Shown here: positions 1 to 64,000 of the stretch, piece after piece
Layout: each line of letters starts with the position of its first letter
Numbering within the stretch: position 1 is the stretch's first letter
Source of the DNA: a virus
Taxonomy: Duplodnaviria; Heunggongvirae; Uroviricota; Caudoviricetes
Reading direction: 5' to 3' (one strand)
IMG/VR virus record: IMGVR_UViG_3300045988_147321
Length of the DNA: 64,000 bases
Notes under the pieces: model-generated
Seen by the model: the letters and a program-made list of their open reading frames with translations, nothing else
What the model was told of the DNA's origin: nothing
Database searches by the model: none
Position numbers and translations under genes: made by a program

Positions 1-32
1 CAGTCAACATAAAATCGCGTATAGTCAATGTT

Positions 33-140
33 GATCCCGTTTCAGGCCATGAACGGCGCGGCTTACAGCGATCCGGGATCTTCTTTGGATCTTCCTAGGT
101 TCTCTTTGGGATCTGTTTATTGGATCTATGCTGTGGATAA
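33..140. promoter_or_regulatory. Partial plasmid replication origin (oriR-like): GATC-containing heptamer repeats plus a DnaA box
   Basis: GATC at 70, 77, 88, 110 and 123 inside GGATC heptamers (another at 33); TGTGGATAA DnaA box at 132-140. The window starts inside the origin, so iterons and repA would lie upstream of the window. Confidence 0.45.
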
Positions 141-182
141 GTTGAATAAACCGGCCAACATAGCCGGTTGGAAGGAAGGGTA

Positions 183-575
183 TTATTCTACGCTTTCGAT
201 AAGAAGACCATGTTCATAACATTTAAGCTCATCGCCTTCGTACAGGAATTGGTATCCAATACCACCATTTTCATGGACATTAGGGAATAACTCATAACTC
301 ACTGAAGAGCAAATCACACCAATGCAGCGATCAACGCCTTCTCGTTCTTCAGTGCTGAAAAAATCCTCTTCGGTAAGAACATGAGTACATTGATCATCAG
401 CATAGGTCGGAAATACATGCTCAATGCAATCCGGGTGTTTTAAACCAAGCTGAGCGGCAAGCTCGAAAGCATGACGGTATTGTTCAGATCCTGGCTTGCC
501 AACAGTGATGTGCTCAATTTTGTAGATTGAAGTCGCTTTGTTGATAGTTTGCTTTACTGTTACTTTATCAGACAT
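183..575 (-). CDS. Hypothetical protein, last gene of the leftward operon
   Basis: 130-aa ORF with no recognisable motif; at the P1 upfA position by synteny. Confidence 0.45.
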   Translation of the reverse strand: MSDKVTVKQTINKATSIYKIEHITVGKPGSEQYRHAFELAAQLGLKHPDCIEHVFPTYADDQCTHVLTEEDFFSTEEREGVDRCIGVICSSVSYELFPNVHENGGIGYQFLYEGDELKCYEHGLLIESVE

Positions 576-586
576 AAAAATCCCTT

Positions 587-919
587 TTAGTTACCGCTGA
601 TAGCGCGGTTGTAATCATTAACGTTGCGATTCTTCCTGTTAATCCCCATCAGCATCGTTTCTGTATCGAGGATATACGCTGGCAGATCATCGAAATATTC
701 ACTGCTAAACTCTGGCATTCTGCACATAAATGCACTTTTGGGGGCAGGGTGGTTAACCTTTGTCGGCGTCGGCGTTAAATTCGCTGATCGACTCCCGGAG
801 CAACCGCTGAGTGTCAGCAGGAATGCGCTGGCGAACATTACCCGCCGCAACCAGTTGTTTCTGAACTTCAGCTTTTCGTTCCATTTGCCTGTCAGCATAT
901 TTGGCTTGTTCTGATTCAT
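587..919 (-). CDS. Small lipoprotein (lipobox LSGC), o-spanin-like, overlapping the 3' end of the upstream gene
   Basis: Signal peptide ending in the lipobox L-S-G-C, proline-containing mature part, starts inside gene 753-1175 in another frame. Start ambiguous (919, 898 or 838). At the P1 mlp position by synteny. Confidence 0.45.
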   Translation of the reverse strand: MNQNKPNMLTGKWNEKLKFRNNWLRRVMFASAFLLTLSGCSGSRSANLTPTPTKVNHPAPKSAFMCRMPEFSSEYFDDLPAYILDTETMLMGINRKNRNVNDYNRAISGN

Positions 920-1175
920 TTTTCACTTCCTGGCTGTGAAAATGTTGCTCTGCTTTGTTCATCGTCTCAATGGTCTGGTTAAGATCCATTATTGACTTAT
1001 CACGTTCCTTAACAGCCTGATCAAGACTGCCAATTTTCTCGATGGCTTGCTTTAGCTGATGACGTTCCCATGCAAACCCAGCACCAACAAGTGCGCAAAT
1101 CAGAACAAGAACACCAGTAGCAGCAAGTTTCTCCTTCAAAGACAAAGCTGTTTTTAACGTAGAAAAGAATGACAT
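753..1175 (-). CDS. N-terminally anchored coiled-coil periplasmic protein, i-spanin-like
   Basis: Start MSFFSTLK preceded by AGGAGG; one N-terminal transmembrane segment followed by a charged coiled-coil region; the lipoprotein gene overlaps its 3' end. At the P1 ppfA position by synteny. Confidence 0.45.
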   Translation of the reverse strand: MSFFSTLKTALSLKEKLAATGVLVLICALVGAGFAWERHQLKQAIEKIGSLDQAVKERDKSIMDLNQTIETMNKAEQHFHSQEVKNESEQAKYADRQMERKAEVQKQLVAAGNVRQRIPADTQRLLRESISEFNADADKG

Positions 1176-1214
1176 GTCTTCCTCCTGAAGAAAAATTATC
1201 AATGAAGTCCTTTG

Positions 1215-2003
1215 TTACTGTGCCGCTTTGTTTAATTCATCAAGAACAGAATCAGGAACCAAAGCAGCAACTGCGCTGGCTGTGCTGGCCTTATTTGCTG
1301 ATGCTTCCGCAAGCGCAGTACCGATAGCATGGTTATAAGCAGTTATGGCTACATTGGCGCTTTCATTCGCTCGTTCATACTGCTGTTGTAACGCAGTTGT
1401 GGGCGCTGTTGTCTGGTTGAATACAACCCCAAACTGTTCAGTTGCTACTTTCAGAGATTCAATTTGCTCTTCTGTTAGTGCTGGTGGGGGAGTGGCAGTG
1501 CCGCCGCCTGAACCAGAGCCTGACGAGCTTCCTGAGCCAGTGTTAAGGGTCTGGTTAATCTCCCCCATAGCAGCGACTAAACTTGATGTATTAAGCGCGT
1601 TTACAGCGTCCTCAAGCGATTTAGTAATAGTCACATCACCAATGGCAATAGAGATCGGCAGTTCTGATACTTCTCGCTCATTAGCACGGCAGTAAACATC
1701 CCAACCAATATCGAGTTGAAGCAGCATTGACAGATCTGCATAACCAGCCAACAGGTCCGCGTGCTTAGTTGCCAGTTCTCCAATGTTCGTTAAGCCGGTT
1801 GTGGTTGTTCTGATCGTTGAAACATAGCTGGTAATAGTGTCGGGATAGACAATTGTATCCAGAATTAATCCGGTCAATTCTTCTGCAAGCAGTTTTGCTG
1901 TGTTAGCACTGTTTCGTGCCGATGTTATGGCACCAGGTGTTTTCATCCCACCGGCGGCGGCCAATTTTTTATATGCGGATAACTGGTAGTCTTTTTCCAG
2001 CAT
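1215..2003 (-). CDS. Hypothetical protein with a Gly/Ser-rich linker
   Basis: ORF 1215-2060; internal ATG at 2003 is preceded by AGGAG. SGSGSGGG linker. P1 upfB position. Confidence 0.4.
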   Translation of the reverse strand: MLEKDYQLSAYKKLAAAGGMKTPGAITSARNSANTAKLLAEELTGLILDTIVYPDTITSYVSTIRTTTTGLTNIGELATKHADLLAGYADLSMLLQLDIGWDVYCRANEREVSELPISIAIGDVTITKSLEDAVNALNTSSLVAAMGEINQTLNTGSGSSSGSGSGGGTATPPPALTEEQIESLKVATEQFGVVFNQTTAPTTALQQQYERANESANVAITAYNHAIGTALAEASANKASTASAVAALVPDSVLDELNKAAQ

Positions 2004-2011
2004 GATATCTC

Positions 2012-2296
2012 CTAACTTACCTGAACCAGGCCGTCTCCGGACGCTACGGTAGATCCGCATGAAACAGGGTCACCAACGCATACGATCCCTTTACCATTGA
2101 CGGTAAACCATGCCCTGGTTGATATAGCTTGCCCACCGTGCGTACTGTTTCCATCGGTATGCTGTGCATATTGCTTACCATCAACTAACACTTCGACTCC
2201 GTTGACTTTAAGTAGTGCTTCACTCTCTACAGGAGGCCTGGATGGGAATCCTCCGTGCCCCGAACAAATGCTGTCTTTTGTTGCAATACTTGCCAC
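2012..2296 (-). CDS. PAAR-like small protein (possible spike-tip protein)
   Basis: 94 aa, GTG start; repeated GHGG/HGG, VNG and a GDPVSCGS motif resembling PAAR-repeat proteins. P1 upfC position. Confidence 0.35.
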   Translation of the reverse strand: MASIATKDSICSGHGGFPSRPPVESEALLKVNGVEVLVDGKQYAQHTDGNSTHGGQAISTRAWFTVNGKGIVCVGDPVSCGSTVASGDGLVQVS

Positions 2297-2377
2297 GTTA
2301 TCACCAATTATTTGCTCTGATTTTCGTTATTTTAACTCAGGTTGTTTGTGGTCTACATGGAGTTCAACTATTGCAAA

Positions 2378-2394
2378 ATTGCTCTAATAAATAT
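2378..2394 (+). promoter_or_regulatory. C1-repressor operator-like 17-mer between divergent operons
   Basis: ATTGCTCTAATAAATAT, 16/17 match to the P1 C1 operator consensus ATTGCTCTAATAAATTT. Confidence 0.5.
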
Positions 2395-2465
2395 TGTTTT
2401 TTATGTCGTATTTTCGGTACCATTCAGCCATCGCCCTTCAATGGGCATTTGTTTGGAGTCGTCAG

Positions 2466-2750
2466 ATGCAGATGGAGCTAATAAGCCGCAAAGAGTTCGA
2501 TAGCCGTGTAACCAGCGGTGAACTCGACAACTTGCAGGCTATCAAGGTGAAAGAAGGCTTTTGCCTCATTGGGAATCAGAGCGGAACAAATCGCGTTTTT
2601 ATGCTTCGCCGTACGGATTTGAAGCCATTTGTCTGGAAGAACGAAATTGGTCCCAGCTCATACGCTCAAACGAGGGGGTGCCACAACCTGGCCTTTTTCT
2701 ACAAAGACGAGCTTTCTGTGGTTGATATTCAAGGGTTACAACATGTTTAA
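2466..2750 (+). CDS. uhr: Small protein upstream of hrdC
   Basis: ORF 2394-2750; internal ATG at 2466 has GGAG upstream; stop overlaps the hrdC start. Confidence 0.4.
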
Positions 2751-3648
2751 GCACTGGAAAAACATTACTATTTATAAACTTTCTCGTGAGGCGGATCTGA
2801 CCGACTTAGAAGATAAAAAGAAAATGATCCTTTTCACACCATGCGGTAGTCAGGATATGGCCAAGTTCGGTTTTGTATCTCCATTTGGTGATAATTCCGA
2901 AGTTATCGCTATGCATGGAAATGGTTTTATCCTTGTTGAAGCAAAGCGCGAAACAAAAATTCTTCCCCCGCCGGTTATCCAGCGAGCTATTCAAGAAAAA
3001 ATTGAAAAACTTGAGCAAGAACAAGCGCGTAAACTGAAGAAAACAGAGAAGGACTCCCTGAAAGACGAAGTTCTGCATTCTCTTCTGCCACGGGCTTTTT
3101 CAAAGTTTTCTGTTATCCAGGCGATCTACGACGGTTCAACTAAACGTATCTATATCAATGCCAGCGCGCGGCAGGCAGAGGATATGCTCGCGCTTATGCG
3201 TAAATCTCTGGGTTCTCTTCCTGTCGTTCCCCTAAGTGTTGAAAATCCCATTGAATTAACGCTGACCGACTGGGTACGTGATGGTAGTGCTCCACAGGGA
3301 TTTCAAATGGGGGATGCGGCAGAACTTAAGGCAGTGCTTGAGGATGGCGGTATTGCCCGAGTGAAAAAGCAGGATTTGGGAAGCGATGAAATTTCCACAC
3401 ACCTGGAAGCTGGCAAGCTCGTCACTAAGTTGGCACTCGACTGGCAGAACCGCATTAAATTTACACTGGACCATAACTTCAGCCTTACCAGCGTCAAATT
3501 TGCGGATGAATTGCTTGAGCAGAACTCTGATATTGATAGTGAAGATGTAGCGCAGCGACTGGACGCAGATTTCTTCCTGTTGACCAGTGAAATTTCGTGC
3601 CTGGTTGATGCTCTGGTAAATGCCCTTGGTGGAGAGGCTAAGCAGTGA
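2743..3648 (+). CDS. hrdC: RdgC-like recombination-associated protein
   Basis: Translation from [13 protein letters not shown] aligns along its length with E. coli RdgC ([47 protein letters not shown]). Confidence 0.8.
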
Positions 3649-5909
3649 AAGAGCTGTGCTATGGATCTGTTTGCAGTGGAATTGAAGCCGCGAGTATTGC
3701 CTGGGAACCGTTGGGTATGCGTCCGGCGTGGTTTGCTGAAATCGAGCCTTTTCCATCTGCCGTTCTTGCGCACCGCTGGCCCCATGTCGCCAACCTTGGC
3801 GACATGACAAAACTTGCCAAAAAAGTCCTGGCTGGGGAAATCGAATCCCCTGATGTGCTCGTCGGGGGAACACCTTGTCAGGCATTCAGTATCGCTGGAT
3901 TACGTGGTGGGCTTGATGATGAGCGTGGCGCGCTAACTTTAAAGTATGTGGAGCTTGCAAATGCAATTGACGACAAACGGGCTGAGTCATTTCTCAAACC
4001 GACAGTTATCGTCTGGGAAAATGTCCCAGGAGTCCTGTCATCGGCAGATAACGCCTTCGGATGTTTCCTTGCCGGATTGGCTGGAGAAGATGCGCCATTT
4101 GAACCAGGTGATCGACCTGAATCAGGAAAAAGTAACGCGTTCTGGCGGTGGGATGGCAAAACCGGTTGCCATGCTCCAAAGTGGCCGCAGTGTGGTTGTA
4201 TTTATGGACCGCAGCGAAAGGTGGCCTGGAGAATCCTTGATGCCCAATACTTCGGAGTGGCACAACGACGCCGACGCGTGTTTGTTGTCGCAAGTGCTCG
4301 AACAGACCTCGATCCCGCAACGGTACTTTTTGAGTTCGAAGGCGTGCGCCGGAATATTGCGCCGAGCCGAAAAAAGAAGGAAATCGCTTCCGCCATTATT
4401 GCAAATGGCGCTGCAATCAGTGGCGAAAGCCTAAATCCATGCCTACACGCTGACATGCCACCCGGTATGAAATCGACGAAAGCCGTAAACGCTTTCAGGA
4501 TGGCAGCATTTGGGGAATATATTGACGATGAAACCGCATCGACAGTAAAGGCAAGAGATTTTAAAGATGCCACTGACCTTGCCGTTTTTAGCAGCACAGG
4601 AGCAGGTTTTTGGTCAGAAGGGCATGGTACATTGCGGGCACGTGAGCAAGAAAGCCATGAGCATCTTGTTACATTGGCTTTTCCTGAGCGTATGAGCGGT
4701 ACACAACATGCTGCAACTAAGAATACTTCACCATCTCTAATGGCTAAAAATCCAACAGCTGTTTGCTATGAAGTAAGAAACGCAGAAGTAGCTGTCCGCC
4801 GTCTTACCCCTGTCGAATGTGAAAGGCTGCAAGGTTTTCCTGATGGGCATACGTTGATCCCGACGGAAAAGCGTAAAAAAGTTAATTCAGATGAACTGGC
4901 ATATCTTCGCAATCACTATCCAGATTTAAGCGAAGAAGAGGCCGCGATGCTTGCAGCTGACGGACCGCGTTACAAAGCGATCGGCAATAGTATGGCAATA
5001 CCAGTAATGCGCTGGATTGGCGATCGGATTACTAAGGCCGTATGTCGGCAGAAAGAAGGAAGTGAAACAAAAGAGCGAAAAGTTAAACCAGCGGCAGAAT
5101 TCGAACGGTCCATATTCAAATGGGCTGGTGGAAAATTTGGTGTTCTGGAACAAATCTTTCGCTATTTGCCAGAAGGGAAGCGCCTGATTGAACCTTTCGT
5201 TGGTGGCGGAGCTGTCTTCATGAATGCCGGATACCAGGAAAATCTGCTAAATGATGTGAATGCTGACCTGATTAACTTTTACAAGACTCTGCAACGCGAG
5301 GCGAATTCACTTATCACTCTGGCACATCGTTTCTTCCAGGACTACAACACACAGGAAGGATACCTGGCAGTACGGAATGCGTTTAACAAACAAGTCTATG
5401 ATGATTTACATCGCGCAGCGGCGTTTTTGTTCCTGAACCGACATTGTTTTAACGGATTGACGCGTTACAACCAGGCCGGTGAGTTCAATGTCGGTTATGG
5501 GAAGTATAAAACTCCGTATTTCCCATTACAGGAGATGGAAGCCTTCCTCGGTGCGGAAGGGCGGTCTGAGTTTGTATGCGGTGATTTTGCAGCGGTGATT
5601 GAAGCTGCCGGAGAAGGAGATGTTATCTTTTGCGATCCGCCGTATGAACCGCTTCCAAATACAGAGGGATTCACGAACTATTCCGGTCATGACTTTAAGT
5701 TTGAAGAGCAAAAACGCCTGGTGTCTCTGTTGACGGATGCTCATCGTCGAGGTGCAAAGGTTCTCATTACTAACAGTGGCGCGCCAAACATCAGAGAGCT
5801 TTATCATGACAGTGGCTTCAGAGTGGAACCTCTTTTTGCCAGACGTTCTGTGTCTTGTAAGGGGGACACTCGAGGTGTAGCTCATGACGTTTTGGGCATA
5901 TTGCTCTAA
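3645..5909 (+). CDS. dmt: Fused DNA methyltransferase: N-terminal C5-cytosine (Dcm-like) domain plus C-terminal N6-adenine (Dam-like) domain
   Basis: 754 aa. C5-MTase motifs [23 protein letters not shown]; Dam motifs KWAGGK and DPPY in the C-terminal third. GTG start overlaps the hrdC stop. Confidence 0.8.
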
Positions 5910-5916
5910 TAAATTT
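5900..5916 (+). promoter_or_regulatory. C1 operator, perfect 17/17 match, overlapping the dmt stop codon
   Basis: ATTGCTCTAATAAATTT; followed by an inverted operator-like half (AAATTTATTAGTGTAAT, about 5910-5926). Confidence 0.55.
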
Positions 5917-6581
5917 ATTAGTGTAATATCGCCCCAATGAATCGTGATTTATAGAGCGATTTAGCTGTTAGCCGCGACAGGCGCGGCGGTAAGCATGGCT
6001 GGGCCTAGTCCTCCCAGACAAACCACCGAGTTGCCAGGTTGACCATGCGCCTAAGTGGCAACGCCGAAGTGCGTTACGAGCTTCCAGTTTGCCCATCTTC
6101 GGGTGGGCGTTTTTTCAGGGTTTTCGTCATGGTTAGCGACTTTGCGGCGGTTTAGAAACTGACCATTAAAGTAAATGCAAACGATGATCTGATGATGGTA
6201 GCGGCCTAAGAAACCAGATGCCACGGGGTATGAGTCGTCCCCCGTCAAAAAAATCGACCGCAGAGTGTCCCCGTCTGTGTATTAGGGAACGGGGAGGCAC
6301 AACAGGTAAGGGCGCTGGTGTGATTAACCAGATGAACGAGAAGGGGCCATCTGTTGGTCAGCGTCCTTTCCTGTTGCGTTTTCTTTTCAGCGTAACAGCG
6401 GTGCTTAACAGCACTTTGGGTACAGTTCCACGAATTTACGGGTATATCCCGTCATGCTGAAGGCGCTAATCACGCTGGAAGCCAGGGTTGTGCATCCCCT
6501 GTTACCGAATTGCAGCCAGGGCGCGGTGCGCCGAAAAGCATACGGAGGTGGAAGCCCTCGCCGGAGACGTACCCGGCAAGT

Positions 6582-6657
6582 GATGGTGTAGCTCAGCGGT
6601 TAGAGCGGTTGACTGTTAATCAACGGGTCGATGGTTCAAATCCATCCACCATCGCCA
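6582..6657 (+). tRNA. tRNA-Asn (anticodon GTT)
   Basis: Manual cloverleaf: 7-bp acceptor stem GATGGTG/CACCATC, D-arm GCTCAGCGGTTAGAGC, anticodon loop CTGTTAA, T-arm GATGGTTCAAATCCATC, CCA end. Confidence 0.8.
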
Positions 6658-6659
6658 AT

Positions 6660-6735
6660 GCCGGTTTAGCTCAGTTGGTAGAGCGCCTGCCTTGTAAGCA
6701 GGATGTCAGCGGTTCGAGTCCGTTAATCGGCACCA
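6660..6735 (+). tRNA. tRNA-Thr (anticodon TGT)
   Basis: Manual cloverleaf: acceptor GCCGGTT/AATCGGC (one G-U), anticodon loop CTTGTAA, T-arm GGTTCGAGTCC, CCA end; 2 nt after tRNA-Asn. Confidence 0.8.
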
Positions 6736-6738
6736 GCA

Positions 6739-7540
6739 CAACAGGTAAGGGTATTTTGCGACGTCGGAGATCGCCGAGCTTGGCAGAGGGTTCGAATCCC
6801 TACGAAGTACCCTTACCGTTGTGATGAATGCGCAGGCTGATGCGCGAAAGACATTGCAGCTATTGCGGAAAAGAGCTGTTCGGCGGGGCAATTAAACGCC
6901 CGTGAGAGTCTGAAATAACCGCAAGCCGGAGATCAGCACCGGTCATCACAACACAACAGGTAAGGGCATTCTCCCTTATGGGGCTTGGCTTAAATGCATC
7001 GAGTGCTCTTACCGTTGTGATGAAGTGCAGCTCTTTGAAGCAACCAGAAGATAAGCATCTGGCTTCACAACATAAACCGCAGGAACGACCAATAAACGGT
7101 AGTCCGTATGGAGAACACCCCGTTGAGGAAGAGGCCTGGCCGGAACCGTAACCGGCACTACAACGTTGAGAACACTGGCGTAACGGGGTCATATCCCAAT
7201 CTACGAATAAATGTTGCGTTGCAGCGTGACAACCAGTGTTCTCAACATTGTGGTGAATGCACAGGCTGATGTGCCGCAACTACAGTAGTGCGCGCTTTGC
7301 GGGGCTTGCTACAACCCTGTGTCGGAGTTCAGCACCGACCATCACAGTTTGATTCTCTGGCATGAGCATAACGCTGAAATAAGTCCAGTCTGGTGCGGCC
7401 CGATCACTCGCCGTTAGCTCCACGAAACGGAGCACGTAACAGGTAAGAGCATTCTCCTGTAACGGGTTCATATCCCAATCTACAGGTCCACCAGGAATGC
7501 TCTTTCCGTTGCGGTGAATGCGGCTAAGCGCACGCGGGGA
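6739..7540 (+). repeat. Four degenerate copies of a roughly 100-nt hairpin element in an ORF-poor region downstream of the tRNAs
   Basis: Shared modules: AACAGGTAAG(G/A)GCATTCTCC arm, CCGTTG(T/C)G(A/G)TGAATGC tail, GTAACGGGG(T)TCATATCCCAATCTAC loop; long perfect stems; copy 1 contains a tRNA T-arm-like GAGGGTTCGAATCCCT. Confidence 0.5.
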
Positions 7541-7662
7541 AATGGTTATATCTGTCCATTATTTCTCCTTATTTCCCCGTCCACGGTGGATAACCAGCCA
7601 AAGGACACCGGGAGGCACCCGGCACCGCAACCTTATTTCCCAACCAGTAATGAGGTTAATAA

Positions 7663-8088
7663 ATGCTCGGCATTCTCAAAAAGAAATTCCGCAAAGCGGC
7701 TGGCGGAGTCAAGAAGATGGAAAACCGTGATGCGGTGGAAGCGACTGTCTGGGGCGCATATTCCATTGCATACTCTGACGGCACCTGCGATGCGAAAGAA
7801 ATTGCAGTATTGGAAAAAACCATTGCAGCACTTCCTGCCTTTGCGCCGTTCTCCGGTGAAATTGCCCAGATGAGCGCCAATATTCGCGCTCAATATGAAG
7901 CCTCGCCGCGCCGAGCGAATGCCCAGGCTTTACGTGAACTGGCTGACGTGTCTGGAACTAATGATGCGGTAGATGTTCTGTGCCTATGCATTGATATTGC
8001 TGACCAGGATGGCATTGGGGCAGAAGAGCAGGAGCAATTGAAGAAAATTGCCCAGGCTCTTCAATTGCCACTGGAACAGTATATCTGA
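7663..8088 (+). CDS. tciA: TerB-like (tellurite-resistance family) protein
   Basis: 141 aa, helical, acidic C-terminus; TerB-like by composition; position matches P1 tciA. Confidence 0.5.
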   Translation: MLGILKKKFRKAAGGVKKMENRDAVEATVWGAYSIAYSDGTCDAKEIAVLEKTIAALPAFAPFSGEIAQMSANIRAQYEASPRRANAQALRELADVSGTNDAVDVLCLCIDIADQDGIGAEEQEQLKKIAQALQLPLEQYI

Positions 8089-8252
8089 TGGTTATAAAAG
8101 CACGTCTAATTCTGGCTTTGGTTTTTCTCGTGCTATCTGTGCTGGTGGATTTCACCAGCACAATCCTGTCGGTTTTATCCGACGGGGCGTTGGTAGCAGT
8201 AGCTGTAACATTGGTATGGCCGATATTTAAACCAGCCTCGAAGGATCAGTGA
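8088..8252 (+). CDS. Small membrane protein (54 aa), start overlaps the tciA stop
   Basis: MVIKARLILALVFLVLSVLVDF... read directly; not in the ORF track (under 60 aa). Coordinates may be off by 1 because the printed sequence and ORF track disagree by one base near 8041. P1 tciB position. Confidence 0.4.
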   Translation: MVIKARLILALVFLVLSVLVDFTSTILSVLSDGALVAVAVTLVWPIFKPASKDQ

Positions 8253-8359
8253 TGAGCTTCTGGGATTTTGCAGATAAGTATCCAATTGTTCTCATTATCA
8301 TTGTTGCCATAGTTGTAGGCGGTATTGTTAGCGCCATTGAAGCACTTAGGAAACAGTAA
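8252..8359 (+). CDS. Small membrane peptide (35 aa), start overlaps the upstream stop
   Basis: MSFWDFADKYPIVLIIIVAIVVGGIVSAIEALRKQ; not in the ORF track. P1 tciC position. Confidence 0.4.
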   Translation: MSFWDFADKYPIVLIIIVAIVVGGIVSAIEALRKQ

Positions 8360-8362
8360 TCC

Positions 8363-8438
8363 GGCCCTTTAGCTCAGTGGTTAGAGCTGGCGACTCATAA
8401 TCGCACGGTCACCGGTTCAAGTCCGGTAGGGGCCACCA
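8363..8438 (+). tRNA. tRNA with CAT anticodon, most similar to E. coli tRNA-Ile2 (ileX, lysidine-modified) rather than tRNA-Met
   Basis: Manual fold: acceptor GGCCCTT/AGGGGCC, anticodon loop CTCATAA, T-arm ACCGGTTCAAGTCCGGT, CCA end; near-identical to ileX as I recall it. Confidence 0.75.
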
Positions 8439-8717
8439 TATTTGGTTGTAACACGGCGTCTGGCACATGCGTCGTTAGCGGTCTGGTGACGTTAAAGGGG
8501 TTACCTTTTCCCCTGGCTCAGGCAACAAACCAGGTAGCCGGAATGTGCAAGTCACCGTTGGAGGGATAGCGGATTCAGGGACTCACCATCCTGGCGATTC
8601 GGTGTGACAGCCGGGAAGAGTCCGGCGCATTAATCCTGATTTTCTGGTGATGACTCATATCGTTAGGAGTGATTTGAGTATGCCGATTATATCTGACATT
8701 CAGCACGCCTGGGTGGA

Positions 8718-21916: not shown

Positions 21917-22609
21917 ATGAAAGGCGAAGTGAAAGAGCGCGGCATGATTTTCAACGATGAGATGGTCCGGGCCATCCTCGAAGGAAGGAAGACGCAGACT
22001 CGCCGACCTGTAAAAAATGTCAGGGCCGATAACTGCCTGGTTATCCGTAAACCGACAAAGAAACGCAATGGTGTCTATACCCACGTTATGGATGCACCGG
22101 AACATGGTTTATGCCCGTTCGGTAACGTTGGTGATCGTATATGGGTCCGTGAAGCGTGGGCGATATTAGGCAATGAGGATGGTTGCAGTGTGGACTGGAA
22201 CGACAACCTTTGTCGTGACGATGAGAAGAACGCAGCAAGGATTTATCGGGCCAGTTGTGAGCAAAAGCCTGGTGATTACGGTTTATGGTCGATACCCGAT
22301 GATGCCGACTGGAAACCTCACACTGTGAATGAAAAGTATGAAGGAGGGTGGTGTCCATCAATTCACATGCCGCGATGGGCATCGCGCATTTTGCTGGAAA
22401 TTACCGACGTGCGTGTGGAACGGCTGCGTGATATGAGCGAGGCAGATGCTAAAGCAGAAGGCGCATCTCCGGCGATGTACAAAATTACGCCGCCGGAAGC
22501 TGTTTATCGCGTTGGTTTTGGTGATATCTGGCGCAGTATTTACGGGCAGGATAACTGGCTATCTAACCCGTGGGTATGGGTAATCGAGTTTAAGCGCGTT
22601 CAGGAATAA
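21917..22609 (+). CDS. ASCH/PUA-like domain protein
   Basis: 230 aa; N-terminal FNDEMVRAILEGRKTQTRR pattern typical of ASCH-like phage proteins; strong AAGGGGGA Shine-Dalgarno. Confidence 0.4.
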   Translation: MKGEVKERGMIFNDEMVRAILEGRKTQTRRPVKNVRADNCLVIRKPTKKRNGVYTHVMDAPEHGLCPFGNVGDRIWVREAWAILGNEDGCSVDWNDNLCRDDEKNAARIYRASCEQKPGDYGLWSIPDDADWKPHTVNEKYEGGWCPSIHMPRWASRILLEITDVRVERLRDMSEADAKAEGASPAMYKITPPEAVYRVGFGDIWRSIYGQDNWLSNPWVWVIEFKRVQE

Positions 22610-22612
22610 ACC

Positions 22613-23491
22613 GTGAGTATGCATCAAGTCGTCAGCTTTTCAGGTGGACGAACATCGGCTTATCTCGTTCATCTGATGGAAGCACAGCGAAAAGCTGGCG
22701 CTAGCGTCCATTTCATTTTTATGGATACCGGCTGTGAACATCCTCTGACGTATCGCTTTATTCGTGAGGTTGTGAAGTTCTGGAATGTACCGCTAACGGT
22801 GTTGCAGGTCGATATAAATCCAGAACTTGGGCAGCCAAATGGTTATACGGAATGGGAACCAAAGGATATTCAGACGCGAATGCCGGTGCTTAAACCGTTT
22901 ATGGACATGGTTAAAAAGTACGGTACGCCATACATCGGCGGCGCGTTCTGTACTGACAGGCTAAAACTCACCCCTTTCACGAAATATTGCGATGACCATT
23001 TTGGGCGAGGGAATTACATCACATGGCTGGGTATTCGTGCGGACGAACACCGTAGGCTGAAACCGAAACCGGGCGTCCGGTATCTTGCAGAGCTGTCAGA
23101 TTTTGATAAGTCGGATGTTATCCGGTGGTGGCGAAAACAACCTTTTGATTTGCAAATCCCGGAGCACCTCGGGAACTGTGTTTTTTGCATCAAAAAGTCA
23201 ACGCAAAAGCTGGGGCTTGCATGTAAAGACGAACCTGGTCTGATGCGGGTTTTTAATGAACTGGTTACAGGCAAACACGTCAGAGATGGTCATCGCAGAA
23301 CAGGTAAAGACGTTATGTACCGTGGCCACCTGACGCTTGACGGGATTGCCAGAATGTATGCCGACAGTGACTACAGAAATTTGTATCAGGCGATGGTGCT
23401 GGCCAAGCGGTTTGATACTGGTTCGTGTTCCGAATCATGTGAAATCTGGGGTGACCAATTGGAGTTGAAATTCGAAGAGGTAGTGGAATGA
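22613..23491 (+). CDS. PAPS-reductase-like PP-loop ATP pyrophosphatase family protein
   Basis: 292 aa; VSFSGGRTSAY PP-loop motif. Confidence 0.5.
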   Translation: MSMHQVVSFSGGRTSAYLVHLMEAQRKAGASVHFIFMDTGCEHPLTYRFIREVVKFWNVPLTVLQVDINPELGQPNGYTEWEPKDIQTRMPVLKPFMDMVKKYGTPYIGGAFCTDRLKLTPFTKYCDDHFGRGNYITWLGIRADEHRRLKPKPGVRYLAELSDFDKSDVIRWWRKQPFDLQIPEHLGNCVFCIKKSTQKLGLACKDEPGLMRVFNELVTGKHVRDGHRRTGKDVMYRGHLTLDGIARMYADSDYRNLYQAMVLAKRFDTGSCSESCEIWGDQLELKFEEVVE

Positions 23492-23691
23492 CAATCGTAA
23501 AAACCCATACCGGTACCGTGATCACCAAAGATGGCCCGAAGGTAAAAAAACTGCACCAAACAGAGCGGATGTGGGTCGTCGGCAAAAACGAGTTTTACCA
23601 CAAAGAAACTGGACGCCGCCATTTTGCAGAAAATACGCGCCGCCGACTGCTGTTAGACACCATCAAGCCTATCGAGGTGAAGCATGTTTAA
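23488..23691 (+). CDS. Small hypothetical protein
   Basis: 67-aa ORF overlapping the upstream stop. Confidence 0.3.
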   Translation: MTIVKTHTGTVITKDGPKVKKLHQTERMWVVGKNEFYHKETGRRHFAENTRRRLLLDTIKPIEVKHV

Positions 23692-23923
23692 ACAGAACGA
23701 AAAAGCTATCGCTCAAATTGCTGATTATATCCCGCGTGCGTGCCGGGGTATGCAGTTGCAGGAAGCCAAAGCGCGCCTGGAGAAAAAAATTGCGCTCTAT
23801 ATTGATGACGGCTGTGATGCCGCCGTTCTTAACGCGGCGTTCGCACCAGCTCTTAACTGTCACACTCGGGAGTCTTTTTTTTCATGCATCGCAGCGCAAC
23901 TCCGCCAAGGAGGCAACCAGTGA
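23684..23923 (+). CDS. Small hypothetical protein
   Basis: 79-aa ORF. Confidence 0.3.
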   Translation: MFKQNEKAIAQIADYIPRACRGMQLQEAKARLEKKIALYIDDGCDAAVLNAAFAPALNCHTRESFFSCIAAQLRQGGNQ

Positions 23924-24552
23924 GCAAGATTGACTATCAGGCACTGCGTGAGGCGGCGGAACGTGCAATTCCAGCAATGGAACGCCTGTTAATGTTGCCA
24001 GCTGATGATGATTTGTTAAGTGAACAGGAACTTAAAGATTACGGTGTGGATATTGATGCGCTCAACGCCTTCAAATTTCTGGCCGGACCAGAAACCGTGC
24101 TGGCACTACTGGATGAACGGGAAAGAAACCAGCAATACATCAAACGCCGTGACCAGGAGAACGAGGATATTGCGCTAACGGTAGGGAAGCTGAGAGTTGA
24201 GCTTGAGGAAGCAAAATCAAAACTCAACGAGCAGCGTGAGTATTACGAAGGTGTTATCTCGGATGGAAGTAAGCGCATAGCAGAACTGGAAGCGCGGGAA
24301 ATAAAACCAGCCAAAGGTGAAGTTCTGGTCGTTGTATCTGGTTTTACTGGTTGCGGAAAAAGCGCCATTGCCGGGGAAATAGAAATCGCGATGAAGGCTA
24401 TTGGTGTACCGGTTAAGTGGACTAATGGCGATGCAGAAAAGCGCATGACTGGCGCTGACTGGCTGACTGCGATTGAGATGTACAAACCAACTGTGCGCAT
24501 CGTGGAAGTTAATGTGCCACGCGCCGCTGGCATTCGCATCAAAGGAGAGTGA
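23920..24552 (+). CDS. Coiled-coil protein with a C-terminal P-loop-like GFTGCGKS motif
   Basis: GTG start after GGAGG, GTGA overlap with the upstream gene (ORF track start 23884). Confidence 0.4.
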   Translation: MSKIDYQALREAAERAIPAMERLLMLPADDDLLSEQELKDYGVDIDALNAFKFLAGPETVLALLDERERNQQYIKRRDQENEDIALTVGKLRVELEEAKSKLNEQREYYEGVISDGSKRIAELEAREIKPAKGEVLVVVSGFTGCGKSAIAGEIEIAMKAIGVPVKWTNGDAEKRMTGADWLTAIEMYKPTVRIVEVNVPRAAGIRIKGE

Positions 24553-24553
24553 T

Positions 24554-25069
24554 ATGGCGTTAACACACCGCGAACTCTGTCAGATTGCGTACAAGTTCCT
24601 TAAGCGCAACGGGTTCAAGGTTTGTTTTCATGACCGCTTTATAGCTGTAACCAGTACCGGAGAACAGCCAGATGCTATGGGATTCAGAAATTCAGCATCA
24701 TGCCTGATAGAGGCGAAGTGTTCTCGTGCTGATTTGTTGGCAGATAGAAAAAAGCGTTTCCGTAAAAATCCCTCACTTGGCATGGGCGACTGGCGATTCT
24801 TTATTAGTGAGCCGGGAATTATTTCAGTTGAGGATTTACCTCCCGGCTGGGGATTACTTCACGTTGTTAACGGAAGAGTACGGAAAGTACATGGATGGCC
24901 CAAGGGGAATTGCTGTTGGGGTAACCCTGAAGATAAACCTTTTATTGGGAATAAGCAGGTTGAATGCGATTACATGTTATCTGCATTAAGGCGCATGGAG
25001 TTGAGAGGGCACCTTAATGAAATATATGACGGTGTAATTGTTAATAAGAAAGAAGGAAACGCGGCATGA
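24554..25069 (+). CDS. PD-(D/E)xK-type nuclease-like protein
   Basis: Start MALTHREL after AAAGGAGAG; PDAMGF ... CLIEAKCS motif arrangement. Confidence 0.4.
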   Translation: MALTHRELCQIAYKFLKRNGFKVCFHDRFIAVTSTGEQPDAMGFRNSASCLIEAKCSRADLLADRKKRFRKNPSLGMGDWRFFISEPGIISVEDLPPGWGLLHVVNGRVRKVHGWPKGNCCWGNPEDKPFIGNKQVECDYMLSALRRMELRGHLNEIYDGVIVNKKEGNAA

Positions 25070-26283
25070 TCACTATTACCAAAGAGCGACTACTGACAAT
25101 CAAGCAGTGGCGCGAAACATACGGACCTGGTAGCAACGTTGTACTGCCAGCAGAAGAAGCGGAAGAACTGGCACGAATTGCTCTGGCATCGCTGGAAGCA
25201 AAACCAATAGGTGCATTCCACATTGCAGAACAGCAAGTTGACGGCACAAGTGACTACCTCAAGGATGGAGAATGGCCTATTGATAATGGAATTATTGAGG
25301 TCTACGCCGCTCCCCCCGTTCCAGTAGTACCGGAAGAAAAACCAATGCCTAATCCTCTTAGCATGTACGCGGTTGATGCTGTTGCCGCTATTGCAGAGGT
25401 GAGAGGCTGGAACGCCTGCCGCGCCGCCATGCTTCAGTCCGGAAACTTTCGGGAAAACAAGAATTCGTCAACCAATAATTTTCGGGAAATCGCGGAAACG
25501 TCAACCAACTATCCGGTAATTCCTAGTGAGGTGTTGTCCGCAATCCTGAAGGTTGCCAAGATTCGTGCCGATTTCGATGATTTTGACGGTGACAGGCGAG
25601 GTATCGGTGATTGTCTGGATGAGGCTGAGCAAGAGCTTATCGTTACCATTAACAAATATGCCAGTCAGTTGGCAGCAGAACCGATAGCGACTAATGACGT
25701 TCGAGAGCAAACAGCCGTTCCGCCAGTTCCTGTAATACAGGCTGATGTCGCGCAGGCAATTGAAAAACTCAAACGGAAATTAGTGGAATGCAATCGCTAT
25801 AACTACTGCGCAGATGCAGTTAAGGGCGTTGAGTATGCCTGCCACGCTGCCATGCTTCAGGGTAGCCAACCTGTAAGCCAAACTTACAAGTTTCCAGTTA
25901 ATACACCTTGCCAGGATGCGCCAGCCCATATCTGGCTGCAAACAGCTGGAGTATGGCCAGAAGATGGCGAGTTAAGCGAATTAACATGGTGCAGCCACAA
26001 TCAGCACCATGATGACACGCTATATGTTCGAGCTGACTTGGTAAATGGCAATTCTCCGGTAACTCCGGATGGTTGGATAAGCTGTAGTGAGCGAATGCCG
26101 AATACCAAAACAGCCGTTCTTGTTGCCGTGGAGTTTGACAGGAAAGGTGACTGGCGAATGAAATGGGCTACTTACATCCCGGGGCATCCTGACGCTAATG
26201 ATGGGTGGATAATTCCTGGTGCGTCGTGGAAACCGTCACACTGGATGCCGCTACCAGAACCGCCGCAGGAGGTGAATCAATGA
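25066..26283 (+). CDS. Hypothetical protein with a DUF551-like C-terminal domain
   Basis: 405 aa; C-terminal W/P-rich segment as in many phage proteins. Confidence 0.4.
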   Translation: MITITKERLLTIKQWRETYGPGSNVVLPAEEAEELARIALASLEAKPIGAFHIAEQQVDGTSDYLKDGEWPIDNGIIEVYAAPPVPVVPEEKPMPNPLSMYAVDAVAAIAEVRGWNACRAAMLQSGNFRENKNSSTNNFREIAETSTNYPVIPSEVLSAILKVAKIRADFDDFDGDRRGIGDCLDEAEQELIVTINKYASQLAAEPIATNDVREQTAVPPVPVIQADVAQAIEKLKRKLVECNRYNYCADAVKGVEYACHAAMLQGSQPVSQTYKFPVNTPCQDAPAHIWLQTAGVWPEDGELSELTWCSHNQHHDDTLYVRADLVNGNSPVTPDGWISCSERMPNTKTAVLVAVEFDRKGDWRMKWATYIPGHPDANDGWIIPGASWKPSHWMPLPEPPQEVNQ

Positions 26284-26347
26284 GCTGGCCTGAAGCATTC
26301 ACCACGGTAGGAATTGTGATGGCGGCAGCACTGGGTTTGTATTCAAT

Positions 26348-26599
26348 TTGTCGCTGGTGGTAACGATGGGAAAAATAACTTTTGTAGTCGAATTTGAGGA
26401 TGGTAAAGAGCCACCTGTTAGCGCCAATCTTGATGTTGCTGGTGGCAGGCTTGTTTCGGTTCTATTTGGTGACTACCGAGATGACTTCTTCCAACCAGAA
26501 GAAGTTGATGTAGTGCGAGAGGCATTAAACGAGTTAAGTGTTGATAACGATGATGCTCATGCGGAAATCATCCAAAAAATGGAACTGCTAACTCACTAA
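26348..26599 (+). CDS. Small acidic hypothetical protein
   Basis: 83-aa ORF. Confidence 0.35.
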   Translation: MSLVVTMGKITFVVEFEDGKEPPVSANLDVAGGRLVSVLFGDYRDDFFQPEEVDVVREALNELSVDNDDAHAEIIQKMELLTH

Positions 26600-26647
26600 A
26601 TTATCAATTATGGTGCTATCACCTACGACACCGAGAGAAAATTTATA

Positions 26648-26770
26648 ATGTCAAAAGTAAATGTTTTGATTTTTTCAGCAATTGTTGGCTTTGGTTTTAC
26701 TGCCGGAGTGCAGATTTATATTACGTGGGAAAAAATCATCAACTACGCATGGAGTTGTTTTATTAAGTGA
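26648..26770 (+). CDS. Small hydrophobic peptide (40 aa, single transmembrane segment)
   Basis: MSKVNVLIFSAIVGFGFTAGVQIYITWEKIINYAWSCFIK read directly; AT-rich; not in the ORF track. Confidence 0.3.
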   Translation: MSKVNVLIFSAIVGFGFTAGVQIYITWEKIINYAWSCFIK

Positions 26771-26777
26771 GGTAAGT

Positions 26778-27071
26778 ATGTGGAGAGGTAATAGTCATGG
26801 CAAAAGCCAGATGATACTTACCGAATATAAGCTAGACCACAAAACCAATAAATCACGTTCAGTATATTTGCTCCGGCACAATAGCCGCGTAAGAAATACC
26901 GTGCTGGAACAAAATCTGACAGTTGAAATGGATAATTACGGGGGATTCAAGCCAACAATTTCACTTGATGATTTTCCTCGTGGTTTAAGCGAAAGAGAAG
27001 CAATGCTGAAATTAGCAGAATGGCTACAAAGATTAAGCATTGTTATTGAAGATAACTGGTCTGAACCTTAA
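26778..27071 (+). CDS. Hypothetical protein (97 aa)
   Basis: Start MWRGNSHGK after GAGGT; ORF track lists an extended 26682-27071. Confidence 0.35.
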   Translation: MWRGNSHGKSQMILTEYKLDHKTNKSRSVYLLRHNSRVRNTVLEQNLTVEMDNYGGFKPTISLDDFPRGLSEREAMLKLAEWLQRLSIVIEDNWSEP

Positions 27072-27077
27072 ATTTAT

Positions 27078-27452
27078 ATGATGACACTAAAACATTTTCT
27101 TGACCGCCCATTATGGGCGGCAGCCGCAGGCTATGACTTTAATTATATGGATTGCATGTCTTATACCGCCAATGCATACGACTATTCCTTCAGTCTGCTG
27201 CTTAATTCTTTAAGAATATTGCCGCAAACAGAAGTTGGAGAGATTCATTTATGGCTATTGGGCTTTATCGCGGCTGGAGTTGGTATTGCTGTATGGCCTT
27301 TTATTTTCTGGCTGGTGGCTGTTGTAGTGTGGTTTAAGTGCAAGACGTACCGGAGAAAGTATTTCTTAGGTGATGGAATGACTGATATTGCCAAAATGAA
27401 CATTGAAAAATGGACTAAGGAATGTGAAAAGAAATGGCGCAAAAAGAAATGA
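27078..27452 (+). CDS. Membrane protein with a two-segment hydrophobic core and a basic C-terminus
   Basis: 124 aa; LWLLGFIAAGVGIAVWPFIFWLVAVVVWF. Confidence 0.4.
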   Translation: MMTLKHFLDRPLWAAAAGYDFNYMDCMSYTANAYDYSFSLLLNSLRILPQTEVGEIHLWLLGFIAAGVGIAVWPFIFWLVAVVVWFKCKTYRRKYFLGDGMTDIAKMNIEKWTKECEKKWRKKK

Positions 27453-28084
27453 CCAGAATCACTGAAGAGCGTATATTAGAGATTATTTCCCGTATCGAAA
27501 TGTATGGTCACGGTGCTGGATATACGGCAGATGAAGTATTGGAAATAGCCCAGCAGATGCTGGCCTTGAGACAAAAAGAGCAACATGAAAGTAATACGTG
27601 TAGATTGAATTTTGAGCAGTGGCTGGAACAGCAACGCGCGAAAATCGATGTGGACTGCGGTTGTGTGTCCACTGAAACATTCATGCACTGGCTGCGGGTA
27701 GCTTACGAGGCTGGCAACTATCCGGATATTCCGGATAGTTCGGTGCCAGCGCCAGGAAAGGGCGTCACCGGTGAACGTATCCGCATTAAGCCGCATGTTT
27801 ATCGCGAACTGGTTAACCGTCTCCACGATACAGCGATCAAGTGTGCTGGCACCCAGCAATTACGAGAAAGAATTAGCCGTGTTTTGGGCGACGTTATTAC
27901 ACCAGATCATCATAAACAAGCCGAGAAAAGTGACCTGGAAAGGTGTCACCTTGAGGCGGCATTAAACATTAAGCCGGGGCATACGCTTGGCATTATTGAT
28001 GCACTATTGGTTCATAAGATGGCCAGGGCTTTATTGCCGCTGGTGGCTGAAAAGCATGAGGTGGACCATGCCAACGAAAGCTGA
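27434..28084 (+). CDS. Hypothetical protein
   Basis: 216-aa ORF. Confidence 0.4.
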   Translation: MAQKEMTRITEERILEIISRIEMYGHGAGYTADEVLEIAQQMLALRQKEQHESNTCRLNFEQWLEQQRAKIDVDCGCVSTETFMHWLRVAYEAGNYPDIPDSSVPAPGKGVTGERIRIKPHVYRELVNRLHDTAIKCAGTQQLRERISRVLGDVITPDHHKQAEKSDLERCHLEAALNIKPGHTLGIIDALLVHKMARALLPLVAEKHEVDHANES

Positions 28085-28352
28085 ATTACAGGTGCGCGTA
28101 GATGAGCTTGAAAAAGAGAACGCGAGCCTCAAAAAAATGCTGTCGCGGGCGGAAAGGGAATTATCAGGCAAATTATTGCCTGAAGAACTGCCACCAGCAG
28201 ATATACCTGATCGAGTGTCCTGGTGGATGAAGTATTTCCGTGCACCGTGGGAGGCGTTTTGGTGCTACGACCATCGCAGATGGTGTGATGAACTTGATAG
28301 CAATTTTCCCTACTTTGCGGAAGGGAACACCTGCCCTCAATGCAGGGGATAG
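27987..28352 (+). CDS. Hypothetical protein with a C-terminal Cys pair (start uncertain)
   Basis: Likely starts at the internal MPTKAELQ; coiled-coil then NTCPQCRG. Confidence 0.3.
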   Translation: MALLMHYWFIRWPGLYCRWWLKSMRWTMPTKAELQVRVDELEKENASLKKMLSRAERELSGKLLPEELPPADIPDRVSWWMKYFRAPWEAFWCYDHRRWCDELDSNFPYFAEGNTCPQCRG

Positions 28353-28687
28353 CATTTGACGAAATCGATCACCCTATCCTGAACTTCAGAAAGAAGGTCT
28401 TTTTCACGCGCCAGGACGTCAGGATATTGACGTTCTGGCCTTACCAGATGCCGGAGCTTCCCATTAAGCAGAATGGCCTCAGAAAACACTTTTACGCTGT
28501 GCTTTATCCCCTCTGTTTCACTTTTCAGCGTCAAAATAAAGCGCAATTGCTTATTAGCCTGATTCGGATTCAATACACGAATTTGCAGTTCGTCTATGCT
28601 GTTCCGCAATGGGATTGATGCCACCACACTGGTGCAGTCTCTGATTGTCTGAATTGAACGGCTAACATTGAGAACGTTATTGTGCAT
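28337..28687 (-). CDS. Hypothetical protein on the opposite strand
   Basis: 116-aa ORF between rightward genes. Confidence 0.3.
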   Translation of the reverse strand: MHNNVLNVSRSIQTIRDCTSVVASIPLRNSIDELQIRVLNPNQANKQLRFILTLKSETEGIKHSVKVFSEAILLNGKLRHLVRPERQYPDVLAREKDLLSEVQDRVIDFVKCYPLH

Positions 28688-28719
28688 GTGCCTGATCCAC
28701 TAACTCCTGGAGGTTTCTT

Positions 28720-28971
28720 GTGTCAGATCGAAATATAGCAGCTAAAAGCCAGGAAGAGCGAGACAAGGTGAACGTAGACCTTGCCGCCAGCGGCGTTGCT
28801 TACAAAGAACGGCTGAATATACCTGTGATTGCAGAGCAGGTGGCCCGTGAGCAACCGGAAAACCTGCGCGCCTATTTCATGGAACGGCTACGGCACTACC
28901 GGCAGTTAAGCCTCCAGTTGCCAAAAGGGAGCGATCCGGTGTATCAGAACGAGGATGCACCAAAAAAATAA
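28720..28971 (+). CDS. hot: Homolog of the DNA polymerase III theta subunit (HolE-like)
   Basis: 83 aa; [27 protein letters not shown] resembles HolE; GTG start after CTGGAGG. Confidence 0.65.
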
Positions 28972-29058
28972 CGGCAAGATGGGGGAGAAATGTGATTAGC
29001 CCCCAGCGTGGCGCGCCTACAAACCCCGCTTTCACAAACTATGCCTTTTCAATGTATA

Positions 29059-29074
29059 CTGTATGAATAAACAG
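29059..29074 (+). promoter_or_regulatory. LexA (SOS) box upstream of humD
   Basis: CTGTATGAATAAACAG fits CTGT-N8-ACAG, about 20 bp before the humD start. Confidence 0.6.
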
Positions 29075-29094
29075 TATCATTGAGGTAAAACGCT

Positions 29095-29484
29095 ATGGGC
29101 TTCCCTTCTCCTGCGGCGGATTATGTTGAAAGCCGAATTTCTCTTGATCAGCAGATAATTAGACATCCTTCAGCGACCTACTTCATGCGGGCAGCTGATA
29201 GCCATCACCGTGAGGGAATATTGCAGGGTGCTTTGCTGGTGGTTGATTCCTCGCTTACTCCGGTTGATGGTTCTCTGCTTGTGTGCGCTATGGAGGGTGA
29301 ATATCGCATAAAGAGATACAGGAAGTATCCGCGCCAGCACCTGGAGGACTTAAGCACCGGGAAGAAAGAGGCGTTACCAGTAGATGACGATGGATACACG
29401 GGCAGTAATGCTGTTTTTGGTGTGATCACTCATGTCATCAATGATGCCCGAAGTGGGGAATTTGATGATTGTCCGGTTATTTAA
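29095..29484 (+). CDS. humD: UmuD'-like translesion-synthesis accessory protein
   Basis: 129 aa; S24 peptidase/UmuD C-terminal domain pattern; SOS box upstream. Confidence 0.7.
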   Translation: MGFPSPAADYVESRISLDQQIIRHPSATYFMRAADSHHREGILQGALLVVDSSLTPVDGSLLVCAMEGEYRIKRYRKYPRQHLEDLSTGKKEALPVDDDGYTGSNAVFGVITHVINDARSGEFDDCPVI

Positions 29485-29556
29485 GCTGCAAAGTGCTGGT
29501 GCTTTATGCCTGTGAAGTTTATAATTGTGTACACATAACGAGTACACGAGGTGTTT

Positions 29557-29778
29557 ATGCAATCCATTAACTTCCGTACCGCGCGTGGCAACCTTTCTGA
29601 AGTGCTCAACAATGTTGAAGCCGGGGAAGAGGTTGAAATCACCCGCAGAGGCCGTGAGCCAGCAGTAATTGTCAGCAAGGCTACTTTCGAAGCCTACAAA
29701 AAAGCGGCGCTGGATGCTGAATTTGCATCCCTGTTTGACACCCTGGACTCCACCAACAAGGAACTGGTTAACCGATAA
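29557..29778 (+). CDS. phd: Phd antitoxin
   Basis: 73 aa from [32 protein letters not shown], matching P1 Phd as I recall it; TAATG overlap with doc. Confidence 0.9.
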
Positions 29779-30158
29779 TGAGGCATATATCACCGGAAGA
29801 ACTTATTGCGCTTCATGATGCGAATATAAGCCGCTACGGCGGCCTGCCTGGCATGTCAGATCCGGGCAGGGCAGAGGCCATTATCGGGAGAGTTCAGGCC
29901 AGAGTTGCCTACGAAGAGATCACCGACCTTTTCGAAGTCTCCGCCACCTACCTGGTGGCTACAGCGAGAGGGCATATATTCAATGATGCCAATAAGCGTA
30001 CCGCGCTAAACAGCGCGCTGCTATTTCTACGCCGTAACGGGGTGCAGGTATTTGATTCACCTGAACTGGCAGACCTTACTGTAGGCGCTGCGACTGGCGA
30101 GATATCTGTATCTTCTGTCGCCGACACGTTACGTAGATTGTATGGTTCTGCGGAGTAG
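29778..30158 (+). CDS. doc: Doc toxin (Fic-fold kinase)
   Basis: 126 aa; Fic motif [10 protein letters not shown]. Confidence 0.9.
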
Positions 30159-30342
30159 ATTAATGGCACGCAAATACAACAAATTGTCCCGTGAAGCGTT
30201 AAAGATGCTTCTTGATGGCGTGAGTCGCCGCGAGGTAAAGCAATACCTGGTTGGTAAGCAAATTGGAGCCAGGACTGCTATTGCTGTGTTATGCCGTCAG
30301 GAAATGGTTGTGCTTAAACAGAGAATGCCGGGCAGCAGATAA
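30142..30342 (+). CDS. Small basic protein downstream of doc
   Basis: 66-aa ORF; P1 pdcA position by synteny. Confidence 0.35.
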
Positions 30343-30369
30343 AGCCCAATCAGTGATGAAAGGTGTGAT

Positions 30370-31413
30370 GTGAAAGCCGTAATTACTCCCTTTGTACAAA
30401 AAGAGCTTGGCGTCGCCACATTCAAAGTGGATCAGGAAGTCAGAAAGCTGGTGGAGGCTGGCCGTAAATTTATTATGGAGCCGGTGCCGCGTGAGTTAAT
30501 CGAGCACATGGACGACGGCCTCGTTGTTTCCGAGCAAACTATGGCAACAAATGAGGCGTTGCAGCCGTTTTTTAACAGCGATGAACTGTTTCGCCGTATT
30601 GGTGGAATTGACGCGCTGGTGGCGTGGTTGCGCAGGAAAGAGGGGCAATGCCAGGCCGCAGATCGTAGCTGGTGTGACAACCATATTGTCCACGCAGAAC
30701 GAGACAATAGCGCGGTGTTGTTGTGCTGGCATCACGATAACCATTACCGGATGCGTGGTTTTAATGAGCTGAAAGAAACGCTGCATAATAATCGCGTTAA
30801 CTGGATACTGGATGTCGCCCGTCAGGAAATGGGGCTTTCAGATGGCCATGATTTAAGTATTCAGGAACTGTGCTGGTGGGCTTTCATGCGCAACATGATG
30901 CACCTGATGCCGGAAGAAGTTTGCCGTATATCAATAAATAAGATGAAAGCCGCAACGCAGGATAGCGGACCTCTGAAAGAGGCGGATATTCGCCCGTATG
31001 ACGATCGCGCTACAGCATATGTTCAGATGATGGAAGAACGCGCCGCGCCGATGCGTGCAAAAGTATGCCCTGTGGATGTTGACTCCGACCCTGGCATGGC
31101 GCATTTCAAAATACCAAAACTGCAATCGCTAAAATTACCTGAGTACATGGACTTTGTTGCTTCCCGTCCATGCTGTGGGTGTGGAGCGGCGGGAGCTGGC
31201 GCTCACATTACGCCTTATATCGTTCGTCATAGTCGATTATGCGCGCATGACATTTACGCAATTCCTCTGTGCCAGTCATGCCAGCGTGATATTGAGCGTG
31301 ACCGCGATAATTGGGAGAAGACGCACGGTAGGCTGGCGATGCATCAACGATTGTTCTTTGATTACGCGCTTGGAGTCGGCGCTATCACAAGTCACTCGTC
31401 GAGCGTTAGATAA
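30370..31413 (+). CDS. Hypothetical protein with a C-terminal Cys cluster
   Basis: 347 aa; PCCGCG ... CQSCQ; P1 pdcB position. Confidence 0.4.
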
Positions 31414-31414
31414 A

Positions 31415-31431
31415 ATTGCTCTAATGTATTG
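31415..31431 (+). promoter_or_regulatory. C1 operator-like 17-mer upstream of lpa
   Basis: ATTGCTCTAATGTATTG, 14/17. Confidence 0.4.
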
Positions 31432-31501
31432 CTATTTCTTTAATCGAGGGTATTATATTCCACGTTGATTAGTTGACATGGGCTAATCAGTAGGTGACAG
31501 G

Positions 31502-31954
31502 ATGTTACTTAACTGGCAGGGACGCCACTTCATGGAAATAAATCACTCACGAATAACATCGTACGAGATTGCGGATTACATGATCCGCACTAAATCTCTT
31601 CTATCAGCGAAAGAACTCGCAGCAATTCTTGAAAAGGAATACCCGCATCTGGATGTCGATAAGCGCGATGTTTATCTGCGCTTAAAGGCTATCGCTGTGT
31701 CTAAGTATTCGTCTGTTTTGATTGATGACAGTACACGCCCACGTAGATTTCAGATCCACTCTCTGAATCCTGAATTCTTTCGCCGTAGCCGCGCTCCGCG
31801 CCGGTTTGATGAAAAACTCCAGAACGAACTCTATATGACGCAGGACGAAAAGGAACGCCGGGAGCACCAGCCTTGGGTAATGGCGCGTCAACTTTTCAAT
31901 AAGGTGGCCCGTCAGCACCGTCATTACGGTAATGCCACATCCGCACGTATCTGA
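31502..31954 (+). CDS. lpa: Late promoter activator-like protein
   Basis: 150 aa (or start at 31532, MEINH); position just upstream of pacA as in P1. Confidence 0.5.
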   Translation: MLLNWQGRHFMEINHSRITSYEIADYMIRTKSLLSAKELAAILEKEYPHLDVDKRDVYLRLKAIAVSKYSSVLIDDSTRPRRFQIHSLNPEFFRRSRAPRRFDEKLQNELYMTQDEKERREHQPWVMARQLFNKVARQHRHYGNATSARI

Positions 31955-32039
31955 TTGATTGCTTGCCCGTTCCGGGCCTTTTGACATGTGACTTTCGTTA
32001 CCCTCGCGTCAAAAAGAGTTTTTACGAAAGGAAGCATAA

Positions 32040-33233
32040 GTGACCTGGGACGATCACAAGAAGAATTTTGCTCGCCTGGCGCGAGATGGTGGTTACACCA
32101 TCGCACAGTATGCCGCCGAGTTTAATCTTAACCCTAATACTGCACGTCGTTATCTCCGTGCCTTCAAAGAAGACACCAGGACAGCGGACAGCCGCAAGCC
32201 AAATAAGCCAGTCAGGAAGCCACTAAAAAGCATGATCATTGATCACTCTAATGATCAACATGCAGGTGATCACATTGTGGCTGAAATAGCGGAAAAACAA
32301 AGGGTTAATGCCGTTGTCAGTGCCGCAGTCGAGAATGCGAAGCGCCAAAATAAGCGCATAAATGATCGTTCTGATGATCATGACGTGATCACCCGCGCCC
32401 ACCGGACCTTACGTGATCGCCTGGAACGCGACACCCTGGATGATGATGGTGAACGCTTTGAATTCGAAGCTGGCGATTACCTGATAGATAACGTTGAAGC
32501 GCGGAAGGCTGCGCGCGCTATGTTGCGTCGGTCCGGGGCCGATGTTCTGGAAACCACTCTTCTGGAAAAGTCTCTTTCTCATCTCCTTATGCTGGAGAAT
32601 GCCAGGGATACGTGTATTCGTCTGGTGCAGGAAATGCGCGATCAGCAAAAAGACGATGATGAAGGGACTCCGCCTGAATATCGTATCGCGAGCATGCTAA
32701 ACAGCTGTTCCGCGCAGATAAGCAGCCTGATCAACACCATTTACAGCATCCGGAATAACTATCGAAAAGAAAGCCGGGAGGCGGAAAAGCACGCTTTATC
32801 TATGGGGCAAGCTGGCATTGTTAAGCTGGCATACGAACGAAAGCGTGAAAATAACTGGTCAGTGCTGGAAGCAGCTGAATTCATCGAGGCGCATGGCGGA
32901 AAAGTGCCGCCCCTGATGCTGGAGCAAATCAAAGCCGATCTGCGTGCTCCTAAGACCAATACCGATGATGAGGAAAGGCAAACAGCCGTCGGTGGCCCTT
33001 CTCTTGAAGATCTGGACAAAGTTGCGCGAGAACGGGCCGCCAACCGCCGCGCCGATGCCGCATTGTGGATTGAGCAGCGTAGGGAAGAAATCGCCGATAT
33101 CGTTGATACAGGCGGTTATGGAGATGTTGATACTGAAGGTGTATCAAACGACCCATGGCTGGAACAAGACCTGGACGAAGACGAGGAGGAAGACGAAGAA
33201 GTTACCCGCAAGCTATACGGGGATGATGATTAA
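32040..33233 (+). CDS. pacA: Terminase small subunit with the pac site inside its coding sequence
   Basis: 397 aa; N-terminal HTH-like region, acidic C-terminus; size and position match P1 PacA. Confidence 0.75.
32233..32391 (+). promoter_or_regulatory. pac packaging site: 4 + 3 TGATC(A/G) hexamers carrying Dam GATC sites
   Basis: TGATCA at 32233, 32240, 32252, 32267 and TGATCG/TGATCA at 32363, 32375, 32386. Confidence 0.7.
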
Positions 33234-34717
33234 TGGCCAGAAGTTGCGTAACGGATCCACGTTGGCGCGAGCTGGTGGCGCTATATCGTTATGACTGGAT
33301 TGCTGCCGCTGATGTTTTGTTCGGCAAAACACCTACCTGGCAGCAGGATCTGATTATTGAGTCTGTGCAGGAACAGGGCAGCAAGACATCTGTTTCGTCT
33401 GGTCACGGTACCGGGAAATCAGACATGACTTCTATCATGATCATGTTGTTCATAATCATGTATCCCGGTGCCCGCGCCATTATCGTTGCGAACAAAATTC
33501 AGCAGGTAATGACCGGTATATTCAAGTACATCAAGATAAACTGGGCTACTGCCACCAGCCGTTTTCCATGGCTTGCTGATTATTTTGTTCTGACAGAAAC
33601 CGCTTTCTATGAGGTTACTGGTAAAGGTGTATGGACTGTAGTACCGAAGGGCTTTCGTCTGGGAAGTGAAGAAGCTCTCGCCGGTGAACACGCAGATCAT
33701 CTTCTGTATATTATCGATGAAGCCTCCGGTGTCAGTGATAGAGCTTTCGGTATCATCACCGGTGCTCTTACCGGACAGGATAACCGCATCTTATTACTGT
33801 CACAGCCTACACGCCCAAGCGGCTATTTCTACGATACTCACCATAAACTGGCCAAGCGTCCTGGTAACCCTGATGGCGTTTATACGGCGATCACGCTTAA
33901 CAGTGAGGAATCACCGCTGGTAACGCCAGCATTTATCAAAATGAAGCTGGCGGAGTACGGCGGGCGTGATAACCCTATGTACATGATTAAGGTACGCGGA
34001 CTATTCCCTAAATCACAGGATGGCTTCCTTCTTGGACGTGATGAGGTTGAACGTGCGACGCGGCGGAAAGTCAAGATTGCCAAAGGATGGGGCTGGCTTG
34101 CATGTGTGGACGTTGCTGGTGGTACGGGACGGGATAAGTCCGTTATCAATATCATGATGGTGTCCGGCCAGAGAAATAAACGCCGTGTAATCAACTATCG
34201 AATGCTGGAATACACAGACGTTACAGAAACGCAGCTTGCCGCCAAAATTTTCGCAGAATGTAATCCTGAGCGATTCCCAAATATCACCATAGCGATAGAC
34301 GGCGATGGGCTGGGTAAAGCAACGGCGGATCTGATGTACGAGTATTATGGTATTACCGTACAGCGTATACGCTGGGGTAAAAAGATGCATAGCCGTGAAG
34401 ATAAGAGCCTGTACTTTGATAAACGTGCTTATGCCAACGTTCAAGCCGCAGAGGCCGTAAAATCAGGTCGTATGAGACTGGATAAGGGTAATGAAACTAT
34501 TGAGGAAGCGTCGAAAATCCCTGTAGGGATTAACTCCGCCGGTCAATGGAAGGTGATGAGTAAGGAGGATATGAAGAAAAAACTCAACCTGCACTCACCA
34601 GACCATTGGGATACATATTGTTTCGCTATGCTGGCGGATTATGTTCCCCAGGATGAAGTGCTTAGCGTCGAAGAAGAAGCGCAGGTTGATGAAGCTCTGG
34701 CATGGCTTAATGAATAA
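33233..34717 (+). CDS. pacB: Terminase large subunit
   Basis: 494 aa; Walker A GHGTGKS, Walker [11 protein letters not shown]-terminal nuclease-like domain. Confidence 0.8.
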
Positions 34718-34741
34718 CTCATTGACCATGCCGGATGGAAA

Positions 34742-35593
34742 CTATTGCGCGCTTTCGGGGTTGTCGTTTACTGGCTGCCCCTTCTTAGTTTTACGGCTGC
34801 GCGTAACTGATGCGGCTGATTTGACCTTTTTCTCTTCGCGAGTGATGGCAATTTGTTTTTTTACATTTTCAATATCTGCCAGGCGATATATTTTTGCCTG
34901 CGGCCAGCGGTCGCAGATGATCGGTTCTATAGAGTCATAAAGGCTAAATTTTGCTTTCTCGAATTCACCGTTGATGATAATTCCATCACGGAGAGTTTCA
35001 TCGCAGATAAACACACCACATAGCGGCACATGGTAACTAACTGATTTACCATCATTGTAGTTAGGGCTACTAGAAATGTAATGGACGCGCAGCATTGTTT
35101 CGCTAAAGCCGTGTACGCGCATACGGAATTTTTCATCCTCCGGGTACTGCTTCATTAGCTCTTTTGTTGCTTCCAGGTTCTCTATGTATTTCGCACTGTG
35201 CTCATTGATCCCTGCGCTTTTCTGGATGCGAATGTCCTTATCAATCAGATGAATAATGCGGCCAGCGGTCATGTTGACGCTGTTCACAGCTTCTGTCTGA
35301 TAAGTCGTAACCTTACGCACACCGCGAAGGATGTTAGGCACTGGATATAAAATAGTCTTTGGGATATTGAGGTCTGGGTACTGTTCCAGTTCCCGCGCCA
35401 TTAAAGTCCATTTATCAATTTCAGCCTGAATGCTGTCAGTTTCTTTGAACGGCAGAACGACAACCGGGCGTACAGGACGACCGTCGCTGGCGGCATCAAC
35501 GTGTTGGGCGCGTGCAACAGCTTTTTTTAGAAAGAGATCCCTGAAGCTGACGAACTCCTGGTACAGTTGTTCGCCGTAGACATAATTTATCAT
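34742..35593 (-). CDS. c1: C1 repressor of lytic functions
   Basis: 283 aa starting MINYVYGEQLYQEF, matching P1 C1 as I recall it. Confidence 0.85.
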   Translation of the reverse strand: MINYVYGEQLYQEFVSFRDLFLKKAVARAQHVDAASDGRPVRPVVVLPFKETDSIQAEIDKWTLMARELEQYPDLNIPKTILYPVPNILRGVRKVTTYQTEAVNSVNMTAGRIIHLIDKDIRIQKSAGINEHSAKYIENLEATKELMKQYPEDEKFRMRVHGFSETMLRVHYISSSPNYNDGKSVSYHVPLCGVFICDETLRDGIIINGEFEKAKFSLYDSIEPIICDRWPQAKIYRLADIENVKKQIAITREEKKVKSAASVTRSRKTKKGQPVNDNPESAQ

Positions 35594-35703
35594 TGATCCT
35601 CCTCCAGAATTGACATGGCCAACAACTCACAGCGGATTACACTGGGAGTTGTTGGCCACCATTATAGAAGGATCCAACGAAAATAATAGATTTATTAGTG
35701 CAT

Positions 35704-35913
35704 TTATTGTGAGTCTGGCTGGTTAGTGGCCATGAGATATTCGATTGTGTCAGTGAGATCATCCAGGTCGTCTTGGGTGATGCGGTACTCCTGATTGGAT
35801 ATCTTTGAGTAGTGTTCAGCAATGGCGCGGGCAGCGTCGGTTTCGGCGGGGTCTACAGATAAAGCGTTAGAGCAATGTCTAACGTCGTCGATGGTTGGTG
35901 GAATGAAAGCCAT
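35704..35913 (-). CDS. coi: C1 inactivator
   Basis: 69-aa ORF directly upstream of c1 on the same strand; size and position match P1 Coi. Confidence 0.6.
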   Translation of the reverse strand: MAFIPPTIDDVRHCSNALSVDPAETDAARAIAEHYSKISNQEYRITQDDLDDLTDTIEYLMATNQPDSQ

Positions 35914-36151
35914 AATTATGCCTCACTGTATTGACAACACAGAGCCTGAAGCTCTGACCTACTGTTTCACCCATGATCCATGCTGGGGTAATCTAACAAC
36001 ATTGCGCTGTGTGTAAGATGAGCAATGCATAGCTGTAATGCCGTTGTATAAGGTTTCCCTGTTTGCTCATTTCCTTCTGAGCCGCTCTACAACGCTGAAG
36101 ACACATTAAATAGTGAATCCAAAGTCGTATTACGAAACGGCGGCAAAACTA

Positions 36152-36168
36152 TAATTTATTAGAGCAAT
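36152..36168 (-). promoter_or_regulatory. C1 operator-like 17-mer (inverted)
   Basis: Reverse complement reads ATTGCTCTAATAAATTA, 16/17. Confidence 0.5.
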
Positions 36169-36234
36169 TGTCAAACAACTATGAAAAACAATCCAGTTTT
36201 TGGCTGGTGGAGTGGGATTTTTCTCTCAAAATTT

Positions 36235-36251
36235 ATTGCTCTAATAATTCT
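36235..36251 (+). promoter_or_regulatory. C1 operator-like 17-mer upstream of lox
   Basis: ATTGCTCTAATAATTCT, 15/17. Confidence 0.45.
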
Positions 36252-36294
36252 TGATTTTTATGCGCAGCTGGACGTAAACTCCTCTTCAGACCTA

Positions 36295-36328
36295 ATAACT
36301 TCGTATAGCATATATTATACGAAGTTAT
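36295..36328. other. lox recombination site (loxP-like, spacer variant)
   Basis: ATAACTTCGTATA-GCATATAT-TATACGAAGTTAT: perfect 13-bp inverted arms; spacer differs at one base from the canonical GCATACAT as I recall it. Confidence 0.85.
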
Positions 36329-36517
36329 CTTAAGGGTTATTGAACATGATCAATTTACCTGTAAATCCATACAGTTCAATACCTTATCAGGTCAAATAGT
36401 GATCACTTGATCATTTGATCAAGGTTGCGCTACGTAAAATCTGCGAAATGTTGGCAGTGTTAGTGCTCCAGATTTCGCGTAGCGCACTTAGCACCACCAA
36501 TCAATCAGAGGTGAAAA

Positions 36518-36739
36518 ATGGGATATTCAGCTGCTAAAGTGTCCACTCATCTTGAGCTTGAGAAAAACCGTGGTTACTGGCGGGCAAAAGGGTTTGATCG
36601 TGATAGTTGCCAACTGTCATTATCGCGCGGTGAAGAGAAAATAGAACGCACGCGCGGTCGCTGGCGTTTCTATGACGAGAACCATAAACAGGTAAAGGCA
36701 GAGCCGATCCTGTACACTTTACTTAAAACCATTATCTGA
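36518..36739 (+). CDS. cra: Small protein between lox and cre
   Basis: 73-aa ORF with GAGGTGA Shine-Dalgarno. Confidence 0.5.
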   Translation: MGYSAAKVSTHLELEKNRGYWRAKGFDRDSCQLSLSRGEEKIERTRGRWRFYDENHKQVKAEPILYTLLKTII

Positions 36740-36746
36740 GTGTTAA

Positions 36747-37778
36747 ATGTCCAATTTACTGACCGTACACCAAAATTTGCCTGCATTACCGGTCGATGCA
36801 ACGAGTGATGAGGTTCGCAAGAACCTGATGGACATGTTCAGGGATCGCCAGGCGTTTTCTGAGCATACCTGGAAAATGCTTCTGTCCGTTTGCCGGTCGT
36901 GGGCGGCATGGTGCAAGTTGAATAACCGGAAATGGTTTCCCGCAGAACCTGAAGATGTTCGCGATTATCTTCTATATCTTCAGGCGCGCGGTCTGGCAGT
37001 AAAAACTATCCAGCAACATTTGGGCCAGCTAAACATGCTTCATCGTCGGTCCGGGCTGCCACGACCAAGTGACAGCAATGCTGTTTCACTGGTCATGCGG
37101 CGGATTCGAAAAGAAAACGTTGATGCCGGTGAACGTGCAAAACAGGCATTGGCGTTCGAACGCACTGATTTCGACCAGGTTCGTTCACTCATGGAAAATA
37201 GCGATCGCTGCCAGGATATACGTAATCTGGCATTTCTTGGGATTGCTTATAATACCCTGCTACGTATAGCAGAAATTGCCAGGATCAGGGTTAAAGATAT
37301 CTCACGTACTGACGGTGGGAGAATGTTAATCCATATTGGCAGAACGAAAACGCTGGTTAGCACCGCAGGTGTAGAGAAGGCACTTAGCCTGGGGGTAACT
37401 AAACTGGTCGAGCGATGGATTTCTGTCTCTGGTGTAGCTGATGATCCGAATAACTACCTGTTTTGCCGGGTCAGAAAAAATGGTGTTGCCGCGCCATCTG
37501 CCACCAGCCAGCTATCAACTCGCGCCCTGGAAGGGATTTTTGAAGCAACTCATCGATTGATTTACGGCGCTAAGGATGACTCTGGTCAGAGATACCTGGC
37601 CTGGTCTGGACACAGTGCCCGTGTCGGAGCAGCGCGAGATATGGCCCGCGCTGGAGTTTCAATACCGGAGATCATGCAAGCTGGTGGCTGGACCAATGTA
37701 AATATTGTCATGAACTATATCCGTAACCTGGATAGTGAAACAGGGGCAATGGTGCGCCTGCTGGAAGATGGCAATTAG
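36747..37778 (+). CDS. cre: Cre tyrosine recombinase
   Basis: 343 aa, MSNLLTVHQNLPALPVDATSDEVRKNLMDMF...; essentially the familiar Cre sequence; C-terminus reads LEDGN. Confidence 0.95.
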   Translation: MSNLLTVHQNLPALPVDATSDEVRKNLMDMFRDRQAFSEHTWKMLLSVCRSWAAWCKLNNRKWFPAEPEDVRDYLLYLQARGLAVKTIQQHLGQLNMLHRRSGLPRPSDSNAVSLVMRRIRKENVDAGERAKQALAFERTDFDQVRSLMENSDRCQDIRNLAFLGIAYNTLLRIAEIARIRVKDISRTDGGRMLIHIGRTKTLVSTAGVEKALSLGVTKLVERWISVSGVADDPNNYLFCRVRKNGVAAPSATSQLSTRALEGIFEATHRLIYGAKDDSGQRYLAWSGHSARVGAARDMARAGVSIPEIMQAGGWTNVNIVMNYIRNLDSETGAMVRLLEDGN

Positions 37779-37828
37779 CCATTAACGCGTAAATGATTGC
37801 TCTAATTCTTTGATATTTATGGTGGCAT

Positions 37829-38140
37829 ATGAGAAAGGATTTCAACATCGACGGAAAATATGTAGTGCTGTCTGTAAGCACTAATATTCTGTCGCCATCT
37901 GTCATTGTCACCGTAAAGTTGAGCGATAGGATGCCTGATATCGACTCGATATCTGTTGCGTTCCCCGTTAAAAGCATGCGGAGTGCTGAACATTTTGTGA
38001 TGAATGCAACGGAGGAGGAAGCGCGGCGCGGGCTTACTAGAGTGATGGGGGAATTTGGCGAACTCCTGGGTAAGGTAAACAATGCCCTTTCAATCAGTTC
38101 AGCAAGGTCCAAAGCGTTAACCGCTTCCATGATGAAATAA
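37829..38140 (+). CDS. c8: Small protein downstream of cre
   Basis: 103-aa ORF at the P1 c8 position. Confidence 0.45.
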   Translation: MRKDFNIDGKYVVLSVSTNILSPSVIVTVKLSDRMPDIDSISVAFPVKSMRSAEHFVMNATEEEARRGLTRVMGEFGELLGKVNNALSISSARSKALTASMMK

Positions 38141-38272
38141 AAAAAAGCCTGGCAAGGAGCCAGGCTGCACAAAAGAGCGGGTTTGTATTCCGCATCCAAT
38201 CAATCAAGAAGGAGTATAGCACACAGGTACTGAAGTGAAAAAATGTGATTCGCGAGAAACAAAATATATACC

Positions 38273-38289
38273 ATTGCTCTAATTGATTG
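38273..38289 (+). promoter_or_regulatory. C1 operator-like 17-mer upstream of ref
   Basis: ATTGCTCTAATTGATTG, 13/17, with a second weaker overlapping copy. Confidence 0.35.
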
Positions 38290-38387
38290 CTATAATTTGG
38301 CCGCAGTTTTTGTCAACTACGAAGACGTTGCCATTACTTCACTCCTTGACATCATTGGCGGCCATTAGGCCGCCTTTTTTTTGCCAT

Positions 38388-38948
38388 ATGAAAACAATCG
38401 AACAAAAACTTGAACAGCGCCGCGAGTGGCAGAAGGCAGCCAGAGAACGAGCGATCGCTCGGCAACGGGAAAAGTTGGCTGACCCCGCCTGGCGAGAATC
38501 GCAATATCAGAAAATGCGGGATTCTATCGACCGCCGTATCGCTAAACAGAAAGAGCGCCCACCAGCCAGCAAAACGCGGAAAAGTGCGGTAAAAATAAAA
38601 TCTCGTGGCTTGAAGGGGCGAACACCGACGGAGGAGGAACAGACTATCGCCAATGCTCTTGGCACTCTCCCCTGCATTGCCTGCTACATGCATGGAGTAA
38701 TATCTGAAGAGGTGTCTCTGCACCATATCTCCGGTCGTACCGCGCCGGGTTGTCACAAAAAGCAATTGCCCCTTTGCAGATGGCACCACCAGCATGCAGC
38801 ACCGGCTGAAGTAAGAGAAAAATACCCCTGGCTGGTCCCTGTTCATGCCGATGGCGTGGTAGGAGGCAAGAAAGAATTCACCTTGTTGAACAAGTCAGAG
38901 ATGGAGTTGCTGGCTGACGCCTATGAAATGGCAAACATCATGCACTAA
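38388..38948 (+). CDS. ref: Recombination enhancement function, HNH-type endonuclease
   Basis: 186 aa from MKTIEQKLEQRREWQ; Cys/His HNH-like C-terminal domain. Confidence 0.75.
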   Translation: MKTIEQKLEQRREWQKAARERAIARQREKLADPAWRESQYQKMRDSIDRRIAKQKERPPASKTRKSAVKIKSRGLKGRTPTEEEQTIANALGTLPCIACYMHGVISEEVSLHHISGRTAPGCHKKQLPLCRWHHQHAAPAEVREKYPWLVPVHADGVVGGKKEFTLLNKSEMELLADAYEMANIMH

Positions 38949-39136
38949 TAAATATATTATTTTTAATCTTAAATGATTGACAACTGACAAGTGACTTGAG
39001 TCAGAATCATCACACGCCCGGTACGGATGGATCCCTTTTCAAATATTCCATGGACGGCACAGTCTGAGTACCGGGCGCTACCTTCAGTTGTATTGCTAAG
39101 CCGCCGCTGGTGGCTTTTCTTTTTTGTAGGGGCGCT

Positions 39137-39778
39137 ATGGATAAGAAAATATGCGTTGTTTCGATGAGCGTCGGCAAACCGGCGTCAATGACTGCTGCAT
39201 GGATCAACAACGAGCTGATAATGGCTGAGCGGACCAGCTACCCTGAACGCCGCCGCGACATGGAACTCCAGCTGCTGCGCGAATTGCGAGAAAAAGAGGA
39301 AAAGGGTTTTATCGTGCTGGTGGAAGAGGAAAACAGCTTTATTACTGGTCGAGTTGGCCAGCGTGTAAGGTTGCGCGATCCCTTCATGAACGGCAGGCCG
39401 GTACTGATTGAAGCAATGCAGATTTACAAGGAGCTGGAACGCCAGAAAGCGATCAAGTTACCGCGCAAGGAATCCGGCAAATACATCCTCCACCAAAGCA
39501 TCTTCGATTCCGAACACGATAAAAAAGGCGATGAATTTTTCAACATCAACTGGAGCGAAATAACGACAGAGCATGTTCTGACGTTACTATGTTGCTTTGC
39601 GACGGAATACAACAACGTTGCCAGCGCAGACTACATCAGGGCAATGGCTGGAGAAGTTGAGGCACGCCAGGAACCATCGTTACTAAGCCCTCTGATTAAC
39701 ATAATTCGCGGAACCCAAACGCTGGCACAAAAACAGGTGCCTAAGGGAGTATTAACAGGAAAAGGAAATTATCTATAA
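39137..39778 (+). CDS. mat: Maturation-control protein homolog
   Basis: Start MDKKICVV (ORF track 39110); P1 mat position. Confidence 0.5.
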   Translation: MDKKICVVSMSVGKPASMTAAWINNELIMAERTSYPERRRDMELQLLRELREKEEKGFIVLVEEENSFITGRVGQRVRLRDPFMNGRPVLIEAMQIYKELERQKAIKLPRKESGKYILHQSIFDSEHDKKGDEFFNINWSEITTEHVLTLLCCFATEYNNVASADYIRAMAGEVEARQEPSLLSPLINIIRGTQTLAQKQVPKGVLTGKGNYL

Positions 39779-39834
39779 ACGTCAATGCATTAGGGTATAC
39801 TTCTCCGTAGAACTATAAGTAAATGGAGTAAGTA

Positions 39835-41139
39835 ATGAGCGAGTATATAGAAATTGCCTATGCAGCAGCTACACATAGGCTGTGCTTTCTTACAGGCACT
39901 GGATTTTCAAAGGCTGTTTCTGATGATAAAGCCCCAAGTTGGCAATCTTTATTGGAGCAACTGTGCGGTTTATTGAAGGATGGTGACTCACTCAAAGAGG
40001 AATTATTTCCTGATGGAAAAGCAAAAGACCTTAGCCTTGAAGAGGCTGCTCAGGTTATTGCACTAAAATTTATACTTTCGGGGAAAAATATTTACCAGGA
40101 GATTGAGAAAATCATAGCCTCAATCGAACTTGATCCATCAATTGAATATATTCAAGACTTTTTCAAAGAAAACACATTTAAAGTAATTACGACAAATTAT
40201 GACAAGTTAGCAGAAAAACTGGCTGGAGAGAATCGAACGTGTACAATCACCCCCGGCCTGCCAATTCCAAAATATAATTGTGAGGTTAAAGTCTACCATG
40301 TTCACGGCTCTATAGACTCCCCATCAGATATGGTTGTTACTAGCGAGGATTATTTCAGATTTATAAATGGTAATTCTTACTTTTCAAATAAACTAAGCAC
40401 AGTTCTACATGAAAACACTATTGTTATTCTTGGCTATTCTCTAAGTGACGCGAACCTCAAGGCGATTATAAATGAATATAAGGTATTTTCACGGGACAAC
40501 GTAATGTCCTCCAATATTTTCCTTATTTCCCGAGGAAAACTATTGCAACCTATTAAAGATTACTATTTTTCCTGCTTTGGGATTAGGGTTATAGATAAAA
40601 CAGAGGTGTCTGATTTCTTTAGAAAACTTAACAAGAAAATTCCAGAAGCAAAAAAAATAAAAGACAAATTGAGGCACTCAATCAAATCGGTAATAAAAAA
40701 CGGAAGAGAGTATAAAATAGAGTTCTTGAAGTTAGAGGATTCTTTTTATCATATCATTTCCTCCATTTCATCATCTGGATATAGCTGGAATGATGAAAAG
40801 GTATTAAATGTTTTTTGTGATATAATAGATAAAAAAATAGATCTTACTAAAGAGTCTGGCGCATGGGAGCAGTATGAACACCTGGCAAAATGGCTTATTT
40901 ATTTCGGTAGTTTATTTGAAGTAAAAGGAACCAACTTTGAGAAAAAATACATACATGCGGTTGAACACTCAATGACTTATATGAATAAACCTTACGAAAC
41001 AGGCTACTCATGGCGAGCATATCTAGCCTGGAAAACAAAATGGCCTTCACTGACAGCATCTAACCGCTCTCTTATTAAGAGTAAGATGGAAGAAATCCCG
41101 CTACAACAGATTCACGATATTATATCTAAGTTTATATAG
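39835..41139 (+). CDS. SIR2-domain protein (ThsA/DSR-like NADase fold) with an uncharacterised alpha-helical C-terminal domain
   Basis: 434 aa; GTGFS (21-25), TTNYD (119-123), HVHGS (155-159), ILGYSLSD (198-205) match SIR2_2-type motifs; gene is visibly AT-rich compared with its flanks. Confidence 0.7.
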   Translation: MSEYIEIAYAAATHRLCFLTGTGFSKAVSDDKAPSWQSLLEQLCGLLKDGDSLKEELFPDGKAKDLSLEEAAQVIALKFILSGKNIYQEIEKIIASIELDPSIEYIQDFFKENTFKVITTNYDKLAEKLAGENRTCTITPGLPIPKYNCEVKVYHVHGSIDSPSDMVVTSEDYFRFINGNSYFSNKLSTVLHENTIVILGYSLSDANLKAIINEYKVFSRDNVMSSNIFLISRGKLLQPIKDYYFSCFGIRVIDKTEVSDFFRKLNKKIPEAKKIKDKLRHSIKSVIKNGREYKIEFLKLEDSFYHIISSISSSGYSWNDEKVLNVFCDIIDKKIDLTKESGAWEQYEHLAKWLIYFGSLFEVKGTNFEKKYIHAVEHSMTYMNKPYETGYSWRAYLAWKTKWPSLTASNRSLIKSKMEEIPLQQIHDIISKFI

Positions 41140-41148
41140 TATATTTAT

Positions 41149-41175
41149 CTCCGGCCTAATCTCCCTAGGCCGGAG
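41149..41175. terminator. Bidirectional hairpin terminator
   Basis: CTCCGGCC-taatctcccta-GGCCGGAG between convergent genes. Confidence 0.5.
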
Positions 41176-41180
41176 AGTTC

Positions 41181-41429
41181 TTAATCAGCATTCAGGAGCA
41201 ATGCGTTATCTATGATGATCTGCTCCCATTCCTCGAATGCCCGGTCGCGGACGCCCTGGGGAACGCTGTTAGTTTTGAAATCGACGACCGTCCGCCATTT
41301 TCCGTCCGGACGGTACATGCGCAGAGCTTTACTTCCCCCTTCCCTGCGCACCTCAACGTTATGCTTGTCAGCAAACTCTTGTAATGCTCGTAGCGTCCCA
41401 TGCTTTACTGTGTAGTATCGCTTTTTCAA
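41181..41429 (-). CDS. lxc: Small protein downstream of ulx
   Basis: 82-aa ORF; assigned by synteny. Confidence 0.4.
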   Translation of the reverse strand: MKKRYYTVKHGTLRALQEFADKHNVEVRREGGSKALRMYRPDGKWRTVVDFKTNSVPQGVRDRAFEEWEQIIIDNALLLNAD

Positions 41430-41866
41430 GTTTTCTCTCCAGCCTGTGCCAAGGCTTCAACTTCCAAATCGTAAGACTCAAACTCATAGTCCTGGTCGTC
41501 AACTTCTTCAGGCACTGGCAGTAAATGCCAGGCTGAGTATATCTGACCATTATCAAAACGCTCCTGGCTGTAGAGCGTCGCGGCTATGAGTGTTAGCGCC
41601 GGGCGGTCATAACGGTAAATTTTGCGAACGTCACGGTCAACGAGACGACCGAAATTACCATAACCGCGCTCCAGTAATAATTTTTTAATTTCCGGCCAGT
41701 ATGGACCATAGCTGCGGTACAGGCGGGGATTTTTCAGTAATCGCCCGCGTAGCCCTGACAGGAAGAAATCAACGTATTCGTCTTCTGTCTTTCCTAACAA
41801 CGCTGTACGGAGTACCGCCTCAAGATATGTTTTATTCGGTTTTATTGTATCAGATAGTGTGGCCAT
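41426..41866 (-). CDS. ulx: Protein upstream of lxc, co-operonic with darB
   Basis: 146-aa ORF; assigned by synteny. Confidence 0.4.
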   Translation of the reverse strand: MATLSDTIKPNKTYLEAVLRTALLGKTEDEYVDFFLSGLRGRLLKNPRLYRSYGPYWPEIKKLLLERGYGNFGRLVDRDVRKIYRYDRPALTLIAATLYSQERFDNGQIYSAWHLLPVPEEVDDQDYEFESYDLEVEALAQAGEKT

Positions 41867-41899
41867 ATTATGCGACGCCCGGCGAACCGGGCGCTCCTG

Positions 41900-44800
41900 T
41901 TATGCGTATTGTTGGATGACGGCCAGAACGTCCGCCACGTTGTGTTTTGTCTCGATAATCCACCAGTTACCCGGGAAATCGCTGTTCTTCGCCTTCGCTG
42001 GCAGCCAGCGAGCGCCGAATTTCGCCTTGATTGCGTCTTTCGCACGGAAAAGAACGCCTTTCATGCCTGAGGCTTCCTGAAGCCCAAATACCTCGCCAGC
42101 GGCGAATTTTGGTGCGTACATCATCTTCAGGTCGGCGGTGGATACGCGATAATTCAGACCAAGAGACTGAGCTATGCTGGTGGCATCACCCTGTATTGAT
42201 GATAACTCTTCTTGTTTCTCGTTTCTGGCGGCAATCTCTTCCTCCGTGATGTTGCCAAGGGCTAGGTTTATCCGATCAGCGTCGGCCTGTTTCTCTTCAT
42301 CGGTGCGCCCGGCAAGAACCGTGTTAATTCTCTGCAATATCTCCACATGATTCTTGCGCATGCTGAGCAATTCCGGCGTAACCTCGTTAAGATCCACCAG
42401 CCCAAGGATGGCAAGGTCGGAAAACATTGATACCAGGTTGTAGGTCATGCGATAGCTGAGTTGACCATAGGCTGATGGCAACTTCACCGCATCCATTTGA
42501 TAGGCATCCATAAATTTAGAGCCGTCGTTTACGACATCCGCTATTGCAGGTGTGATTTTCCCTGTGGTGGCGGCCTCCCTGATTGCTGTTACCCACGATT
42601 GAGTCAGCGCGGCGACTGCATGATTCAGATTGGCTTCCCGTTCTGCTGCGATGCGCGCGCTTGCTGCGTCCATTGCCTGCTCGATCTCGGCTTTATTGCT
42701 GTAAATGCCAATGGTGCCAAACTGTGCTGTGGTGATCTCATAATCTGACGCCCGGAACTCATTGGTACCGAAAATGGCATTGGTGACTTCAAGTTCAGAA
42801 TCCCCGTTACGAGTAGCCCCCTGGCTTGTTTTTTCCGGCATTCTGGCGATCGCATCCGCTATTTTCTCCTGAATTGCTTCAGGGGATAGCGTATCTCCGT
42901 ATGACGCGATTACATCGCCATAATTGGAGCCAAACAGTTCAACCAGGAATGTTTCTGCCGAACGGATCTGGCGGTTATTCCCTTCCGACATCATACCAAG
43001 CACCCATTTTGCAATTGACGACTTCAGCGCGCCGTCACGGCGATCCGGGTAAACCGCATGCTTCAGTGGGTCCGTATAGGTACCAACAAAATCGATGCTA
43101 TAGCCTGACTCTGTAGTCTGAACGCCGTATGAGTCAGTGATTTTGATCATGCCGCGCTGCTGGAAACGGTAGAAATCGTCACAGGAAATGATGTCGTTAA
43201 TCCCGGCGATGGAGACGCCACCACTGATTTTCTGCATAACAGCATCTTCATCGGGAGTTACATCAACCTGTTTATCCAGCGTCTTCACATCCCAGTTACC
43301 CGATTTGGTGCCTTTGAAGGTAAAGATGATCTCCACGTCTGCGCGCTGGCTGTCGAAGTCCAGCGACTTAATGCGAACGATATCACCGGCACAATCATAG
43401 TATTGGCCTACACGCCATGAGCGATCGCCGATAACAAGGAACTCATTCGCATGGTTAACCAGATCAGGATCAACATCCAGAATGCCTTTATTTATTGCAT
43501 CCTCCACCAGCGGGCGCAGGCGTTTGATATCCGTCGCGGCCTTCTGAGTACGGTTCAATAATTTCTCATAGCGGGAGATGGCCTGAGAGATATTAGCCTT
43601 GCGCTGAATGGCGCTTTTCAACGACGCGCGATACTGTGCTAACAACATACGGTCTGTGTGATGGACGCTACCCCAGCGGGCTTTCCAGTCTGCGTTATCA
43701 GCTGCTTTGGCCATTACCGCCTGTTTGAATTTAGCTACCTCGGCGGTGGTCTTTTCAAGTTCCGCTTTGCTTCGCTCCAATTCAGCGGTAAGTACCTCCA
43801 CATCCTCACCAGCTGCGTGCTGCGCCTTGATGTAGTTCTGAAGGTCGATAGTAGCCTGTTCTTTCTGGCGAGCGCGTTTCGCAGCTTTCGCCTTATCCAT
43901 TTGAACCTGCATCATTGCCAGACGTTCGCCGTCATCCTTCGCGGTATACATCTGCATTTCGATCATGTCATTGGCGTCGGCGTTCTCCATTTCTGACTTA
44001 TCTGAACGGAGGATATCGGAGATCCAGCCTGCTTTACGCTTCAGCGTCTTCAGTCGGTATTCATCGAAAGACCCCTTGCCGCAGTAGTAGTGAACGCGAA
44101 CGCTTGCACGGTTGGAGCCAACTCGTGCACCGCGACCGTTACGTTGTGCGATGCTGGCTGGTGTCCATGGCAACGTCAGATGATGGATGTCAGTCGTTCC
44201 TCGATGCAGGTTGATACCCACCTCTGCCTTTTTGTTGCAGATGATGATCGGAGTCCGGCCCTCCTGGAAGTCGGCTGCAATCTTTTCCAGACCGCCCAAC
44301 GACATTTCATTTTGCTGCGCGATATAGGCGTCATACAGAGCCATTTGCTCGTTGTATTTCGCTATCTGTGCATCTGTTGGTTCATCCGGTAGCTCTTTCG
44401 GCGGTTTAACCGCTTTCAGTTTCTTACCGGTTTTACCTGCCTCGGCAACCGTCTGAGCATTCAGGATCCCCACCTTTGAAGGTTCAAGGTTTAGAGCATT
44501 GCAGATAATGCGCTTGAGCTTCTGGTGCTGCGTTTTTTCATCGGTGAAGATGATTTGCTTACCTTCCGGGAAAAACTCCTTCAGCGTGGCGATCAGCTTC
44601 GCGTATTTCGGCGTAACGGGGTGAGTTACGGTCTGTTCGTCAATGCCAAACCTGGCCAGGCGCTTATTCACTTCCTGCTCGAACGCTTCCGGAACCTGCA
44701 ACTGAATAAACTCGCCCTTATCTATCAGGGAGTATTGCGATTGCTGCGTGATTGAATCATCACTGTCGTCGTCTTCGCTGGTGGCTTGTTTAGGCAAACT

Positions 44801-47800
44801 GTCCGCCAGCTGCTGCACCGCATCGGCGTACTCCGGCAGGAAACGATAGGTGATCCGGCGATAGTACAGGTCCATGTCAGTACATACGCGGTCCATATCC
44901 CTGATTATTGAGAAGATCGGACGGGCTTTCTCGTGCTCAATCACGCCGTCTTCATTGACCGAGGTCGTTACGCCATTGTTGGCTTTGGCCGCCGCTTCCG
45001 CCTGCTGACGCAATTCTTCATACGCCGCCAGTTGTTCTTCAGTAAGTGGTGCATCCTGCTGGTGTTCGTCCAGCTCCGGGATCTCCACGGTATCCTTAAC
45101 GTCTTCCGCCGTTTTAAGCGTTACCCAGCGATGGAATATACCGCGCAGCGCATCAAGGTTTTCAAAGCCCACCAGCGCCATTTTTTCTTCAACTTCACCG
45201 CTAATTTTCTGTACCGTTTCCAGCCTGGTCTTGCCGAAGAATTTAACGAAGTCATCAGGACCGTAGATCCCCATGTTCTGCCAGTATTCCTTCGGCAGAA
45301 CATGAGAAAGCATGTTGTATGCATCGATCGGGGTGTTAACGACTGGCGTTGCAGTCAGGAGAACCGGCCCGCGCCCGCCATTCTTTTTCATCAGGTACGC
45401 GTTTTTAATTGCCATATCTCGCGCCGATTGCGCCACCGCGCTGGTGGGCAGATAGGCCAGTTGTGACGCTTCGCGACCATTTTTATAGCTATTGCGGTAG
45501 TTGTGACCTTCGTCGGCGATCACACTATCGAAGCCCATATCCTCAAAGTACGGATACTTCTCTGCTTTTTCGGTGCCGGTATCTGAATACTCCGACAATA
45601 CCCGGCGACGCGCGGCCTCTTTGCGGTGGGAGTCGGAGTCCATTGCGCTGGCTACGCGCCCGGCTGCAACGAAGTCATAAAGCATATCCTGTGCATGCTC
45701 ATCTACGGTGTCATCACGTAGCGGAATGCGGGCGTATTGTTCTTTGGTAAACACGACTGCACGGTAATTTGAGTGCGGGATCGCGTTCATCCGCGCCGTG
45801 ATAGTGGCTTCATCTGCCAGCTTAAGAGCATCGCGCATAACTGGAGTGCCATCAGTACCAAGAACAGGTTTACCGTTCTCATTGAGCACCGGCACCTGGC
45901 GAATCTGATCGCCATCCATCAGCACATCAAGACCGACGAACAGGTAGTTACTGAATGCCTCTTCACTCAGGAACTCTTTTGCTTCGTAATACCAGTTTTC
46001 CAGCACTGATTTAGGCACTACATACGCAGTACGGGTGGAGCGACCGTTCTCATAGTTGAACGCCTCAAGCGCCAGCGCGGTCGTCGTTTTACCCAGCCCG
46101 GTGCCGAAGCCCAGGATGCCGCGCCCATCTTCGGACAGTCGTCTCACCTCGCTATTCTGGTAATCAAATGGCTGGCGCTTACCGCTTAATCCCTTCACCC
46201 CAAGCGGATCGCCAGAGTGTTCATACGGGATATTGCTATTGAACACATCGTTGTATTTGGCAACCAGCTCATCGTAGCGATCGTGCGTCTTGATCCACTT
46301 ATTGAACTGGTCCTCAAGCAGTGCCATCTGCTCGCGGTAGCCGTTCGCCGTCGCGCTATCTTTGCCACCGATACGCGCACCATTGAGATACTTTTCCAGC
46401 TGTGCCGGGAACCCGGTCGCGTTTTCACCCGATTTACGGTCCCACTCGTAGCGGATCTCGCCTGTTTCTTTATCCTTGCGCTGGACGACACCGTATCGGT
46501 GCCCGACGAACAGACCATCACCACCGTGATAGGTGTCAGAAACCATTTCGTCGCCTTCCAGCTGCACTGACTGCACATAGCGCAGATCCGGATAGCCGTT
46601 TTCCTGCAAAAATTCCAGAATGACGGAGCGGTCGAACCAACGGCTATTGAGCTTAAAGCGGATATTCTCTGCTGGCGTCTTGATGCGCTTCTCTTCGATC
46701 GCTGCCAGCTGATTAAGGACGTTGTTCTTTACTGGACCGTCGGGGAGTGTGGCAAGGAATTCCTGTTTTGGTGCCACTATCTCGTTAATGTCGCCGCTGG
46801 TGGCGCGGGCGAACGGAACAATCCCGCCATACGGTGAAACCGCAATGCCAGGGGTGCTGGCCAATAAATTAAGCAACTCGTCATCACTGGCTGGCAGTTC
46901 GCCGGTAAACGCAAGGCGGAAATCATCGAGCTGGATTGGATCGCGAGTGAGATCACTGTAGAGATAACGCAGGGTGTCCTGATAGCTGGTGGAGTCATAA
47001 CTGGCGCTGGAATCATGCGTAACCAGTTTTCCTGTCAGCTCGTCAGAAATAGTGCCATCCAGCTTAATTGCACCACGGAAAGCAAACCAGGCGCGCGCAC
47101 CGCTCCCCGATAATTTCGCTATCGGACCGCGACCGGGGTTACCAAAACGGTCAATCTCTGCCTGCAAACGGGATACCAGAGAAAGGCGCTGCTGTTCGAT
47201 TTGTTCAGCACTATGCCCGGCGGCCTTCATGTCCTGATATTCAATTAACATCCGGCCAATCATCGCCCCGCGATACAAGCGTTCACGGTATTTTTCAGGC
47301 TGGCTGTTAATCCAGTCCACCAGCTGCACCATATCGTCGCTGATTGATGTGGTGTACTTATCGCGGACATTTGCCATCTGGGTAAATGTCATACCGAGAC
47401 GGCCTTCTGTTGTAGTCAGGTTTCGCTGAAGAGCCTCCCAGCTGTCCGCGCCATAACTGGCAACATCAATCTTCAGCTCCTTCCCTGCATCAGATTCAAT
47501 CCAGCGACCACCAGCATATTTTTGCCATACGCCATTAATCAGGCGCATTTCCCCTTCATCAACAACATCTGCGGTCGGTGACGGTTCAGCCATATCGAGC
47601 AAAGACCAGTCGATACGACTTTCGAAACGATGAATCAGCTTCGCTTTAAGAGCCTGGTTATCAATCTGCCCGTCGGCACGAACCTCAATACGCCCCTGGA
47701 AGCCCTTTTCCTGGGTACCATGAACAAACCGGCGGCCGTCCTTTTCAAACCACTTGCCAGAAATAAACGTTGGCCAAAGCACATTTGCCGATTCAAGAGT

Positions 47801-48667
47801 GCTTTCATCCACCAGGGGGATTTTCTCAGCCATCTCTGCCGGATGTTTGCGCATCAGCACCACATCTACGACCGTACTGGTCCCGTTTGCGTCAAAAGTA
47901 CCGGTAGGCAAGCGGTGAGCGCCAAGAAATTCAGCTTTACGGGATAGGCGCAGGCGCAACCGCTTCATGTTTGAACCTGAAACAATGGACGGCGGCACAA
48001 TCACACACATGAATCCGCCTGGCTTTATCTTGTCCAGCATGCGGAGCATGAAGTAAGACCCCATGTCCGTTTCTTCTGCGTAAGGCTTATCGATGTTGCG
48101 TGTGTTATCACGACCGCCGAACGGAACGTTACCCACAACATGGTCGAATGAATCGTTAGGCGTGCTTACAGCCAGTTGTTCGAACGGGGAAATCTGTACG
48201 CTGTCTTCCGGATGTAACAGCTGGTTTATACGACCGGAAACACTGCTGATCTCAGTCGCGGTCATCACCGTACCAACCGGTTTTGTCTCATTAAAAACGC
48301 CGGTGCCCGCCGATGGTTCCAGAGTGTTACCTACGTCCGCACCGTAGAGCTTCATGATCTCCCAGACACCTTCAGCGATCGGCTTTGGTGTGTAATATTC
48401 GGAGACGGACCCGCCAATGCCGCCTTCACCAGTGTACCCGGCCAGGATCTGGCGCTGTTCATCTGTCAGTGTCGCGCCGTCCACCAGCGAATTAAGCAAA
48501 TCTATCGCCTTCTGATTCGCCTCCCGGCGCAGTCGGTCATAGCTTTTGCCTTCCACCTTTTCCACGCCGTATTTAATCGGCGCTCGGTGAGATGTTATTG
48601 CCCTAATGTATTTCAATATTTCGCTGACACTTGAACAGCGAAACACACCCATAGATAGCTTGTTCAT
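41900..48667 (-). CDS. darB: Giant antirestriction protein with N6-adenine methyltransferase and DExH helicase domains
   Basis: 2255 aa; MTase motif GNVPFGG, helicase Walker A GFGTGLGKTT and DEGH box; size matches P1 DarB. Confidence 0.85.
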   Translation of the reverse strand: MNKLSMGVFRCSSVSEILKYIRAITSHRAPIKYGVEKVEGKSYDRLRREANQKAIDLLNSLVDGATLTDEQRQILAGYTGEGGIGGSVSEYYTPKPIAEGVWEIMKLYGADVGNTLEPSAGTGVFNETKPVGTVMTATEISSVSGRINQLLHPEDSVQISPFEQLAVSTPNDSFDHVVGNVPFGGRDNTRNIDKPYAEETDMGSYFMLRMLDKIKPGGFMCVIVPPSIVSGSNMKRLRLRLSRKAEFLGAHRLPTGTFDANGTSTVVDVVLMRKHPAEMAEKIPLVDESTLESANVLWPTFISGKWFEKDGRRFVHGTQEKGFQGRIEVRADGQIDNQALKAKLIHRFESRIDWSLLDMAEPSPTADVVDEGEMRLINGVWQKYAGGRWIESDAGKELKIDVASYGADSWEALQRNLTTTEGRLGMTFTQMANVRDKYTTSISDDMVQLVDWINSQPEKYRERLYRGAMIGRMLIEYQDMKAAGHSAEQIEQQRLSLVSRLQAEIDRFGNPGRGPIAKLSGSGARAWFAFRGAIKLDGTISDELTGKLVTHDSSASYDSTSYQDTLRYLYSDLTRDPIQLDDFRLAFTGELPASDDELLNLLASTPGIAVSPYGGIVPFARATSGDINEIVAPKQEFLATLPDGPVKNNVLNQLAAIEEKRIKTPAENIRFKLNSRWFDRSVILEFLQENGYPDLRYVQSVQLEGDEMVSDTYHGGDGLFVGHRYGVVQRKDKETGEIRYEWDRKSGENATGFPAQLEKYLNGARIGGKDSATANGYREQMALLEDQFNKWIKTHDRYDELVAKYNDVFNSNIPYEHSGDPLGVKGLSGKRQPFDYQNSEVRRLSEDGRGILGFGTGLGKTTTALALEAFNYENGRSTRTAYVVPKSVLENWYYEAKEFLSEEAFSNYLFVGLDVLMDGDQIRQVPVLNENGKPVLGTDGTPVMRDALKLADEATITARMNAIPHSNYRAVVFTKEQYARIPLRDDTVDEHAQDMLYDFVAAGRVASAMDSDSHRKEAARRRVLSEYSDTGTEKAEKYPYFEDMGFDSVIADEGHNYRNSYKNGREASQLAYLPTSAVAQSARDMAIKNAYLMKKNGGRGPVLLTATPVVNTPIDAYNMLSHVLPKEYWQNMGIYGPDDFVKFFGKTRLETVQKISGEVEEKMALVGFENLDALRGIFHRWVTLKTAEDVKDTVEIPELDEHQQDAPLTEEQLAAYEELRQQAEAAAKANNGVTTSVNEDGVIEHEKARPIFSIIRDMDRVCTDMDLYYRRITYRFLPEYADAVQQLADSLPKQATSEDDDSDDSITQQSQYSLIDKGEFIQLQVPEAFEQEVNKRLARFGIDEQTVTHPVTPKYAKLIATLKEFFPEGKQIIFTDEKTQHQKLKRIICNALNLEPSKVGILNAQTVAEAGKTGKKLKAVKPPKELPDEPTDAQIAKYNEQMALYDAYIAQQNEMSLGGLEKIAADFQEGRTPIIICNKKAEVGINLHRGTTDIHHLTLPWTPASIAQRNGRGARVGSNRASVRVHYYCGKGSFDEYRLKTLKRKAGWISDILRSDKSEMENADANDMIEMQMYTAKDDGERLAMMQVQMDKAKAAKRARQKEQATIDLQNYIKAQHAAGEDVEVLTAELERSKAELEKTTAEVAKFKQAVMAKAADNADWKARWGSVHHTDRMLLAQYRASLKSAIQRKANISQAISRYEKLLNRTQKAATDIKRLRPLVEDAINKGILDVDPDLVNHANEFLVIGDRSWRVGQYYDCAGDIVRIKSLDFDSQRADVEIIFTFKGTKSGNWDVKTLDKQVDVTPDEDAVMQKISGGVSIAGINDIISCDDFYRFQQRGMIKITDSYGVQTTESGYSIDFVGTYTDPLKHAVYPDRRDGALKSSIAKWVLGMMSEGNNRQIRSAETFLVELFGSNYGDVIASYGDTLSPEAIQEKIADAIARMPEKTSQGATRNGDSELEVTNAIFGTNEFRASDYEITTAQFGTIGIYSNKAEIEQAMDAASARIAAEREANLNHAVAALTQSWVTAIREAATTGKITPAIADVVNDGSKFMDAYQMDAVKLPSAYGQLSYRMTYNLVSMFSDLAILGLVDLNEVTPELLSMRKNHVEILQRINTVLAGRTDEEKQADADRINLALGNITEEEIAARNEKQEELSSIQGDATSIAQSLGLNYRVSTADLKMMYAPKFAAGEVFGLQEASGMKGVLFRAKDAIKAKFGARWLPAKAKNSDFPGNWWIIETKHNVADVLAVIQQYA

Positions 48668-48678
48668 TGGTAATCCTT

Positions 48679-48700
48679 AACAAGTGACTAGTGTTAAATT
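48679..48700 (+). promoter_or_regulatory. Candidate late promoter upstream of prt
   Basis: AACAAGTGACTAG then 3 nt then TAAATT. Confidence 0.3.
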
Positions 48701-48733
48701 CCGTTCAAACACGATGCGAATTATTCTAATTAA

Positions 48734-51464
<2,731 letters not shown>

Positions 51465-51477
51465 CCACCAAAAATAA

Positions 51478-51495
51478 CCCCGGCGGCTGCCGGGG
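51478..51495. terminator. Bidirectional intrinsic terminator
   Basis: CCCCGGC-ggct-GCCGGGG with an A-tract before and TTCTCGTT after. Confidence 0.55.
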
Positions 51496-51508
51496 TTCTC
51501 GTTAACTA

Positions 51509-51763
51509 TTATCGCCTTCGCCTGCGTGCCATATATTTGCGCACCGCGCGGCGTGGACAATCTGAAGCGGTTTCTTTCTGCTGCATCAATCTTGCAGCCA
51601 TGCTCAAAAATGTCAGGCACAGCCGAAGCCCGGCATACAATAGCGGTTCCAGTGGCCACGTCTCATTGAGCACATATACCGCCATGAAAATCGAGTCGAA
51701 AACTATCGCCGCCAGCGATAACTTCATTGTCGAAAGTCGGCGGAGCTGCCGGAGTTTATTCAT
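51509..51763 (-). CDS. Small two-segment membrane protein downstream of lyz (possible holin-like lysis accessory protein)
   Basis: 84 aa; two hydrophobic stretches and a basic tail (ARRRRR); 8-nt overlap with the lyz stop. Confidence 0.35.
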   Translation of the reverse strand: MNKLRQLRRLSTMKLSLAAIVFDSIFMAVYVLNETWPLEPLLYAGLRLCLTFLSMAARLMQQKETASDCPRRAVRKYMARRRRR

Positions 51764-52313
51764 TGACCAGTCCCGTCAGGCAAAGCTGGCGTTCTTTTTC
51801 ACGGCGAATCTTTAAACCTCGCAGGGGCACGCCGTTACTGTTCACGAAATCAGGGAGATGGTTACACATATTCACCCATTCCCCTTTCTGCGCCCACTTG
51901 TGGATGGACGTTTCTACTCGCATGCCTCGCGCTTTGCTGTAGTAGGTCCGTAAGCTATTGCATCCCATATTGAATGCCGCGCTTGTCATTGCACTGAAGG
52001 CATTATCGGGCATGTCTTTGCCCCGGAAGTGCTGATTAATACAGCGTTCAGCGATCAGGATATTCTTTTCCCAATCAGCGGCGATTTGCTGGTCTGTTTT
52101 TCGCACACCCGGCGTTACCCCGTGTGTATTACCGATCCCGTCAGTCCATACCCCTGCCGGGCACATGTATGGATCACGTCGGCAACCTTCAGCGTTACCA
52201 ATCAGCTCAAGCCCCGCCTGGTTGGTTCGCACATTGCCATTACCCATCACGATGGTAATCATCACCGCGATAGCGCAAATTGCACCGCCTCCTGCGGCTG
52301 TTTTTCCCTTCAT
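51756..52313 (-). CDS. lyz: SAR endolysin (T4-lysozyme-like muramidase with an N-terminal signal-anchor-release segment)
   Basis: 185 aa from MKGKTAAGGGAICAIAVMITIV; catalytic region EGCRRDPYMCPAGVWTDGIGNT. Confidence 0.8.
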   Translation of the reverse strand: MKGKTAAGGGAICAIAVMITIVMGNGNVRTNQAGLELIGNAEGCRRDPYMCPAGVWTDGIGNTHGVTPGVRKTDQQIAADWEKNILIAERCINQHFRGKDMPDNAFSAMTSAAFNMGCNSLRTYYSKARGMRVETSIHKWAQKGEWVNMCNHLPDFVNSNGVPLRGLKIRREKERQLCLTGLVNE

Positions 52314-52400
52314 AAAGACCTCATAAGCGAATTTTTTACGCTCCAGGACAAACACTCATTCACAGCCAATACCGACTGACTCGATCCCTTTAGAAGGCAC

Positions 52401-52422
52401 AGGATAATGCAAATCACTTGTT
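52401..52422 (-). promoter_or_regulatory. Candidate late promoter upstream of lyz
   Basis: Minus strand reads AACAAGTGATTTG then 3 nt then TATCCT. Confidence 0.3.
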
Positions 52423-52445
52423 AGCCACGTTTCAAAGATATACAT

Positions 52446-52462
52446 TATTGCTCTAATTAATT
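52446..52462 (+). promoter_or_regulatory. C1 operator-like 17-mer upstream of ssb
   Basis: ATTGCTCTAATTAATTT, 16/17. Confidence 0.5.
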
Positions 52463-52482
52463 TATTTTATTAGGTAAGAAAA

Positions 52483-52971
52483 GTGGCACAACGCGGTGTA
52501 AACAAAGTCATCCTGATTGGTACCCTGGGGCAAGACCCGGAGATCAGGTATATACCAAATGGCGGCGCAGTCGGAAGACTCAGCATCGCAACGAATGAAT
52601 CATGGCGCGATAAGCAAACGGGCCAACAGAAAGAGCAAACAGAATGGCATAAAGTCGTTTTGTTCGGAAAACTTGCTGAAATTGCGAGTGAGTATTTACG
52701 AAAAGGTTCTCAGGTCTACATCGAAGGGAAACTTAAAACCCGTAAGTGGACTGATGACGCCGGTGTAGAACGTTACACGACGGAAATTATCGTCAGCCAG
52801 GGCGGCACCATGCAAATGATCGGCACTCGCCGCGACGATTCACAGTCCTCAAATGGCTGGGGGCAGTCAAACCAACCTCAAAACCACCAGCAATACAGCG
52901 GTGGCGGCAAACCTCAGAGCAGCGCCAATAACGAACCTCCAATGGACTTTGAAGACGATATTCCGTTTTAG
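52483..52971 (+). CDS. ssb: Single-stranded DNA-binding protein
   Basis: 162 aa; OB-fold core, Gly/Gln-rich tail ending DDIPF. Confidence 0.9.
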
Positions 52972-53053
52972 AGTTTATGAGTAAAAAACGACTGAAAGAA
53001 AAGCGGTGGTCCAAACGCCAACAAAAGCACGAACTCGCTAAAAAACGCCAAAG

Positions 53054-53962
53054 TTGGCAATGGCACGCGTTTTTAACGAACAGAACACCACGAGATATTG
53101 CTTTCGCTGGTGGGAAAACATTCCTAACCCACCTGAAGACGCAATACATCATTTTTTAAGCAGAGAAAAGACTATGACAGCACAAAATACTAAAACCATT
53201 CAATACCGCCTACGTAATGGCCAGAGTGTCGAAGTGACCATCAATAATGATGGAGTACCTGGCGAAAAGGTTTCTATCTCTGATCTGGCTATCGAAAAAA
53301 CCATCATGTGCCACCTTGGCTTTACTGAAGAAGTGAGCAAAAAGCATGGTGTAGCAATCTGGAGCGCAATGGATACTGGTATGCGCAAATTCATTACTGC
53401 TCGTACCCCAGGGATGACCATGATGGACCTCATGCAGATTGCGCCGCTGTTTGAATGTGAGCCTTTAGATGTATTCAGCAATCCAGCTATCTGCCAGCAG
53501 TTATATGGTGAGATGAAACTCGCGGTTACCCCCATTGTGCTGCATGAAGGATCGCTTGCTGGCGTGTGGAAAGTAGAGCGTATTTCAAGCTACATGCCTT
53601 TCCATGTCAACGGCGTAATCACTGGTGAAAATCAACCTGTTTCCGTTATAAAGTCAGACCTCAAGCGCGCAATTCTTGAAGCAAGTTGTCGAGTTGTCGG
53701 CCTGGGCAAACAGTCTTATGTTTCCTTCCCGGCTGGCCCTGAAGGCCCGGCAGAAATTCTGATTATGGATGCCGATCTGCTATGGCAAATACAGTTTCTG
53801 ATTGGCAAAAGCATCATCCGCGCTGAAGAACTCGATCAGTACATTACCTGCACGATGACGGATGAAGTCAAAAGTGTGGCTATAGCCAATGCCCGGAACC
53901 TATGTCGTGCTGCATTAACAGAACTGCAAGAAAACACCACGGAAGAGGTGGAAAGTGATTAA
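53054..53962 (+). CDS. Hypothetical protein coupled to the terminase-like paralog
   Basis: 302-aa ORF (possibly from MTAQNTK at about 53173); its stop overlaps the GTG start of the next gene. Confidence 0.4.
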   Translation: MAMARVFNEQNTTRYCFRWWENIPNPPEDAIHHFLSREKTMTAQNTKTIQYRLRNGQSVEVTINNDGVPGEKVSISDLAIEKTIMCHLGFTEEVSKKHGVAIWSAMDTGMRKFITARTPGMTMMDLMQIAPLFECEPLDVFSNPAICQQLYGEMKLAVTPIVLHEGSLAGVWKVERISSYMPFHVNGVITGENQPVSVIKSDLKRAILEASCRVVGLGKQSYVSFPAGPEGPAEILIMDADLLWQIQFLIGKSIIRAEELDQYITCTMTDEVKSVAIANARNLCRAALTELQENTTEEVESD

Positions 53963-55049
53963 TCGTATACAGAATGAATCTGCCTGGTTAGCACTGATAG
54001 AACGGTATAAAGACAATTGGGAACTGGCAGCAAAAGAGTTGCTTGATATTGAGTTAACACCTCATCAAGCAAAAATTATTAACGCGATAAAGAACACCGG
54101 AGCCAAAATCACTGCCACCACACCACATGGTATTGGGGAAACCTCTATTGTGGCAGTGATTAGCATCCTGCAAACAATACTGTATTCGTGTTCCCGTACA
54201 GTGGTTGTTTCTCCTGCGATTAACGATTGTCGAAAAACAATAATTGACTATATGTTCCGTTATTGGGAGCGAGTTACCCAAAAACACCCTTTTCTTGGCA
54301 ATTATTTCAGAATACACCCTGACAAAGGGTTGGTGCATATCAGTGAAACATGGGGATGCGTCTATATAACCTATTGTCTGAATAACGAAGAGTCTCTGGC
54401 TGGTTTTACTGGACCGCACGATCTTTTCATCGTTATTAACTCGGCGGAAATCAGCGATCGCGCTCATGCAGTGATAACTGGCAATTTAACCAATTATGAC
54501 TCGCGCCTGCTGTTGCTGTCGAAACCATCGGAACGCGAGAAAGGGTACTTTTATGATTCGCATCACCGGTTGGCCCATAGTAAAAACAATCCTGCTGGTT
54601 TTTTCACGGCGATAACTCTAAACACAGAGGATTCACCTCTCGTTTCTGAAGCATATCTTGAATTCAAAGCCAAAGAGTTTGGTGGGCGCAATAGCGATGA
54701 ATATCGCCGATTGATCTTGGGGAAATTCCCCGGGATTCGGGAGTTGATGGAAAAGTCATCTGTTCCCCGTAATATGCACTTCACAATGACTGACGGTAGT
54801 AAATGGGTAGTGCCTACGATCGTGATCGCCAAACACCATGCGAAACATCACGCTCAAAAACACAACTCCAGCACATTAGACTGGCTGAAGGCCTATACAA
54901 TACCGTTATTCTCGGCAAACCATAACGCTATAACTGAATGGGCTAAACAAATCCCCTGGCAGGATGTGGCTGAAGAGGCATTTGTCGAAAAACCACCAAG
55001 AGATATGCACGAGCACTGTTGGCTGACATCAGAAAAGAGTTTCTCGTGA
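53955..55049 (+). CDS. Terminase-large-subunit-like paralog with degenerate ATPase motifs and no nuclease domain
   Basis: 364 aa; aligns with the PacB N-terminal domain, but Walker A reads PHGIGETS (Lys to Glu) and Walker B reads VINSAE (Asp-Glu lost). Confidence 0.6.
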   Translation: MINRIQNESAWLALIERYKDNWELAAKELLDIELTPHQAKIINAIKNTGAKITATTPHGIGETSIVAVISILQTILYSCSRTVVVSPAINDCRKTIIDYMFRYWERVTQKHPFLGNYFRIHPDKGLVHISETWGCVYITYCLNNEESLAGFTGPHDLFIVINSAEISDRAHAVITGNLTNYDSRLLLLSKPSEREKGYFYDSHHRLAHSKNNPAGFFTAITLNTEDSPLVSEAYLEFKAKEFGGRNSDEYRRLILGKFPGIRELMEKSSVPRNMHFTMTDGSKWVVPTIVIAKHHAKHHAQKHNSSTLDWLKAYTIPLFSANHNAITEWAKQIPWQDVAEEAFVEKPPRDMHEHCWLTSEKSFS

Positions 55050-55080
55050 GGTAAAAATCCCGCCAATTGGCGGGATTTCT

Positions 55081-55389
55081 TCAATATACGATCTGGTCTA
55101 CATGATCACCAAAATCATCGTCGTCGTCCTCATCGCCACCATCTACTGCTGGCCAATCAACAAACCAGCCAGCGTAAAGATGCAGCGTTCGGAGAACATC
55201 ACTTGCGGGAGCATCAAGGGTGTTAACGAATCCCATATAGCTATTGGGATTTGCCCCAGCTATGGCTTCAGCGATCATGTCCTCGGTAATGTCACCGGAG
55301 ATAATGCTTAAACGCCCGGAAACTTCTTCATTATCATCAAATTCGATAATGGCATCTCCGCCTAATGGCGCTGCGATTTTAATCTGCAT
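55081..55389 (-). CDS. ddrA: Small acidic protein, last gene of the darA operon
   Basis: 102 aa, Asp-rich C-terminus; synteny. Confidence 0.45.
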   Translation of the reverse strand: MQIKIAAPLGGDAIIEFDDNEEVSGRLSIISGDITEDMIAEAIAGANPNSYMGFVNTLDAPASDVLRTLHLYAGWFVDWPAVDGGDEDDDDDFGDHVDQIVY

Positions 55390-58366
55390 TATTTAGCTCC
55401 TTTGCCACACCTAATAACAGTTCCAGCAATCCGTCACCATTCATCAGTGATGCGGCAGCGGCCTCTTTGTCATGATACAACTGAAGAGCCATAGAGAATA
55501 CTTCCGTTGCTGACGTTTTGGAAATAGTCGGTGATTTCTGCCGAATTTTCCCGGTGTTACTTACTGAGGCTGGCGGGTATACCTTCGCCATATAAATATT
55601 ACTCAATCGAGATCTGAAGCACCATTCAGGCTTGCCACGCCCACCGATATTAACGAAAGATGGCTTATCCCCTTCAACATTGGCCTTCAGGAATGACCGG
55701 GCTTTCTCTAACAAACCAGGGTTACTGTACTCAAGATGATGACCCAGCTCGTGCCACAGTGCACTTGCATTTTCATCGTTCAAATTGACAGCAACAACAC
55801 CATTAATATTTGCATATGCCCTTCCCTGGTGGTGAACCACCTTTGATAAGGTCGAAATTTTACCGCCGGTCAGGCGATAAATATCAGCAAGTTCCTTGCG
55901 CAGGTCTATCCCACCATTCTGTCCAGCGCGGGCTTCTTCCACTTCTTCCGTGATAAAAGAGTCGGCCCACTCAAGAGCTTTTTCTTCAGATACGGATGAG
56001 TTGGCGATCGCACTGTTCATGGCAGATAACACTTTCTCGTGGACCGAACCCATACTTTGCTGATTCATTTGCCAGCGTGTCTGCGGGTTATATGAGAATC
56101 GCTTAAGTAGTTGGTCAAGATGCTCAAGTTCTTCTTCGCTGACATACTTTTTAGCCTCACCAATAATGCCGGGGAGAATATTGCCGTTAGGATTAAACGC
56201 TCGCGAAAGGAAGAGTTTCAGCGCCCCCATGCCCTCCGATGCTTCAATATCACCAATAACACGGTTAACAATGGCCGCACTCTTCGGATTAGCATCCGCC
56301 AACGCTCTGGCTACGATTTGCAGGGACGATACGACCTCACGCTGCATATCAGTCCTGATCTCATCAATAAACTCTGGCGTTATGCCGTGCTCTTTAAGGA
56401 TATCCCTGCCTTCCGCCGTTACCCCATCGATATCACCGACATGTTTATTAACCTGACTTTGCAATGCCTTAAATGCCCTCAGAATTCCACGGGCATCATC
56501 AGCTTTACTAACGGCCTTCCTGAATGCTGGCAAGAAGTCAGAGTTAACCTCATTTTGTTGATCGGCCCACTGAATGGAGGCTTCTTTCATCTCGTCCAGA
56601 GTCAGATCACCCAACGCGGTATGGTCTGTGAATATGAGCGACAACCTCTGAACCATTTCTGCCAATGGTGATGCCGAATGCGCCGCGCTAAGGAATGCTT
56701 TCACCCTGGTTGGGCGAATGGAAAACCAGTCAATAGCTGGTGGCATATCTCCGTTTTTTATCGCCTGCGCTATCTCGTCAAAGCCATCGCGCCCAAGGGA
56801 GGATGCGTGATTTAACAAGCCGCGAAGTAACGAATTGCTGATACCGAATAATCGGCACCATTTTTTCACGTCGGCAACAGGCATTCGAACAAAATGCGCA
56901 AGCACTTGTACAAGCTGTTCATCCTGGGGATCTGTACGGGAAAGCAGCCTGATCAGATGAATAATGTCTTTGATGCCGGATGCCCGATGTAATAGCAAAC
57001 TGGTATATGGAGCAACACCATTGTAACTACCGCCGGAAACGGACTCGAAAAGACCGCCGGATATCCCTTGCATGCCTTCGTTTTCCAGTTCCTGAGACAC
57101 CTGGCGAAGGATATCCTGTAACGACACATCACCACCGCCAAACATATCCCCCAGCGCCTGGCCCTGGTGCTGTAACTCATCATTGATACGTTGAGCCATC
57201 AACTTAAAGGCGGAGGCCATACGCTTCGCGCTACGGTTATTCGCGACGATGAACAACGCGAGTGCTTTCACTTCCGGGGCCGTTTCGCTGAACATATCCC
57301 CCTGAGCAATAACATCGGTAATATGCTGGCCTGACTCCTTCGATTGCCTTACCAGGTCTACCGCATCTTTCAATGCCGCCAGCGCCTTTTTATCGAGGCT
57401 ATCCGCTGTCTCAATGCCATCAACAATAGTTGTCACAGCCTGCTTGTGCGCTTCTCCTGATAAAGCCTGCATCTGGACAAAATCATTGGCTGCCGCATTA
57501 AGCGCCGTCAGAACATTACGCATGTCCGGATCAGGTTCTTCTGCAACCATCCTTACCAGGCGCGCATCCTTATATGCCTTGGCAAAGATCGCGTTTTGTA
57601 TACGGTCTACAAGTTGCCGTGTTGGTCGCCCATCTTCAGTTACAAGGCCAGCCGCCTGTGTGGCACCAACTTGCGTCATAAATCCGCGAATAAACGCGTC
57701 ATTACTGCGGCTAAGCAGATCTCCGCTTTCTGACGGGTTAAAAAGCGCCATCATCGCCGGTGTTATGCTGTCGGCATCAACAAAAGCCTTTTCACTGGCT
57801 GCCATTTCCTGAAGATCAGAAATATTTGAGTCCTTGGCAAACTGAACGCGGTCAACCTTGGTTAACCGGCGGCGCACCAGTACCGGAGCCGTCATTGATT
57901 CAACCTTTTCAGGTCGTATGCCGAATTCGGTCGCATGATCAATCAGGTACTCACGATACCGATCCGCATTGCCGTCCTGATAGGCTTTGATGATCCCCAT
58001 GGTCCGTCCATTACCTGACTCAACGGCATTGTCCTCACCAATTATCGGCGCACCATGGCTGGATAAACCGGAATCAGTAAGCTGAGCAGGCCGCAAATCT
58101 TTGGATATCTGGTTAACCTGAAGAAGGCTGGATGCGCGGGTCCGGTCGCGCGGCTGAAGTTCCTGGGGATAGTCAGGATTAATTTTCCCATCCAGAGTAT
58201 TGGATACCAAAAGAGCTGAGGCATCGACGATATCAAACGCTGTTTTTACCTCGTCTCCCTTCGCTGTCACCACATACGAAACCCGCCCATAATCGGGCAG
58301 GTTCTTTAGCAGCTCGATCAGCGTTTCTATGCTGGTGGCCATTACCACCTGATCGCTTAAGCTCAT
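55379..58366 (-). CDS. ddrB: Large darA-operon protein
   Basis: 995-aa ORF; assigned by synteny and size. Confidence 0.5.
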   Translation of the reverse strand: MSLSDQVVMATSIETLIELLKNLPDYGRVSYVVTAKGDEVKTAFDIVDASALLVSNTLDGKINPDYPQELQPRDRTRASSLLQVNQISKDLRPAQLTDSGLSSHGAPIIGEDNAVESGNGRTMGIIKAYQDGNADRYREYLIDHATEFGIRPEKVESMTAPVLVRRRLTKVDRVQFAKDSNISDLQEMAASEKAFVDADSITPAMMALFNPSESGDLLSRSNDAFIRGFMTQVGATQAAGLVTEDGRPTRQLVDRIQNAIFAKAYKDARLVRMVAEEPDPDMRNVLTALNAAANDFVQMQALSGEAHKQAVTTIVDGIETADSLDKKALAALKDAVDLVRQSKESGQHITDVIAQGDMFSETAPEVKALALFIVANNRSAKRMASAFKLMAQRINDELQHQGQALGDMFGGGDVSLQDILRQVSQELENEGMQGISGGLFESVSGGSYNGVAPYTSLLLHRASGIKDIIHLIRLLSRTDPQDEQLVQVLAHFVRMPVADVKKWCRLFGISNSLLRGLLNHASSLGRDGFDEIAQAIKNGDMPPAIDWFSIRPTRVKAFLSAAHSASPLAEMVQRLSLIFTDHTALGDLTLDEMKEASIQWADQQNEVNSDFLPAFRKAVSKADDARGILRAFKALQSQVNKHVGDIDGVTAEGRDILKEHGITPEFIDEIRTDMQREVVSSLQIVARALADANPKSAAIVNRVIGDIEASEGMGALKLFLSRAFNPNGNILPGIIGEAKKYVSEEELEHLDQLLKRFSYNPQTRWQMNQQSMGSVHEKVLSAMNSAIANSSVSEEKALEWADSFITEEVEEARAGQNGGIDLRKELADIYRLTGGKISTLSKVVHHQGRAYANINGVVAVNLNDENASALWHELGHHLEYSNPGLLEKARSFLKANVEGDKPSFVNIGGRGKPEWCFRSRLSNIYMAKVYPPASVSNTGKIRQKSPTISKTSATEVFSMALQLYHDKEAAAASLMNGDGLLELLLGVAKELNNAD

Positions 58367-58378
58367 CCCTGTTACGCC

Positions 58379-58744
58379 TTATGCTGCCTCTTTAATGTTG
58401 GCGGCTATCCATGCCGCAGTGTGCTGTTTAACCTGGTCCAGGTCGATGTATGTGCCAACATATTGACTCAAATCCTGCAAGGTACCGATAAATGCATCGG
58501 TGCTCTGATCGACGAATTTATCAGCCAGGAAATCAGCAACCAGTTTTGGCACACCATCATGTTCCGAAGGTTGTTTTTCCTCGCCACTACCACCGCCGGA
58601 CGCGCCGTACCCCATCTGTTGCATGATCTGGTCAATTTCATCGCTGATATCCAGCAACTCCATGCCACTCGCGGTCGCCGCTTTGGACATCAGAGCATCC
58701 AACTTATCGCTGAGATCCATTAACTCAATAGCTGATAGTGTCAT
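58379..58744 (-). CDS. iddB: Small acidic protein of the darA operon
   Basis: 121-aa ORF; synteny. Confidence 0.4.
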   Translation of the reverse strand: MTLSAIELMDLSDKLDALMSKAATASGMELLDISDEIDQIMQQMGYGASGGGSGEEKQPSEHDGVPKLVADFLADKFVDQSTDAFIGTLQDLSQYVGTYIDLDQVKQHTAAWIAANIKEAA

Positions 58745-60660
58745 GCCGCTACCCCCGCTTTCTGGATTGCTACCAACAGATCAGCCAGGTGGCGAGCTGC
58801 GCCGTTAACCAGCTCTTCGTTTTCCTCAAAACGTCCGGCAGCCTGAAGGGCTGCAATCGCTTCCCGGACATTGCCCCGGGCGTTACGGATCTCCGCCATG
58901 TCAGTGCTTTGTATATCCATCACGTTATTGAGATATTCAATGGCTTTATTAGCCTCTGCATCTGCTTCGCTAACCGTTTCATCAGGCTGTGCCGGGGCCG
59001 GTTCTGGCTGAGTAATCTCACCGACTTCGGCCTGCAATGCATTGATCATGCTCTGCACCATTTTCTCGGTGCCAGCGCCACCCGGAAACGCAATATTGGG
59101 GAAAGTTTTTTGAAACTGAGTTTTCAGCATTACGCGGAACTCGTCTGGTGAGCTGGTGGCCTGCTCCAGAGCTTTTTGTGCATATTTGCCAAATGGACCA
59201 TTAGTAAGTGTCTTCGCCAGGAAGTCGAAAGAATCCTCGCGAGGCAATAACTTCAGGTCGTACTCGCTCATTTGCTGATCAGAAAGCGGGGTATCGTAAG
59301 TAGCAATGCCGTAGCGTGCATATTCATAATACGGGTCACCTTCATCAGGGCGTGGCAGAATTGCTTTGTTACCTTCAGGTATTGCGCCAGGGGCCGCCGG
59401 ACGCATTTGCAGGGCATATCGATATGCACCTATAGAGACTTCTGGTTCAGGCGAAGAGCTACCGGTATCCTCCGCTGGTTCAGGTTCGACGTTTTCCGGT
59501 TTATGTTCTTCTGGTTGGACCAGGTATTCCGATACATTACCCGCTTTATAGGCTTTAAACAGCTTGCCGATCGCATCTGCCATGTCCACACCCTGTATGG
59601 ATTTAGCCTTGATCATGTACACGCTGCCATCCGAATCGGTTAACTGGATATACCCTTCACCGTCCTCAATGAATTGCTTCATTGATGCACCATTACTGAG
59701 CGTCACTTCCCCGTTCATATGCATACGATTTTTGATACTTGCAAGGCGATCCGTCATCGCGCGAGAGTGTCCACCTGTCATCCCCGCAGGAGCAATGGTT
59801 TCGCGCCCACCAGTGCGATTGAGCTGATCAATCTCCGTCTGCAAACGCTCATTCTCTTCATAAAGAGAATCCGCTTCCGATGCAACAGCGTTAATTTTCT
59901 GCTCCAGATCTACCTTCTGCCCTTCTACCGCTGCCACCTGATCCGCGAGGTCGCTCATGGCATCCTCTTTCTGGTCACTGTCAGCCTGTAGTTGGGTTAT
60001 TTCATCAACCAGGGCTTTTTTCTTCTTCTGCGCACGCTGGAATTTTGCCGAGTTTTTCTCTGCAAGGTTGGCAAGTTTCATGGTGACCTGCGCCAGCGTC
60101 ATATCACGTCCACTCATCGGAGCAACGGTGTGAGTAACGTCTTTTTTATTCAGTAAGAACTGGAAAGCAACCAGCGTATCGCTATTGGTGATCCGGTTTT
60201 CCGCTGTCGGGCTATGAAACAGAATGCTGATAGTCTGACCATCACTGAGCGGAATAATGGCTGGCAGGACCGGCAGCCCGTTAACGTTACGTGCCCGGCC
60301 AATTTCAGCGCCGCCGATCGCGCGCGCGCCGCTCTGGGCCACATCCCCCGTTTTATCACTGCCCGCAGAGATTCCGGTACCATTCAGCTTCTGGTTCAAT
60401 GCCCGGACAAATGCCTGCATGGTCCGGTGTAACTGCAAACGAGTAGAACTAATCGCCTCCAGTAAATCCGTAGCACACCAGTGGATCGGCGTGTCATAGA
60501 AGAACGTAGCCTCGATTTCCTCCAGGGTGTTGGATTCCGTCATCAGATAGCGGTCCTCACCGGCCATTAATGCGCGATATTCATCATCAGTCACTGGCGG
60601 GGGAAGCACGTCAAGCCCAGGCTTGATCGTCACCCCTTTATTGATATTGAACTGTTCCAT
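58741..60660 (-). CDS. darA: Internal head / antirestriction protein
   Basis: 639 aa, matching the P1 DarA size and position. Confidence 0.6.
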   Translation of the reverse strand: MEQFNINKGVTIKPGLDVLPPPVTDDEYRALMAGEDRYLMTESNTLEEIEATFFYDTPIHWCATDLLEAISSTRLQLHRTMQAFVRALNQKLNGTGISAGSDKTGDVAQSGARAIGGAEIGRARNVNGLPVLPAIIPLSDGQTISILFHSPTAENRITNSDTLVAFQFLLNKKDVTHTVAPMSGRDMTLAQVTMKLANLAEKNSAKFQRAQKKKKALVDEITQLQADSDQKEDAMSDLADQVAAVEGQKVDLEQKINAVASEADSLYEENERLQTEIDQLNRTGGRETIAPAGMTGGHSRAMTDRLASIKNRMHMNGEVTLSNGASMKQFIEDGEGYIQLTDSDGSVYMIKAKSIQGVDMADAIGKLFKAYKAGNVSEYLVQPEEHKPENVEPEPAEDTGSSSPEPEVSIGAYRYALQMRPAAPGAIPEGNKAILPRPDEGDPYYEYARYGIATYDTPLSDQQMSEYDLKLLPREDSFDFLAKTLTNGPFGKYAQKALEQATSSPDEFRVMLKTQFQKTFPNIAFPGGAGTEKMVQSMINALQAEVGEITQPEPAPAQPDETVSEADAEANKAIEYLNNVMDIQSTDMAEIRNARGNVREAIAALQAAGRFEENEELVNGAARHLADLLVAIQKAGVAA

Positions 60661-60661
60661 G

Positions 60662-61273
60662 TTAATTTCCTGCTTTCAGTTGCTTAAGACGGCGTTTGAG
60701 TTCGCCATTTCGGGCCTTTTCGTTATTGAGTCGGCCTGTCTCCTTATCCAGCTTCGCCCGCAAATCAGTGATCTGCTGTTGATTGAAAGACACCGAGTTC
60801 TGCGCTGATTTATAAGCGGCAACCACCTGAGCATTCCGCTGTTTTGCCTCTTGCAGGCGCTGAAAGTTGGATTTTACTGCCGGTTTCTTGTCTACCGGAT
60901 TGGCAACACGTTTCGCTTTGGCGATCAGTGATTTCTGGAATTTTGCGGAGTTTTTGCGGGCCGCTTGCCCCATGACGGTACCAAGCGTCTTGATATCCGG
61001 CGACTGAGCGTTAGGAATAGCTTTTCCATTCAGCCTCACAGACGATATATCGCCAGTATCGTTTACCTGTATGGCAAGAATTTGTCCGTCGTTAAGAACC
61101 AGCTTTGCGGTTTTAACTTTAACGCCATCTTTCGTTGTTGCGCGGTTGCTGGAGTCAACCTCAATTACCGTAACACCGGTTTTATTGATCGCCGCGATAA
61201 GGGATTTCAGCCCCTTTTCATTAACCTGGTCAAAATCGACCGTTGCATACTTATTTTTCGTCATCTGACACAT
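60662..61273 (-). CDS. hdf: Basic coiled-coil protein upstream of darA
   Basis: 203-aa ORF; synteny. Confidence 0.45.
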   Translation of the reverse strand: MCQMTKNKYATVDFDQVNEKGLKSLIAAINKTGVTVIEVDSSNRATTKDGVKVKTAKLVLNDGQILAIQVNDTGDISSVRLNGKAIPNAQSPDIKTLGTVMGQAARKNSAKFQKSLIAKAKRVANPVDKKPAVKSNFQRLQEAKQRNAQVVAAYKSAQNSVSFNQQQITDLRAKLDKETGRLNNEKARNGELKRRLKQLKAGN

Positions 61274-61694
61274 CCTGTGCGAGATTTATTACGTAACTTC
61301 TGCGGATTTGCTGAGTAACAGGGAAAATCCGATACAACGGGTTAATGAACGAGTCGCCATGCGTAACCATGACGTTGAAATGCCACAGTCGCTCTCCTTT
61401 ACCCATATATTCAGTGGGTATGTACAACCATTCACTGTTTTCGCCCTGTTCAGCCGACGTCAAACAACGTTGTTCGCCTTCAATCACTGTCGTCGGCTTC
61501 TGAACATCGCGGATCCAATATCTGACCGTTGCGCCGCGCAAAAACGGGAATTTAGACCGGTATTTGAACGGCACCCGGATGAAACCCGGTTTAATTTCCA
61601 CATCACCAAGTTCTAAATGCGTGATGTCCTTGCGTTTTAGCAAATAGCGATCGGCTAAGGCTAACGCAAGAACGCATACACCCCAGCCAATCAT
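61251..61694 (-). CDS. lydB: Antiholin-like protein
   Basis: 147-aa ORF immediately after the holin gene; synteny. Confidence 0.45.
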   Translation of the reverse strand: MIGWGVCVLALALADRYLLKRKDITHLELGDVEIKPGFIRVPFKYRSKFPFLRGATVRYWIRDVQKPTTVIEGEQRCLTSAEQGENSEWLYIPTEYMGKGERLWHFNVMVTHGDSFINPLYRIFPVTQQIRRSYVINLAQDVSDDEK

Positions 61695-62020
61695 TTCCCG
61701 CCTCCCTTTTTCACCAAACTTGTAAGAACATTCAGAATGCTATCGATATTCACTCGTTTCATCCCTGAAATCACCTCATGACCGTTATTGCTGGCTATCG
61801 TTACCATTAAGTACGTAATTGATAACTCCCAGCCCTCGTGTTGCCCCAATAGGTACGCCACCGCGCCAGCTGTCACTGCAACAAAGATCTCCGTAACCAA
61901 TCCCAACAAATTGCCAGACTGGCGACCGTCTCGGACATCCATCAGGAACGTGCCTATCCCACCAATTACTGAAAGCAGGAGCGCAATAGCAACTGGAGCT
62001 AATTCCTGTGTGTCAAGCAC
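61691..62020 (-). CDS. lydA: Holin
   Basis: 109 aa with three hydrophobic segments and a charged C-terminus. Confidence 0.55.
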   Translation of the reverse strand: MLDTQELAPVAIALLLSVIGGIGTFLMDVRDGRQSGNLLGLVTEIFVAVTAGAVAYLLGQHEGWELSITYLMVTIASNNGHEVISGMKRVNIDSILNVLTSLVKKGGGK

Positions 62021-62094
62021 AAGTTCCCTCCTACGTTGTCAGGAGGTAATGGTATGCAAAGTAACTTCTCAACCGGTTATGTTGCATAAGAGAC

Positions 62095-62358
62095 TTACCT
62101 ATTCAACCGACTTTTGGAACCTTCAATAATAAGCCTGCTATTGGCGCTGAAAATAAGAACCATGCAGCTCTGAAGGCTTTCATTCATGTCCTTATATTCC
62201 GCGAGATACATGCCAATAAAGCCAGCAAGTACGGCGGAAATACATTCGGCCAGCAATTTCTTGCATGAAGACTCGTAACGGTTTTCACATAGCCCACTCA
62301 AATACGAATACACCCCACCAAGAAGGGATAACATCACGATATGTACATAAAATGTCAT
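62095..62358 (-). CDS. Small two-segment membrane protein (holin-like)
   Basis: 87-aa ORF; possibly P1 lydC. Confidence 0.35.
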   Translation of the reverse strand: MTFYVHIVMLSLLGGVYSYLSGLCENRYESSCKKLLAECISAVLAGFIGMYLAEYKDMNESLQSCMVLIFSANSRLIIEGSKSRLNR

Positions 62359-62485
62359 TTTTTACCTATACAACAGTAAGTTGAACAACATTTGAGAACG
62401 GTATGCACTTTGTGATTTCCACACACACTGGTTTTGTTAATTAAAACCTGTAGCTTGCAATAAATAACGATAGTGGGCAGAAAAT

Positions 62486-62671
62486 ATGCTAATAGGCTAT
62501 GTACGCATATAGACAAATGAACAAAACACAGCTATGCAGTGAAAAGCACTTGAAAGCGCAGGATGTGAGCTAATTTTTGCGAATAAGGCGAGCAGCAAAA
62601 AAGCTGGGCACCCTGGGTTAAAAAAGGTTCTGCGTATGCTTTCCAGAGGTGATACCCTAGTCTCGGACTAG
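62486..62671 (+). pseudogene. Remnant of a serine DNA invertase gene (Cin/Hin/Gin family), disrupted by in-frame stops and truncated
   Basis: Reads MLIGYVRI*TNEQNTAMQ*KALESAGCELIFANKASSKKAGHPGLKKVLRMLSRGDTLV against Cin MQIGYIRVSTNDQNTDLQRNALNCAGCELIFEDK...; TAG replaces the catalytic Ser codon, TGA replaces an Arg codon. Confidence 0.6.
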
Positions 62672-62793
62672 GGACAACATTTCGAGAACAGTTTTCATTA
62701 GCGGTCAGCAGGCGCTAGATACATCGAATTGATGTGCCGCGCGATAAATGTACCTATTCTATCAAGATAAATTACACCGACGCGGCATTAGAA

Positions 62794-63366
62794 TTACAGC
62801 TCAGATTGAGTTTGGCGCTTCTCTACAGGATGATAACGATAAATCGTCGATACACCGATATCGTAAATAATTGCCAACTGTTTCCTGCTGTAGCCATTTT
62901 CGATCAACCTCGCTATTTGCTCATGTTGTTCTTTTGTCAACTTCGGGCGACGTCCGCCAATGCGTCCCTGTTCGCGTGCAGCTGCCAGTCCGGCCAGTGT
63001 TCTCTCAACAATTAATTCACGTTCCATTTCTGCTAAAGCACCCATGACATGAAAAAAGAAACGCCCCATGGGTGTTGATGTGTCAATACTGTCTGTCAGA
63101 CTACGGAAATTAACACCTTTTTCCCGCAACTCCTCTATAAGCGTGATAAGGTGTTTCATACTTCTGCCAAGCCTATCCAGCTTCCAGACAACCAGCGTAT
63201 CTCCTTCTGATAACGTTCTGAGCAGCTTTTTCAAGCCTGGTCTGGCTGACTTTGTTCCGCTTATTTTATCTTCAAAAATCAGTTCACATCCTGCGCAGTT
63301 CAGTGCATTTCTTTGTAAATCTGTGTTTTGGTCATTTGTTGACACACGAATGTAGCCAATTTGCAT
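62794..63366 (-). CDS. cin: Serine DNA invertase
   Basis: 190 aa from MQIGYIRVSTNDQ; catalytic Ser and C-terminal HTH; adjacent to tail-fibre cassettes. Confidence 0.85.
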   Translation of the reverse strand: MQIGYIRVSTNDQNTDLQRNALNCAGCELIFEDKISGTKSARPGLKKLLRTLSEGDTLVVWKLDRLGRSMKHLITLIEELREKGVNFRSLTDSIDTSTPMGRFFFHVMGALAEMERELIVERTLAGLAAAREQGRIGGRRPKLTKEQHEQIARLIENGYSRKQLAIIYDIGVSTIYRYHPVEKRQTQSEL

Positions 63367-63415
63367 GAAAAACAACCTCTTTGTTTAGTTAAAAATACAT
63401 CGTTGGTATAGGTAG

Positions 63416-63441
63416 GGATTAAGACTAAAACGTTGGTTTGG
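63416..63441. other. Candidate invertase crossover (cix-like) site
   Basis: AAGACTAAAACGTTGGTTTGGGGGAA with a core AAACC-N-GGTTT-like dyad (as its reverse complement); lies at the start of the variable cassette. Confidence 0.4.
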
Positions 63442-63899
63442 GGGAAGGCTCAGCATTGCCTGTTGGCGTACCTGTTCCGTGGCCCTCAGCCACTCCGCCA
63501 ACGGGGTGGCTGAAATGTAACGGAGCAGCATTTTCTTCTGAAAAGTACCCAAATCTGGCAAAGGCTTACCCTACTAATAAATTGCCGGATTTACGCGGTG
63601 AATTTATTCGTGGCTGGGATGACGGACGTGGTGTGGATGCCGGGCGACAATTATTATCTTCACAGGGGGATGCAATAAGAAATATTGAGGGGTTCGCAGA
63701 TGGCGGGATTGGCATGTCTTTTGATGCAATCAGAGGGGCTTTTTATGATGCAGGAACACGATCTGCGAGAATGCCGAATAACACAACTGATATAGGCAAA
63801 ACCGATGACCTTGGATTCGACGCCTCTCGTGTCGTGCCAACAGCTAATGAAAACCGTCCTCGTAATATTGCCTTTAATTATATCGTAAGGGCGGCATAA
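63438..63899 (+). CDS. Tail-fibre C-terminal variable cassette (promoterless alternative 3' exon)
   Basis: 153-aa ORF starting right at the crossover site, GEGSALPVGVPVPWP...; Gly-rich receptor-binding-like sequence. Confidence 0.5.
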   Translation: MGEGSALPVGVPVPWPSATPPTGWLKCNGAAFSSEKYPNLAKAYPTNKLPDLRGEFIRGWDDGRGVDAGRQLLSSQGDAIRNIEGFADGGIGMSFDAIRGAFYDAGTRSARMPNNTTDIGKTDDLGFDASRVVPTANENRPRNIAFNYIVRAA

Positions 63900-63921
63900 A
63901 AACGTTGGTTTGGGGGAAGGC
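63896..63921. other. Second cix-like crossover site
   Basis: GGCATAAAAACGTTGGTTTGGGGGAA; near-identical to the site at 63416. Confidence 0.4.
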
Positions 63922-64000
63922 TCTGCACTGCCTGTTGGTGTGCCCGTTCCGTGGCCCTTAGAAACACCACCAACGGGCTGGCTAAAATGCAATGGTGCAG
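63922..64000 (+). CDS. Start of a second tail-fibre variable cassette (runs off the window)
   Basis: Encodes GEGSALPVGVPVPWPLETPPTGWLKCNGA, about 85% identical in DNA to the start of the first cassette. Confidence 0.4.

Follow-up and report, generated by a model that had tools for sequence, protein, structure and literature searches.

The overlapping ppfA and mlp genes of a P1-like phage-plasmid encode a predicted two-component spanin

The overlapping genes ppfA and mlp very probably encode the predicted two-component spanin of a P1-like phage, with PpfA as the candidate inner-membrane subunit (i-spanin) and Mlp as the candidate outer-membrane lipoprotein subunit (o-spanin). This reading is based on the presence of all architectural hallmarks of such a pair: a transmembrane domain (TMD), a hinged helical domain, an LSGC lipobox followed by Ser, a Pro-rich lipoprotein, and a gene overlap in the +1 register. 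The window studied is the whole stretch of 64,000 nucleotides from IMG/VR record IMGVR_UViG_3300045988_147321. It represents a P1-like phage-plasmid whose first 3 kb match P1-like phages over the full length: Escherichia phage Ro157c2YLVW shares 98.6% DNA identity with it, several P1 isolates share ~97.5%, and the P1 reference shares 95.3%.

The candidate i-spanin gene ppfA (positions 753..1175, minus strand, stop codon included) encodes a protein of 140 amino acids that is identical to P1 PpfA (P1_gp064). The candidate o-spanin gene mlp (587..919, minus strand, stop codon included) encodes a lipoprotein precursor of 110 amino acids with two substitutions relative to P1 Mlp (P1_gp063), S7N and V32A. 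Translation of mlp starts at ppfA codon 86 in the +1 register and extends 166 nt beyond the ppfA stop, giving a two-frame stretch of 167 nt (753..919, minus strand) that comprises ppfA codons 86–140 and mlp codons 1–56. Among the embedded, overlapped and separated arrangements distinguished by Summer 2007 and Kongari 2018, the adjacent genes fall into the overlapped class. A Shine-Dalgarno sequence AGGAGG (1181..1186, minus strand) is located 5 nt upstream of the ppfA ATG; it is also given in the spanin catalogue and kept in relatives. The Shine-Dalgarno sequence of mlp, AGGAAG (926..931, minus strand), is located 6 nt upstream of the mlp ATG, and its bases double as codons for an invariant Gln-Glu of PpfA.

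Both genes belong to a leftward string upfC-upfB-ppfA-mlp-upfA (183..2296, minus strand) of tightly spaced or overlapping genes, which starts with upfC (PAAR; 2012-2296, minus strand), continues with upfB between upfC and ppfA (1215-2060, minus strand), and closes with upfA (183-575, minus strand). A terminator-like hairpin (171-155) follows directly after upfA. Part of oriR occupies about positions 1-168 of the window, and the string ends beside oriR and repA, as stated in the original prediction of a leftward operon next to the origin. The operon partner UpfC is a probable spike-tip protein: it gave a Pfam PAAR score of 26.5 bits, just below the 27-bit cut-off, and matched phrog_281 at 4e-30; the P1 record compares it to T4 gp5.4. 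UpfB, encoded in the same operon, is an Ala/Ser/Thr-rich protein of unknown function that carries a Gly/Ser run. As in P1, three tRNA genes are located downstream of the dmt region (6582-6654, 6660-6732, and 8363-8435, plus strand).

Hydropathy analysis of PpfA revealed a sole hydrophobic segment. The highest-scoring 19-residue Kyte–Doolittle window covered amino acids 17-35 (LAATGVLVLICALVGAGFA) with a mean of 2.35, and the single N-terminal transmembrane segment was assigned to codons 17-36 (1068..1127, minus strand). With a net charge of +2 in its N-terminal flank, PpfA is predicted to be a type II inner-membrane protein. Its only Cys (C27) is located within the TMD, in agreement with the remark in the spanin catalogue ("one in TMD"). 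The periplasmic part is 36% charged and exhibits a hydrophobic heptad pattern at approximately amino acids 38-80. An AlphaFold2 monomer model, computed with 18 homologues and of modest confidence (mean pLDDT 69), contained a helix at 13-110, a low-confidence break at 111-119 (pLDDT <50 at 113-118), and a second helix at 120-138, as assigned by DSSP on the model. The predicted break or hinge (AGNVRQRIP, codons 111-119; 819..845, minus strand) separates the long helix from the short C-terminal one. Taken from the monomer model and the heptad pattern, PpfA would thus possess a helical, coiled-coil periplasmic domain with a linker. Searching viral structures for the fold of the PpfA model produced no meaningful match, which is not surprising for a long helix.

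Mlp carries a predicted signal peptide of 39 amino acids (aa 1-39; 803..919, minus strand), composed of an unusually long basic n-region (aa 1-27, seven Lys/Arg) and the hydrophobic core VMFASAFLLTL. The lipobox L-S-G-C (aa 37-40; 800..811, minus strand) contains the predicted acylated Cys40 and is followed by Ser41 at position +2, so that a lipobox Cys without Asp at +2, the signal for retention in the inner membrane, is present, as required of an o-spanin; the length of the signal peptide is unusual. The catalogue of Kongari et al. 2018 gives a LipoP cleavage site of Mlp at residue 39 with the remark "Too long signal sequence". Mature Mlp (590..802, minus strand) is a small, proline-rich protein of 71 amino acids with six Pro, as is typical of o-spanins. 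It consists of a Pro/Thr-rich linker (TPTPTKVNHPAPK), a conserved AFMC-x-MP motif, and a conserved C-terminal INRKNRNVN-x-YNR motif. One further Cys, C66 (722-724), is invariant among the aligned relatives; as possible sites of homotypic disulfides there are thus one periplasmic Cys in Mlp and none in PpfA outside the TMD. The AlphaFold2 model of Mlp had a low pLDDT of 55 and was used for the signal-peptide helix and the C-terminal helix only.

The upstream ATG of mlp follows an AGGAAG in the window and in the most distant relative; in three diverged relatives the sequence at this place is AGGAGG. An internal start at codon 24, which is TTG in the window and ATG in three relatives, would yield a canonical signal peptide of 16 residues. 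It was rejected as the main start because codon 24 lacks a Shine-Dalgarno sequence and is not Met in the most distant relative (L089), while the upstream Shine-Dalgarno sequence and ATG are kept in all lineages. Given the conserved upstream signals and the unsupported internal start, the long basic n-region of Mlp seems to be real. The gene is usually missed or truncated by gene callers, which explains the small number of full-length Mlp sequences in the protein search. In MH445380.1 (L002), 'Rz1' is annotated as a 43-aa ORF without signal peptide and lipobox (1088-1219), and many Mlp entries in databases are likewise shortened, to 62-65 aa, by an internal start.

The spanin assignment of ppfA and mlp is already known from catalogue, literature and reference annotation. 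In Table S1 of Kongari et al. 2018, P1 gp064 appears as overlapped i-spanin and gp063 as overlapped o-spanin of a family "P1", with one periplasmic Cys in gp063, and P7 is entered likewise; the PpfA sequence of the window is identical to the P1 entry. A study from 2022 (PMC9025707) also names ppfA and mlp as P1 spanin genes, identified from predicted features and credited to Summer et al. 2007. In the RefSeq records of P1 and P7, Mlp is named "Rz-like spanin", several records of P1-like phages use Rz/Rz1 names, and both proteins belong to "Rz-like spanin" families in PHROGs. The overlapped i-spanin/o-spanin arrangement of the original prediction, with a 140-aa protein carrying one N-terminal transmembrane segment and a coiled-coil periplasmic domain, and an LSGC lipoprotein gene that starts within its 3' end in another frame and extends beyond it, therefore agrees with the sequence features determined here as well as with these sources. 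It was also stated there that these positions are annotated in P1 only as a periplasmic protein and a lipoprotein. This applies to the original P1 annotation alone, in which mlp was in addition noted as 'possibly involved in regulation of lysis (by homology)'. In PMC9025707 and in Table S1 of bioRxiv 10.64898/2025.12.28.696737 the labels are swapped (ppfA as o-spanin, mlp as i-spanin); they are considered reversed because PpfA has the transmembrane segment and Mlp the lipobox. The labels in the Kongari 2018 table are the right way round.

Both genes were intact in 80/80 P1-like loci from IMG/VR, one of which has lost 6 nt, and thereby two codons per frame, with both frames still open. Homologues of PpfA with ~60% identity were found on P1-like contigs of 83-94 kb, including proteins named from Salmonella, Cronobacter and Klebsiella, and one with 31% identity on a viral contig of 94 kb. 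In four diverged lineages the overlapped lipoprotein gene was retained in the +1 register with overlaps of 164-179 nt. The lipobox of the relatives reads LSAC, LNGC or LNAC, and the AFMC-x-MP and C-terminal INRKN-x-NVN-x-YNR motifs are kept. Overlap, lipobox, and the Shine-Dalgarno sequence with ATG of mlp were retained down to 31% PpfA identity. The intact frames in all 80 loci and in the four diverged lineages indicate that ppfA and mlp are not a chance pair of ORFs. The C-terminal regions were the best-conserved parts of both PpfA and Mlp, as would be expected if they formed a contact surface. A published comparison of 77 P1-like phage-plasmids counts ppfA and mlp among their 21 most conserved genes (PMC9603915).

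Only three distant full-length relatives emerged when 1.84 billion representatives were searched exhaustively with a HMMER profile, which shows that the PpfA family is very narrow; tblastn against phage genomes retrieved P1-like phages only. Distant homologues within a lysis cassette were sought in this way, but the one of the three that could be placed (L089) has the upfC-upfB context; a scan for a second relative found nothing. Every relative that could be placed showed the context upfC-upfB-ppfA-mlp next to repA, none beside a holin or endolysin gene. Because this gene context is the same in all relatives, the neighborhood gives no independent support for a spanin role. The region between mlp and repA is variable among the sequences compared. 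In diverged elements, the gene after mlp is a member of the Phage_gp49_66 family (PF13876), which either replaces upfA or precedes it (L004, 6601-6963; L005, 6600-6959; L089, about 6870-7226), and an insertion of blaCTX-M-55 in upfA has been reported (PMC9603915).

Some public assemblies carry single-base deletions at differing points within the ppfA/mlp overlap (window positions 753-919; L090-L093, P0003, P0019, P0039, P0041), for example an A5 run shortened to A4 directly ahead of the mlp ATG. In each case the N-terminus of PpfA becomes joined to the Mlp frame, which gives an ORF of 193-195 aa. Seven clusters of 195-aa fusion ORFs comprised 78 member sequences, for the most part from automated Logan assemblies; such fusions occurred in 0/80 IMG/VR loci. 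They are located in short homopolymer or repeated-base runs; together with their origin from mostly automated assemblies, this suggests that many may be sequencing errors. The frame-fusing deletions may thus represent either sequencing errors or real loss-of-function variants.

Profile comparisons related both proteins to characterized spanin families. PpfA matched the 'Rz-like spanin' family phrog_89 at 5e-25 over nearly its full length, the same family that was matched by P2 LysB at 6e-61. Mlp matched phrog_30284, also an 'Rz-like spanin' family, at 2e-77, and the cross-hits were reciprocal (Mlp to phrog_456, P2 LysC to phrog_30284). Alignment of a profile of Mlp relatives with P2 LysC by hhalign gave a probability of 92.8% (E = 4e-7, 35% identity over 62 columns) and included a common PK...C-x-MP motif. 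In NCBIfam, the top match of PpfA was the LysB model TIGR03495, with 18.2 bits against a curated cut-off of 92.75, and the sole match of Mlp was the LysC model NF038368, with 14.3 bits against a cut-off of 27. Direct profile alignments of PpfA with P2 LysB and with P22 Rz were not significant, even with distant relatives added, and coiled-coil-rich sequences are known to draw spurious profile matches. A Pfam search with E values up to 0.1 revealed no match to lambda Rz (Phage_lysis), and hhalign against the lambda-type P22 Rz gave 0.8%. In Pfam, NCBIfam, PADLOC and PDB, neither protein matched a non-lysis lipoprotein family, a defense family or a solved structure; homology to a non-lysis lipoprotein family had been named in the original prediction as a finding that would count against it. 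Taken together, the profile matches suggest that the ppfA/mlp pair is probably a remote homologue of P2 LysB/LysC that stands outside those curated families.

The other lysis genes are dispersed in the window, at the distances originally stated (about 50 kb to lyz and about 60 kb to lydA/lydB). The endolysin gene lyz (51759-52313, minus strand) is located 50.6 kb from ppfA/mlp, with lydD/lydE at 51447-51763; lydB/lydA (61254-62020) are about 60 kb away, and lydC is found at about 62122-62340 (minus strand). On the P1 circle, the shorter arcs from ppfA/mlp amount to about 42 kb to lyz and 32 kb to lydA/lydB. A location within a lysis cassette is usual for spanin genes and not obligatory, T4 being an exception; here, the neighbors are upfB and upfA. 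The dispersed lysis genes of P1 have already been described as an atypical trait (PMC9025707). LydA, LydD and Lyz of the window are 100% identical to the P1 proteins, LydB and LydE about 98.6%. The holin homologue LydC is 67% identical to P1 LydC over 73/93 residues; by sequence comparison it is the variable member of the lysis set, in line with PMC9025707, where LydC is named as the only product to differ between P1 and P7.

The original prediction also considered a possible control of the operon by C1, which is not supported. The C1 operator at 2378..2394 (plus strand; ATTGCTCTAATAAATAT) is equivalent to P1 Op68/Odmt; according to the P1 record it belongs to Pdmt, a promoter that points rightward, and not to the leftward operon. 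A P1vir RNA-seq preprint (Table S1) gives an induction of ~7-8 log2 units at 10 min for uhr, hrdC and dmt, whereas upfB, ppfA and mlp were unchanged. At 20 min, small and non-significant rises were listed for upfB (4.0), ppfA (3.1) and mlp (1.5), a pattern like that of lyz (3.2), gene 23 (3.1) and prt (4.0). As the counts were low and the source is a preprint, the resemblance of the ppfA/mlp timing to that of late genes such as lyz is only a hint. A search of the minus strand between 560 and 2480 for Lpa-type late promoters found no such motif. The motif used was built from few examples, LPlyz, LPdar and similar sites of the window, and recovers LPlyz and LPdar. In the same region, no convincing sigma-70 promoter was found for upfC-upfB-ppfA-mlp-upfA; the P1 record contains only two predicted sigma-70 promoters for the operon, both inside upfB. 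That no promoter was found tying the operon to the late regulon was counted against the spanin reading.

In a genome-wide CRISPRi screen, the plating efficiency of P1 was 0.24 and 0.19 when mlp was targeted, and 1.3 and 1.2 when ppfA was targeted. Both genes were scored as non-essential, and so were upfB and upfC. In the same study lambda Rz was scored as essential, and targeting of P1 lyz gave a value of 0.05. This shows that ppfA and mlp are not strictly needed for plaque formation under the CRISPRi conditions, that is, knock-down with a plaque read-out. Since the knock-down was scored as plaques and not as lysis morphology of a deletion mutant, the result falls short of refuting the spanin reading. 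The lack of periplasmic Cys in PpfA, and a location away from holin and endolysin genes in every relative that could be placed, likewise weigh against this reading.

From the lambda Rz/Rz1 system we infer the topology of the pair, the contact between PpfA and Mlp, and the fusion step. PpfA would be anchored in the inner membrane by its single N-terminal transmembrane helix (N-in, C-out) and would extend into the periplasm as a rod of ~100 residues that is helical and probably a coiled coil. Mlp would be exported, acylated at Cys40, cut by signal peptidase II, and finally delivered to the outer membrane, where it would reside in the inner leaflet. Binding between the C-terminal parts of both proteins would give a complex that reaches across the periplasm and passes through the peptidoglycan mesh. 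When the wall has been degraded by the Lyz endolysin, at a time set by the Lyd holins and antiholin, the complexes may become free to move and change shape. They would then draw both membranes together and fuse them, so that the outer membrane is removed as the last barrier to release.

The location of the pair beside the plasmid origin and remote from the remaining lysis genes would fit a non-lysis role. A prophage-expressed outer-membrane lipoprotein could, for example, serve in superinfection exclusion or receptor masking, as T5 Llp or lambdoid Cor/Bor, with PpfA as its inner-membrane partner. Such a non-lysis role in the envelope would also fit the sigma-70 promoters, the only type predicted in the P1 record, the missing late-promoter motif, and plating that was not reduced by the knock-down. 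We nevertheless consider it very unlikely: neither protein resembles such families in Pfam, NCBIfam, PADLOC or PDB, the sole family-level similarities are to spanins, and the transcripts were not seen at 10 min and weak at 20 min, in a late-gene-like manner; the strict +1 overlap, together with C-termini that are conserved in both proteins, agrees instead with an obligate two-protein complex. The tight leftward string shared with upfC and upfB, kept in every relative examined, could alternatively point to a function at the start of infection, in which the pair together with the PAAR spike-tip protein UpfC and with UpfB helps, for example, the tail tip or the DNA across the periplasm. A Sec/SPII-dependent lipoprotein and a type II membrane protein, however, belong to the envelope of the infected cell and are unexpected in virions. 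As the PpfA and Mlp sequences show no resemblance to virion proteins, and all four genes (upfB, upfC, ppfA, mlp) are non-essential for plating, an entry role appears hardly credible.

The knock-down without plaque defect bears on two further readings. The pair could be a decaying or redundant spanin relic, with P1 breaching the outer membrane by another route, and decay would agree with the 195-aa ORFs that arise by single-base deletion and frame fusion in some public assemblies. Yet the genes and their translation signals persist across lineages with as little as 31% PpfA identity, all 80 IMG/VR loci have two intact frames, the pair ranks among the most conserved genes of P1-like phage-plasmids, and the fusions lie in homopolymer or repeat runs of mostly automated assemblies, where many may be sequencing errors; a relic is therefore highly improbable. 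A variant that retains the lysis function is unlikely, if less so: a P1-type spanin might be regulated unlike cassette spanins, as its own unit beside oriR that has no recognizable Lpa promoter or C1 operator, with the conserved 27-residue basic extension of the Mlp signal peptide delaying or tuning export or maturation, and with a need for the pair that is conditional on host or conditions. Such a conditional requirement, if true, would explain the missing plaque phenotype. We therefore retain the two-component spanin of the P1-like phage as the preferred assignment of ppfA and mlp.

Overall, little is added to what was in literature and databases beforehand, namely the scattered P1 lysis genes and the spanin assignment of ppfA/mlp. 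New are the persistence of the overlap, the lipobox, and the Shine-Dalgarno sequence with ATG of mlp to 31% PpfA identity, and the apparent remote homology to P2 LysB/LysC. The same applies to the regulatory and phenotypic evidence compiled for the pair: C1 control is unsupported, the published RNA-seq data are late-like, a late promoter motif was not detected on the minus strand at 560-2480, and the CRISPRi data show no plaque defect. For practical use, it should be considered that gene callers often overlook or truncate mlp, and that the subunit labels are swapped in two recent sources.

The LysB/LysC pair of P2 stands at the end of a classical lysis cassette, adjacent to the holin and endolysin genes. 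Like ppfA and mlp, its genes overlap, and the lipoprotein gene reaches beyond the i-spanin gene. The pairs differ in that LysB has two periplasmic Cys and LysC four, whereas PpfA has none and Mlp one, and in that the P1-type genes are unlinked to lysis genes. Lambda Rz/Rz1 share the predicted topology, a type II inner-membrane coiled-coil protein with a small outer-membrane lipoprotein, and the lipoprotein gene is likewise in the +1 register. In contrast to the P1-type pair, Rz1 is wholly embedded in Rz while mlp reaches past ppfA, the Rz/Rz1 genes are part of a lysis cassette, and the proteins form intermolecular disulfides, whereas PpfA has no periplasmic Cys and Mlp a single one; sequence similarity between Rz/Rz1 and PpfA/Mlp was not detectable. 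T4 PseT.3/PseT.2 resemble ppfA/mlp in that their genes are distant from the holin and endolysin genes, but are separated instead of overlapped. The closest counterparts are PpfA (gp064) and Mlp (gp063) of P1 and P7, which form the family "P1" of Kongari 2018 and represent the same gene pair, with nothing of substance differing: coordinates, overlap and ribosome-binding sites are the same in P1 and the window, at 95% DNA identity in this region.

Follow-up and report, generated by a model that had tools for sequence, protein, structure and literature searches.

What does a P1-like phage make from the stretch between its tRNA genes and tciA? The reference P1 record annotates this stretch with two - strand coding sequences, plp and upl. 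An earlier note on the DNA considered here had instead seen no credible ORF in it, and had described four related hairpin elements that could be processing or terminator signals for the tRNA transcript, small RNAs, or decayed tRNA genes. We examine these options in the window (the whole stretch of 64,000 nucleotides, which is P1-like) and at related loci. We will argue that the region is probably an untranslated, co-transcribed + strand array of four units, each made of a clamp hairpin and a scaffold, from which processed, stable small RNAs are released. The earlier interpretation is partly supported by this analysis.

Layout of the Array

The array occupies 6737-7631 on the + strand of the C1-repressed ban operon, between tRNA-Thr and tciA, with Pban and its C1 operators upstream. 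Since the ban operon is under C1 repression, the array should be expressed on lytic entry. About 1.75 kb of untranslated RNA extends from Pban (near 5910) to tciA (7663), and tRNA-Asn(GTT) at 6582-6657 and tRNA-Thr(TGT) at 6660-6735 (+ strand, called by ARAGORN, 74.5 and 72.9 bits with the Rfam tRNA model) are co-transcribed neighbours of the array (6582..6735). Searches for promoter and terminator consensus sequences found none in 6737-7640, and the sole + strand intrinsic terminator site (6087-6119) lies where a dicF-like region ends. Within 6737-7631 none of the hairpins leads into a U-tract, which speaks against terminator signals.

All the sequence features claimed before were located in the window. 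The four hairpin elements of about 100 nt are real, but the units actually have two parts, a clamp hairpin (H1-H4) and then an A-type scaffold (A1-A4), and the end previously set at 7540 is too short, as the last unit reaches 7631. The two-part units had been overlooked, as had the loop-loop pairing, the link to STnc100, the very wide distribution and a fifth clamp at 6297-6380. This clamp, H0 (CACAACAGGTAAGGGCGCTG...CAGCGTCCTTTCCTGTTG, 6297..6380, +), is an inverted repeat of -39.3 kcal/mol (z -4.7) with an exact 16-mer match, and lies 5' of the tRNA genes with no A-type scaffold behind it. Allowing up to 3 mismatches, the window contains the 16-mer CACAACAGGTAAGRGC 6 times, compared to 0.64 expected, and 0 of 100 shuffles reach 6.

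The first unit begins with H1 (6737..6823, +; inverted repeat, -40.5 kcal/mol, z -5.6). Its stem of ca 24 bp has a bulged A, and its insert includes a small hairpin and the T-arm-like GAGGGTTCGAATCCCT at 6786-6801. The T arm, AGGG-TTCGAAT-CCCT at 6787-6801, has a loop of the UUCRANY type; as stated before, there is no full cloverleaf, and no tRNA is called at this site by ARAGORN or by the Rfam tRNA model. Scaffold A1 follows (6818..6952, +; 81.1 bits with model R1), and its MFE fold gives the closing helix P1 (GTTGTGATGA/TCATCACAAC) and the hairpins Pa (6830-6845) and Pb (6925-6943), with complementary loops GCUGA (6836-6840) and UCAGC (6933-6937). The second unit is formed by H2 (CACAACAGGTAAGGGC...GCTCTTACCGTTGTG, 6952..7019, +; -33 kcal/mol, z -5.9), found by the 16-mer search, and by the short-form scaffold A2 (7014..7071, +; R1 27.3 bits, E 4e-5). 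The latter has helix P1 and Pb (CCAGA-agataagca-TCTGG) without Pa, and its Pb stem covaries with those of A1 and A3.

H3 (7156..7255, +; repeat analysis, -47.9 kcal/mol, z -8.3) opens the third unit, directly preceded by a small hairpin, CCGG-AACCGTAA-CCGG (7140..7155, +). The stem of H3 is unlike those of the other clamps (CACTACAACGTTGAGAACACTGG / CCAGTGTTCTCAACATTGTGGTG), and its insert holds GTAACGGGGTCATATCCCAATCTAC. The 14-bp stem reported for copy 3 is found as GTTGAGAACACTGG (7165-7178) paired with CCAGTGTTCTCAAC (7233-7246), and sits in 23-nt arms that are 91% complementary. In scaffold A3 (7247..7348, +; R1 67.6 bits and fold), Pa is at 7259-7274 (GCACA/TGTGC) and Pb at 7321-7339 (GTCGG/CCGAC), with the complementary loops GGCUGA and AGUUCAGCA. 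The fourth unit likewise has a small hairpin, GCTCC-ACGAAAC-GGAGC (7417..7433, +), directly 5' of its clamp H4 (CGTAACAGGTAAGAGCATTC...GAATGCTCTTTCCGTTGCG, 7435..7513, +; repeat analysis, -33.4 kcal/mol, z -6.7), whose insert shares the GGGTTCATATCCCAATC hairpin with H3. Its scaffold A4 (7508..7631, +; R1 40.8 bits, z -3.5) is STnc100-like, has a helix P1 (GTTGCGGTG/CACCGCAAC) that is compensated relative to GTTGTGGTG/CACCACAAC, and ends 31 nt upstream of the tciA start codon. Comparison of upstream flanks shows that small hairpins like the one before H3 precede clamps in other phages, and a hairpin identical to the one before H4 is found before clamps elsewhere.

Every long hairpin folds with a z score between -4.7 and -8.3, a level that 0 of 200 shuffles reach. 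For the whole + strand the z score is -8.6, compared to -3.3 for the - strand.

Covariation of Scaffolds and Clamps

In the A-type scaffold, a closing helix P1 of 7-9 bp encloses two hairpins, the D-arm-like Pa and the T-arm-like Pb, with a variable insert between them. Over 53 sequences, 92% of the cells are paired, with slid controls at 28-48%, and 11 of the 19 pairs change on both sides, which 0 of 500 shuffles match. Including the kissing helix, the values are 95% and 17 of 24 pairs, again matched by 0 of 500 shuffles. The paired loops of Pa and Pb alternate between GCUGA/UCAGC, GUCGA/UCGAC, GCCGA/UCGGC and GUUGA/UCAAC, and this complementarity and covariation indicate a putative kissing pseudoknot. 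The paired changes from which selection on RNA structure had been argued, GCGCA-ggctga-TGCGC (6830-6845) against GCACA-ggctga-TGTGC (7259-7274), are one case of a family-wide covariation, and that argument is now strongly supported.

The A1-A3 subtype, with Pa GCGCA-GGCUGA-UGCGC and a 9-nt Pb loop (AGAUCAGCA), is far larger than the type that Rfam detects. Model R1, our covariance model of the A-type, aligns over its full length with each of the four copies in the window and with genuine STnc100. Searched against 100 Alpha-, Beta- and Gammaproteobacterial genome loci, none of them used to build it, the model finds full-length A-type copies in 100 of 100 (E 1e-9 to 1e-19). An exact 22-mer of the family is kept across the Alpha-, Beta- and Gammaproteobacteria, and in one subfamily the loops are true D (AAUGGC) and T (UUCGAUU) loops.

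A clamp stem of at least 15 bp, anchored at the 5' edge of the scaffold, is present at 60 of 100 loci, compared to 3 and 6 of 100 in the controls. It is important to note that this count tolerates a bulge, the ungapped statistic being uninformative because of the conserved bulged A. Among the clamps, which occur in distant taxa too, 47 different stem sequences were counted, and these include 95 G·U pairs; this heavy covariation and the many G·U pairs imply that the RNA is read from the + strand. Their arms are near-invariant, while the inserts, hypervariable and 30-170 nt in size, are unrelated to each other: 110 clamps with the same arm hold 73 different ones. A clamp in Massilia encloses a real tRNA-Gly, and canonical T-arm hairpins are found in 9 of 57 insert families, GTTCGA being the most enriched hexamer. 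When the 64-kb window was searched for antisense targets of the inserts, the top matches were 11-13-mers, which is the chance level, and none is convincing.

The segment common to clamp and scaffold covaries with both of its possible partners, as can be seen in H4/A4 of the window. Closure of the clamp and closure of the scaffold are mutually exclusive helices with one strand in common, and the two alternative folds are 2-5 kcal/mol apart.

Relation to Known RNAs

A4 matches the STnc100 family (RF02076) with 39.2 bits and E 2e-7, which is below the gathering score of 47, while A1-A3 give no family match in Rfam at E up to 10. R1, in turn, matches genuine STnc100 sequences, which score 208 and 195 bits with Rfam, and the PasD1 core scores 37.7 bits. 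The Rfam structure line of STnc100 has the same layout as helix P1/Pa/Pb, and STnc100, PasD and the array share one core: helix ..UGGUG/CACCA.. closes the structure, one hairpin comes first, the middle varies, and the final hairpin, CCGG-loop-CCGG, stands directly against the 3' strand of that helix. Judged from these comparisons, STnc100 and PasD (PasD1 and PasD2), Hfq-dependent sRNAs of lambdoid and Stx prophages, contain the A-type scaffold as their conserved 5' core. The phage region is also alike, with TerB/tciA- and DUF3927/tciB-type genes nearby (bioRxiv 10.64898/2026.05.13.724894).

Among the options raised before, small RNAs fit best, the scaffold being the core of sRNAs verified by Northern blotting or RIL-seq: STnc100 copies are transcribed, one of them Northern-verified in EDL933 (PMC5331693), and PasD is Hfq-dependent with RIL-seq targets (PMC8550237). 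Hfq binding and Hfq-dependent stability are known for these relatives (PMC8550237, PMC5331693). However, STnc100 and PasD have their own promoter, a seed-bearing 3' tail and a Rho-independent terminator, as in PA2 and in EPEC PasD1. The phage P1 copies have none of the three and are chained in an operon with tRNAs, and each has a preceding clamp that competes for the 5' strand of helix P1. Since such tails and terminators are absent, the mode of action may differ from that of STnc100 and PasD. In PasD the mapped seed, UGUGAG, is located past the scaffold, within the 3' tail, so that X', the 5' strand of helix P1, is not a PasD-type seed.

Other known RNAs were also considered. An Rfam scan of the region at E up to 10 gives just tRNAs, the weak STnc100 match and chance-level matches, with no known ribozyme or riboswitch. 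Hammerhead- or box C/D-like readings of GUGAUGA...CUGA were dropped, as these strings are parts of helix P1 and of the Pa loop, whose partner is Pb. The Rfam AgvB and AsxR models do not match in the window region, although the AsxR model does detect genuine AsxR. These two RNAs, of 51-60 nt, have a conserved 3' terminator region and form a convergent pair downstream of PR' (PMC4104026), and identity with AgvB was rejected on size and position. The put RNA has ca 70 nt and two stem-loops (PMC9378689); its carrier HK022 gives no R1 match in the whole genome at E up to 10 and lacks the clamp and scaffold arm motifs, and this identity was rejected too. The array does resemble HK022 put and lambdoid nut sites in its kind of position, the leaders of phage operons, both early and late, and the boxA-like 3' arm of the main clamp type recalls nut sites, but it is paired and not universal.

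Concerning larger structures, GOLLD and ROOL are large noncoding RNAs of phages and prophages that adjoin tRNA genes (bioRxiv 10.1101/2024.12.08.627333). The array is likewise an ornate noncoding phage RNA beside tRNA genes. In the Rfam scan it has no sequence or model similarity to them, and they adopt one large fold, whereas the array is built of independent, exchangeable modules. In the processing stems of rRNA operons and at the RNase III sites of T7 and the lambda N leader, long near-perfect stems surround a payload RNA. Here, too, payload-flanking sequences pair, and the polycistronic transcript in which they lie is for the most part untranslated and includes tRNAs; the clamps differ in having short hypervariable inserts and an outer stem shared with the next module, and cleavage would be by analogy. 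Our literature searches found no paper with the literal element strings, and keyword searches gave nothing beyond Pas/STnc100.

Distribution and Module Exchange

A full-length copy of the region is present in 200 of 5,426 complete E. coli genomes, and at least part of it in 1,338. Its modules are exchanged: phage P1 lacks 196 nt (A1 + H2), P7 and Ro157 lack H1 + A1, and SJ46 is deleted between repeats. Copies of A1 are 98% identical in lambdoid phages and IME207, and the H2 hairpin is also present after tR' in a prophage of E. coli 55989. The clamp-scaffold pair recurs, with ever-different inserts, in Proteobacterial phages and prophages, where it is found after cI/pL, just after tR' downstream of Q and, in Providencia and Yersinia prophages, directly upstream of the N antiterminator gene. 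Pfam scans of flanking genes in distant taxa were little informative, save for N-antiterminator genes in two prophages. In all annotated contexts, the orientation of the modules is that of transcription.

Alternative Explanations

The annotated proteins deserve attention, as they make the claim that the region has no credible ORF a matter of judgement. On the - strand there are indeed ORFs of 139 and 63 aa, annotated as Plp (a putative lipoprotein) and Upl in NC_005856 and JL22. However, ORF length and C-terminus shift with the indel, whose 196 nt are not divisible by 3, and the ORF is fused differently in SJ46 and missing from P7 and D6. The peptide VDWDM(T/N)PL is common to both proteins only because the DNA is repeated, plp of phage P1 overlaps tRNA-Thr in antisense, RefSeq PGAP annotates nothing under the match among the full-length copies listed, a Pfam search gives no family match, and the covariation obeys RNA pairing, not codon structure. 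The ORF tests thus agree with the original claim, and we judge the region to be noncoding on this comparative evidence; that it encodes Plp and Upl is improbable in the extreme. Knock-downs of plp and upl leave P1 plaque formation unaffected (PMC10695390), which means that any function is dispensable in the laboratory. The mosaicism, the near identity of A1 in unrelated phages, and the near-invariant arms around unrelated inserts could also be explained if the arms were DNA sites of recombination or mobility (borders of module exchange, or a miniature inverted-repeat element) and the RNA structure were incidental. This we hold to be highly improbable, as the 95 G·U pairs of the clamp stems are A·C mismatches on the opposite strand, the loop-loop covariation has no DNA rationale, the orientation follows transcription, and no recombinase is consistently linked.

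Another alternative is an action in cis on elongation, in which nut-, put- or boxA-like elements would make RNA polymerase resist Rho and terminators over the ca 1.75 kb. The module pair is always found in long antiterminated operons, in their leaders or between their genes, and the dominant 3' arm of the clamp is UGCUCUUUCC or UGCUCUUACC, which we take to match the boxA consensus. In divergent clamps, GYUCUY occurs 11 times on the 3' arm and twice on the 5' arm, and 5' arms are purine-rich in 46 cases vs 21. Comparison with nut sites (GCUCUUUA-like boxA) locates boxA-like strings in the 3' arms of H2 (UGCUCUUAC) and H4 (UGCUCUUUC); the string is, however, paired, and confined to a subset of the clamps. 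Nor is Pa a free boxB-type loop, since it pairs with the Pb loop. A polymerase-modifying signal needs no four units in series, STnc100 and PasD are discrete sRNAs with promoters and terminators of their own, and HK022, the carrier of put RNA, is without the module, so we regard the cis reading as unlikely. A sponge for the host sRNA GcvB, acting like AgvB by titrating the R1 seed with repeated single-stranded CACAACA, is a very remote prospect. This motif is the GcvB target consensus (PMC4104026). It opens H0, H1 and H2 and is unpaired once scaffold helix P1 is closed, and the PasD1 targets include the amino-acid transporter gene gltI; but CACAACA is one strand of conserved helices and changes with its partner in other taxa, and AgvB itself is a different RNA. 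Moreover, the family reaches the Alpha- and Betaproteobacteria, where, to our knowledge, GcvB is not known.

The resemblance to tRNA has to be weighed separately. As in tRNAs, the tRNA-like domain of tmRNA, YrlA and mascRNA, an acceptor-like helix of 7 bp runs on into a T-arm-like hairpin of 5 bp, and as in tRNAs the loop of the D-arm-like hairpin touches the T-like loop. The scaffolds also sit among tRNA genes, which, where present at the loci, are adjacent to and co-oriented with the modules. Unlike a tRNA, the scaffold has no anticodon arm, CCA end or identity elements, and the elbow of the main type is a 5-bp Watson-Crick kissing helix. ARAGORN calls three real tRNAs only in the window and none in the array, the Rfam tRNA model gives no match in 6737-7631 at E up to 10, and the Rfam YrlA model matched real tRNAs only. 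The tRNA shape, the true D and T loops of some relatives and the clamp-enclosed tRNA-Gly make a tRNA ancestry plausible. Decayed tRNA genes, as originally suggested, are nevertheless the wrong description for elements that are conserved and covarying, and signals for processing of the tRNA transcript are too narrow a one, ca 85% of the related loci having no tRNA gene. The array could instead consist of tRNA mimics that complement the adjoining phage tRNA genes and either exploit the machinery that matures tRNAs (RNase P, T-loop modifying enzymes) or serve as decoys to host defences that target tRNAs. The tRNA-like layout, the D/T-loop subfamily and the T-arm hairpins of the inserts would fit, but with the anticodon arm, CCA and discriminator context all missing, a main-type Pb loop that is not a T-loop, and no tRNA genes at most loci, we consider this quite unlikely.

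Proposed Function

The most likely function, on our analysis, is thus the production of processed, stable small RNAs during early lytic growth. In each unit the clamp hairpin presents a variable insert, with the tRNA-shaped scaffold directly after it. The long clamp stems and tRNA-like scaffolds may steer the processing of the polycistronic transcript by nucleases (RNase III, E or P), which would release stable small RNAs in addition to the tRNAs. These RNAs would be protected by the compact scaffold, while the variable inserts and flanking single strands would set their specificity, presumably as base-pairing regulators of host or phage mRNAs.

A bolder reading, which we put forward as possible though on balance doubtful, is that the clamp-scaffold pair is a general programmable RNA cassette of Proteobacterial phages, with two states and a maturation logic of its own. 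One strand would close either the clamp or the scaffold and so time folding or self-processing while displaying hypervariable payloads, sometimes real tRNAs. A new self-cleaving or RNase P-guided step could take part, and the diversifying payloads might be aimed at hosts or rival phages. If this were true, the pair would be a distinct class of phage RNA element.

Conclusion

The model supplied here, a kissing pseudoknot together with two competing helices, can be tested. For phage P1 and its phage-plasmid relatives, about 900 bp would be re-annotated, from the doubtful coding sequences plp and upl to an RNA array. STnc100 and PasD, poorly understood sRNAs of pathogens, would be tied to a far larger structured family that is missing from Rfam.

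Results and Discussion

The window is from a P1-like phage and, between 6100 and 7700, is 99% identical to JL22, RCS47 and P1. The P1 and P7 records place the ban operon's C1-controlled promoters and operators immediately 3′ of dmt, and the operon that they drive runs on the + strand as dicF-like region, tRNA-Asn, tRNA-Thr, array region, tciA-C, a third tRNA and ban. The array region carries two − strand CDS in reference P1, plp and upl, and is left blank in the P7 record. Among the full-length copies listed, RefSeq PGAP has no feature beneath the match; 200 complete E. coli genomes have a full-length copy.

An earlier note had described four hairpin elements of about 100 nt at 6739–7540, between the tRNA genes and tciA. 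The array itself and every feature quoted for it are present in the sequence, but the last unit extends about 90 nt further than reported, leaving 31 nt between it and tciA. When repeats were analysed and relatives compared, modules of two types were seen to alternate on the + strand. The clamp hairpins, H0 (6297–6380), H1 (6737–6823), H2 (6952–7019), H3 (7156–7255) and H4 (7435–7513), have stems of about 20 bp, usually reading CACAAC-A-GGTAAGRGCAYTG ... CAGTGCTCTTWCC-GTTGTG, that enclose an insert. The A-type scaffolds, A1 (6818–6952), A2 (7014–7071), A3 (7247–7348) and A4 (7508–7631), are all matched by R1, our covariance model of this module. Each consists of a closing helix P1 (GTTGTGRTG/CAYCACAAC), a D-arm-like hairpin Pa (the "terminal small hairpin" of the earlier note), a variable insert and a T-arm-like hairpin Pb, whose 3′ strand leads straight into the 3′ strand of helix P1, like the T arm in tRNA. 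Each clamp overlaps the scaffold that follows it, its 3′ end and the 5′ strand of helix P1 being the same nucleotides.

The long hairpins fold with z-scores of −4.7 to −8.3 (0 of 200 shuffles as good), and the region as a whole reaches −8.6 on the + strand versus −3.3 on the − strand. The window contains 6 copies of the conserved 16-mer from the clamp 5′ arm, versus 0.64 expected. In 53 scaffold copies with different inserts, pairing in helix P1, Pa and Pb amounts to 92%, compared to 28–48% in slid controls, and 11 of the 19 pairs are changed on both sides, which no shuffle matches.

The Pa loop (GGCUGA) is complementary to the Pb loop (AGAUCAGCA). Copies were selected on Pa-loop variants alone, and the Pb loop, which had no role in the selection, was read afterwards. 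A GUCGA Pa loop was matched by UCGAC in several different Pb contexts, a GCCGA loop by UCGGC, and a GUUGA loop by UCAAC or, through wobble pairing, UCAGC. This kissing helix is 96% paired in the variant alignment, with C-G replaced by U-A in 11 sequences and U-A by C-G in 14; with it included, 17 of 24 pairs are changed on both sides (0 of 500 shuffles match this). One subfamily has genuine tRNA D-loop and T-loop sequences in place of the two loops. Because the loops kiss and this subfamily has true D and T loops, the scaffold is tRNA-shaped, with a variable domain of 30–140 nt instead of the anticodon arm.

Searched with R1, the 64-kb window yields four copies and no more, each on the + strand; all of them had been used to train the model. 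As an independent test, R1 aligns end to end with genuine STnc100 of Stx phages (Rfam scores 208 and 195 bits). It also aligns with the element in 100 of 100 species-representative genomes chosen by exact 22-mer match (E 1e-9 to 1e-19). Positive genomes belong to Enterobacterales, Pseudomonas, Halomonas, Xanthomonadales, many Betaproteobacteria and some Alphaproteobacteria; a few matches come from MAGs assigned to other phyla and may reflect misbinning. None of these elements is covered by an Rfam family. As a structured RNA, the A-type scaffold is genuine and widespread.

We now turn to the clamps. Among 110 with an identical 5′ arm there are 73 different inserts of 30–170 nt; the inserts form 57 unrelated families, 9 of which have canonical T-arm hairpins like that of H1. 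The stems occur in 47 sequence versions, covarying at every position, and contain 95 G·U pairs that would mismatch on the opposite strand. A stem of at least 15 bp ending exactly at the scaffold edge lies directly 5′ of the scaffold in 60 of 100 distinct loci (3 of 100 with a shifted anchor, 6 of 100 with shuffled upstream sequence), and the partnership is also found in distant bacteria. In a Massilia sp. TS11 prophage (L251 4484–4796), a clamp (CACACAGC...GCTGTGTG) encloses a genuine tRNA-Gly; an A-type scaffold and tRNA-Pro come next.

The strand X′ (GUUGUGGUG), common to the clamp 3′ end and the 5′ strand of helix P1, can pair with either the clamp 5′ end or the scaffold 3′ end. Of 41 cases in which X′ departs from consensus, 19 show complementarity to both partners, for example GTGTTGGTG with CACCAACAC on both sides, or the window's own CGUAAC / GUUGCGGUG / CACCGCAAC. 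In constrained folding the two states are 2–5 kcal/mol apart, the scaffold-closed one being the minimum for units 1 and 4. Both helices thus seem to be under selection, which would fit folding in sequence or a processing-linked switch.

Several smaller features accompany the modules. Short hairpins lie directly 5′ of clamps (7140–7155, 7417–7433, and upstream flanks of many loci), with loops such as AACCGUAA, ACGAAAC or GAAAGA, and usually CA or GCA next. The H3 and H4 inserts (7179–7204, 7459–7483) have in common a hairpin GUAACGGGKUCAUAUCCCAAUCUAC with compensated closing pairs (CGUA..UACG versus UGUA..UACA), and a related GGGCUCAUAACCCAAUC is part of a clamp-like hairpin in a lambdoid phage (mEp460, L003 about 2715–2745). 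CACAACA, the published GcvB R1 target consensus (PMC4104026), starts three clamps (6298–6304, 6737–6743, 6952–6958); its complement GUUGUGAUGA resembles the GcvB seed itself. The region called "dicF-like" in the P1 annotation (6024–6125) gave no match to the Rfam DicF model at E up to 10, and its 3′ end is the area's only + strand terminator-like site (6087–6119). Another conserved noncoding stretch, TTTTCGTCA..GCGACTTTGCGG..TTTAGAAACTGACCA..AAATGCAAACGATGAT, lies 5′ of H0 (6120–6215); it was seen again, by eye, after a clamp in an E. coli 55989 prophage (L011, about 2590–2680), and has only weak Rfam matches, to permuted tmRNA (E 0.03).

tRNA genes near modules are adjacent and co-oriented where present, and most loci are without any. 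In D6 (L006 2295–2381) and SSU5-like phage-plasmids (L013 2749–2835), tRNA-Ser(UGA) directly follows an A-type scaffold, where the window has spacer 7349–7434 and H4; the slots of tRNA genes and RNA modules are therefore interchangeable. In Janthinobacterium (L303 4510–4593, L306 1995–2078), ARAGORN calls tRNA-like genes with four-base anticodons directly 3′ of the scaffold. At a further locus (L214), a clamp surrounds a tRNA-like sequence that includes D and T arms as well as a long insertion, with no ARAGORN call.

A4 scores 39.2 bits against Rfam STnc100 (threshold 47) and is a diverged STnc100-type element. STnc100 of the Stx2 phage PA2, located 3′ of stx2B and convergent with AsxR, consists of promoter, short leader, A-type core, tail and terminator. 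EPEC PasD1, which adjoins a DUF3927 (tciB-like) gene, is built likewise, with the RIL-seq seed UGUGAG in the tail, 3′ of the core. The A-type core is thus a 5′ structural domain in these known sRNAs. The structural link between PasD and STnc100 and the nearby TerB genes were already noted in a 2026 preprint (bioRxiv 10.64898/2026.05.13.724894). STnc100 copies are expressed, one being Northern-verified in EDL933 (PMC5331693), and PasD stability is Hfq-dependent (PMC8550237). The P1 array links four A-type cores in a chain, without tails or terminators.

Several other readings were considered. Coding by plp and upl was rejected: the ORFs alter with a 196-nt indel, show a different fusion in SJ46 and are missing in P7 and D6, their common peptide is due only to repeated DNA, and no protein family was found. 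The plp CDS overlaps the tRNA-Thr 3′ end by 30 nt on the opposite strand (L001 2106–2135, P1 record 69472–69501). In E. coli E2348/69 (L368 901–1299), a RefSeq 132-aa hypothetical protein lies antisense across the verified sRNA PasD1 and may be a comparable mis-call. Identity with AgvB or the HK022 put RNA was likewise rejected. The interpretation in the earlier note holds as regards RNA structure; its terminator signals and decayed tRNA genes do not, as no array hairpin has a U-tract after it and no model used gives a tRNA pseudogene.

The best-supported reading is that the array gives rise to processed, stable small RNAs. The structures, strand and distribution are observed, and we infer processing, stability and targets from the architecture and from STnc100/PasD. 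Derepression of Pban would yield a long untranslated transcript, in which clamps and tRNA-like scaffolds would fold and then be excised along with the tRNAs, to give a set of stable small RNAs with specificity from the variable parts. The chief alternative is a possible cis-acting function during transcription elongation. The modules are constantly placed in leaders of antiterminated operons, and in Providencia (L312 3382–3869) and Yersinia (L319 346–874) the scaffold is directly 5′ of an N-type antitermination protein gene (PF25694), the position at which lambda has nutL. The 3′ arm of the main clamp type is boxA-like: UGCUCUUAC and UGCUCUUUC (e.g. 7005–7013 and 7499–7507) fit the boxA consensus known from nut and rrn antitermination sites, and in divergent clamps GYUCUY is found 11 times in the 3′ arm versus 2 times in the 5′ arm. 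The motif is base-paired and not universal among clamps.

Whatever the role of the RNA, the conserved arms are evidently recombination points for module exchange, because phage P1 is without A1 and H2, P7 and Ro157 are without H1 and A1, SJ46 has a repeat-mediated deletion, and A1 is 98% identical in lambdoid phages (3′ of cI) and Klebsiella siphovirus IME207 (5′ of tRNAs).

Conclusion

No description of the wider clamp/scaffold family was found in the literature searched or in Rfam, and the chained, clamp-coupled arrangement of such elements is previously unrecognised. The array elements are variants of the STnc100/PasD kind, one of them a near-member, and they bring to light a far larger family, whose tRNA-like fold is pseudoknotted.

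Follow-up and report, generated by a model that had tools for sequence, protein, structure and literature searches.

The three small genes packed at positions 26640-27452 of the stretch analysed in this work (hereafter the window, 64,000 nucleotides in full) are very probably independent mosaic accessory genes that reside in a repressor-controlled early operon. Such genes, each mobile on its own, typically occupy the variable parts of early operons (ea/exo-xis and nin regions) in temperate enterobacterial phages. It is well supported that, in one sub-lineage of P1-like elements, these genes (named A, B and C) were joined by recombination at gene boundaries. The best explanation that we can propose for the whole of the data blends this mosaic origin with an action directed at the envelope, and we consider it rather probable as a blend; the envelope-directed mode of action of A and C, taken separately, is a tentative suggestion. 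The three genes and the AT-rich tract around them are the following:

26648-26770, plus strand: gene A, 40 aa, one transmembrane (TM) segment, phrog_5525 (PHROG E 1.2e-24)
26778-27071, plus strand: gene B, 97 aa, soluble, ATG at 26778, phrog_1258 (1.5e-48)
27078-27452, plus strand: gene C, 124 aa, one TM segment and a basic tail, phrog_2638 (2.3e-62)
26475-27600, no strand: AT-rich tract, GC 0.33-0.43 in 150-bp windows

An earlier note had described at this place a trio of small genes encoding two membrane proteins and one soluble protein, the shortest of them lying outside the ORF track. The trio is indeed present as three tightly packed plus-strand ORFs, hydropathy assigns A and C to the membrane and B to the soluble fraction, and the RefSeq/PLSDB plasmid gene tables inspected contain no gene at A. 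Gene A is annotated in the record of phage vB_EcoM-813R1, and four hypothetical proteins are annotated in SJ46 under the region matching the cluster. Judged from sequence conservation, A, B and C are real genes under purifying selection, belonging to PHROG families without assigned function. Each of them displays an end-to-end PHROG family match, and pairwise dN/dS ratios against homologues range from 0.07 to 0.67 across the three genes (0.12-0.67 for A, 0.07-0.28 for B and 0.27-0.37 for C). Ratios of 0.13-0.17 were obtained against distant homologues of A and B; comparisons of this kind extend to homologues at 50-67% identity, where synonymous sites are saturated. By our own estimate, the probability of a chance open frame at 38% GC is ~1e-3 for 97 codons and ~2e-4 for 124 codons. 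Since the length of A alone is insufficient for significance, its coding status relies on its homologues. It is hardly credible that the three frames are non-functional, whether as ORFs open by chance or as remnants decaying within junk DNA of high AT content. Although A counts just 40 codons and is missing from the gene tables mentioned above, and C displays no obvious Shine-Dalgarno sequence, lengths are conserved along full-length PHROG matches, dN/dS stays well below 1 including against the homologues at 50-67% identity (at saturated synonymous sites), the AF2 models of B and C are confident, and the genes are intact across hundreds of plasmids.

The stretch had also been reported as more AT-rich than its surroundings. 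GC profiling confirmed this and revealed a composition that is not backbone-like, with a GC of 0.381 at 26640-27452 versus 0.484 for the whole window, which is among the lowest 1.4% of equal-sized windows (percentile test). In fine mapping, the AT-rich tract is slightly wider than these limits and runs from the 3' end of a 77-aa gene through all of A-C to ~150 nt inside the pmgU-fusion gene. At 11 of 11 loci, the C homologues are 2-8 GC points under their own loci, and the AT-richness of C is in part a property of its gene family. Homologues of B and A in other contexts have a GC of 0.48-0.53; for these two genes, the AT-richness points to an import from a donor of higher AT content.

The element itself is P1-like, as previously recognized, its best DNA matches being Punavirus and P1-like records. 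The features of the operon that surround the cluster are listed below:

21722..21738, plus strand: C1 repressor operator (OpmgT/Op88 equivalent), consensus with 1 mismatch
21917..22609, plus strand: pmgT homologue, 230 aa, 68% identity to P1 PmgT residues 1-232, phrog_874
22613..26599, plus strand: lambdoid ea/nin-type early gene block between pmgT and pmgU, from Pfam and PHROG scans
22613-23491, plus strand: PAPS-reductase-like gene, in the ea/nin-type block
23884-24552, plus strand: Ead/Ea22-like gene, in the ea/nin-type block
25066-26283, plus strand: DUF551 chimera, in the ea/nin-type block
26280-26363, plus strand: 27-aa TM peptide, in the ea/nin-type block
26366-26599, plus strand: 77-aa phrog_3876 gene, in the ea/nin-type block
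27434..28084, plus strand: pmgU homologue with a 103-aa N-terminal extension, residues 104-204 being 95% identical to P1 PmgU

The predicted promoters P1pmgT/P2pmgT overlap the C1 operator at the head of the operon that includes the cluster, and this 251-bp operator/promoter region is 99% identical to the annotated OpmgT/PpmgT of P1. The first long gene of the operon is the pmgT homologue, which shows a weak, sub-threshold similarity to the ASCH domain; the ea/nin-type block additionally contains small genes without assigned function and a phrog_9263 gene. From 21917 to 28352, the chain of same-strand ORFs is unbroken with overlapping or short junctions, and the start of the pmgU fusion overlaps the end of C by 19 nt. 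A-C lie ~5 kb inside this operon headed by the C1 operator. A consensus scan gave no plus-strand promoter- or terminator-like match at 26400-27440; as cryptic promoters are common in AT-rich DNA, an internal promoter active in lysogens is conceivable. Promoter- and terminator-like matches are generally at or below shuffled expectation in this simple scan, and matches to the P1 late-promoter -22 element near the cluster are at chance level only.

In P1, pmgU comes directly after pmgT, and P1, P7 and D6 match the region from pmgU onwards only. The cluster A-C forms the distal end of a ~4.8-kb insert between these two genes. Landmarks in the window and in related records are pap/OpmgT (to 21738) upstream and hot, humD and phd-doc downstream, and the cluster is cargo of pmgT-humD, a part of P1-like elements already known to be hypervariable ("variable region 8"). 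P1-like variable regions carry defence-type cargo, and a SIR2-domain gene is found elsewhere in the window. Eight regions of P1-like phage-plasmids have been described as highly variable, the pmgT-humD interval among them, and variable regions have been linked to low GC (PMC9603915). This published region has the same position as the cluster, but A, B and C individually and their range outside P1-like elements are not described there (PMC9603915). In JL22, pmgT is replaced by gene clusters of unknown function (PMC9603915), whereas here pmgT is kept (68% identical) and the insert is located between pmgT and pmgU. In a CRISPRi screen of P1, pmgT, pmgU and pmgV were found to be non-essential (PMC10695390).

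The accessory nature attributed to the stretch is borne out by its absence from P1, P7 and D6 and by its patchy presence in P1-like elements; a check of presence and absence across them showed that the cluster is not universally conserved. Of 5426 complete E. coli genomes, 674 have the pmgS backbone; 298 of these 674 carry some part of the cluster and 221 at least 80% of it, a carriage of ~33-44% of the P1-like elements in this set. In PLSDB, 293 plasmid records match the cluster, 274 of them being typed as non-mobilizable. Layouts were counted with IMG/VR scans, which returned almost only near-identical P1-like loci, and a scan of genome contigs gave 7 loci. The P1-like layouts comprise ABC, BC, B alone, and B and C separated by an insertion sequence (B-IS-C) or by an extra ORF. 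B occurs without C in ~8% of them. Conversely, B is present in 79 of 80 C-anchored P1-like loci, almost always adjacent to C at a fixed spacing of 10 nt, and A is never found in P1-likes without B and C. We attribute this pattern to shared descent at ≥92% identity; a lineage-specific functional link among A, B and C within P1-likes is possible.

The earlier view of the three genes as a functional cluster is not supported by the comparison with other phages. Outside P1-likes, none of 13 C, 6 B and 1 A loci includes another member of the trio in flanks of up to 6 kb on each side, and within P1-likes the BC and B-alone layouts and the insertions that split B and C argue in the same direction. Homology breaks ~4 nt upstream of the ATG of B and directly after the stop codon of C. 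A pair of 41-aa and 124-aa genes next to xis in Salmonella phage 29485 was considered as A plus C by size and was rejected, the sequences being unrelated. Homologues of A (50-53% identity) are placed after ea22/eaa genes in lambdoid coliphages. B has 130 homologues in prophages of Enterobacterales, which in lambdoid prophages are located in nin or ea regions, 3' of O/P or 5' of int. The C family is common to four phage types: P1-like, N15-like, lambdoid and Proteus Gorganvirus. In N15-like elements, C lies between exonuclease and Dam, the neighbours being RdgC, an RNase_T-type exonuclease, Dam and DinI; in a lambdoid, it is found 3' of O/P; and in Proteus Gorganvirus, an apparently non-temperate genus, it is located between exonuclease and primase with a helicase also nearby.

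Regarding the proteins, A contains a single uncharged segment (residues 5-26; Kyte-Doolittle 19-residue maximum of 1.83), while B has no uncharged hydrophobic segment (maximum of 0.33). The AF2 model of B (pLDDT 81) consists of a four-stranded beta meander followed by a C-terminal helix, and its only match in a Foldseek search against BFVD was an unnamed viral protein (1.5e-5), with nothing annotated. C carries an uncharged segment at residues 57-86 (maximum of 2.38) and a tail with 14 K/R in the 38 residues after the TM segment. Its N-flank counts 3 K/R versus 6 D/E and its C-flank 14 K/R versus 5 D/E. The AF2 model of C (pLDDT 90) is all-helical with one continuous helix at residues 53-97, in view of which a two-pass hairpin, considered for the 30-residue hydrophobic stretch, was rejected. 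The protein can be divided into a conserved N-terminal head (residues 3-28), a long TM helix and a basic C-terminal amphipathic helix. A metal site (H6, C26, C88, C116) was considered and dropped, H6 and C116 being unconserved in distant members. At 50% identity, the family forms ~57 clusters among 1.84 billion representatives; its members all measure 58-131 aa, without any fusion to another domain. Shared features are a strongly conserved ~30-residue N-terminal head (F7, P11, G18, Y19, D25-C26) and a P-F-x-F-W TM helix. The only PHROG match of C to a holin family is sub-threshold and concerns its basic tail (phrog_20, E=0.088), and endolysin is never among the neighbours of C.

Scans of A, B and C with Pfam, NCBIfam and PADLOC gave nothing significant, PADLOC returned 0 families even at E up to 1, and no superinfection-exclusion family was found among their PHROG matches. 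Rfam on 26200-27700 had no match at E up to 1, RNA folding around A is unremarkable on both strands (z-scores of +0.44 and -1.59), and no publications were found under the PHROG ids or RefSeq protein ids of the genes. Nothing in these results speaks for the functions suggested in the earlier note (toxin, superinfection exclusion or abortive infection). We regard as unlikely the corresponding reading in which A and/or C act at the membrane of the plasmid prophage as a lysogen-protecting module by exclusion or abortive infection. Small membrane proteins are a common form of exclusion factor, two of them are encoded here in an AT-rich and patchily spread accessory region, and the defence-type cargo of P1-like variable regions, with the SIR2-domain gene of the window, would suit this idea. 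However, exclusion or abortive-infection genes normally act in lysogens, whereas A-C, ~5 kb inside a C1-controlled operon and lacking a dedicated promoter-like site, should be repressed there, which counts against such a role, as does the PADLOC result. Moreover, the homologues of B and C are found in delayed-early nin, ea and replication operons, including those of the apparently non-temperate Proteus genus, and none of them is in an immunity-region or moron-type position. An interdependent toxin-antitoxin-like module is still far less probable, be it A as a type I toxin with an antisense RNA or C as a toxin neutralised by B. The layout recalls such modules by its small hydrophobic peptide, soluble protein and membrane protein at tight spacing, and a weak minus-strand promoter-like match at 26803-26775 would yield an RNA antisense to A. 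Yet this match is inside the coding sequence of B and such matches are overall under shuffled expectation; Rfam gave no antisense RNA family, and the type I toxin/antisense idea was dropped since RNA folding is unremarkable. In addition, there is no co-inheritance, since C is without B at 13 of 13 and B without C at 6 of 6 non-P1 loci, B lacks C in the P1-like fraction given above and an IS or extra ORF can part the two genes. Finally, Pfam and NCBIfam reveal no Hok, Ldr, Ibs, TisB or other toxin family, and the element already has phd-doc nearby. Compared with type I toxin peptides (Hok/Gef, Ldr, Ibs, TisB), A is alike as a 40-aa single-TM peptide but differs by having no family match, no antisense RNA family or structure and an ordinary operon position instead of a stand-alone locus.

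C might alternatively serve as a membrane anchor or regulator of phage DNA replication or recombination, with A and B as unrelated passengers, an explanation to which we give little credence. In its favour, DNA-metabolism genes surround C in every non-P1 context and are translationally overlapped with it, and its predicted cytoplasmic tail is strongly basic (14 K/R in 38 residues). Such a role exists in phage phi29, whose early membrane protein p16.7 is an organiser of membrane-associated replication. These replication and recombination neighbours are no less compatible with a DNA-related role than with one at the envelope. Against an anchor, the basic C-terminal tail (ECEKKW) is unconserved in distant members whereas the conserved head is predicted to be periplasmic, no DNA-binding domain was matched, P1, N15 and lambda replicate without C, and where a gene lies in a mosaic early operon says little about its function.

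We favour independent accessory genes with an envelope-directed action of A and C, for which the following scenario can be proposed. Without promoter or terminator of their own, A-C would be transcribed together with the rest of the long pmgT operon, in which the C1 operator overlaps the promoters. As this operator and these promoters head the operon and the scan gave no internal signals, the three genes would not be expressed from the plasmid prophage and would come on early once infection or induction has taken place; both timing and function we infer from gene position only. A, with its single TM segment, and C would insert into the inner membrane while B would stay in the cytoplasm. According to the positive-inside rule, the conserved ~55-aa head of C is predicted to be periplasmic and its K/R-rich helix cytoplasmic, an N-out topology that requires the translocation of a 55-residue tail with three positive charges. 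Each protein may act by itself in lytic growth, modulating the host without being required by the phage. The likeliest target of A and C would be an envelope process, such as a block of secondary DNA entry or of cell division, and B may bind a host or phage protein. The trio would be neither a toxin-antitoxin pair, nor a holin, nor a lysogen-protecting defence system. This mechanism, deduced from position and membrane features, is of low certainty.

The closest known counterparts of the cluster are the lambdoid exo-xis (ea) and nin genes (ea22, ea8.5, orf60a/61/63/73, nin), which are likewise small, mostly uncharacterised and arranged head-to-tail in delayed-early operons, with a patchy spread, exchange at gene boundaries and dispensability for plaque formation. 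In lambdoid prophages, these very regions harbour homologues of A, B and C, and the upstream block of the window contains typical Ead/Ea22-like, DUF551 and PAPS-reductase-like genes. In contrast to their lambdoid counterparts, A-C belong to a P1-like phage-plasmid and would answer to the C1 repressor rather than to CI/N; the studied exo-xis proteins include none of them, and two of the three are membrane proteins. According to two published reports, exo-xis genes are transcribed earliest and modulate the lysis-lysogeny decision (PMC4195576, PMC7093339). The cluster also resembles classical prophage morons as AT-rich extra genes that are inserted between conserved genes and absent from close relatives. 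By standard definition, morons come with a promoter and a terminator that serve them alone and remain active while the prophage is repressed; unlike them, A-C show no flanking promoter or terminator around 26600-27460 (consensus scan) and are embedded in a repressor-controlled operon. As a "works like" model for A and C, we propose the small membrane proteins by which phages act early on the envelope, i.e. T4 Imm and Sp, HK97 gp15, SP01 gp56 and, as a functional analogue, lambda Kil. A and C are of similar size, with one or two TM segments, an early operon and dispensability in common with these proteins.

To conclude, this compositionally odd patch belongs to the ordinary mosaic cargo of pmgT-humD, a region described before, and is not a recognisable toxin or defence system, and its importance beyond annotation is little. 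In this respect, A is conserved and under selection, yet missing from the RefSeq/PLSDB plasmid annotations inspected. The C family is small and well delimited, with a confident structure model and without relatives of known function. It is a doubtful proposal that C represents a compact, hitherto uncharacterised family of inner-membrane proteins made early by phages, maybe with a new mechanism. If true, a head facing the periplasm might, in lytic growth, prevent superinfecting DNA from entering or obstruct a machine of the host envelope; alternatively, C might tether replicating phage DNA to the membrane. B, too, could be novel, as a small inhibitor directed at a host protein or defence. Besides, the region is a record of genes that passed from lambdoid prophages into a repressor-controlled P1 operon, with joints exactly at gene boundaries.

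This window is P1-like phage-plasmid DNA (Punavirus), and its top DNA matches are SJ46, vB_EcoM-813R1, RCS47 and hundreds of ~90- to 100-kb plasmids, typed as non-mobilizable, with Escherichia, Salmonella, Shigella and Klebsiella as hosts. The three small genes considered here (A, B and C) belong to an unbroken chain of plus-strand genes downstream of a C1 operator, in which junctions overlap or abut:

21722-21738, C1 operator, directly after pap
21917-22609 (+), pmgT homologue, 68% identity to P1 PmgT
between the pmgT homologue and A (+), PAPS-reductase-like gene, small unknown genes, Ead/Ea22-like gene, DUF551 chimera, 27-aa transmembrane peptide and 77-aa gene
26648-26770 (+), gene A, 40 aa
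26778-27071 (+), gene B, 97 aa
27078-27452 (+), gene C, 124 aa
27434-28084 (+), pmgU homologue, C-terminal 101 residues 95% identical to P1 PmgU

Around the operator, a 251-bp stretch that takes in both pmgT promoters predicted in the P1 annotation shares 99% identity with P1, and the start of the pmgU homologue overlaps the end of C by 19 nt. Since pmgT is followed by pmgU in P1 itself, with nothing between them, A-B-C makes up the distal part of an insert, ~4.8 kb of lambdoid ea/nin-type genes, that separates the two. A consensus scan found no plus-strand promoter-like or terminator-like sites within or just upstream of A-C (overall counts of such sites did not exceed shuffled expectation), and no P1 late-promoter element lies near these genes. 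In P1-like phage-plasmids, pmgT-humD is one of eight highly variable regions, pmgT is reported to be exchanged for clusters of unknown genes, and low GC tends to mark variable regions (PMC9603915). In a CRISPRi screen of P1, pmgT, pmgU and pmgV were non-essential (PMC10695390).

A 28-aa hydrophobic ORF, MNTAFKIIMAAIYFWLFSITFGGIVAHG, preceded by a CAGGAG ribosome-binding site, sits at 21821-21907 (+), with the C1-controlled promoters of pmgT on one side and the start of pmgT on the other; reference P1 has the same DNA sequence, without an annotated gene at this place. The 27-aa transmembrane peptide MSWPEAFTTVGIVMAAALGLYSICRWW (26280-26363, +), whose start codon overlaps the DUF551 gene stop (ATGA), is a further small membrane peptide of the same operon, upstream of A. 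As for the pmgU homologue, it has a 103-aa N-terminal extension that P1 PmgU lacks and that varies among P1-like layouts, the RCS47 type diverging right after the C stop codon.

All three ORFs are genuine genes, as established by end-to-end matches of A, B and C each to one PHROG family of unknown function (phrog_5525, phrog_1258 and phrog_2638; E from 1e-24 to 2e-62) and by dN/dS ratios of 0.07-0.67 versus homologues (Nei-Gojobori). Against distant homologues of A and B, in which synonymous sites are saturated, the ratio is 0.13-0.17. The genes are closely spaced, all on the plus strand, in the ORF listing, and the B start was set at ATG 26778, where homologues begin (the mechanical ORF list runs to an upstream TTG). 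Hydropathy agrees with the earlier description of a 40-aa hydrophobic peptide, a 97-aa soluble protein and a 124-aa basic-tailed membrane protein: A contains one uncharged stretch (residues 5-26), B lacks hydrophobic segments, and C combines an uncharged stretch of 30 residues (57-86) with a subsequent tail in which 14 of 38 residues are Lys/Arg. In inspected RefSeq/PLSDB plasmid tables, A is intact and has no gene entry (L013 3001-3178, L015 2938-3125), so that a conserved membrane peptide of 40 aa is left unannotated.

The AT-richness noticed earlier was borne out by GC profiling, with a GC of 0.381 at 26640-27452 versus 0.484 for the whole window (lowest 1.4% among equal-sized windows) and an AT-rich tract spanning ~26475 to 27600 at 150-bp resolution. 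Homologues of C are 2-8 GC points under their surroundings at 11/11 loci, and AT-richness is therefore partly intrinsic to this hydrophobic, lysine-rich family. For B and A, the contrast between homologues in other phages (0.48-0.53) and P1-like copies (0.39 for B, 0.33 for A) suggests that the latter may originate from a more AT-rich donor. Elsewhere, AT content in the window peaks in an island at ~39400-41500 (GC minimum 0.327). It contains a gene (39835-41139, +) for a 434-aa SIR2_2-domain protein (Pfam, 1.6e-23) matching the PDC-S25, ThsA-like and LmuA-like models of PADLOC, next to a 2255-aa darB-like gene (41900-48667, minus strand). This SIR2_2 gene is a candidate anti-phage defence cargo.

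Among 5426 complete E. coli genomes, 674 possess the conserved pmgS, 298 any part of the cluster and 221 at least 80% of it. Expressed as cluster-positive over pmgS-positive genomes, ~44% (any part) or ~33% (at least 80%) of P1-like elements carry the cluster, which is absent from P1, P7 and D6; this patchy distribution supports the accessory status previously assumed. About two thirds of carriers have the A-B-C layout, ~20% a B-C layout in which an ASCH-domain gene replaces A (as in RCS47) and ~8% B alone; B-IS-C and B-extra 54-aa ORF-C layouts also exist. Homology between layouts breaks ~4 nt before the B start codon and immediately after the C stop codon, and these breaks are joints that coincide with gene boundaries, as is usual in the modular mosaicism of phages. 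In P1-likes, B is almost always next to C (79/80 C-anchored IMG/VR loci); with identities of 92% or more between the loci, this adjacency probably reflects shared descent. In a minority of P1-likes, B and C are separated by an additional ORF of ~54 aa or by 125-244 bp of inserted DNA (L014 3472-3636 and three further IMG/VR loci), and ISVsa5 is inserted at the same joint in locus L017.

Outside P1-likes, the three genes occur independently. Within flanks of up to 6 kb on each side, neither A nor B was found near C (0 of 13 loci), neither A nor C near B (0 of 6) and neither B nor C at the only A locus. The three-gene cluster of the earlier note thus stands as three adjacent genes but not as one functional unit, its members being found singly in every non-P1 context examined. 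Homologues of B (130 clusters; Klebsiella, Salmonella, Citrobacter, Erwinia, Raoultella and others) fall into two sets: some are nin-region genes situated past O/P and ahead of Q, and the rest precede int in the ea region of lambdoid or P22-like prophages. Those of C have an RNase_T-type exonuclease on one side and Dam on the other in N15-like linear-plasmid prophages, follow O/P in a lambdoid, and lie between exonuclease and primase in Proteus Gorganvirus phages. Homologues of A (50-53% identity) come after ea22/eaa genes in lambdoid coliphages. Besides, two lambdoid nin regions, L179 (Klebsiella-type contig) and L009, share a frame of O, P, small genes and a 660-aa DNA methylase, with a B homologue in the variable middle of one and a C homologue in the other. 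This suggests that B and C are alternative cargo in a single hypervariable slot.

Pfam, NCBIfam and PADLOC searches returned no significant match for A, B or C, the sole hint being a sub-threshold match of the C tail to holin phrog_20 (E=0.088). The C family is small and compact: out of 1.84 billion representatives, it accounts for 57 clusters at 50% identity, and its proteins range from 58 to 131 aa without any fused domain. Conservation falls on the N-terminal head (F7, P11, G18, Y19, D25-C26) and on a proline in the membrane helix, while the basic ECEKKW tail is found in close relatives only. The charge distribution (net negative N-flank; 14 K/R vs 5 D/E in the C-flank) points to an N-out/C-in topology.

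The evidence best supports viewing A, B and C as three accessory genes of an early operon, each independent of the others; their juxtaposition is lineage-specific and not a system. Non-functional ORFs are rejected by the evidence of selection, and a toxin-antitoxin module is contradicted because its members are not co-inherited and because Rfam and RNA-structure tests came out negative. An exclusion or abortive-infection role with A-C expressed in the lysogen, which takes up the suggestion of the earlier note, is weakened by their placement in a repressor-controlled operon and by the absence of defence-family matches; the analysis lent it no support, and it is rather unlikely. A replication or recombination role of C at the membrane would fit its gene neighbourhood, but the tail is not conserved and the head is predicted to be periplasmic.

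As independent accessory genes, A, B and C would have been assembled by boundary recombination in the hypervariable pmgT-humD region, would owe their transcription, presumably after infection or induction, to the pmgT promoters under C1 control, and would be dispensable. In a rather doubtful extension, A and C could act on the cell envelope in lytic development and block secondary infection or division, in the manner of other small membrane proteins that phages make early; B would bind a host or phage protein.

To conclude, A-B-C is a fresh instance of a well-known feature, mosaic accessory genes in an already documented variable region. The most interesting remainder is the C family, which is without known relatives and represents small, sharply defined and structurally confident early phage membrane proteins.

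What the first reader, a model, noticed from the sequence alone, without database searches (positions are those of the whole stretch)
36295..36328. lox site with a one-base change in the 8-bp spacer
The site reads ATAACTTCGTATA-GCATATAT-TATACGAAGTTAT. The 13-bp arms are perfect, but the spacer has T where the canonical loxP spacer (GCATACAT as I recall it) has C, at position 36313. Spacer identity controls which lox sites can recombine with each other, so this site would be poorly compatible with canonical loxP. The adjacent Cre is otherwise the familiar sequence, with an Asn as its last residue.
Basis: partly seen in the sequence, partly recalled or inferred. Interest (0 to 1): 0.5.

Follow-up and report, generated by a model that had tools for sequence, protein, structure and literature searches.

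The report
Rare natural loxP spacer allele
A P1-like phage-plasmid carries a genuine Cre recombination site that differs from textbook loxP by one spacer base; the allele is rare but real, probably works normally with copies of itself, and matters mainly as a small natural example of the "incompatible lox" variants that engineers build on purpose.

Summary
Window 36295-36328 reads ATAACTTCGTATA-GCATATAT-TATACGAAGTTAT, with perfect 13-bp arms. T at 36313 replaces the C of reference P1, P7 and phiW39 loxP (G3>A in the usual ATGTATGC numbering).

The element is a P1-like phage-plasmid with the usual gene order (pacAB, c1, coi, imc, lox, cra, cre, c8, ref, mat). Its Cre equals P1 Cre except D343N, which is a very common natural allele.

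lox is strongly conserved: 678 of 698 lox-bearing complete E. coli records are canonical at all 34 bp. The T allele is rare but not unique. Four complete plasmids from Switzerland and Ecuador carry it.

The five carriers fall on four different lox-cre haplotypes, and each is closer to canonical-lox relatives than to the other carriers. The window's haplotype matches six canonical contigs over 1640 bp except at this one base. This indicates a recurrent G:C>A:T transition, or an exchange confined to the site itself.

A second spacer C>T allele, identical to engineered lox511, occurs naturally in five plasmids on three haplotypes.

The best reading is a near-neutral allele. P1's Cre reactions pair identical copies, so function is kept, while recombination with canonical loxP should be reduced. 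Interest is low to moderate.

The parts
36295..36328 (+). lox site: two perfect 13-bp inverted repeats around an 8-bp spacer. The + strand corresponds to the conventional 'bottom strand' of loxP.
   Evidence: unique in the window, 0 expected by chance. It occupies the position of the annotated lox site in P1 X03453, P7 and phiW39.
36295..36307 (+). Cre-binding arm ATAACTTCGTATA on the side away from cre (the conventional right recombinase-binding element, read on the bottom strand)
   Evidence: identical to the reference.
36308..36315 (+). 8-bp spacer GCATATAT (canonical GCATACAT). It is still asymmetric; its reverse complement is ATATATGC.
36313..36313 (+). The variant base: T instead of C (G3>A in ATGTATGC numbering; G2'>A in the numbering of PMC11260471). 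It lies inside the 6-bp strand-exchange region.
   Evidence: C in all 113 sequences lacking this allele, T in 5. The crossover region is positions 2-7 according to PMC1479339.
36316..36328 (+). Cre-binding arm TATACGAAGTTAT on the cre side
36518..36739 (+). cra (73 aa, Cre-associated ORF)
   Evidence: It matches the position and length of the annotated cra in P7 and phiW39.
36747..37778 (+). cre, a 343-aa tyrosine recombinase; identical to P1 Cre except D343N
   Evidence: Pfam Phage_integrase, E = 8.9e-33; exact protein is widespread.
36400..36421 (+). Three TGATCA (Dam) sites between lox and cra, in the region where X03453 annotates cre promoter pR1
   Evidence: The promoter assignment is carried over from the X03453 annotation and was not tested here; the simple consensus scan found no promoter.
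32233..32391 (+). pac-like cluster of 4 + 3 TGATCR hexamers inside pacA, about 4 kb upstream of lox. It is context for Cre-lox cyclization of terminally redundant virion DNA.
   Evidence: That this is the P1 pac arrangement rests on established P1 biology (my own knowledge).

Best explanation
This is a functional lox site of a P1-like phage-plasmid that carries a rare, naturally recurring, near-neutral spacer allele produced by a G:C>A:T transition. In the P1 life cycle, Cre acts on two copies of the element's own lox site. It circularizes terminally redundant infecting DNA and resolves plasmid dimers before partition. Both partners therefore always carry the same spacer, so a spacer change that Cre tolerates in matched pairs costs the element little. 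A side-effect is that Cre-mediated exchange with canonical-loxP elements should be reduced, because the mismatch lies inside the 6-bp strand-exchange region. Site directionality should be retained: in the wrong-way alignment the crossover region (TATATG against CATATA) still mismatches at positions 2 and 7. Shown here: the sequence, its rarity, its presence in other independent assemblies, its spread over several haplotypes, the intact ordinary cre, and the P1 context. Inferred: self-compatibility, reduced cross-compatibility, retained directionality, and neutrality.
For: The site and context are real. lox is under strong constraint: 678 of 698 E. coli records are canonical at all 34 bp, 41 of 41 metagenome P1-context sites are canonical, and 84 of 87 IMG/VR P1-context sites are canonical. 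Surviving variants are therefore likely to be tolerated ones. The T allele is heritable rather than a one-off: four complete plasmids carry it, including two near-identical haplotypes (2 differences in 1640 bp) from Switzerland and Ecuador. It is not tied to any Cre change. The window's lox-cre haplotype equals six canonical contigs except at this base, so the change is recent on this lineage. The carriers span four haplotypes, with distinguishing SNPs 1-7 bp from the site. A second spacer C>T allele (GTATACAT) recurs in the same way on three haplotypes. Literature: 84% of 6000 matched non-canonical spacer pairs recombine efficiently, transitions are tolerated better than transversions, and the sensitive positions are A4', G3 and C4, not G2' (PMC11260471). 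[quoted passage not shown] Mismatches at crossover positions lower heterologous recombination (PMC1479339 summarising Lee & Saito 1998; PMC10850332).
Against: No recombination assay exists for this exact allele in the papers I could read. Lee & Saito 1998, which tested all 24 single substitutions, is not held in the library. Hoersten et al. show that spacer identity does not guarantee efficiency, since 16% of matched pairs are poor. The near-invariance of the spacer in nature could mean that even this change carries a cost. The new run of A/T pairs (TATA + ATATAT) could alter DNA bending and the order of strand exchange; this was not tested. Reads could not be inspected, so an error in this particular assembly is not excluded.
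Confidence: 0.7

Rival explanations
1. Sequencing or assembly error: the true base in this element is C, and the site is ordinary loxP.
For: The T is a singleton on a haplotype that is otherwise identical over 1640 bp to six canonical contigs. All 10 contigs that carry the same Cre are canonical. Reads cannot be checked with these tools.
Against: The same allele occurs in four independent complete plasmid assemblies from different groups and countries, two of them on an almost identical haplotype, so the allele is biologically viable. The context is not a homopolymer or a Dam/Dcm motif. A recent real mutation predicts the same singleton pattern.
Confidence: 0.12
2. Selected heterospecificity: the spacer change is favoured because it isolates this lineage from Cre-mediated cointegration or marker exchange with co-infecting canonical-lox P1-like elements. 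It would be a natural 'lox compatibility group'.
For: The same two spacer alleles (GCATATAT and GTATACAT) recur on several haplotypes and make up 9 of 16 single-mismatch alleles in E. coli genomes. Both lie in the crossover region, where mismatches reduce cross-reaction (PMC1479339, PMC10850332).
Against: Each allele is at about 0.6-0.7% frequency, with no sign of a sweep or an expanding clade. The spacer has only three G:C pairs, and G:C>A:T is the commonest spontaneous change, so mutation bias plus a tolerance filter is enough to explain the pattern. An arm C>T variant also recurs, and heterospecificity does not explain that.
Confidence: 0.1
3. Decay: the change cripples lox, and Cre-lox is no longer functional in this plasmid.
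For: The spacer is almost invariant in nature, and some matched spacers are recombined poorly (PMC11260471).
Against: Both arms are perfect. cre is intact and identical to the common allele, cra is present as an intact ORF, and the Dam-site cluster of the cre promoter region is present. The change is a transition at a position not flagged as sensitive (PMC11260471). The allele persists in a lineage sampled on two continents.
Confidence: 0.05

Closest known systems
loxP of bacteriophage P1 (X03453; also P7, phiW39) with Cre
   Same: The 13-bp arms are identical, the spacer is 8 bp, and the site has the same position and orientation upstream of cra-cre in the c1-coi-imc-lox-cra-cre-c8-ref block. 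Cre is 342/343 identical.
   Different: One spacer base differs: GCATATAT against GCATACAT (T for C at 36313).
Engineered heterospecific lox sites: the Lee & Saito 1998 single and double spacer substitutions, lox511 (ATGTATAC), lox5171, lox2272
   Same: It is a substitution inside the 6-bp crossover region with wild-type arms. Like lox511, it is a single G>A transition on the top strand. The expected behaviour is self-recombination with a reduced reaction with loxP (PMC1479339, PMC5534112, PMC2018622).
   Different: The position differs: top-strand position 3, not 7 (lox511) or 2+7 (lox2272). It arose naturally rather than by design. Its recombination properties were not available to me.
Natural lox511-equivalent allele (GTATACAT) in five complete E. 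coli P1-like plasmids, e.g. NZ_CP019262.1 and NZ_CP089136.1
   Same: It is a rare natural C>T change at the other cytosine of the same spacer strand, and it also sits on several haplotypes.
   Different: A different spacer position; it is not present in this window.

Membership tests
Cre/lox site of P1-like phages (lox site in the broad sense) | Two 13-bp inverted repeats ATAACTTCGTATA / TATACGAAGTTAT | tested here: met
   26/26 arm bases match; unique in the window; 0 expected by chance.
Cre/lox site of P1-like phages (lox site in the broad sense) | An 8-bp asymmetric spacer between the arms | tested here: met
   GCATATAT has reverse complement ATATATGC, so it is not self-complementary. The central four bases ATAT are now palindromic, compared with TA in loxP.
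Cre/lox site of P1-like phages (lox site in the broad sense) | An adjacent cre gene encoding a tyrosine recombinase, in the P1 immC/cre context | tested here: met
Cre/lox site of P1-like phages (lox site in the broad sense) | Recombined by Cre | not testable with these tools
   Inferred only from studies of other spacer variants (PMC11260471, PMC2018622).
loxP in the strict sense (the P1 reference sequence) | 34/34 identity, including the spacer GCATACAT / ATGTATGC | tested here: not met
   33/34; T for C at 36313.
Heterospecific (mutually exclusive) lox variants | A spacer substitution within crossover positions 2-7 with wild-type arms | tested here: met
   The change is at top-strand position 3 (positions as defined in PMC1479339).
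Heterospecific (mutually exclusive) lox variants | Efficient recombination with an identical partner and little or none with loxP | not testable with these tools
   No data for this allele in the accessible papers. General trends support a reduced but possibly leaky cross-reaction.
Heterospecific (mutually exclusive) lox variants | Identity to a named engineered site (lox511, lox2272, lox5171) | tested here: not met
   The spacer ATATATGC differs from ATGTATAC, AAGTATCC (sequence given in PMC5534112) and ATGTGTAC. The lox511 and lox5171 sequences are from my own knowledge.

The most novel reading that the evidence does not exclude
Natural P1-like phage-plasmids repeatedly generate heterospecific lox alleles through strand-biased C>T changes at the lox site. 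All three recurrent alleles seen here (spacer C6>T, spacer C2>T which equals lox511, and arm C5>T) are C>T on the cre-sense strand. These alleles could split the population into partly recombination-isolated 'lox compatibility groups', limiting Cre-mediated cointegration and exchange between co-infecting elements.
Probability: 0.12. Interest if true: 0.45.

Novelty: new member of a known kind. Interest (0 to 1): 0.25.

Why it matters
The practical stakes are small. Tools that detect P1-like elements or vector contamination by exact loxP matching will miss such alleles. Anyone moving this plasmid's lox or Cre into engineered strains should not assume compatibility with laboratory loxP. Conceptually, it shows that the heterospecific spacer variants invented for genome engineering, including a lox511 equivalent, already exist at about 0.5% frequency in wild P1-like plasmids. 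It also shows that the natural lox site, although about 97% invariant, has a few recurrent escape positions. That offers a modest natural experiment on which spacer changes Cre-lox tolerates in its real job. I found no description of natural lox spacer polymorphism in the searchable literature.

Tried and rejected
1. Megablast census with a 56-nt query centred on the site. It returned no full-length exact match, and I nearly concluded the allele was unique. That was an artefact: with the variant base in the middle, seeding depended on a 31-nt right flank, and carriers with other flank alleles were missed. A word-11 blastn with the bare 34-mer found four carriers.

2. Exact 34-mer scan of metagenome contigs: 0 hits. 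A P1-context scan gave 41 of 41 canonical sites.

It was dominated by loxP sites inside scaffolds of unrelated taxa (most likely library-adaptor artefacts), so it was of little use as a natural census.

4. Full-text searches for the spacer strings ATATATGC or GCATATAT together with loxP returned only primers and unrelated sequences. The supplements of Hoersten et al. are not held, and Hoess 1986 is not held.

5. Co-variation between the T allele and Cre residues: rejected, because no substitution is shared.

6. The idea that the change alters hairpin or cruciform stability: rejected. All alleles fold into the same 13-bp stem and 8-nt loop at -9.5 kcal/mol.

7. The idea that the change creates or destroys a consensus promoter: the simple scan found none in 35900-36800.

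8. A single-clade origin of the T allele: rejected for the lox-cre region.

9. In the notebook I wrongly described GCATGCAT (L069) as palindromic. This is corrected: its reverse complement is ATGCATGC.

Full report
**Observation.** Window 36295-36328 on the + strand reads ATAACTTCGTATA GCATATAT TATACGAAGTTAT. It is the only match in the 64-kb window to the lox arm pattern even with three mismatches allowed, and none is expected by chance. The spacer occupies 36308-36315, and the base in question is T at 36313. The + strand here corresponds to the conventional bottom strand of loxP, whose spacer is 5'-GCATACAT-3' (PMC8860596). In the usual top-strand numbering (ATGTATGC) the change is G3>A. In the numbering of Hoersten et al. 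it is G2'>A.

**Context.** The window is a P1-like phage-plasmid.
- Around the site lie pacA and pacB (32040-34717), c1 (34742-35593, minus strand), small coi/imc ORFs, lox, cra (36518-36739), cre (36747-37778), c8, ref and mat. Contigs carrying the same Cre show the same gene order, and the annotated immC regions of P7 and phiW39 match it from coi to c8.
- A 4 + 3 cluster of TGATCR hexamers inside pacA (32233-32391) has the P1 pac arrangement, about 4 kb from lox. Three TGATCA sites lie at 36400-36421, in the region where X03453 annotates the cre promoter pR1.
- Over 20 kb the window is 98.6-98.9% identical to the closest deposited E. coli plasmids that match nearly all of it, so it is not one of them.
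- Cre is a tyrosine recombinase (Pfam Phage_integrase, E = 8.9e-33). It differs from P1 Cre only by D343N.
- That exact protein is listed in 3602 blocks of the public collection, and all ten contigs read that carry it have the canonical spacer. The terminal Asn is therefore an ordinary natural allele.

**Comparison with the reference.** P1 (X03453, loxP annotated at 35-68), P7 and phiW39 all have GCATACAT.

**How rare is the allele?**
- My first census used megablast with a 56-nt query and returned no exact full-length match in PLSDB, the complete E. coli genomes or the phage collection. This was misleading, because seeding depended on the right flank.
- A word-11 search with the bare 34-mer found four complete E. 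coli plasmids with exactly this site: NZ_CP100527.1 (chicken, Switzerland), NZ_CP145664.1 (human, Switzerland), NZ_AP027698.1 and NZ_AP027620.1 (human, Ecuador).
- With the canonical 34-mer under the same settings, 698 E. coli records carry lox. Of these, 678 are canonical at all 34 positions, 16 differ at one base, three at two bases, and one more.
- Elsewhere the T allele was absent: 0 of 14 phage records, 0 of 87 P1-context sites in IMG/VR (84 canonical), 0 exact hits in metagenome contigs, and 41 of 41 P1-context metagenome sites canonical.
- A flank-anchored scan that did not require perfect arms found 68 of 70 sites with perfect arms.
- lox is thus about 97% invariant in nature, and the T allele sits at roughly 0.5%.

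**Origin.**
- Over 1640 bp (-150 to +1490 from the start of lox) the window differs from six canonical-spacer contigs by exactly one base, the spacer T. The four other carriers are 36-49 differences from the window.
- The carriers form four haplotypes: the window; L273; L274/L276, which differ by 2 bases although sampled on two continents; and L275. For each haplotype the nearest canonical relative is closer (1, 22, 10 and 13 differences) than any carrier on a different haplotype (36-59).
- SNPs that distinguish the carriers lie within 1-7 bp of the site, at 36294, 36291, 36287 and 36329.
- The allele therefore either arose several times, or moved between backgrounds by an exchange confined to the site itself. 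A rare Cre-mediated crossover with heteroduplex repair could do that. I cannot separate these two possibilities.
- No Cre substitution is shared among the carriers.

**A related test.**
- If spacer C>T changes are favoured, the other cytosine on this strand should also be hit, which would give GTATACAT, the sequence of engineered lox511. Five complete E. coli plasmids carry exactly that site, on three haplotypes.
- Nine of the 16 single-mismatch alleles in E. coli genomes are therefore C>T at the two spacer cytosines of the cre-sense strand.
- An arm variant (C5>T, ATAATTTCG...) was also seen twice (L281, L282).
- The spacer contains only three G:C pairs, and G:C>A:T is the commonest spontaneous change. 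Mutation bias plus a tolerance filter is therefore a sufficient explanation. A strand-specific hotspot is possible but unproven.
- As single strands, all alleles fold into the same hairpin with a 13-bp stem and the spacer in an 8-nt loop, at -9.5 kcal/mol. The change does not alter hairpin potential.

**Likely function.** In P1, Cre-lox circularizes terminally redundant infecting DNA and resolves plasmid dimers (established P1 biology; my own knowledge). Both reactions pair two copies of the same element's lox, so the spacers always match.
- Matched pairs: 84% of 6000 non-canonical spacers recombined efficiently when matched. Transitions were tolerated better than transversions, and the sensitive positions were A4', G3 and C4, not G2' (PMC11260471). 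[quoted passage not shown] I therefore infer that this site works with itself.
- Cross with canonical loxP: the mismatch falls inside crossover positions 2-7. Lee & Saito's single-substitution series, as summarised in PMC1479339, found homology at positions 2-5 and 6-7 to be needed. Mismatches at positions 2 or 3 lowered cross-reactivity among loxPsym variants. However, sites with A at position 1, as here, were leakier, at about 10% for one position-3 pair (PMC10850332). A pair mismatched at one position reached 22% in vitro (PMC2018622). I therefore expect reduced but not absent recombination with canonical loxP.
- Directionality: it should persist. In the wrong-way alignment the crossover region TATATG faces CATATA, which still mismatches at positions 2 and 7. 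The literature singles out these two positions as the most effective at blocking recombination (PMC1479339). This is inference from the sequence.
- Strand-exchange order: Cre preferentially cleaves the bottom strand first, at the GC end of the spacer (PMC8860596). The variant base lies at the opposite end of the crossover region. The longer A/T run it creates might influence bending or the order of exchange; this is untested.

**Rivals.**
- An error in this assembly cannot be excluded without reads. The singleton pattern fits either an error or a recent mutation. However, the allele is clearly viable and heritable in other plasmids.
- Selected heterospecificity is possible but unnecessary, given the low frequencies and the mutation-bias explanation.
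- Functional decay is unlikely, given the perfect arms, the intact common cre, and a tolerated type of change.

**Verdict.** The thing itself is a rare natural allele of a very well-known site. It is a new member of a known kind, of low to moderate interest. The small bonus is that wild P1-like plasmids already contain heterospecific lox alleles, including a lox511 equivalent.

Noticed in passing
L283-L287 (NZ_CP019262.1, NZ_CP089136.1, NZ_AP027761.1, NZ_AP027749.1, NZ_JBXSFB010000005.1), lox at locus position 1701-1734: Five complete E. coli P1-like plasmids carry the spacer GTATACAT (= ATGTATAC), which is identical to the engineered lox511 site. They fall on three different lox-cre haplotypes.
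   Followed up: partly
L281 (IMG/VR) and L282 (NZ_CP060916.1, lox at 201-234): A recurrent arm variant, ATAATTTCGTATA (C5>T in the arm distal to cre), with a canonical spacer. Like the two spacer alleles, it is a C>T on the cre-sense strand.
   Followed up: partly
L034, L069, L077, L092 (IMG/VR contigs): Other natural spacer variants were each seen once: GCGAACAT, GCATGCAT and GCGTTCAT in P1 context, and ATGTGTGT in a different flank context. L280 has a site with two changes at the end of the cre-side arm.
   Followed up: no
L102-L221 (genome-contig hits, e.g. Gemmata sp. IIL30, Candidatus Paracaedibacter symbiosus, Legionella tunisiensis, Sediminibacterium salmoneum); also Lactococcus phage Q33 JX564242.1 17548-17581: Perfect-arm lox sites (Q33: a single mismatch to the variant query, consistent with canonical loxP) sit inside scaffolds of unrelated bacteria, often many per assembly. 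Most have the canonical spacer; a few do not, including the symmetric ATGTACAT. One lies inside the portal gene of a Lactococcus phage record. These are most likely leftovers of Cre-lox circularization adaptors from paired-end library construction, not biology.
   Followed up: no
window 39835-41139 (+) and 41900-48667 (-): Downstream of ref/mat, where my recollection of the P1 map places the EcoP1 res/mod genes, this element has a 434-aa SIR2-family gene (Pfam SIR2_2; best PADLOC hits PDC-S25 and the ThsA SIR2 domain). It is followed by a 2255-aa methylase-helicase protein that I take to be DarB-like. About 230 E. coli genomes match most of this 20-kb region.
   Followed up: partly
L273 and L275 (locus 2607-3757) and L284 (307-1457): An ISKpn26 (IS5-family) insertion lies at the same place just upstream of lox in two T-allele plasmids and in one lox511-like plasmid, even though their lox-cre haplotypes differ.
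   Followed up: no
L027 (IMGVR_UViG_2873012545_000001), 4673-4877: Three perfect-arm lox sites occur within about 200 bp on one viral contig. This may be an engineered construct or an assembly artefact.
   Followed up: no
window 36181-36333 (+): A 50-aa ORF runs across the lox site. No homolog search was done and it is probably spurious.
   Followed up: no

Follow-up and report, generated by a model that had tools for sequence, protein, structure and literature searches.

The mat–lxc slot of a P1-like plasmid prophage holds a single gene for a 434-aa SIR2 protein that, judging from its sequence and genomic context, is probably an uncatalogued one-gene anti-phage defence. The gene is a cargo of P1 “variable region 1,” the mat–lxc hotspot that has already been described as variable and low in GC (PMC9603915). 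In the explanation that we favor, and regard as likely, it would be a self-contained one-protein defence against phages (or mobile elements), carried as exchangeable mat–lxc cargo and acting by NAD-depleting abortive infection. The original prediction had read the gene as a candidate stand-alone NAD-depleting abortive-infection gene, and our analysis supports this reading.

The SIR2 cassette in the mat–lxc slot

The locus was analysed within a 64-kb window (the whole stretch of DNA, 64,000 nucleotides) and comprises the following features.

38939–39007, + strand: mat control region, by position the P1 C1 operator Omat with promoters Pmat and LPmat
39137–39778, + strand: mat (maturation control), the left backbone flank (from the ORF list and the mat annotation in identical plasmids and phages)
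39779–39834, + strand: cassette-specific leader of 56 nt, with a GGAG Shine-Dalgarno sequence and a weak −10-like TATACT at 39796–39801
39835–41139, + strand: SIR2-family gene, from the ATG at 39835 to the stop at 41139, 434 aa (WP_000006034.1 in identical plasmids)
39835–40596, + strand: SIR2_2 (defence-type sirtuin) domain, residues 1–254 (PF13289; GTGFS NAD-binding loop, Asn121, His157)
40597–41136, + strand: family-private alpha-solenoid, residues 255–434, the proposed sensor or regulatory module
41148–41176, + strand: cassette-specific terminator-like hairpin between the convergent SIR2 and lxc genes
41181–41429, − strand: lxc (modulator of C1), the right backbone flank (from the ORF list and annotation in relatives)

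Homology with other P1-like elements stops at the mat stop codon (39778) and resumes exactly at the lxc stop codon (41181), and positions 39779–41180 are exactly the non-backbone cassette. The surrounding genes belong to the P1 backbone (cre, c8, ref, and mat on one side; lxc, ulx, and darB on the other). In P1 itself (NC_005856), mat (2716–3468) is followed by res (3544–6456), mod, and lxc (9750–9998), with EcoP1I res-mod as the occupant of the slot; this gene order and the junction alignments bear out the earlier claim that the SIR2 gene lies where P1 carries its res-mod genes.

The gene had also been judged by eye to be AT-rich (35–40% GC against ∼50% in the flanks) and to end in a hairpin, and computation agrees on both counts. 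The GC content of the SIR2 ORF is 35.3%, compared with 46.6% in the left 5 kb, 51.7% in the right 5 kb, and 48.4% over the whole window. When all 1305-bp windows of the stretch are considered (mean 48.5%, sd 3.0%), the ORF is the lowest in GC; 0.24% of these windows are equally low, and every one of them overlaps the SIR2 gene. The hairpin has an 11-bp stem, seven of whose pairs are G-C, and a weak T tract after it. We rejected its assignment to the P1 backbone as the lxc terminator because each alternative cargo has its own, different hairpin at this position. The leader, whose Shine-Dalgarno sequence lies 7 nt 5′ of the ATG, is missing from the empty slot of RCS47 and from the CapRel-containing slot of SJ46. 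A second SIR2 allele with 59% identity (WP_023156640.1) occupies the same mat–lxc slot in other elements, and the leader is 98% identical between the two alleles despite their diverged coding sequences.

Most P1-like elements lack the SIR2 gene, and their slot is empty or filled with unrelated cargo. A survey of PLSDB revealed at least 10 alternative cargos, and most are uncharacterised (YaaC, DUF2971, PIN, EAL, and others); besides CapRelSJ46, the slot holds at least eight other cargos, the second SIR2 allele among them. CapRelSJ46 occurs in exactly the same slot and orientation in the sister P1-like element SJ46; this validated defence consists of one protein, whose N-terminal part is the effector and whose C-terminal part is the sensor (PMC9712102). 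The presence of EcoP1I res-mod and CapRelSJ46 in the slot, together with the occurrence of homologues in defence islands and prophages (see below), supports a defence context, and the slot appears to be a general defence-cargo hotspot with mostly uncharacterised further occupants. To the original prediction, the gene looked like a “recently swapped defence cargo.” Its status as exchangeable slot cargo stands; “recently” is unproven: the gene is fixed at ∼100% identity in dozens of plasmids from four genera, and a 59%-identical second allele occupies the slot.

Domain architecture of the SIR2 protein

The predicted SIR2-type fold of the N-terminal region is confirmed. All four proposed motifs are present (GTGFS at residues 21–25, TTNYD at 119–123, HVHGS at 155–159, and ILGYSLSD at 198–205), and the Pfam SIR2_2 profile (PF13289) matches residues 117–245 at E = 1.6e-23 (83.8 bits; gathering threshold 24.5); it also matched above threshold in 10 distant family members. 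Across 43 homologues with 52–60% identity, G21, G23, S25, T119–D123, H155, H157, G158, S159, G200–S202, D205, and N207 are invariant, and the catalytic residues N121 and H157 are among them. H157 aligns with H171 of DSR2, the residue mutated in deposited inactive DSR2 structures. Searches of the PDB by sequence matched the N-terminal domain to ThsA, DSR2, and KomC chains, and Foldseek returned the SIR2 domains of DSR2, ThsA, and KomC with E-values of 1e-8 to 1e-11. The closest relatives in both sequence and structure are all NAD-depleting defence effectors, and we infer that the domain is an NAD+ hydrolase. A profile search that placed the protein in a non-defence sirtuin family would have pointed elsewhere; it returned SIR2_2, with no match at E ≤ 1 in the Pfam scan to the canonical sirtuin family PF02146 (CobB-type housekeeping deacylases) and no match among the NCBIfam deacylase models.

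The remainder of the protein had been described as a helical domain of ∼170 aa that could not be placed and that lacked the SLOG domain of ThsA. We find ∼180 aa that are modeled entirely as helices (pLDDT 83–84) and form an alpha-solenoid, for which no Pfam family reaches threshold and no specific structural relative was found; the fold is not that of the SLOG, CARF, SAVED, or Macro nucleotide sensors. The domain contains invariant tryptophans (W344, W353, W393, W399, and W403) and a strongly conserved aromatic patch (residues 341–360), and it varies more than the catalytic core when homologues are compared. An exhaustive profile search of 1.84 billion representative proteins found it solely behind SIR2_2, in proteins of ∼406–480 aa, with the two-domain architecture constant in every full-length match. 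As only SIR2_2 fusions were recovered, we rejected the idea that the domain is a module fused to other effectors as well. We propose that this domain acts as a sensor.

Autonomy, expression, and proposed function

The gene is present in 65 PLSDB plasmids and in 69 of 5,426 complete E. coli genomes, and its sequence is 99.9–100% identical across plasmids of E. coli, E. fergusonii, Klebsiella, and Salmonella, which we count as a sign of selection in favor of the defence reading. It belongs to PHROG 7567 and is found in IMG/VR prophages; megablast and tblastn searches of INPHARED returned no phage genome carrying it; the only hits were remote SIR2 cores from phages of Streptococcus and Mycolicibacterium. 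Homologues are spread over Gamma- and Betaproteobacteria as a single gene. In Vibrio cholerae, a homologue with 61% identity makes up an integron cassette by itself, with attC/VCR repeats after it. Others adjoin type I RM and GmrSD genes or NERD-UvrD helicase and DUF2971 genes, and the Halomonas homologue lies in an island with HNH, DUF87/HerA-like, and STAND genes. One homologue lies at one end of a lambdoid prophage of E. coli, adjacent to the integrase, and further ones are the lone cargo of other, unrelated prophage types.

Clustering of neighbours at 24 loci, which represent eight or more types of element or host, identified no gene family shared across element types. At the present locus, where the neighbours are all P1 backbone genes, none encodes a TIR, HerA, Argonaute, or STAND domain, as the original prediction had noted. 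The genes upstream of the SIR2 gene (207 aa in Pseudoalteromonas, 179 aa in Halomonas, 296 aa in Marinobacter, and P1 Mat) were considered as partners and dismissed, as an all-against-all comparison showed no similarity among them. The genes flanking the SIR2 gene frequently lie on the opposite strand, and it is therefore monocistronic in such contexts. The lack of shared neighbours, the one-gene integron cassette, the opposite-strand flanks, and the constant architecture all support autonomy.

These observations bear directly on an alternative in which the protein is a NADase effector that needs a signal or partner, encoded at another site on the host chromosome or the element, to become active; for example, the Trp-rich C-terminal domain could bind a nucleotide second messenger, as in Thoeris ThsA or Kongming KomC. 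Signal-activated ThsA is the strongest HMM match among characterised systems, KomC is among the PDB sequence and fold matches, the conserved aromatic patch could be a ligand pocket, and a related single-gene SIR2 from P4 has no validated defence when cloned alone. However, no neighbour family is kept across the 24 loci, the gene is found by itself in an integron cassette, and its C-terminal fold is none of the nucleotide-sensor folds named above. Moreover, any partner would have to be universal, because the gene moves singly between Gamma- and Betaproteobacteria. We consider this alternative unlikely.

The transcriptional context raises a second alternative. The mat control region is 99% identical to P1 2614–2834, where NC_005856 annotates Omat (2628–2645), Pmat (2666–2696), and the late promoter LPmat (2678–2696); P1 mat is annotated as C1-repressed and late-promoter-driven, and mat is presumably controlled likewise in this element. 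The SIR2 gene lies 56 nt 3′ of mat in the same orientation with no terminator between them, and transcription starting in the mat control region could read through into it. Consensus and relaxed scans found no convincing sigma-70 promoter 5′ of the gene, only weak candidates, the best being the TATACT with a −35 element matching at 3/6 positions. A promoter-like match within the ORF but on its minus strand (40492–40465) was dismissed, as the region contains five hits, fewer than the 6.3 expected from shuffled sequence. Expression in the lysogen is presumed in the defence reading; the gene could instead be silent in lysogens because of its position behind mat with conserved C1 and late-promoter control.

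This arrangement, the lack of a strong promoter of its own, and the RefSeq name of the protein (“SIR2 family NAD-dependent protein deacylase”) would fit a gene that serves the phage: co-transcribed with mat under C1/late control, it would act in P1 lytic growth or in the establishment of lysogeny, perhaps by deacylating or ADP-ribosylating a host or phage protein or by remodeling NAD metabolism for the phage. The name is generic, however, and the domain is SIR2_2 with PF02146 unmatched. Because most P1-like elements lack the gene and their slot is otherwise empty or holds unrelated cargo, it does not belong to the P1 developmental programme. The family also extends beyond phages to integron cassettes and defence islands on chromosomes, and the proven defence CapRelSJ46 takes the same position and orientation. 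A phage-serving role is accordingly judged improbable. It is quite improbable, too, that the gene is a toxin punishing loss of the plasmid prophage or a NAD consumer that disables host NAD-dependent immunity or signaling against P1: a NADase is intrinsically toxic, addiction modules are common on low-copy plasmid prophages such as this one, and P1-like elements are reported with several anti-defence genes (Dar, Tad2), but no small antitoxin-like gene is kept beside the SIR2 gene in any context, chromosomal and integron copies would gain nothing from plasmid addiction, constant NAD depletion would damage the very cell that hosts the phage, and PHROGs, PADLOC, and Pfam scans gave no similarity to known anti-defence proteins.

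In the favored reading, that of a one-protein defence, the protein would be made at a low level in carrier cells and held inactive. When a competing phage infects, a trigger, most likely a phage protein and less likely a small molecule, would be recognised, probably through the variable, family-private alpha-solenoid. Recognition would release or assemble the N-terminal SIR2 domain, which would hydrolyse NAD+ using Asn121 and His157, and the loss of NAD+ would stop the infected cell and the phage before progeny are released, resulting in abortive infection. The two 59%-identical alleles in one slot, together with a C-terminal domain that is more variable than the core, have the appearance of an arms-race signature. 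We propose more tentatively, at somewhat below even confidence, that the protein founds an undescribed family of immune sensors, each a compact single protein, in which a private Trp-rich alpha-solenoid gates a SIR2 NADase by recognising a phage component directly, and in which the two alleles behind their near-identical 56-nt leader have different trigger specificities.

If the gene is a defence, the ∼9% of PLSDB P1-like plasmids matching the query region that carry it would confer NAD-depletion immunity on their hosts, an immunity missed by PADLOC v2 and apparently by DefenseFinder 1.3 and relevant to host-range prediction for phage therapy in E. coli, Salmonella, and Klebsiella. Many of the P1-like plasmids in PLSDB that match the query region carry mcr-1 or ESBL genes. 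As a defence, the protein would also be among the smallest that combine a sensor with SIR2, and work on the gating of a SIR2 NADase by a recognition domain would be much easier with it than with the 1000-aa DSR proteins. If the compact-sensor proposal is true, the mat–lxc slot would rank with the P2 and P4 hotspots as a place to discover defences. Both abortive infection by SIR2 NADases and defence hotspots in prophages are already known, so no new kind of biology is involved, and the gene itself is common, annotated as “SIR2 family protein” only, and situated in a variable region already described.

Comparison with known defence systems

No catalogued defence system and no described single-gene system matches the protein over its full length, and we found no characterisation of it in the literature. 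A DefenseFinder survey of 846 P1-like elements reported no SIR2 system (bioRxiv 10.1101/2025.09.12.675607), which indicates that the gene is uncatalogued and says nothing of whether it defends.

The effectors KomC (Kongming), SIR2-HerA, and SPARSA have the SIR2_2 catalytic domain in common with this protein. However, Kongming needs KomA and KomB, SIR2-HerA needs HerA, and SPARSA needs a short Argonaute, all of which are absent from the window and from related loci. Similarly, the modules of Lamassu-Sir2 (the LmuB SMC ATPase) and Avs5 (a STAND NTPase) are absent from the cassette, its flanks, and the other loci, and of the protein only the SIR2 part aligns with the LmuA profile.

The SIR2 domain of ThsA is close at the profile level (PADLOC ThsA, 7e-18; PDB 6LHX, 7UXT, and 8BTO, E = 3e-9 to 5e-7), and ThsA (∼475 aa) is similar in size. 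Its SLOG (or Macro) domain binds a cADPR-isomer signal. In contrast, the present protein ends in an alpha-solenoid in place of SLOG, ThsA profiles align only to residues 117–236, and the ThsB/TIR gene of Thoeris has no counterpart near this gene or in 23 other loci.

A search of the PADLOC catalogue for a close match to a described single-gene system gave as its best hit the candidate PDC-S25 (5e-24), which represents the single SIR2 gene found in the P4 satellite hotspot (pFR88; Rousset et al. 2022) and is likewise a lone SIR2_2 gene carried as cargo of an E. coli phage or satellite hotspot. The likeness is confined to the SIR2 core, with 25% identity and unrelated C-terminal regions: our protein matches positions 127–283 of 517 with 83 bits (the profiles span 517–528 positions), whereas the true member pFR88, a truncated sequence, scores 285 bits over positions 10–342. 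The P4-hotspot SIR2 was cloned and tried against eight coliphages, and it is listed as “additional tested” and not as validated (PMC9122126, Table S2B).

DSR2 is the best structural match (Foldseek E = 7e-11) and is also matched in sequence. Like the present gene, DSR2 and DSR1 each work as a single gene whose product begins with a SIR2_2 NADase domain bearing the same catalytic Asn and His and continues into an all-helical repeat region; we take this as a likeness of architecture and not as a sign that the C-terminal regions are homologous. The DSR proteins are ∼1000–1260 aa with long helical sensor regions, compared to 434 aa here, and the NCBIfam equivalogs score only 30.6 bits (Dsr2) and 21.2 bits (Dsr1) against cut-offs of 1400, with ∼100 SIR2-core residues aligned. 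CapRelSJ46, finally, is a RelA/SpoT-type tRNA pyrophosphokinase rather than a SIR2 NADase, unrelated in fold and chemistry and thus analogous, not homologous; yet it shares the slot and the same logic, with a toxic enzyme at the N-terminus joined to a C-terminal regulatory and sensor domain to which a phage protein binds (PMC9712102).

The cassette between mat and lxc

The window is a P1-like phage-plasmid, and gene order, junction alignments, and the P1 annotation bear out the original prediction that a 434-aa SIR2-domain ORF lies between mat and lxc, the interval that in the P1 reference holds EcoP1I res and mod on the opposite strand. The features are as follows:

36747–37778, cre, upstream of the SIR2 ORF
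between cre and ref, c8
38283–38948, ref
39137–39778, mat, directly left of the cassette
39779–39834, cassette leader, 56 nt with a GGAG ribosome-binding site
39835–41139, + strand, SIR2 ORF, 434 aa
41148–41176, cassette hairpin, 11-bp stem
41181–41429, − strand, lxc
41426–41866, − strand, ulx
41900–48667, − strand, darB

The junction alignments took in the sister P1-like element RCS47 (empty slot), the slot of SJ46, and two other variants. Homology to other elements stops at the mat stop codon and restarts exactly at the lxc stop codon, and thus 39779–41180 is precisely the foreign cassette. A windowed GC calculation agreed with the low GC judged earlier by eye: the ORF has 35.3% GC versus 48.4% for the window, ∼4.4 standard deviations under the mean and the minimum among equal-sized windows. 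The terminal hairpin is likewise present; at this position the hairpin differs with each alternative cargo, every one of which brings its own. Further low-GC patches of the window lie at 26301–27600 (minimum 36.5%; several small ORFs of 83–129 aa without obvious function), 35801–36700 (39.2%), and 62001–62900 (40.0%).

The literature already names the res-mod region of P1-like phage-plasmids “variable region 1” and notes its low GC (PMC9603915). Of the 711 matching PLSDB records, 60 were sampled (hits H84–H143), and these held at least 10 alternative cargos, including two SIR2 alleles (a, the gene of the window, and b), RelA/SpoT, YaaC, PIN, DUF2971, an EAL-domain gene (listed beside a helicase-related protein in some records), KilAC/Icd, and GNAT; other records had no cargo at all or large cargos splitting the flanks. 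The slot of MH422554 contains an unannotated filler of ∼1.2 kb. In SJ46 the RelA/SpoT gene encodes CapRelSJ46 (identical to PDB 7ZTB), a validated one-protein defense in which sensing of a phage capsid protein by the C-terminal domain frees the N-terminal toxin (PMC9712102). The SIR2 gene of the window is a member of this variable-region cargo set, and the cargos other than SIR2 and CapRel, mostly uncharacterized, may be further defense candidates. When 846 P1-like elements were surveyed with DefenseFinder 1.3, type III RM, dGTPase, PrrC, and CapRel were reported and no SIR2 system (bioRxiv 10.1101/2025.09.12.675607), so the SIR2 gene is uncatalogued.

Of 5,426 complete E. coli genomes, 69 carry the identical gene (WP_000006034.1, annotated “SIR2 family protein”; PHROG 7567, function unknown), as do 65 PLSDB plasmids; it invariably occupies the mat-lxc slot, and its hosts are E. 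coli, E. fergusonii, Klebsiella, and Salmonella. No INPHARED phage record contains it. Allele b (WP_023156640.1), with 59% protein identity to allele a, fills the slot of other plasmids. The 56-nt leader is 98% identical between the alleles (39779–39834 versus 1981–2036 of L015, a slot sequence bearing allele b), whereas the coding sequences share merely 45–78% nucleotide identity, so the breakpoint of allele exchange coincides with the start codon and not with the mat stop codon. Homologues outside P1-like elements lack this leader.

Domain architecture of the SIR2 protein

The anticipated SIR2-type N-terminal domain was recovered by profile search, with residues 117–245 matching Pfam SIR2_2 (PF13289, E = 1.6e-23) and no match to the canonical sirtuin family, which would have pointed away from defense; by these matches the protein is assigned to the SIR2_2 superfamily. 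Among 43 homologues sharing just 52–60% identity with the query, G21, G23, and S25 of the NAD-binding loop, T119-T120-N121-Y122-D123, and H155-x-H157-G158-S159 are invariant, and H157 corresponds in the alignment to DSR2 H171, which is the mutated position in deposited inactive DSR2 structures; the catalytic site is intact. An AlphaFold2 model built from these homologues (pLDDT 84, pTM 0.81) has the SIR2 domains of DSR2, ThsA, and KomC as its top structural matches, the same three proteins found by sequence in the PDB.

A profile of the C-terminal domain, an α-solenoid, searched against 1.84 billion representative proteins, returned 97 matches; all full-length ones are 406–480 aa with the domain at about 255–435, and SIR2_2 precedes it in 10 of 10 distant matches checked. 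Across these sequences the domain is thus exclusive to this SIR2 family and the two-domain architecture is fixed. It is also the more variable part (mean pairwise identity 55% versus 79% for the catalytic core), despite a conserved Trp-rich segment.

Homologues in other settings

Full-length homologues (55–61% identity) occur in Vibrio, Halomonas, Pseudoalteromonas, Marinobacter, Pseudomonas, Stutzerimonas, Pantoea, Klebsiella, Delftia, and Paracidovorax. The V. cholerae homologue (61% identity) is a one-gene integron cassette directly followed by VCR/attC repeats, an E. coli chromosomal homologue (56% identity) adjoins the integrase at a lambdoid prophage end, and in a Marinobacter mobile element the homologue is immediately adjacent to type I RM and GmrSD genes. 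The island that houses the Halomonas homologue also contains HNH, HSDR_N, DUF87, and STAND genes, and the Stutzerimonas homologue sits between NERD-UvrD helicase and DUF2971 genes. In IMG/VR, homologues reside in other prophage types near baseplate spike, CI-type repressor, Prim-Pol primase, Mu F-like, and tail genes, frequently with opposite-strand neighbors.

Clustering of all neighbors within 3.5 kb across 24 loci found no gene family common to different element types. The SIR2 gene is an autonomous single-gene unit. As originally predicted, no TIR, HerA, Argonaute, or STAND partner is near the gene of the window, its neighbors being P1 backbone.

Several of these loci have features of their own. 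The VCR/attC-like repeat after the V. cholerae homologue (1365–1484 of locus L021, contig ABMMEU010000015.1) recurs seven times along this 8.4-kb contig, indicating a superintegron cassette array, and a neighboring cassette carries a GmrSD_N gene. The Halomonas island (L016) also holds an FRG gene, and its STAND gene is STAND-TPR; ∼1.4 kb downstream of the homologue (9700–12667), a 401-aa gene without Pfam match and, after it, a 591-aa DUF87 (HerA-like) gene together resemble a SIR2-HerA-type system. DUF2971 genes adjoin homologues in two unrelated loci (L019, 8407–9237; L041, 4934–5857), where the copies do not cluster together by BLASTP, and also occur alone as one alternative cargo of the P1 slot (PLSDB hits H107–H129); this proximity may reflect mere common residence in defense islands.

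Proposed function and relation to known systems

Promoter scans revealed no convincing sigma-70 promoter before the SIR2 gene, which begins 56 nt downstream of mat, and the window retains, with 99% conservation, the C1 operator and late promoter that the P1 annotation assigns to mat. Expression in lysogens is accordingly only presumed, and the gene may, less probably, serve P1's own development. Between the conserved Pmat/LPmat region and the mat ATG lies a terminator-like hairpin (39098–39116) followed by a T run. A 1-bp difference from P1 in a G run at about 39128 (GGGG versus GGGGG) accounts for a mat of 213 aa in P1-like plasmids versus 250 aa in NC_005856, the P1 reference.

By analogy with DSR2, ThsA, and CapRelSJ46, we consider, with moderate confidence, the reading proposed at the outset the most likely one, a self-contained NAD-depleting abortive-infection defense, which the domain architecture, intact SIR2 site, autonomy, and defense-type context support as a hypothesis. 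The protein would be kept inactive until a phage-derived trigger is recognized, probably via the variable, private C-terminal solenoid, whereupon the SIR2 domain would hydrolyze NAD+. The gene is common and annotated as SIR2, its slot is a described variable region, and SIR2-based abortive infection is established; we found no experimental publication on this protein in the literature searched. Its compactness, exclusive domain, allelic pair, and hotspot neighbors make it a good experimental target.

The protein belongs to a single-protein SIR2 family that has its own exclusive C-terminal domain and is not yet catalogued. The PADLOC search suggested earlier returned no full-length known system: the best profile, the single-gene candidate PDC-S25 (5e-24), covers the SIR2 core only, followed by ThsA (7e-18) and weaker LmuA and Dsr2 profiles. 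Lacking a SLOG domain, as had been noted, and a ThsB partner, the protein is not ThsA; it is likewise neither PDC-S25 nor part of a SIR2-HerA, SPARSA, Lamassu, or Kongming system, whose partners are absent. Among catalogued proteins, its closest relative is the single-gene SIR2 of the P4 hotspot (plasmid pFR88). After trials with eight phages, that gene was listed only with the non-validated “additional tested systems” (Rousset et al. 2022, Table S2B), which counts against the defense reading. This pFR88 protein belongs to the PDC-S25 family (4e-85), a link stated in neither catalogue source consulted, and shares 25% identity with the protein of the window over the SIR2 core only. In layout, a single gene encoding SIR2 and then a helical region, the protein is most like a miniature DSR2, but it differs from DSR2 and DSR1 in size, C-terminal similarity, and profile score (NCBIfam Dsr2 30.6 bits and Dsr1 21.2 bits, far under cut-offs of 1400), and falls outside both families.

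Follow-up and report, generated by a model that had tools for sequence, protein, structure and literature searches.

A conserved, noncatalytic relative of the PacB large terminase paired with isaA in P1-like and D6-like phage-plasmids

An optional gene downstream of isaA

Why does a phage that carries pacAB possess another gene related to the large terminase, in which the ATPase motifs have been lost? The window (the whole stretch of 64,000 nucleotides that was analyzed) contains pacAB at positions 32040 to 34717, with PacB encoded at 33233 to 34717. The gene in question, here called the paralog, is a 364-aa open reading frame (ORF) with a GTG start at 53955 to 55049 on the + strand. In the preliminary description, it was placed between ssb and the darA operon and far from pacAB, and it indeed lies between ssb and hxr/ddrB, with about 19 kb separating it from pacAB. 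The anti-restriction Dar operon adjoins the row formed by ssb, isaA, and the paralog.

The row is preceded by the C1 repressor operator Ossb (ATTGCTCTAATTAATTT, 52447 to 52463, + strand), which overlaps the ssb promoters and is identical to the annotated P1 operator (NC_005856). The ssb gene (52483 to 52971, + strand), annotated as ssb or SSB in P1 and related records, would be the first gene of the transcription unit. It is followed by a conserved leader of about 200 nt (52972 to 53173, + strand), whose conservation was seen when the spacer was compared by blastn with L179, L178, L180, and L001, and then by isaA (53174 to 53962, + strand; phrog_2326), a gene conserved in P1-like and D6-like phage-plasmids. 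An upstream ORF of 263 to 302 aa had been proposed, and the ORF was indeed present, with 302 aa from a TTG at 53054 or 262 aa from an ATG at 53174; the ATG is the more likely start, matching the length of the homologues. The proposed translational coupling was also borne out, as the GTG start of the paralog overlaps the isaA stop (GTGATTAA) with GAGGTGG located just 5' of it, and this overlap was found in every subtype of the paralog.

The terminator scan of the window found no + strand terminator inside the row between ssb and the paralog. Because of this absence, we infer cotranscription with ssb, with the paralog as the last gene of an ssb-led unit under the C1 operator. The promoter and terminator scan also failed to find the known ssb promoters, and therefore an internal promoter is possible; a late-promoter-like site is present at 53953. 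Between the convergent paralog and hxr, a GC-rich hairpin (AAATCCCGCC-AATT-GGCGGGATTT, 55055 to 55078, no strand assigned) was read from the sequence; it was missed by the strict terminator scan and is a candidate bidirectional terminator.

The gene upstream of the paralog is P1 isaA, with 95% identity and the same position after ssb. IsaA of the window was 95 to 100% identical to IsaA of the P1 family and 43 to 49% identical to its D6-like homologues encoded upstream of the paralog. IsaA had no Pfam, NCBIfam, or PDB match and no similarity to PacA, indicating that the pair is not a disguised pair of small and large terminase subunits by sequence; the neighbor of the paralog is isaA and not a small terminase subunit. 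The preliminary description had suggested a correspondence to the P1 isaA/isaB region, which held for isaA and for the locus but not for the paralog itself. The region is the P1 isaA-IS1-isaB region (variable region RD-2, or region 2), with isaA upstream in both cases, but reference P1 carries IS1 and an unrelated 201-aa isaB in the slot taken by the paralog. The identification of the 364-aa gene as isaB was rejected because it shows no similarity to P1 IsaB (best E value of 0.053 over 57 aa by BLASTP), and the two proteins belong to separate PHROG families. RD-2 has been described as a variation hot spot of P1-like phage-plasmids, and its ORFs are described there only as having unknown or putative functions, with no terminase paralog mentioned (PMC9603915, PMC6906374).

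The paralog was present in 120 of the 336 isaA-bearing plasmids (about a third of the P1-like plasmids) and also in about 44 D6-like plasmids, and the IsaA-paralog pair was conserved in three subtypes (48 to 53% and 43 to 49% identity). In D6-like elements, different genes (dUTPase and recombinase) are located upstream, and the pair is not next to ssb. Relatives carry a Tad2-like gene (PF11195, E value of 1e-22) directly upstream of isaA, in some of them as a clean insertion at the 3' end of the ssb-isaA leader; the window itself lacks this gene. The reported frequency of the Tad2-like gene is 93% among D6 and 56% among P1 phage-plasmids (bioRxiv 10.1101/2025.09.12.675607). These results show that the paralog is an optional cargo gene, located at the 3' end of a row consisting of ssb, the leader, an occasional Tad2-like gene, isaA, and the paralog where present, in both P1-like and D6-like elements. 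Because the Tad2-like gene lies in the same row in relatives, the paralog shares its cassette locus with a known anti-defense family. Tad2 (DUF2829), an anti-Thoeris sponge, has neither sequence nor fold kinship with the paralog.

A terminase ATPase domain without its catalytic residues

The claimed paralogy with PacB of the window was confirmed by pairwise alignment, which gave 35% identity over 266 aa (BLASTP, E value of 5e-55). The paralog also matched pacB of P1, P7, and D6 (tblastn, E values of 1e-43 to 1e-47), and its ATPase domain matched the terminase large subunit family phrog_2 (E value of 4e-9). Sequence searches of Pfam, NCBIfam, and the PDB gave no match for the paralog, and PADLOC-DB gave no match at an E value of ≤1 for the paralog, IsaA, or IsaB. 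The similarity to PacB ends at about residues 262 to 272. Residues 1 to 262 (53955 to 54740, + strand) form a terminase-ATPase-like domain, an ASCE ATPase domain homologous to TerL by BLASTP, phrog_2, and Foldseek, whereas the RNase H-like nuclease domain of PacB is absent.

The loss of both Walker motifs, which had been claimed from the sequence, was confirmed on the PacB alignment. The degenerate Walker A motif (TTPHGIGETS, 54117 to 54146, + strand) carries K62E and G57P and lacks the lysine of GK[ST]. The segment corresponding to Walker B and the catalytic glutamate (DLFIVINSAE, 54420 to 54449, + strand) carries D161I and E162N, reading IVINSA where PacB has IIDEAS; the motif is dead as described, but the register quoted for it was off by one residue. 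The Walker A lysine is missing from the whole dead clade, where its position is occupied by E, R, H, Q, T, M, C, or I in different subtypes, and the D-E pair of Walker B is lost across the clade, although in some subtypes the glutamate position still holds a single acidic residue (VD, MD, or TE). It is precisely at Walker A, Walker B, and the C-motif that the losses are concentrated, and the coupling motif is mostly gone. In contrast to K62, D161, and E162, which are replaced, Q38, G59, and G61 are kept across the dead clade. In addition, 42 other positions are conserved in both the dead and PacB clades, and the most co-conserved stretch comprises residues 196 to 230.

In summary of the comparison with P1/P7/D6-type PacB, the two proteins have in common the ATPase domain, the predicted fold, the Q motif, the P-loop glycines, and the LAG, S-x-P, FYDSHH, EDSPLV, and YGGR motifs. 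They differ in that PacB has the Walker lysine and aspartate, the catalytic glutamate, the coupling motif, and the nuclease, which the paralog has lost (the coupling motif mostly). PacB is also a core gene beside pacA, whereas the paralog is optional and part of an early operon that has a C1 operator.

Selection on the paralog and its position in the terminase phylogeny

The same Walker A was found in all of the 39 full-length (364-aa) close copies compared, and their Walker B motifs differed at noncatalytic positions only. No correction of the frame restores the Walker motifs, and a frame error hiding intact motifs was rejected because identical motifs occur in dozens of independent copies. 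The dN/dS ratio of the paralog was 0.2 to 0.3 overall and 0.12 to 0.26 in the C-terminal domain, which is its most constrained part. In the phylogeny, the dead PacB-like clade was monophyletic (99 of 100 bootstraps) and located outside the P1/D6 PacB clade. There are also ATPase-only dead relatives of about 260 aa (P0006, P0007, P0009, P0013, and P0014). For the word-indexed protein search, few relatives were found before a mixed profile was used. Among the dead relatives, genomic context came from P0041 (a 2.5-kb contig) and the P0010 type (L075) only, and the more distant dead paralog of L075 does not adjoin isaA.

A nonfunctional remnant of a duplicated pacB, or else an active alternative terminase, might be suspected from database records naming the paralog "terminase large subunit" (others read "hypothetical protein") and from a few shortened copies, such as that of vB_EcoM-813R1 (356 aa). 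Both are extremely improbable. A pseudogene was rejected on the basis of dN/dS and of the intact ORFs in all 39 full-length copies, and neither the length nor either of the two domains is lost in subtypes with identities down to 48%. Since the entire clade lacks the catalytic residues and the nuclease domain, the paralog cannot be an active terminase, and an active second terminase was likewise rejected. Judged from these sequence comparisons, the paralog is a selected, noncatalytic descendant of the ATPase domain of a PacB-type large terminase.

The C-terminal domain and the structure model

The preliminary description had the nuclease domain replaced by an unrelated segment of about 120 aa. 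The segment is unrelated, with no match to the PacB nuclease domain, but it comprises only the last 95 residues or so. It contains a domain of about 85 aa (54756 to 55004, + strand) predicted as a beta-hairpin, four helices, and a strand (AlphaFold2 pLDDT of about 80 to 88), and disorder is predicted for the final 14 residues before the stop at 55049. The C-terminal residues matched phrog_17928 as well as gene_35 of phage JK004, a stand-alone gene located just 3' of a DnaB-type helicase gene. The domain is also homologous to P0125 and to the C terminus of a 471-aa protein of Xanthomonas phage, which adjoins a recombinase, an exonuclease, and SSB. Going by these homologues, the C-terminal domain of about 90 aa otherwise occurs in nonterminase proteins of phage early or replication modules.

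The AlphaFold model of the paralog had a pLDDT of 86.6 with a 17-row alignment, in which one misplaced 55-aa row remains, compared with 34 from the single sequence; MAFFT repeatedly misplaced the short homologues of the C-terminal domain. Foldseek matched the model to the ATPase domains of Sf6 gp2, P74-26, D6E, and T4 gp17. All fold matches in the PDB and BFVD, searched with the whole paralog model, were terminases.

Possible functions of the paralog

Few phage proteins are as conserved as the large terminases, which are a main trigger of bacterial pattern-recognition immunity. Since the paralog lacks catalysis, it would act by binding. It retains the fold, the glycines of the P-loop, the glutamine that contacts adenine, and the segment that follows the coupling motif, and we therefore read it as a terminase look-alike. 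We tentatively propose that this nonenzymatic look-alike takes up a partner of the genuine terminase. It would be produced with IsaA soon after C1 derepression, would be unable to hydrolyze ATP, translocate DNA, or cut DNA, and would engage this partner before PacB is made. As this partner, we prefer a host sensor that recognizes the ATPase fold of terminases (of the Avs1-3 or Upx type), and the paralog would then be a counter-defense factor; the second choice would be PacA, PacB, or the portal of the same phage or of a competitor. The context, with the C1 operator of the ssb operon, the Tad2-like gene in relatives, the Dar operon, and the optional distribution, points at least as strongly to counter-defense or conflict as to packaging, although the neighborhood is weak evidence for a counter-defense role.

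In its most specific form, the early dead copy of the ATPase fold would be a decoy that binds Avs1-3/Upx-type sensors, blocks their oligomerization, and shields the later PacB, possibly with a need for IsaA and the C-terminal domain. This form is rather unlikely. The TerL ATPase domain alone suffices to trigger EcAvs2, and for recognition this sensor relies on the ATP bound in the Walker motifs of the terminase and on a bridging ATP (PMC13601566). The paralog probably cannot bind ATP-Mg, and therefore EcAvs2 might simply not see it; a look-alike that does bind a sensor could also trigger the sensor rather than block it. Stand-alone terminase-ATPase-like phage proteins have been described, T4 vs.8 and Ksap2, for which the authors raise a possible anti-defense role (PMC13601566, PMC11564622). 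By the published descriptions, vs.8 and Ksap1/Ksap2, which activate Avs2, are likewise accessory, terminase-ATPase-like, and without a nuclease; however, vs.8 is reported to keep Walker A and B, whereas the paralog lost both and adds a C-terminal domain (PMC13601566, PMC11564622). Literature searches on dead or paralogous terminases and on terminase decoys returned nothing relevant.

Packaging itself could also be the target, in line with the regulation or interference suggested in the preliminary description. The dead domain would co-assemble with PacB, PacA, or the portal and delay the phage's own pac cleavage or packaging, or, upon co-infection by a P1/D6-type relative or a satellite, it would poison the motor of the co-infecting element. 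When the pentameric T4 motor was doped with ATPase-dead subunits, DNA engagement, speed, and success decreased (PMC8589836); the fold and the post-C-motif segment of the paralog are kept while the catalytic positions alone are lost, and the proteins closest to it are terminases of the PacB type from the same group of phages. However, the paralog is missing from P1 itself and from about two-thirds of the P1-like plasmids, which places it outside the core packaging program. Its low identity to the resident PacB and its position outside the PacB clade do not assure co-assembly, an early unit controlled by C1 fits lysogen exclusion poorly, and the distance from pacAB and the dissimilarity of IsaA to PacA also argue against this role, which we consider doubtful.

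The surroundings of the C-terminal domain suggest another role, as an accessory of replication or recombination, in which this domain would direct the protein, with IsaA, to SSB, the replicative helicase, or DNA intermediates and the dead RecA-like domain would be a scaffold. The location in the ssb operon, the homologues near a DnaB-type helicase in JK004 and near recombinase, exonuclease, and SSB in Xanthomonas phages, and the strongest constraint in this very domain agree with such a role. Nevertheless, it is unlikely: the D6-like pair lies away from ssb, no DNA-binding or SSB-binding motif was identified in the paralog, the optional distribution speaks against a core replication role, and CRISPRi showed that P1 can dispense with isaA (PMC10695390). 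A purely speculative and very improbable alternative is a ligand sponge, whose pocket would sequester an adenine-containing immune signal as Tad2-type sponges do. The adenine-contacting Q38 and the P-loop glycines G59 and G61 are kept with the phosphate and Mg ligands lost, and a Tad2-like sponge gene lies in the cassette row of relatives, but the replacement residues differ between subtypes, which gives no hint of a new ligand site common to them, and the paralog has no similarity to known sponges.

Altogether, the paralogs form a conserved clade of terminase-derived pseudoenzymes that are optional, apparently early, and paired with isaA, and the records that label them "terminase large subunit" or "hypothetical protein" are corrected by this analysis. 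If the decoy reading is true, the paralog would be a counter-defense protein that arose by duplication of a core enzyme of virion assembly, a case not found in the literature searched. The locus is variable and rich in anti-defense genes and belongs to clinically common phage-plasmids of E. coli and Salmonella. With the paralog, isaA gains a testable partner, and the paralog itself is a cloneable candidate for studying terminase sensing or for the tuning or sabotage of packaging.

Identification of a catalytically dead PacB paralog downstream of isaA

The region at 53054-55049 is derived from a P1-like phage-plasmid (Punavirus) and showed 99% identity to phage vB_EcoM-813R1 and 96% identity to two records named P1. 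The match to reference P1 was limited to the first 910 bases, corresponding to isaA, downstream of which reference P1 carries IS1 and then isaB (201 aa). In the window, the portal, pro, and lysis genes on the minus strand are followed by ssb (52483-52971), a leader of about 200 nt (52972-53173), isaA (53174-53962), and the paralog gene (53955-55049, plus strand), which encodes 364 aa from a GTG start. This GTG overlaps the stop codon of isaA (GTGATTAA), with GAGGTGG immediately 5'. A GC-rich hairpin lies 3' of the paralog stop codon, and beyond it, on the opposite strand, are the Dar anti-restriction operon genes hxr and ddrB. The G+C content was 0.42 at 54000-54499, inside the paralog gene, and 0.48 to 0.53 in the flanking head and Dar genes, a dip consistent with published remarks on the AT-richness of P1 variable regions.

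The paralog aligned with the window's own large terminase subunit, PacB (33233-34717), at 35% identity over 266 residues (E = 5e-55) and with PacB of P1, P7, D6, SJ46, and RCS47 at E values of 1e-43 to 1e-47. Its Walker A position reads TTPHGIGETS and its Walker B and catalytic glutamate position reads DLFIVINSAE; therefore, the Walker A lysine, the Walker B aspartate, and the catalytic glutamate are all lost. These results confirmed the preliminary description of a terminase paralog with dead ATPase motifs, in which the Walker B register was one residue off with no effect on the conclusion. The similarity stops near residue 270, and there is no nuclease domain; the segment in its place is unrelated, as had been described, and spans about 95 rather than 120 residues. 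The earlier guess of an isaA/isaB region held for the upstream gene, which is isaA, and failed for the 364-aa protein, which is unrelated to P1 isaB and is labeled in databases as "hypothetical protein" or, wrongly, "terminase large subunit."

Maintenance and origin of the paralog

Viral, genomic, and metagenomic collections yielded 39 close copies of full length (364 aa), and every one of them carried the same dead motifs. The dN/dS values against the window copy were 0.2 to 0.3 for the more diverged pairs, and the C-terminal part was the most constrained region (0.12 to 0.26). The gene was found in 120 PLSDB plasmids versus 336 for isaA, and nearly all carriers were non-mobilizable plasmids of about 90 to 100 kb from E. 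coli, Salmonella, or Klebsiella. The paralog is thus a maintained gene and not a decayed copy. The vB_EcoM-813R1 copy (locus L003, 4902-5972), otherwise 99% identical, has a C-terminal frameshift (356 aa; tblastn match in two pieces), which may reflect an error in sequencing or a C-terminal domain that was truncated naturally. A 7-kb contig labeled "MAG: Bacillota bacterium" (L087, JAFAFU010000075.1) holds a partial copy 99% identical to the E. coli P1-type paralog, most likely through contamination or mis-binning.

When 1.84 billion representative proteins were searched with HMMER, 749 relatives were recovered, most of them PacB-type terminases of about 500 aa with intact GKS and DE motifs. 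Degenerate motifs were found in P0002 and P0004 (a core of about 365 aa with the C-terminal domain of the paralog), P0006, P0007, P0009, P0013, and P0014 (252 to 266 aa, ATPase domain alone), P0010 (444 aa, with a C-terminus of another kind), and P0041 (268 aa). In a neighbor-joining tree of the ATPase domain (100 bootstraps), the dead proteins except P0041 formed a single clade (99/100), within which the subgroup carrying the C-terminal domain was recovered in 95/100. Because this clade is monophyletic and falls outside the well-supported P1/D6 PacB clade, the tree points to one old duplication and inactivation rather than a recent copy of the resident pacB, with the caveat that fast-evolving sequences can group through long-branch attraction. 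A more distant dead PacB paralog of the P0010 type (471 aa; ATGDGTGISH and IIPDATT) was observed at 7872-9287 of locus L075 (IMG/VR contig 3300013827_000026). Its C-terminal extension of about 180 aa differs from that of the window paralog. The gene has no adjoining isaA; it belongs to an extended run of small accessory genes on one strand, after which a LysM-domain protein is encoded, and the true terminase lies elsewhere on the contig.

Residues conserved in live terminases and lost in the dead clade were S56, G57, H58, T60, K62, and S63 of Walker A, D161, E162, S164, and G165 of Walker B, and Q190, T192, and R194 of the coupling-motif region. Forty-two other positions were conserved in both groups, including Q38, G59, G61, A149-G150, S189, P191, FY-SHH (199-204), E225-S227-P228, and Y242-G243-G244, with the strongest co-conservation at residues 196-230. 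This sequence pattern indicates that catalysis was selectively lost, with retention of the fold and at least one surface.

Predicted structure and the C-terminal domain

The AlphaFold2 model of the paralog (17-row alignment) had a mean pLDDT of 86.6 and a pTM of 0.79. With the whole model as the query, the top Foldseek matches in the PDB were exclusively terminase ATPase domains, namely, Sf6 gp2 (E = 4e-8), P74-26 (TM score of 0.66 on the target), D6E, T4 gp17, and the PhiV-1 terminase from a complex with Avs3; a viral structure library likewise returned only terminases. A hairpin, four helices, and a strand make up residues 273-346 of the model (pLDDT of about 80 to 88), and its last 14 residues are disordered.

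The C-terminal domain matched the end of PHROG 17928 (E = 1.6e-13) and the last 90 or so residues of a 471-aa protein of CP2-like Xanthomonas phages, whose gene neighbors are a recombinase, an exonuclease, and an SSB. It also matched a stand-alone 98-aa gene of the P1-like Cronobacter phage JK004, directly 3' of a DnaB-type helicase, and P0125, a stand-alone metagenomic protein of 123 aa. The homologues share the motif M-DGS-W--P--VIA--HA--YA ... PLF ... DWA ... W-DV. The matches to three kinds of non-terminase protein indicate that a small, mobile domain of the kind typically encoded in early or replication modules took the place of the nuclease domain. The N-terminal stretch of P0125 is Cys-rich (CKGCGKCAC) and is possibly a small zinc-binding element.

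The isaA partner and the variable locus

Homologues of IsaA (24 to 100% identity) were found across the P1-like and D6-like phage-plasmids, and IsaA showed no similarity to Pfam, PDB, or PacA. Three diverged paralog subtypes, the window type, a 53% type (TTP[HY]GIGRPQ and IIVDSAH), and a 48% type (TTPTGIGHKS and IVMDAAL), each lie directly 3' of an IsaA homologue diverged to a similar degree (43 to 49%), and the start codon overlaps the isaA stop in every subtype despite the differing sequences. The latter two reside in D6-like plasmids of about 92 kb from E. coli and Salmonella; the whole isaA-paralog pair was covered in 34 of the 126 plasmids matching the 53%-type query and 10 of the 232 matching the 48%-type query, and the remainder were partial. 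CRISPRi showed that isaA is dispensable in P1 (PMC10695390). The annotated P1 IsaA has 320 aa and starts 30 nt past ssb; because homologues elsewhere have about 248 to 268 aa, this annotation may be too long.

In other P1-like plasmids, the slot after isaA is empty or holds IS1 and isaB or a 95-aa ORF (L178, 4539-4826; L179, 4526-4813) that has no Pfam match and is a further candidate for cargo at this position. A gene of 225 to 228 aa, whose product has a Tad2-like anti-Thoeris domain (PF11195, E = 1e-22), is also present in many P1-like and D6-like elements, as a clean insertion that separates isaA from the conserved leader. At L179 2813-3490 and L166 7589-8275, immediately 5' of isaA, this domain is C-terminal and the N-terminal 135 or so residues are without annotation. 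According to a recent survey, Tad2 is carried by 93% of the D6 phage-plasmids and 56% of the P1 ones (bioRxiv 10.1101/2025.09.12.675607). The leader, which contains a very basic 60-aa ORF (52977-53159), is conserved with or without the Tad2-like gene downstream. The locus is a published variable region, and the cited papers ascribe to its ORFs only an unknown or putative function (PMC9603915, PMC6906374).

Expression of the paralog

The C1 repressor operator 5' of ssb is identical to that of P1, and a plus-strand scan across ssb, isaA, and the paralog found no terminator in between. Together with the hairpin after the paralog, this suggests that the three genes form one unit that is expressed early and kept repressed in the lysogen. 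An internal promoter is possible because the scan misses even the known ssb promoters. The sequence AAGTGATTAATCGTATACA at 53953-53971 (plus strand), which overlaps the paralog start codon, fits the P1 late-promoter layout (9-nt -22 box, 4 nt, -10 hexamer), and its -10 ends in A, not T. Just four sites in 64 kb have this layout, with about 0.2 expected by chance; two match annotated P1 late promoters, one at 48682 (LPpro sequence) and one at 52419 on the minus strand (LPlyz sequence).

Putative function

The paralog is predicted to be incapable of acting as an ATPase, translocase, or nuclease and, without catalysis, would act by binding. Our tentative proposal is that it serves as a terminase look-alike in counter-defense: made ahead of PacB, it would occupy host terminase sensors. 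The gene is optional, lies in what appears to be an early operon, and has anti-defense neighbors (the Tad2-like gene and the Dar operon), all of which favor a counter-defense or conflict role. The terminase ATPase domain by itself suffices to trigger EcAvs2 and is also recognized by Upx; the stand-alone terminase-ATPase-like proteins T4 vs.8 and Ksap2 were recently noted as Avs2 activators, for which an anti-defense role was one possibility raised by the authors (PMC13601566, PMC11564622). Against this reading, EcAvs2 reads terminase-bound ATP, which the paralog probably cannot hold, and a paralog that binds a sensor could trigger it instead of blocking it.

The main alternative, that the paralog is a packaging regulator or poison subunit, is consistent with the degraded performance of the T4 motor containing inactive subunits (PMC8589836); however, the gene is optional and far from pacAB, and its product is only 35% identical to PacB. 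We consider this role less likely than counter-defense. That the C-terminal domain gives the paralog a role in replication or recombination appears less probable still, and we give small weight to a ligand sponge or to a protein without function.

The paralog is a real, selected, and previously undescribed variant of the terminase family rather than a new kind of system: a pseudo-enzyme whose C-terminal domain has been swapped and whose partner is conserved.
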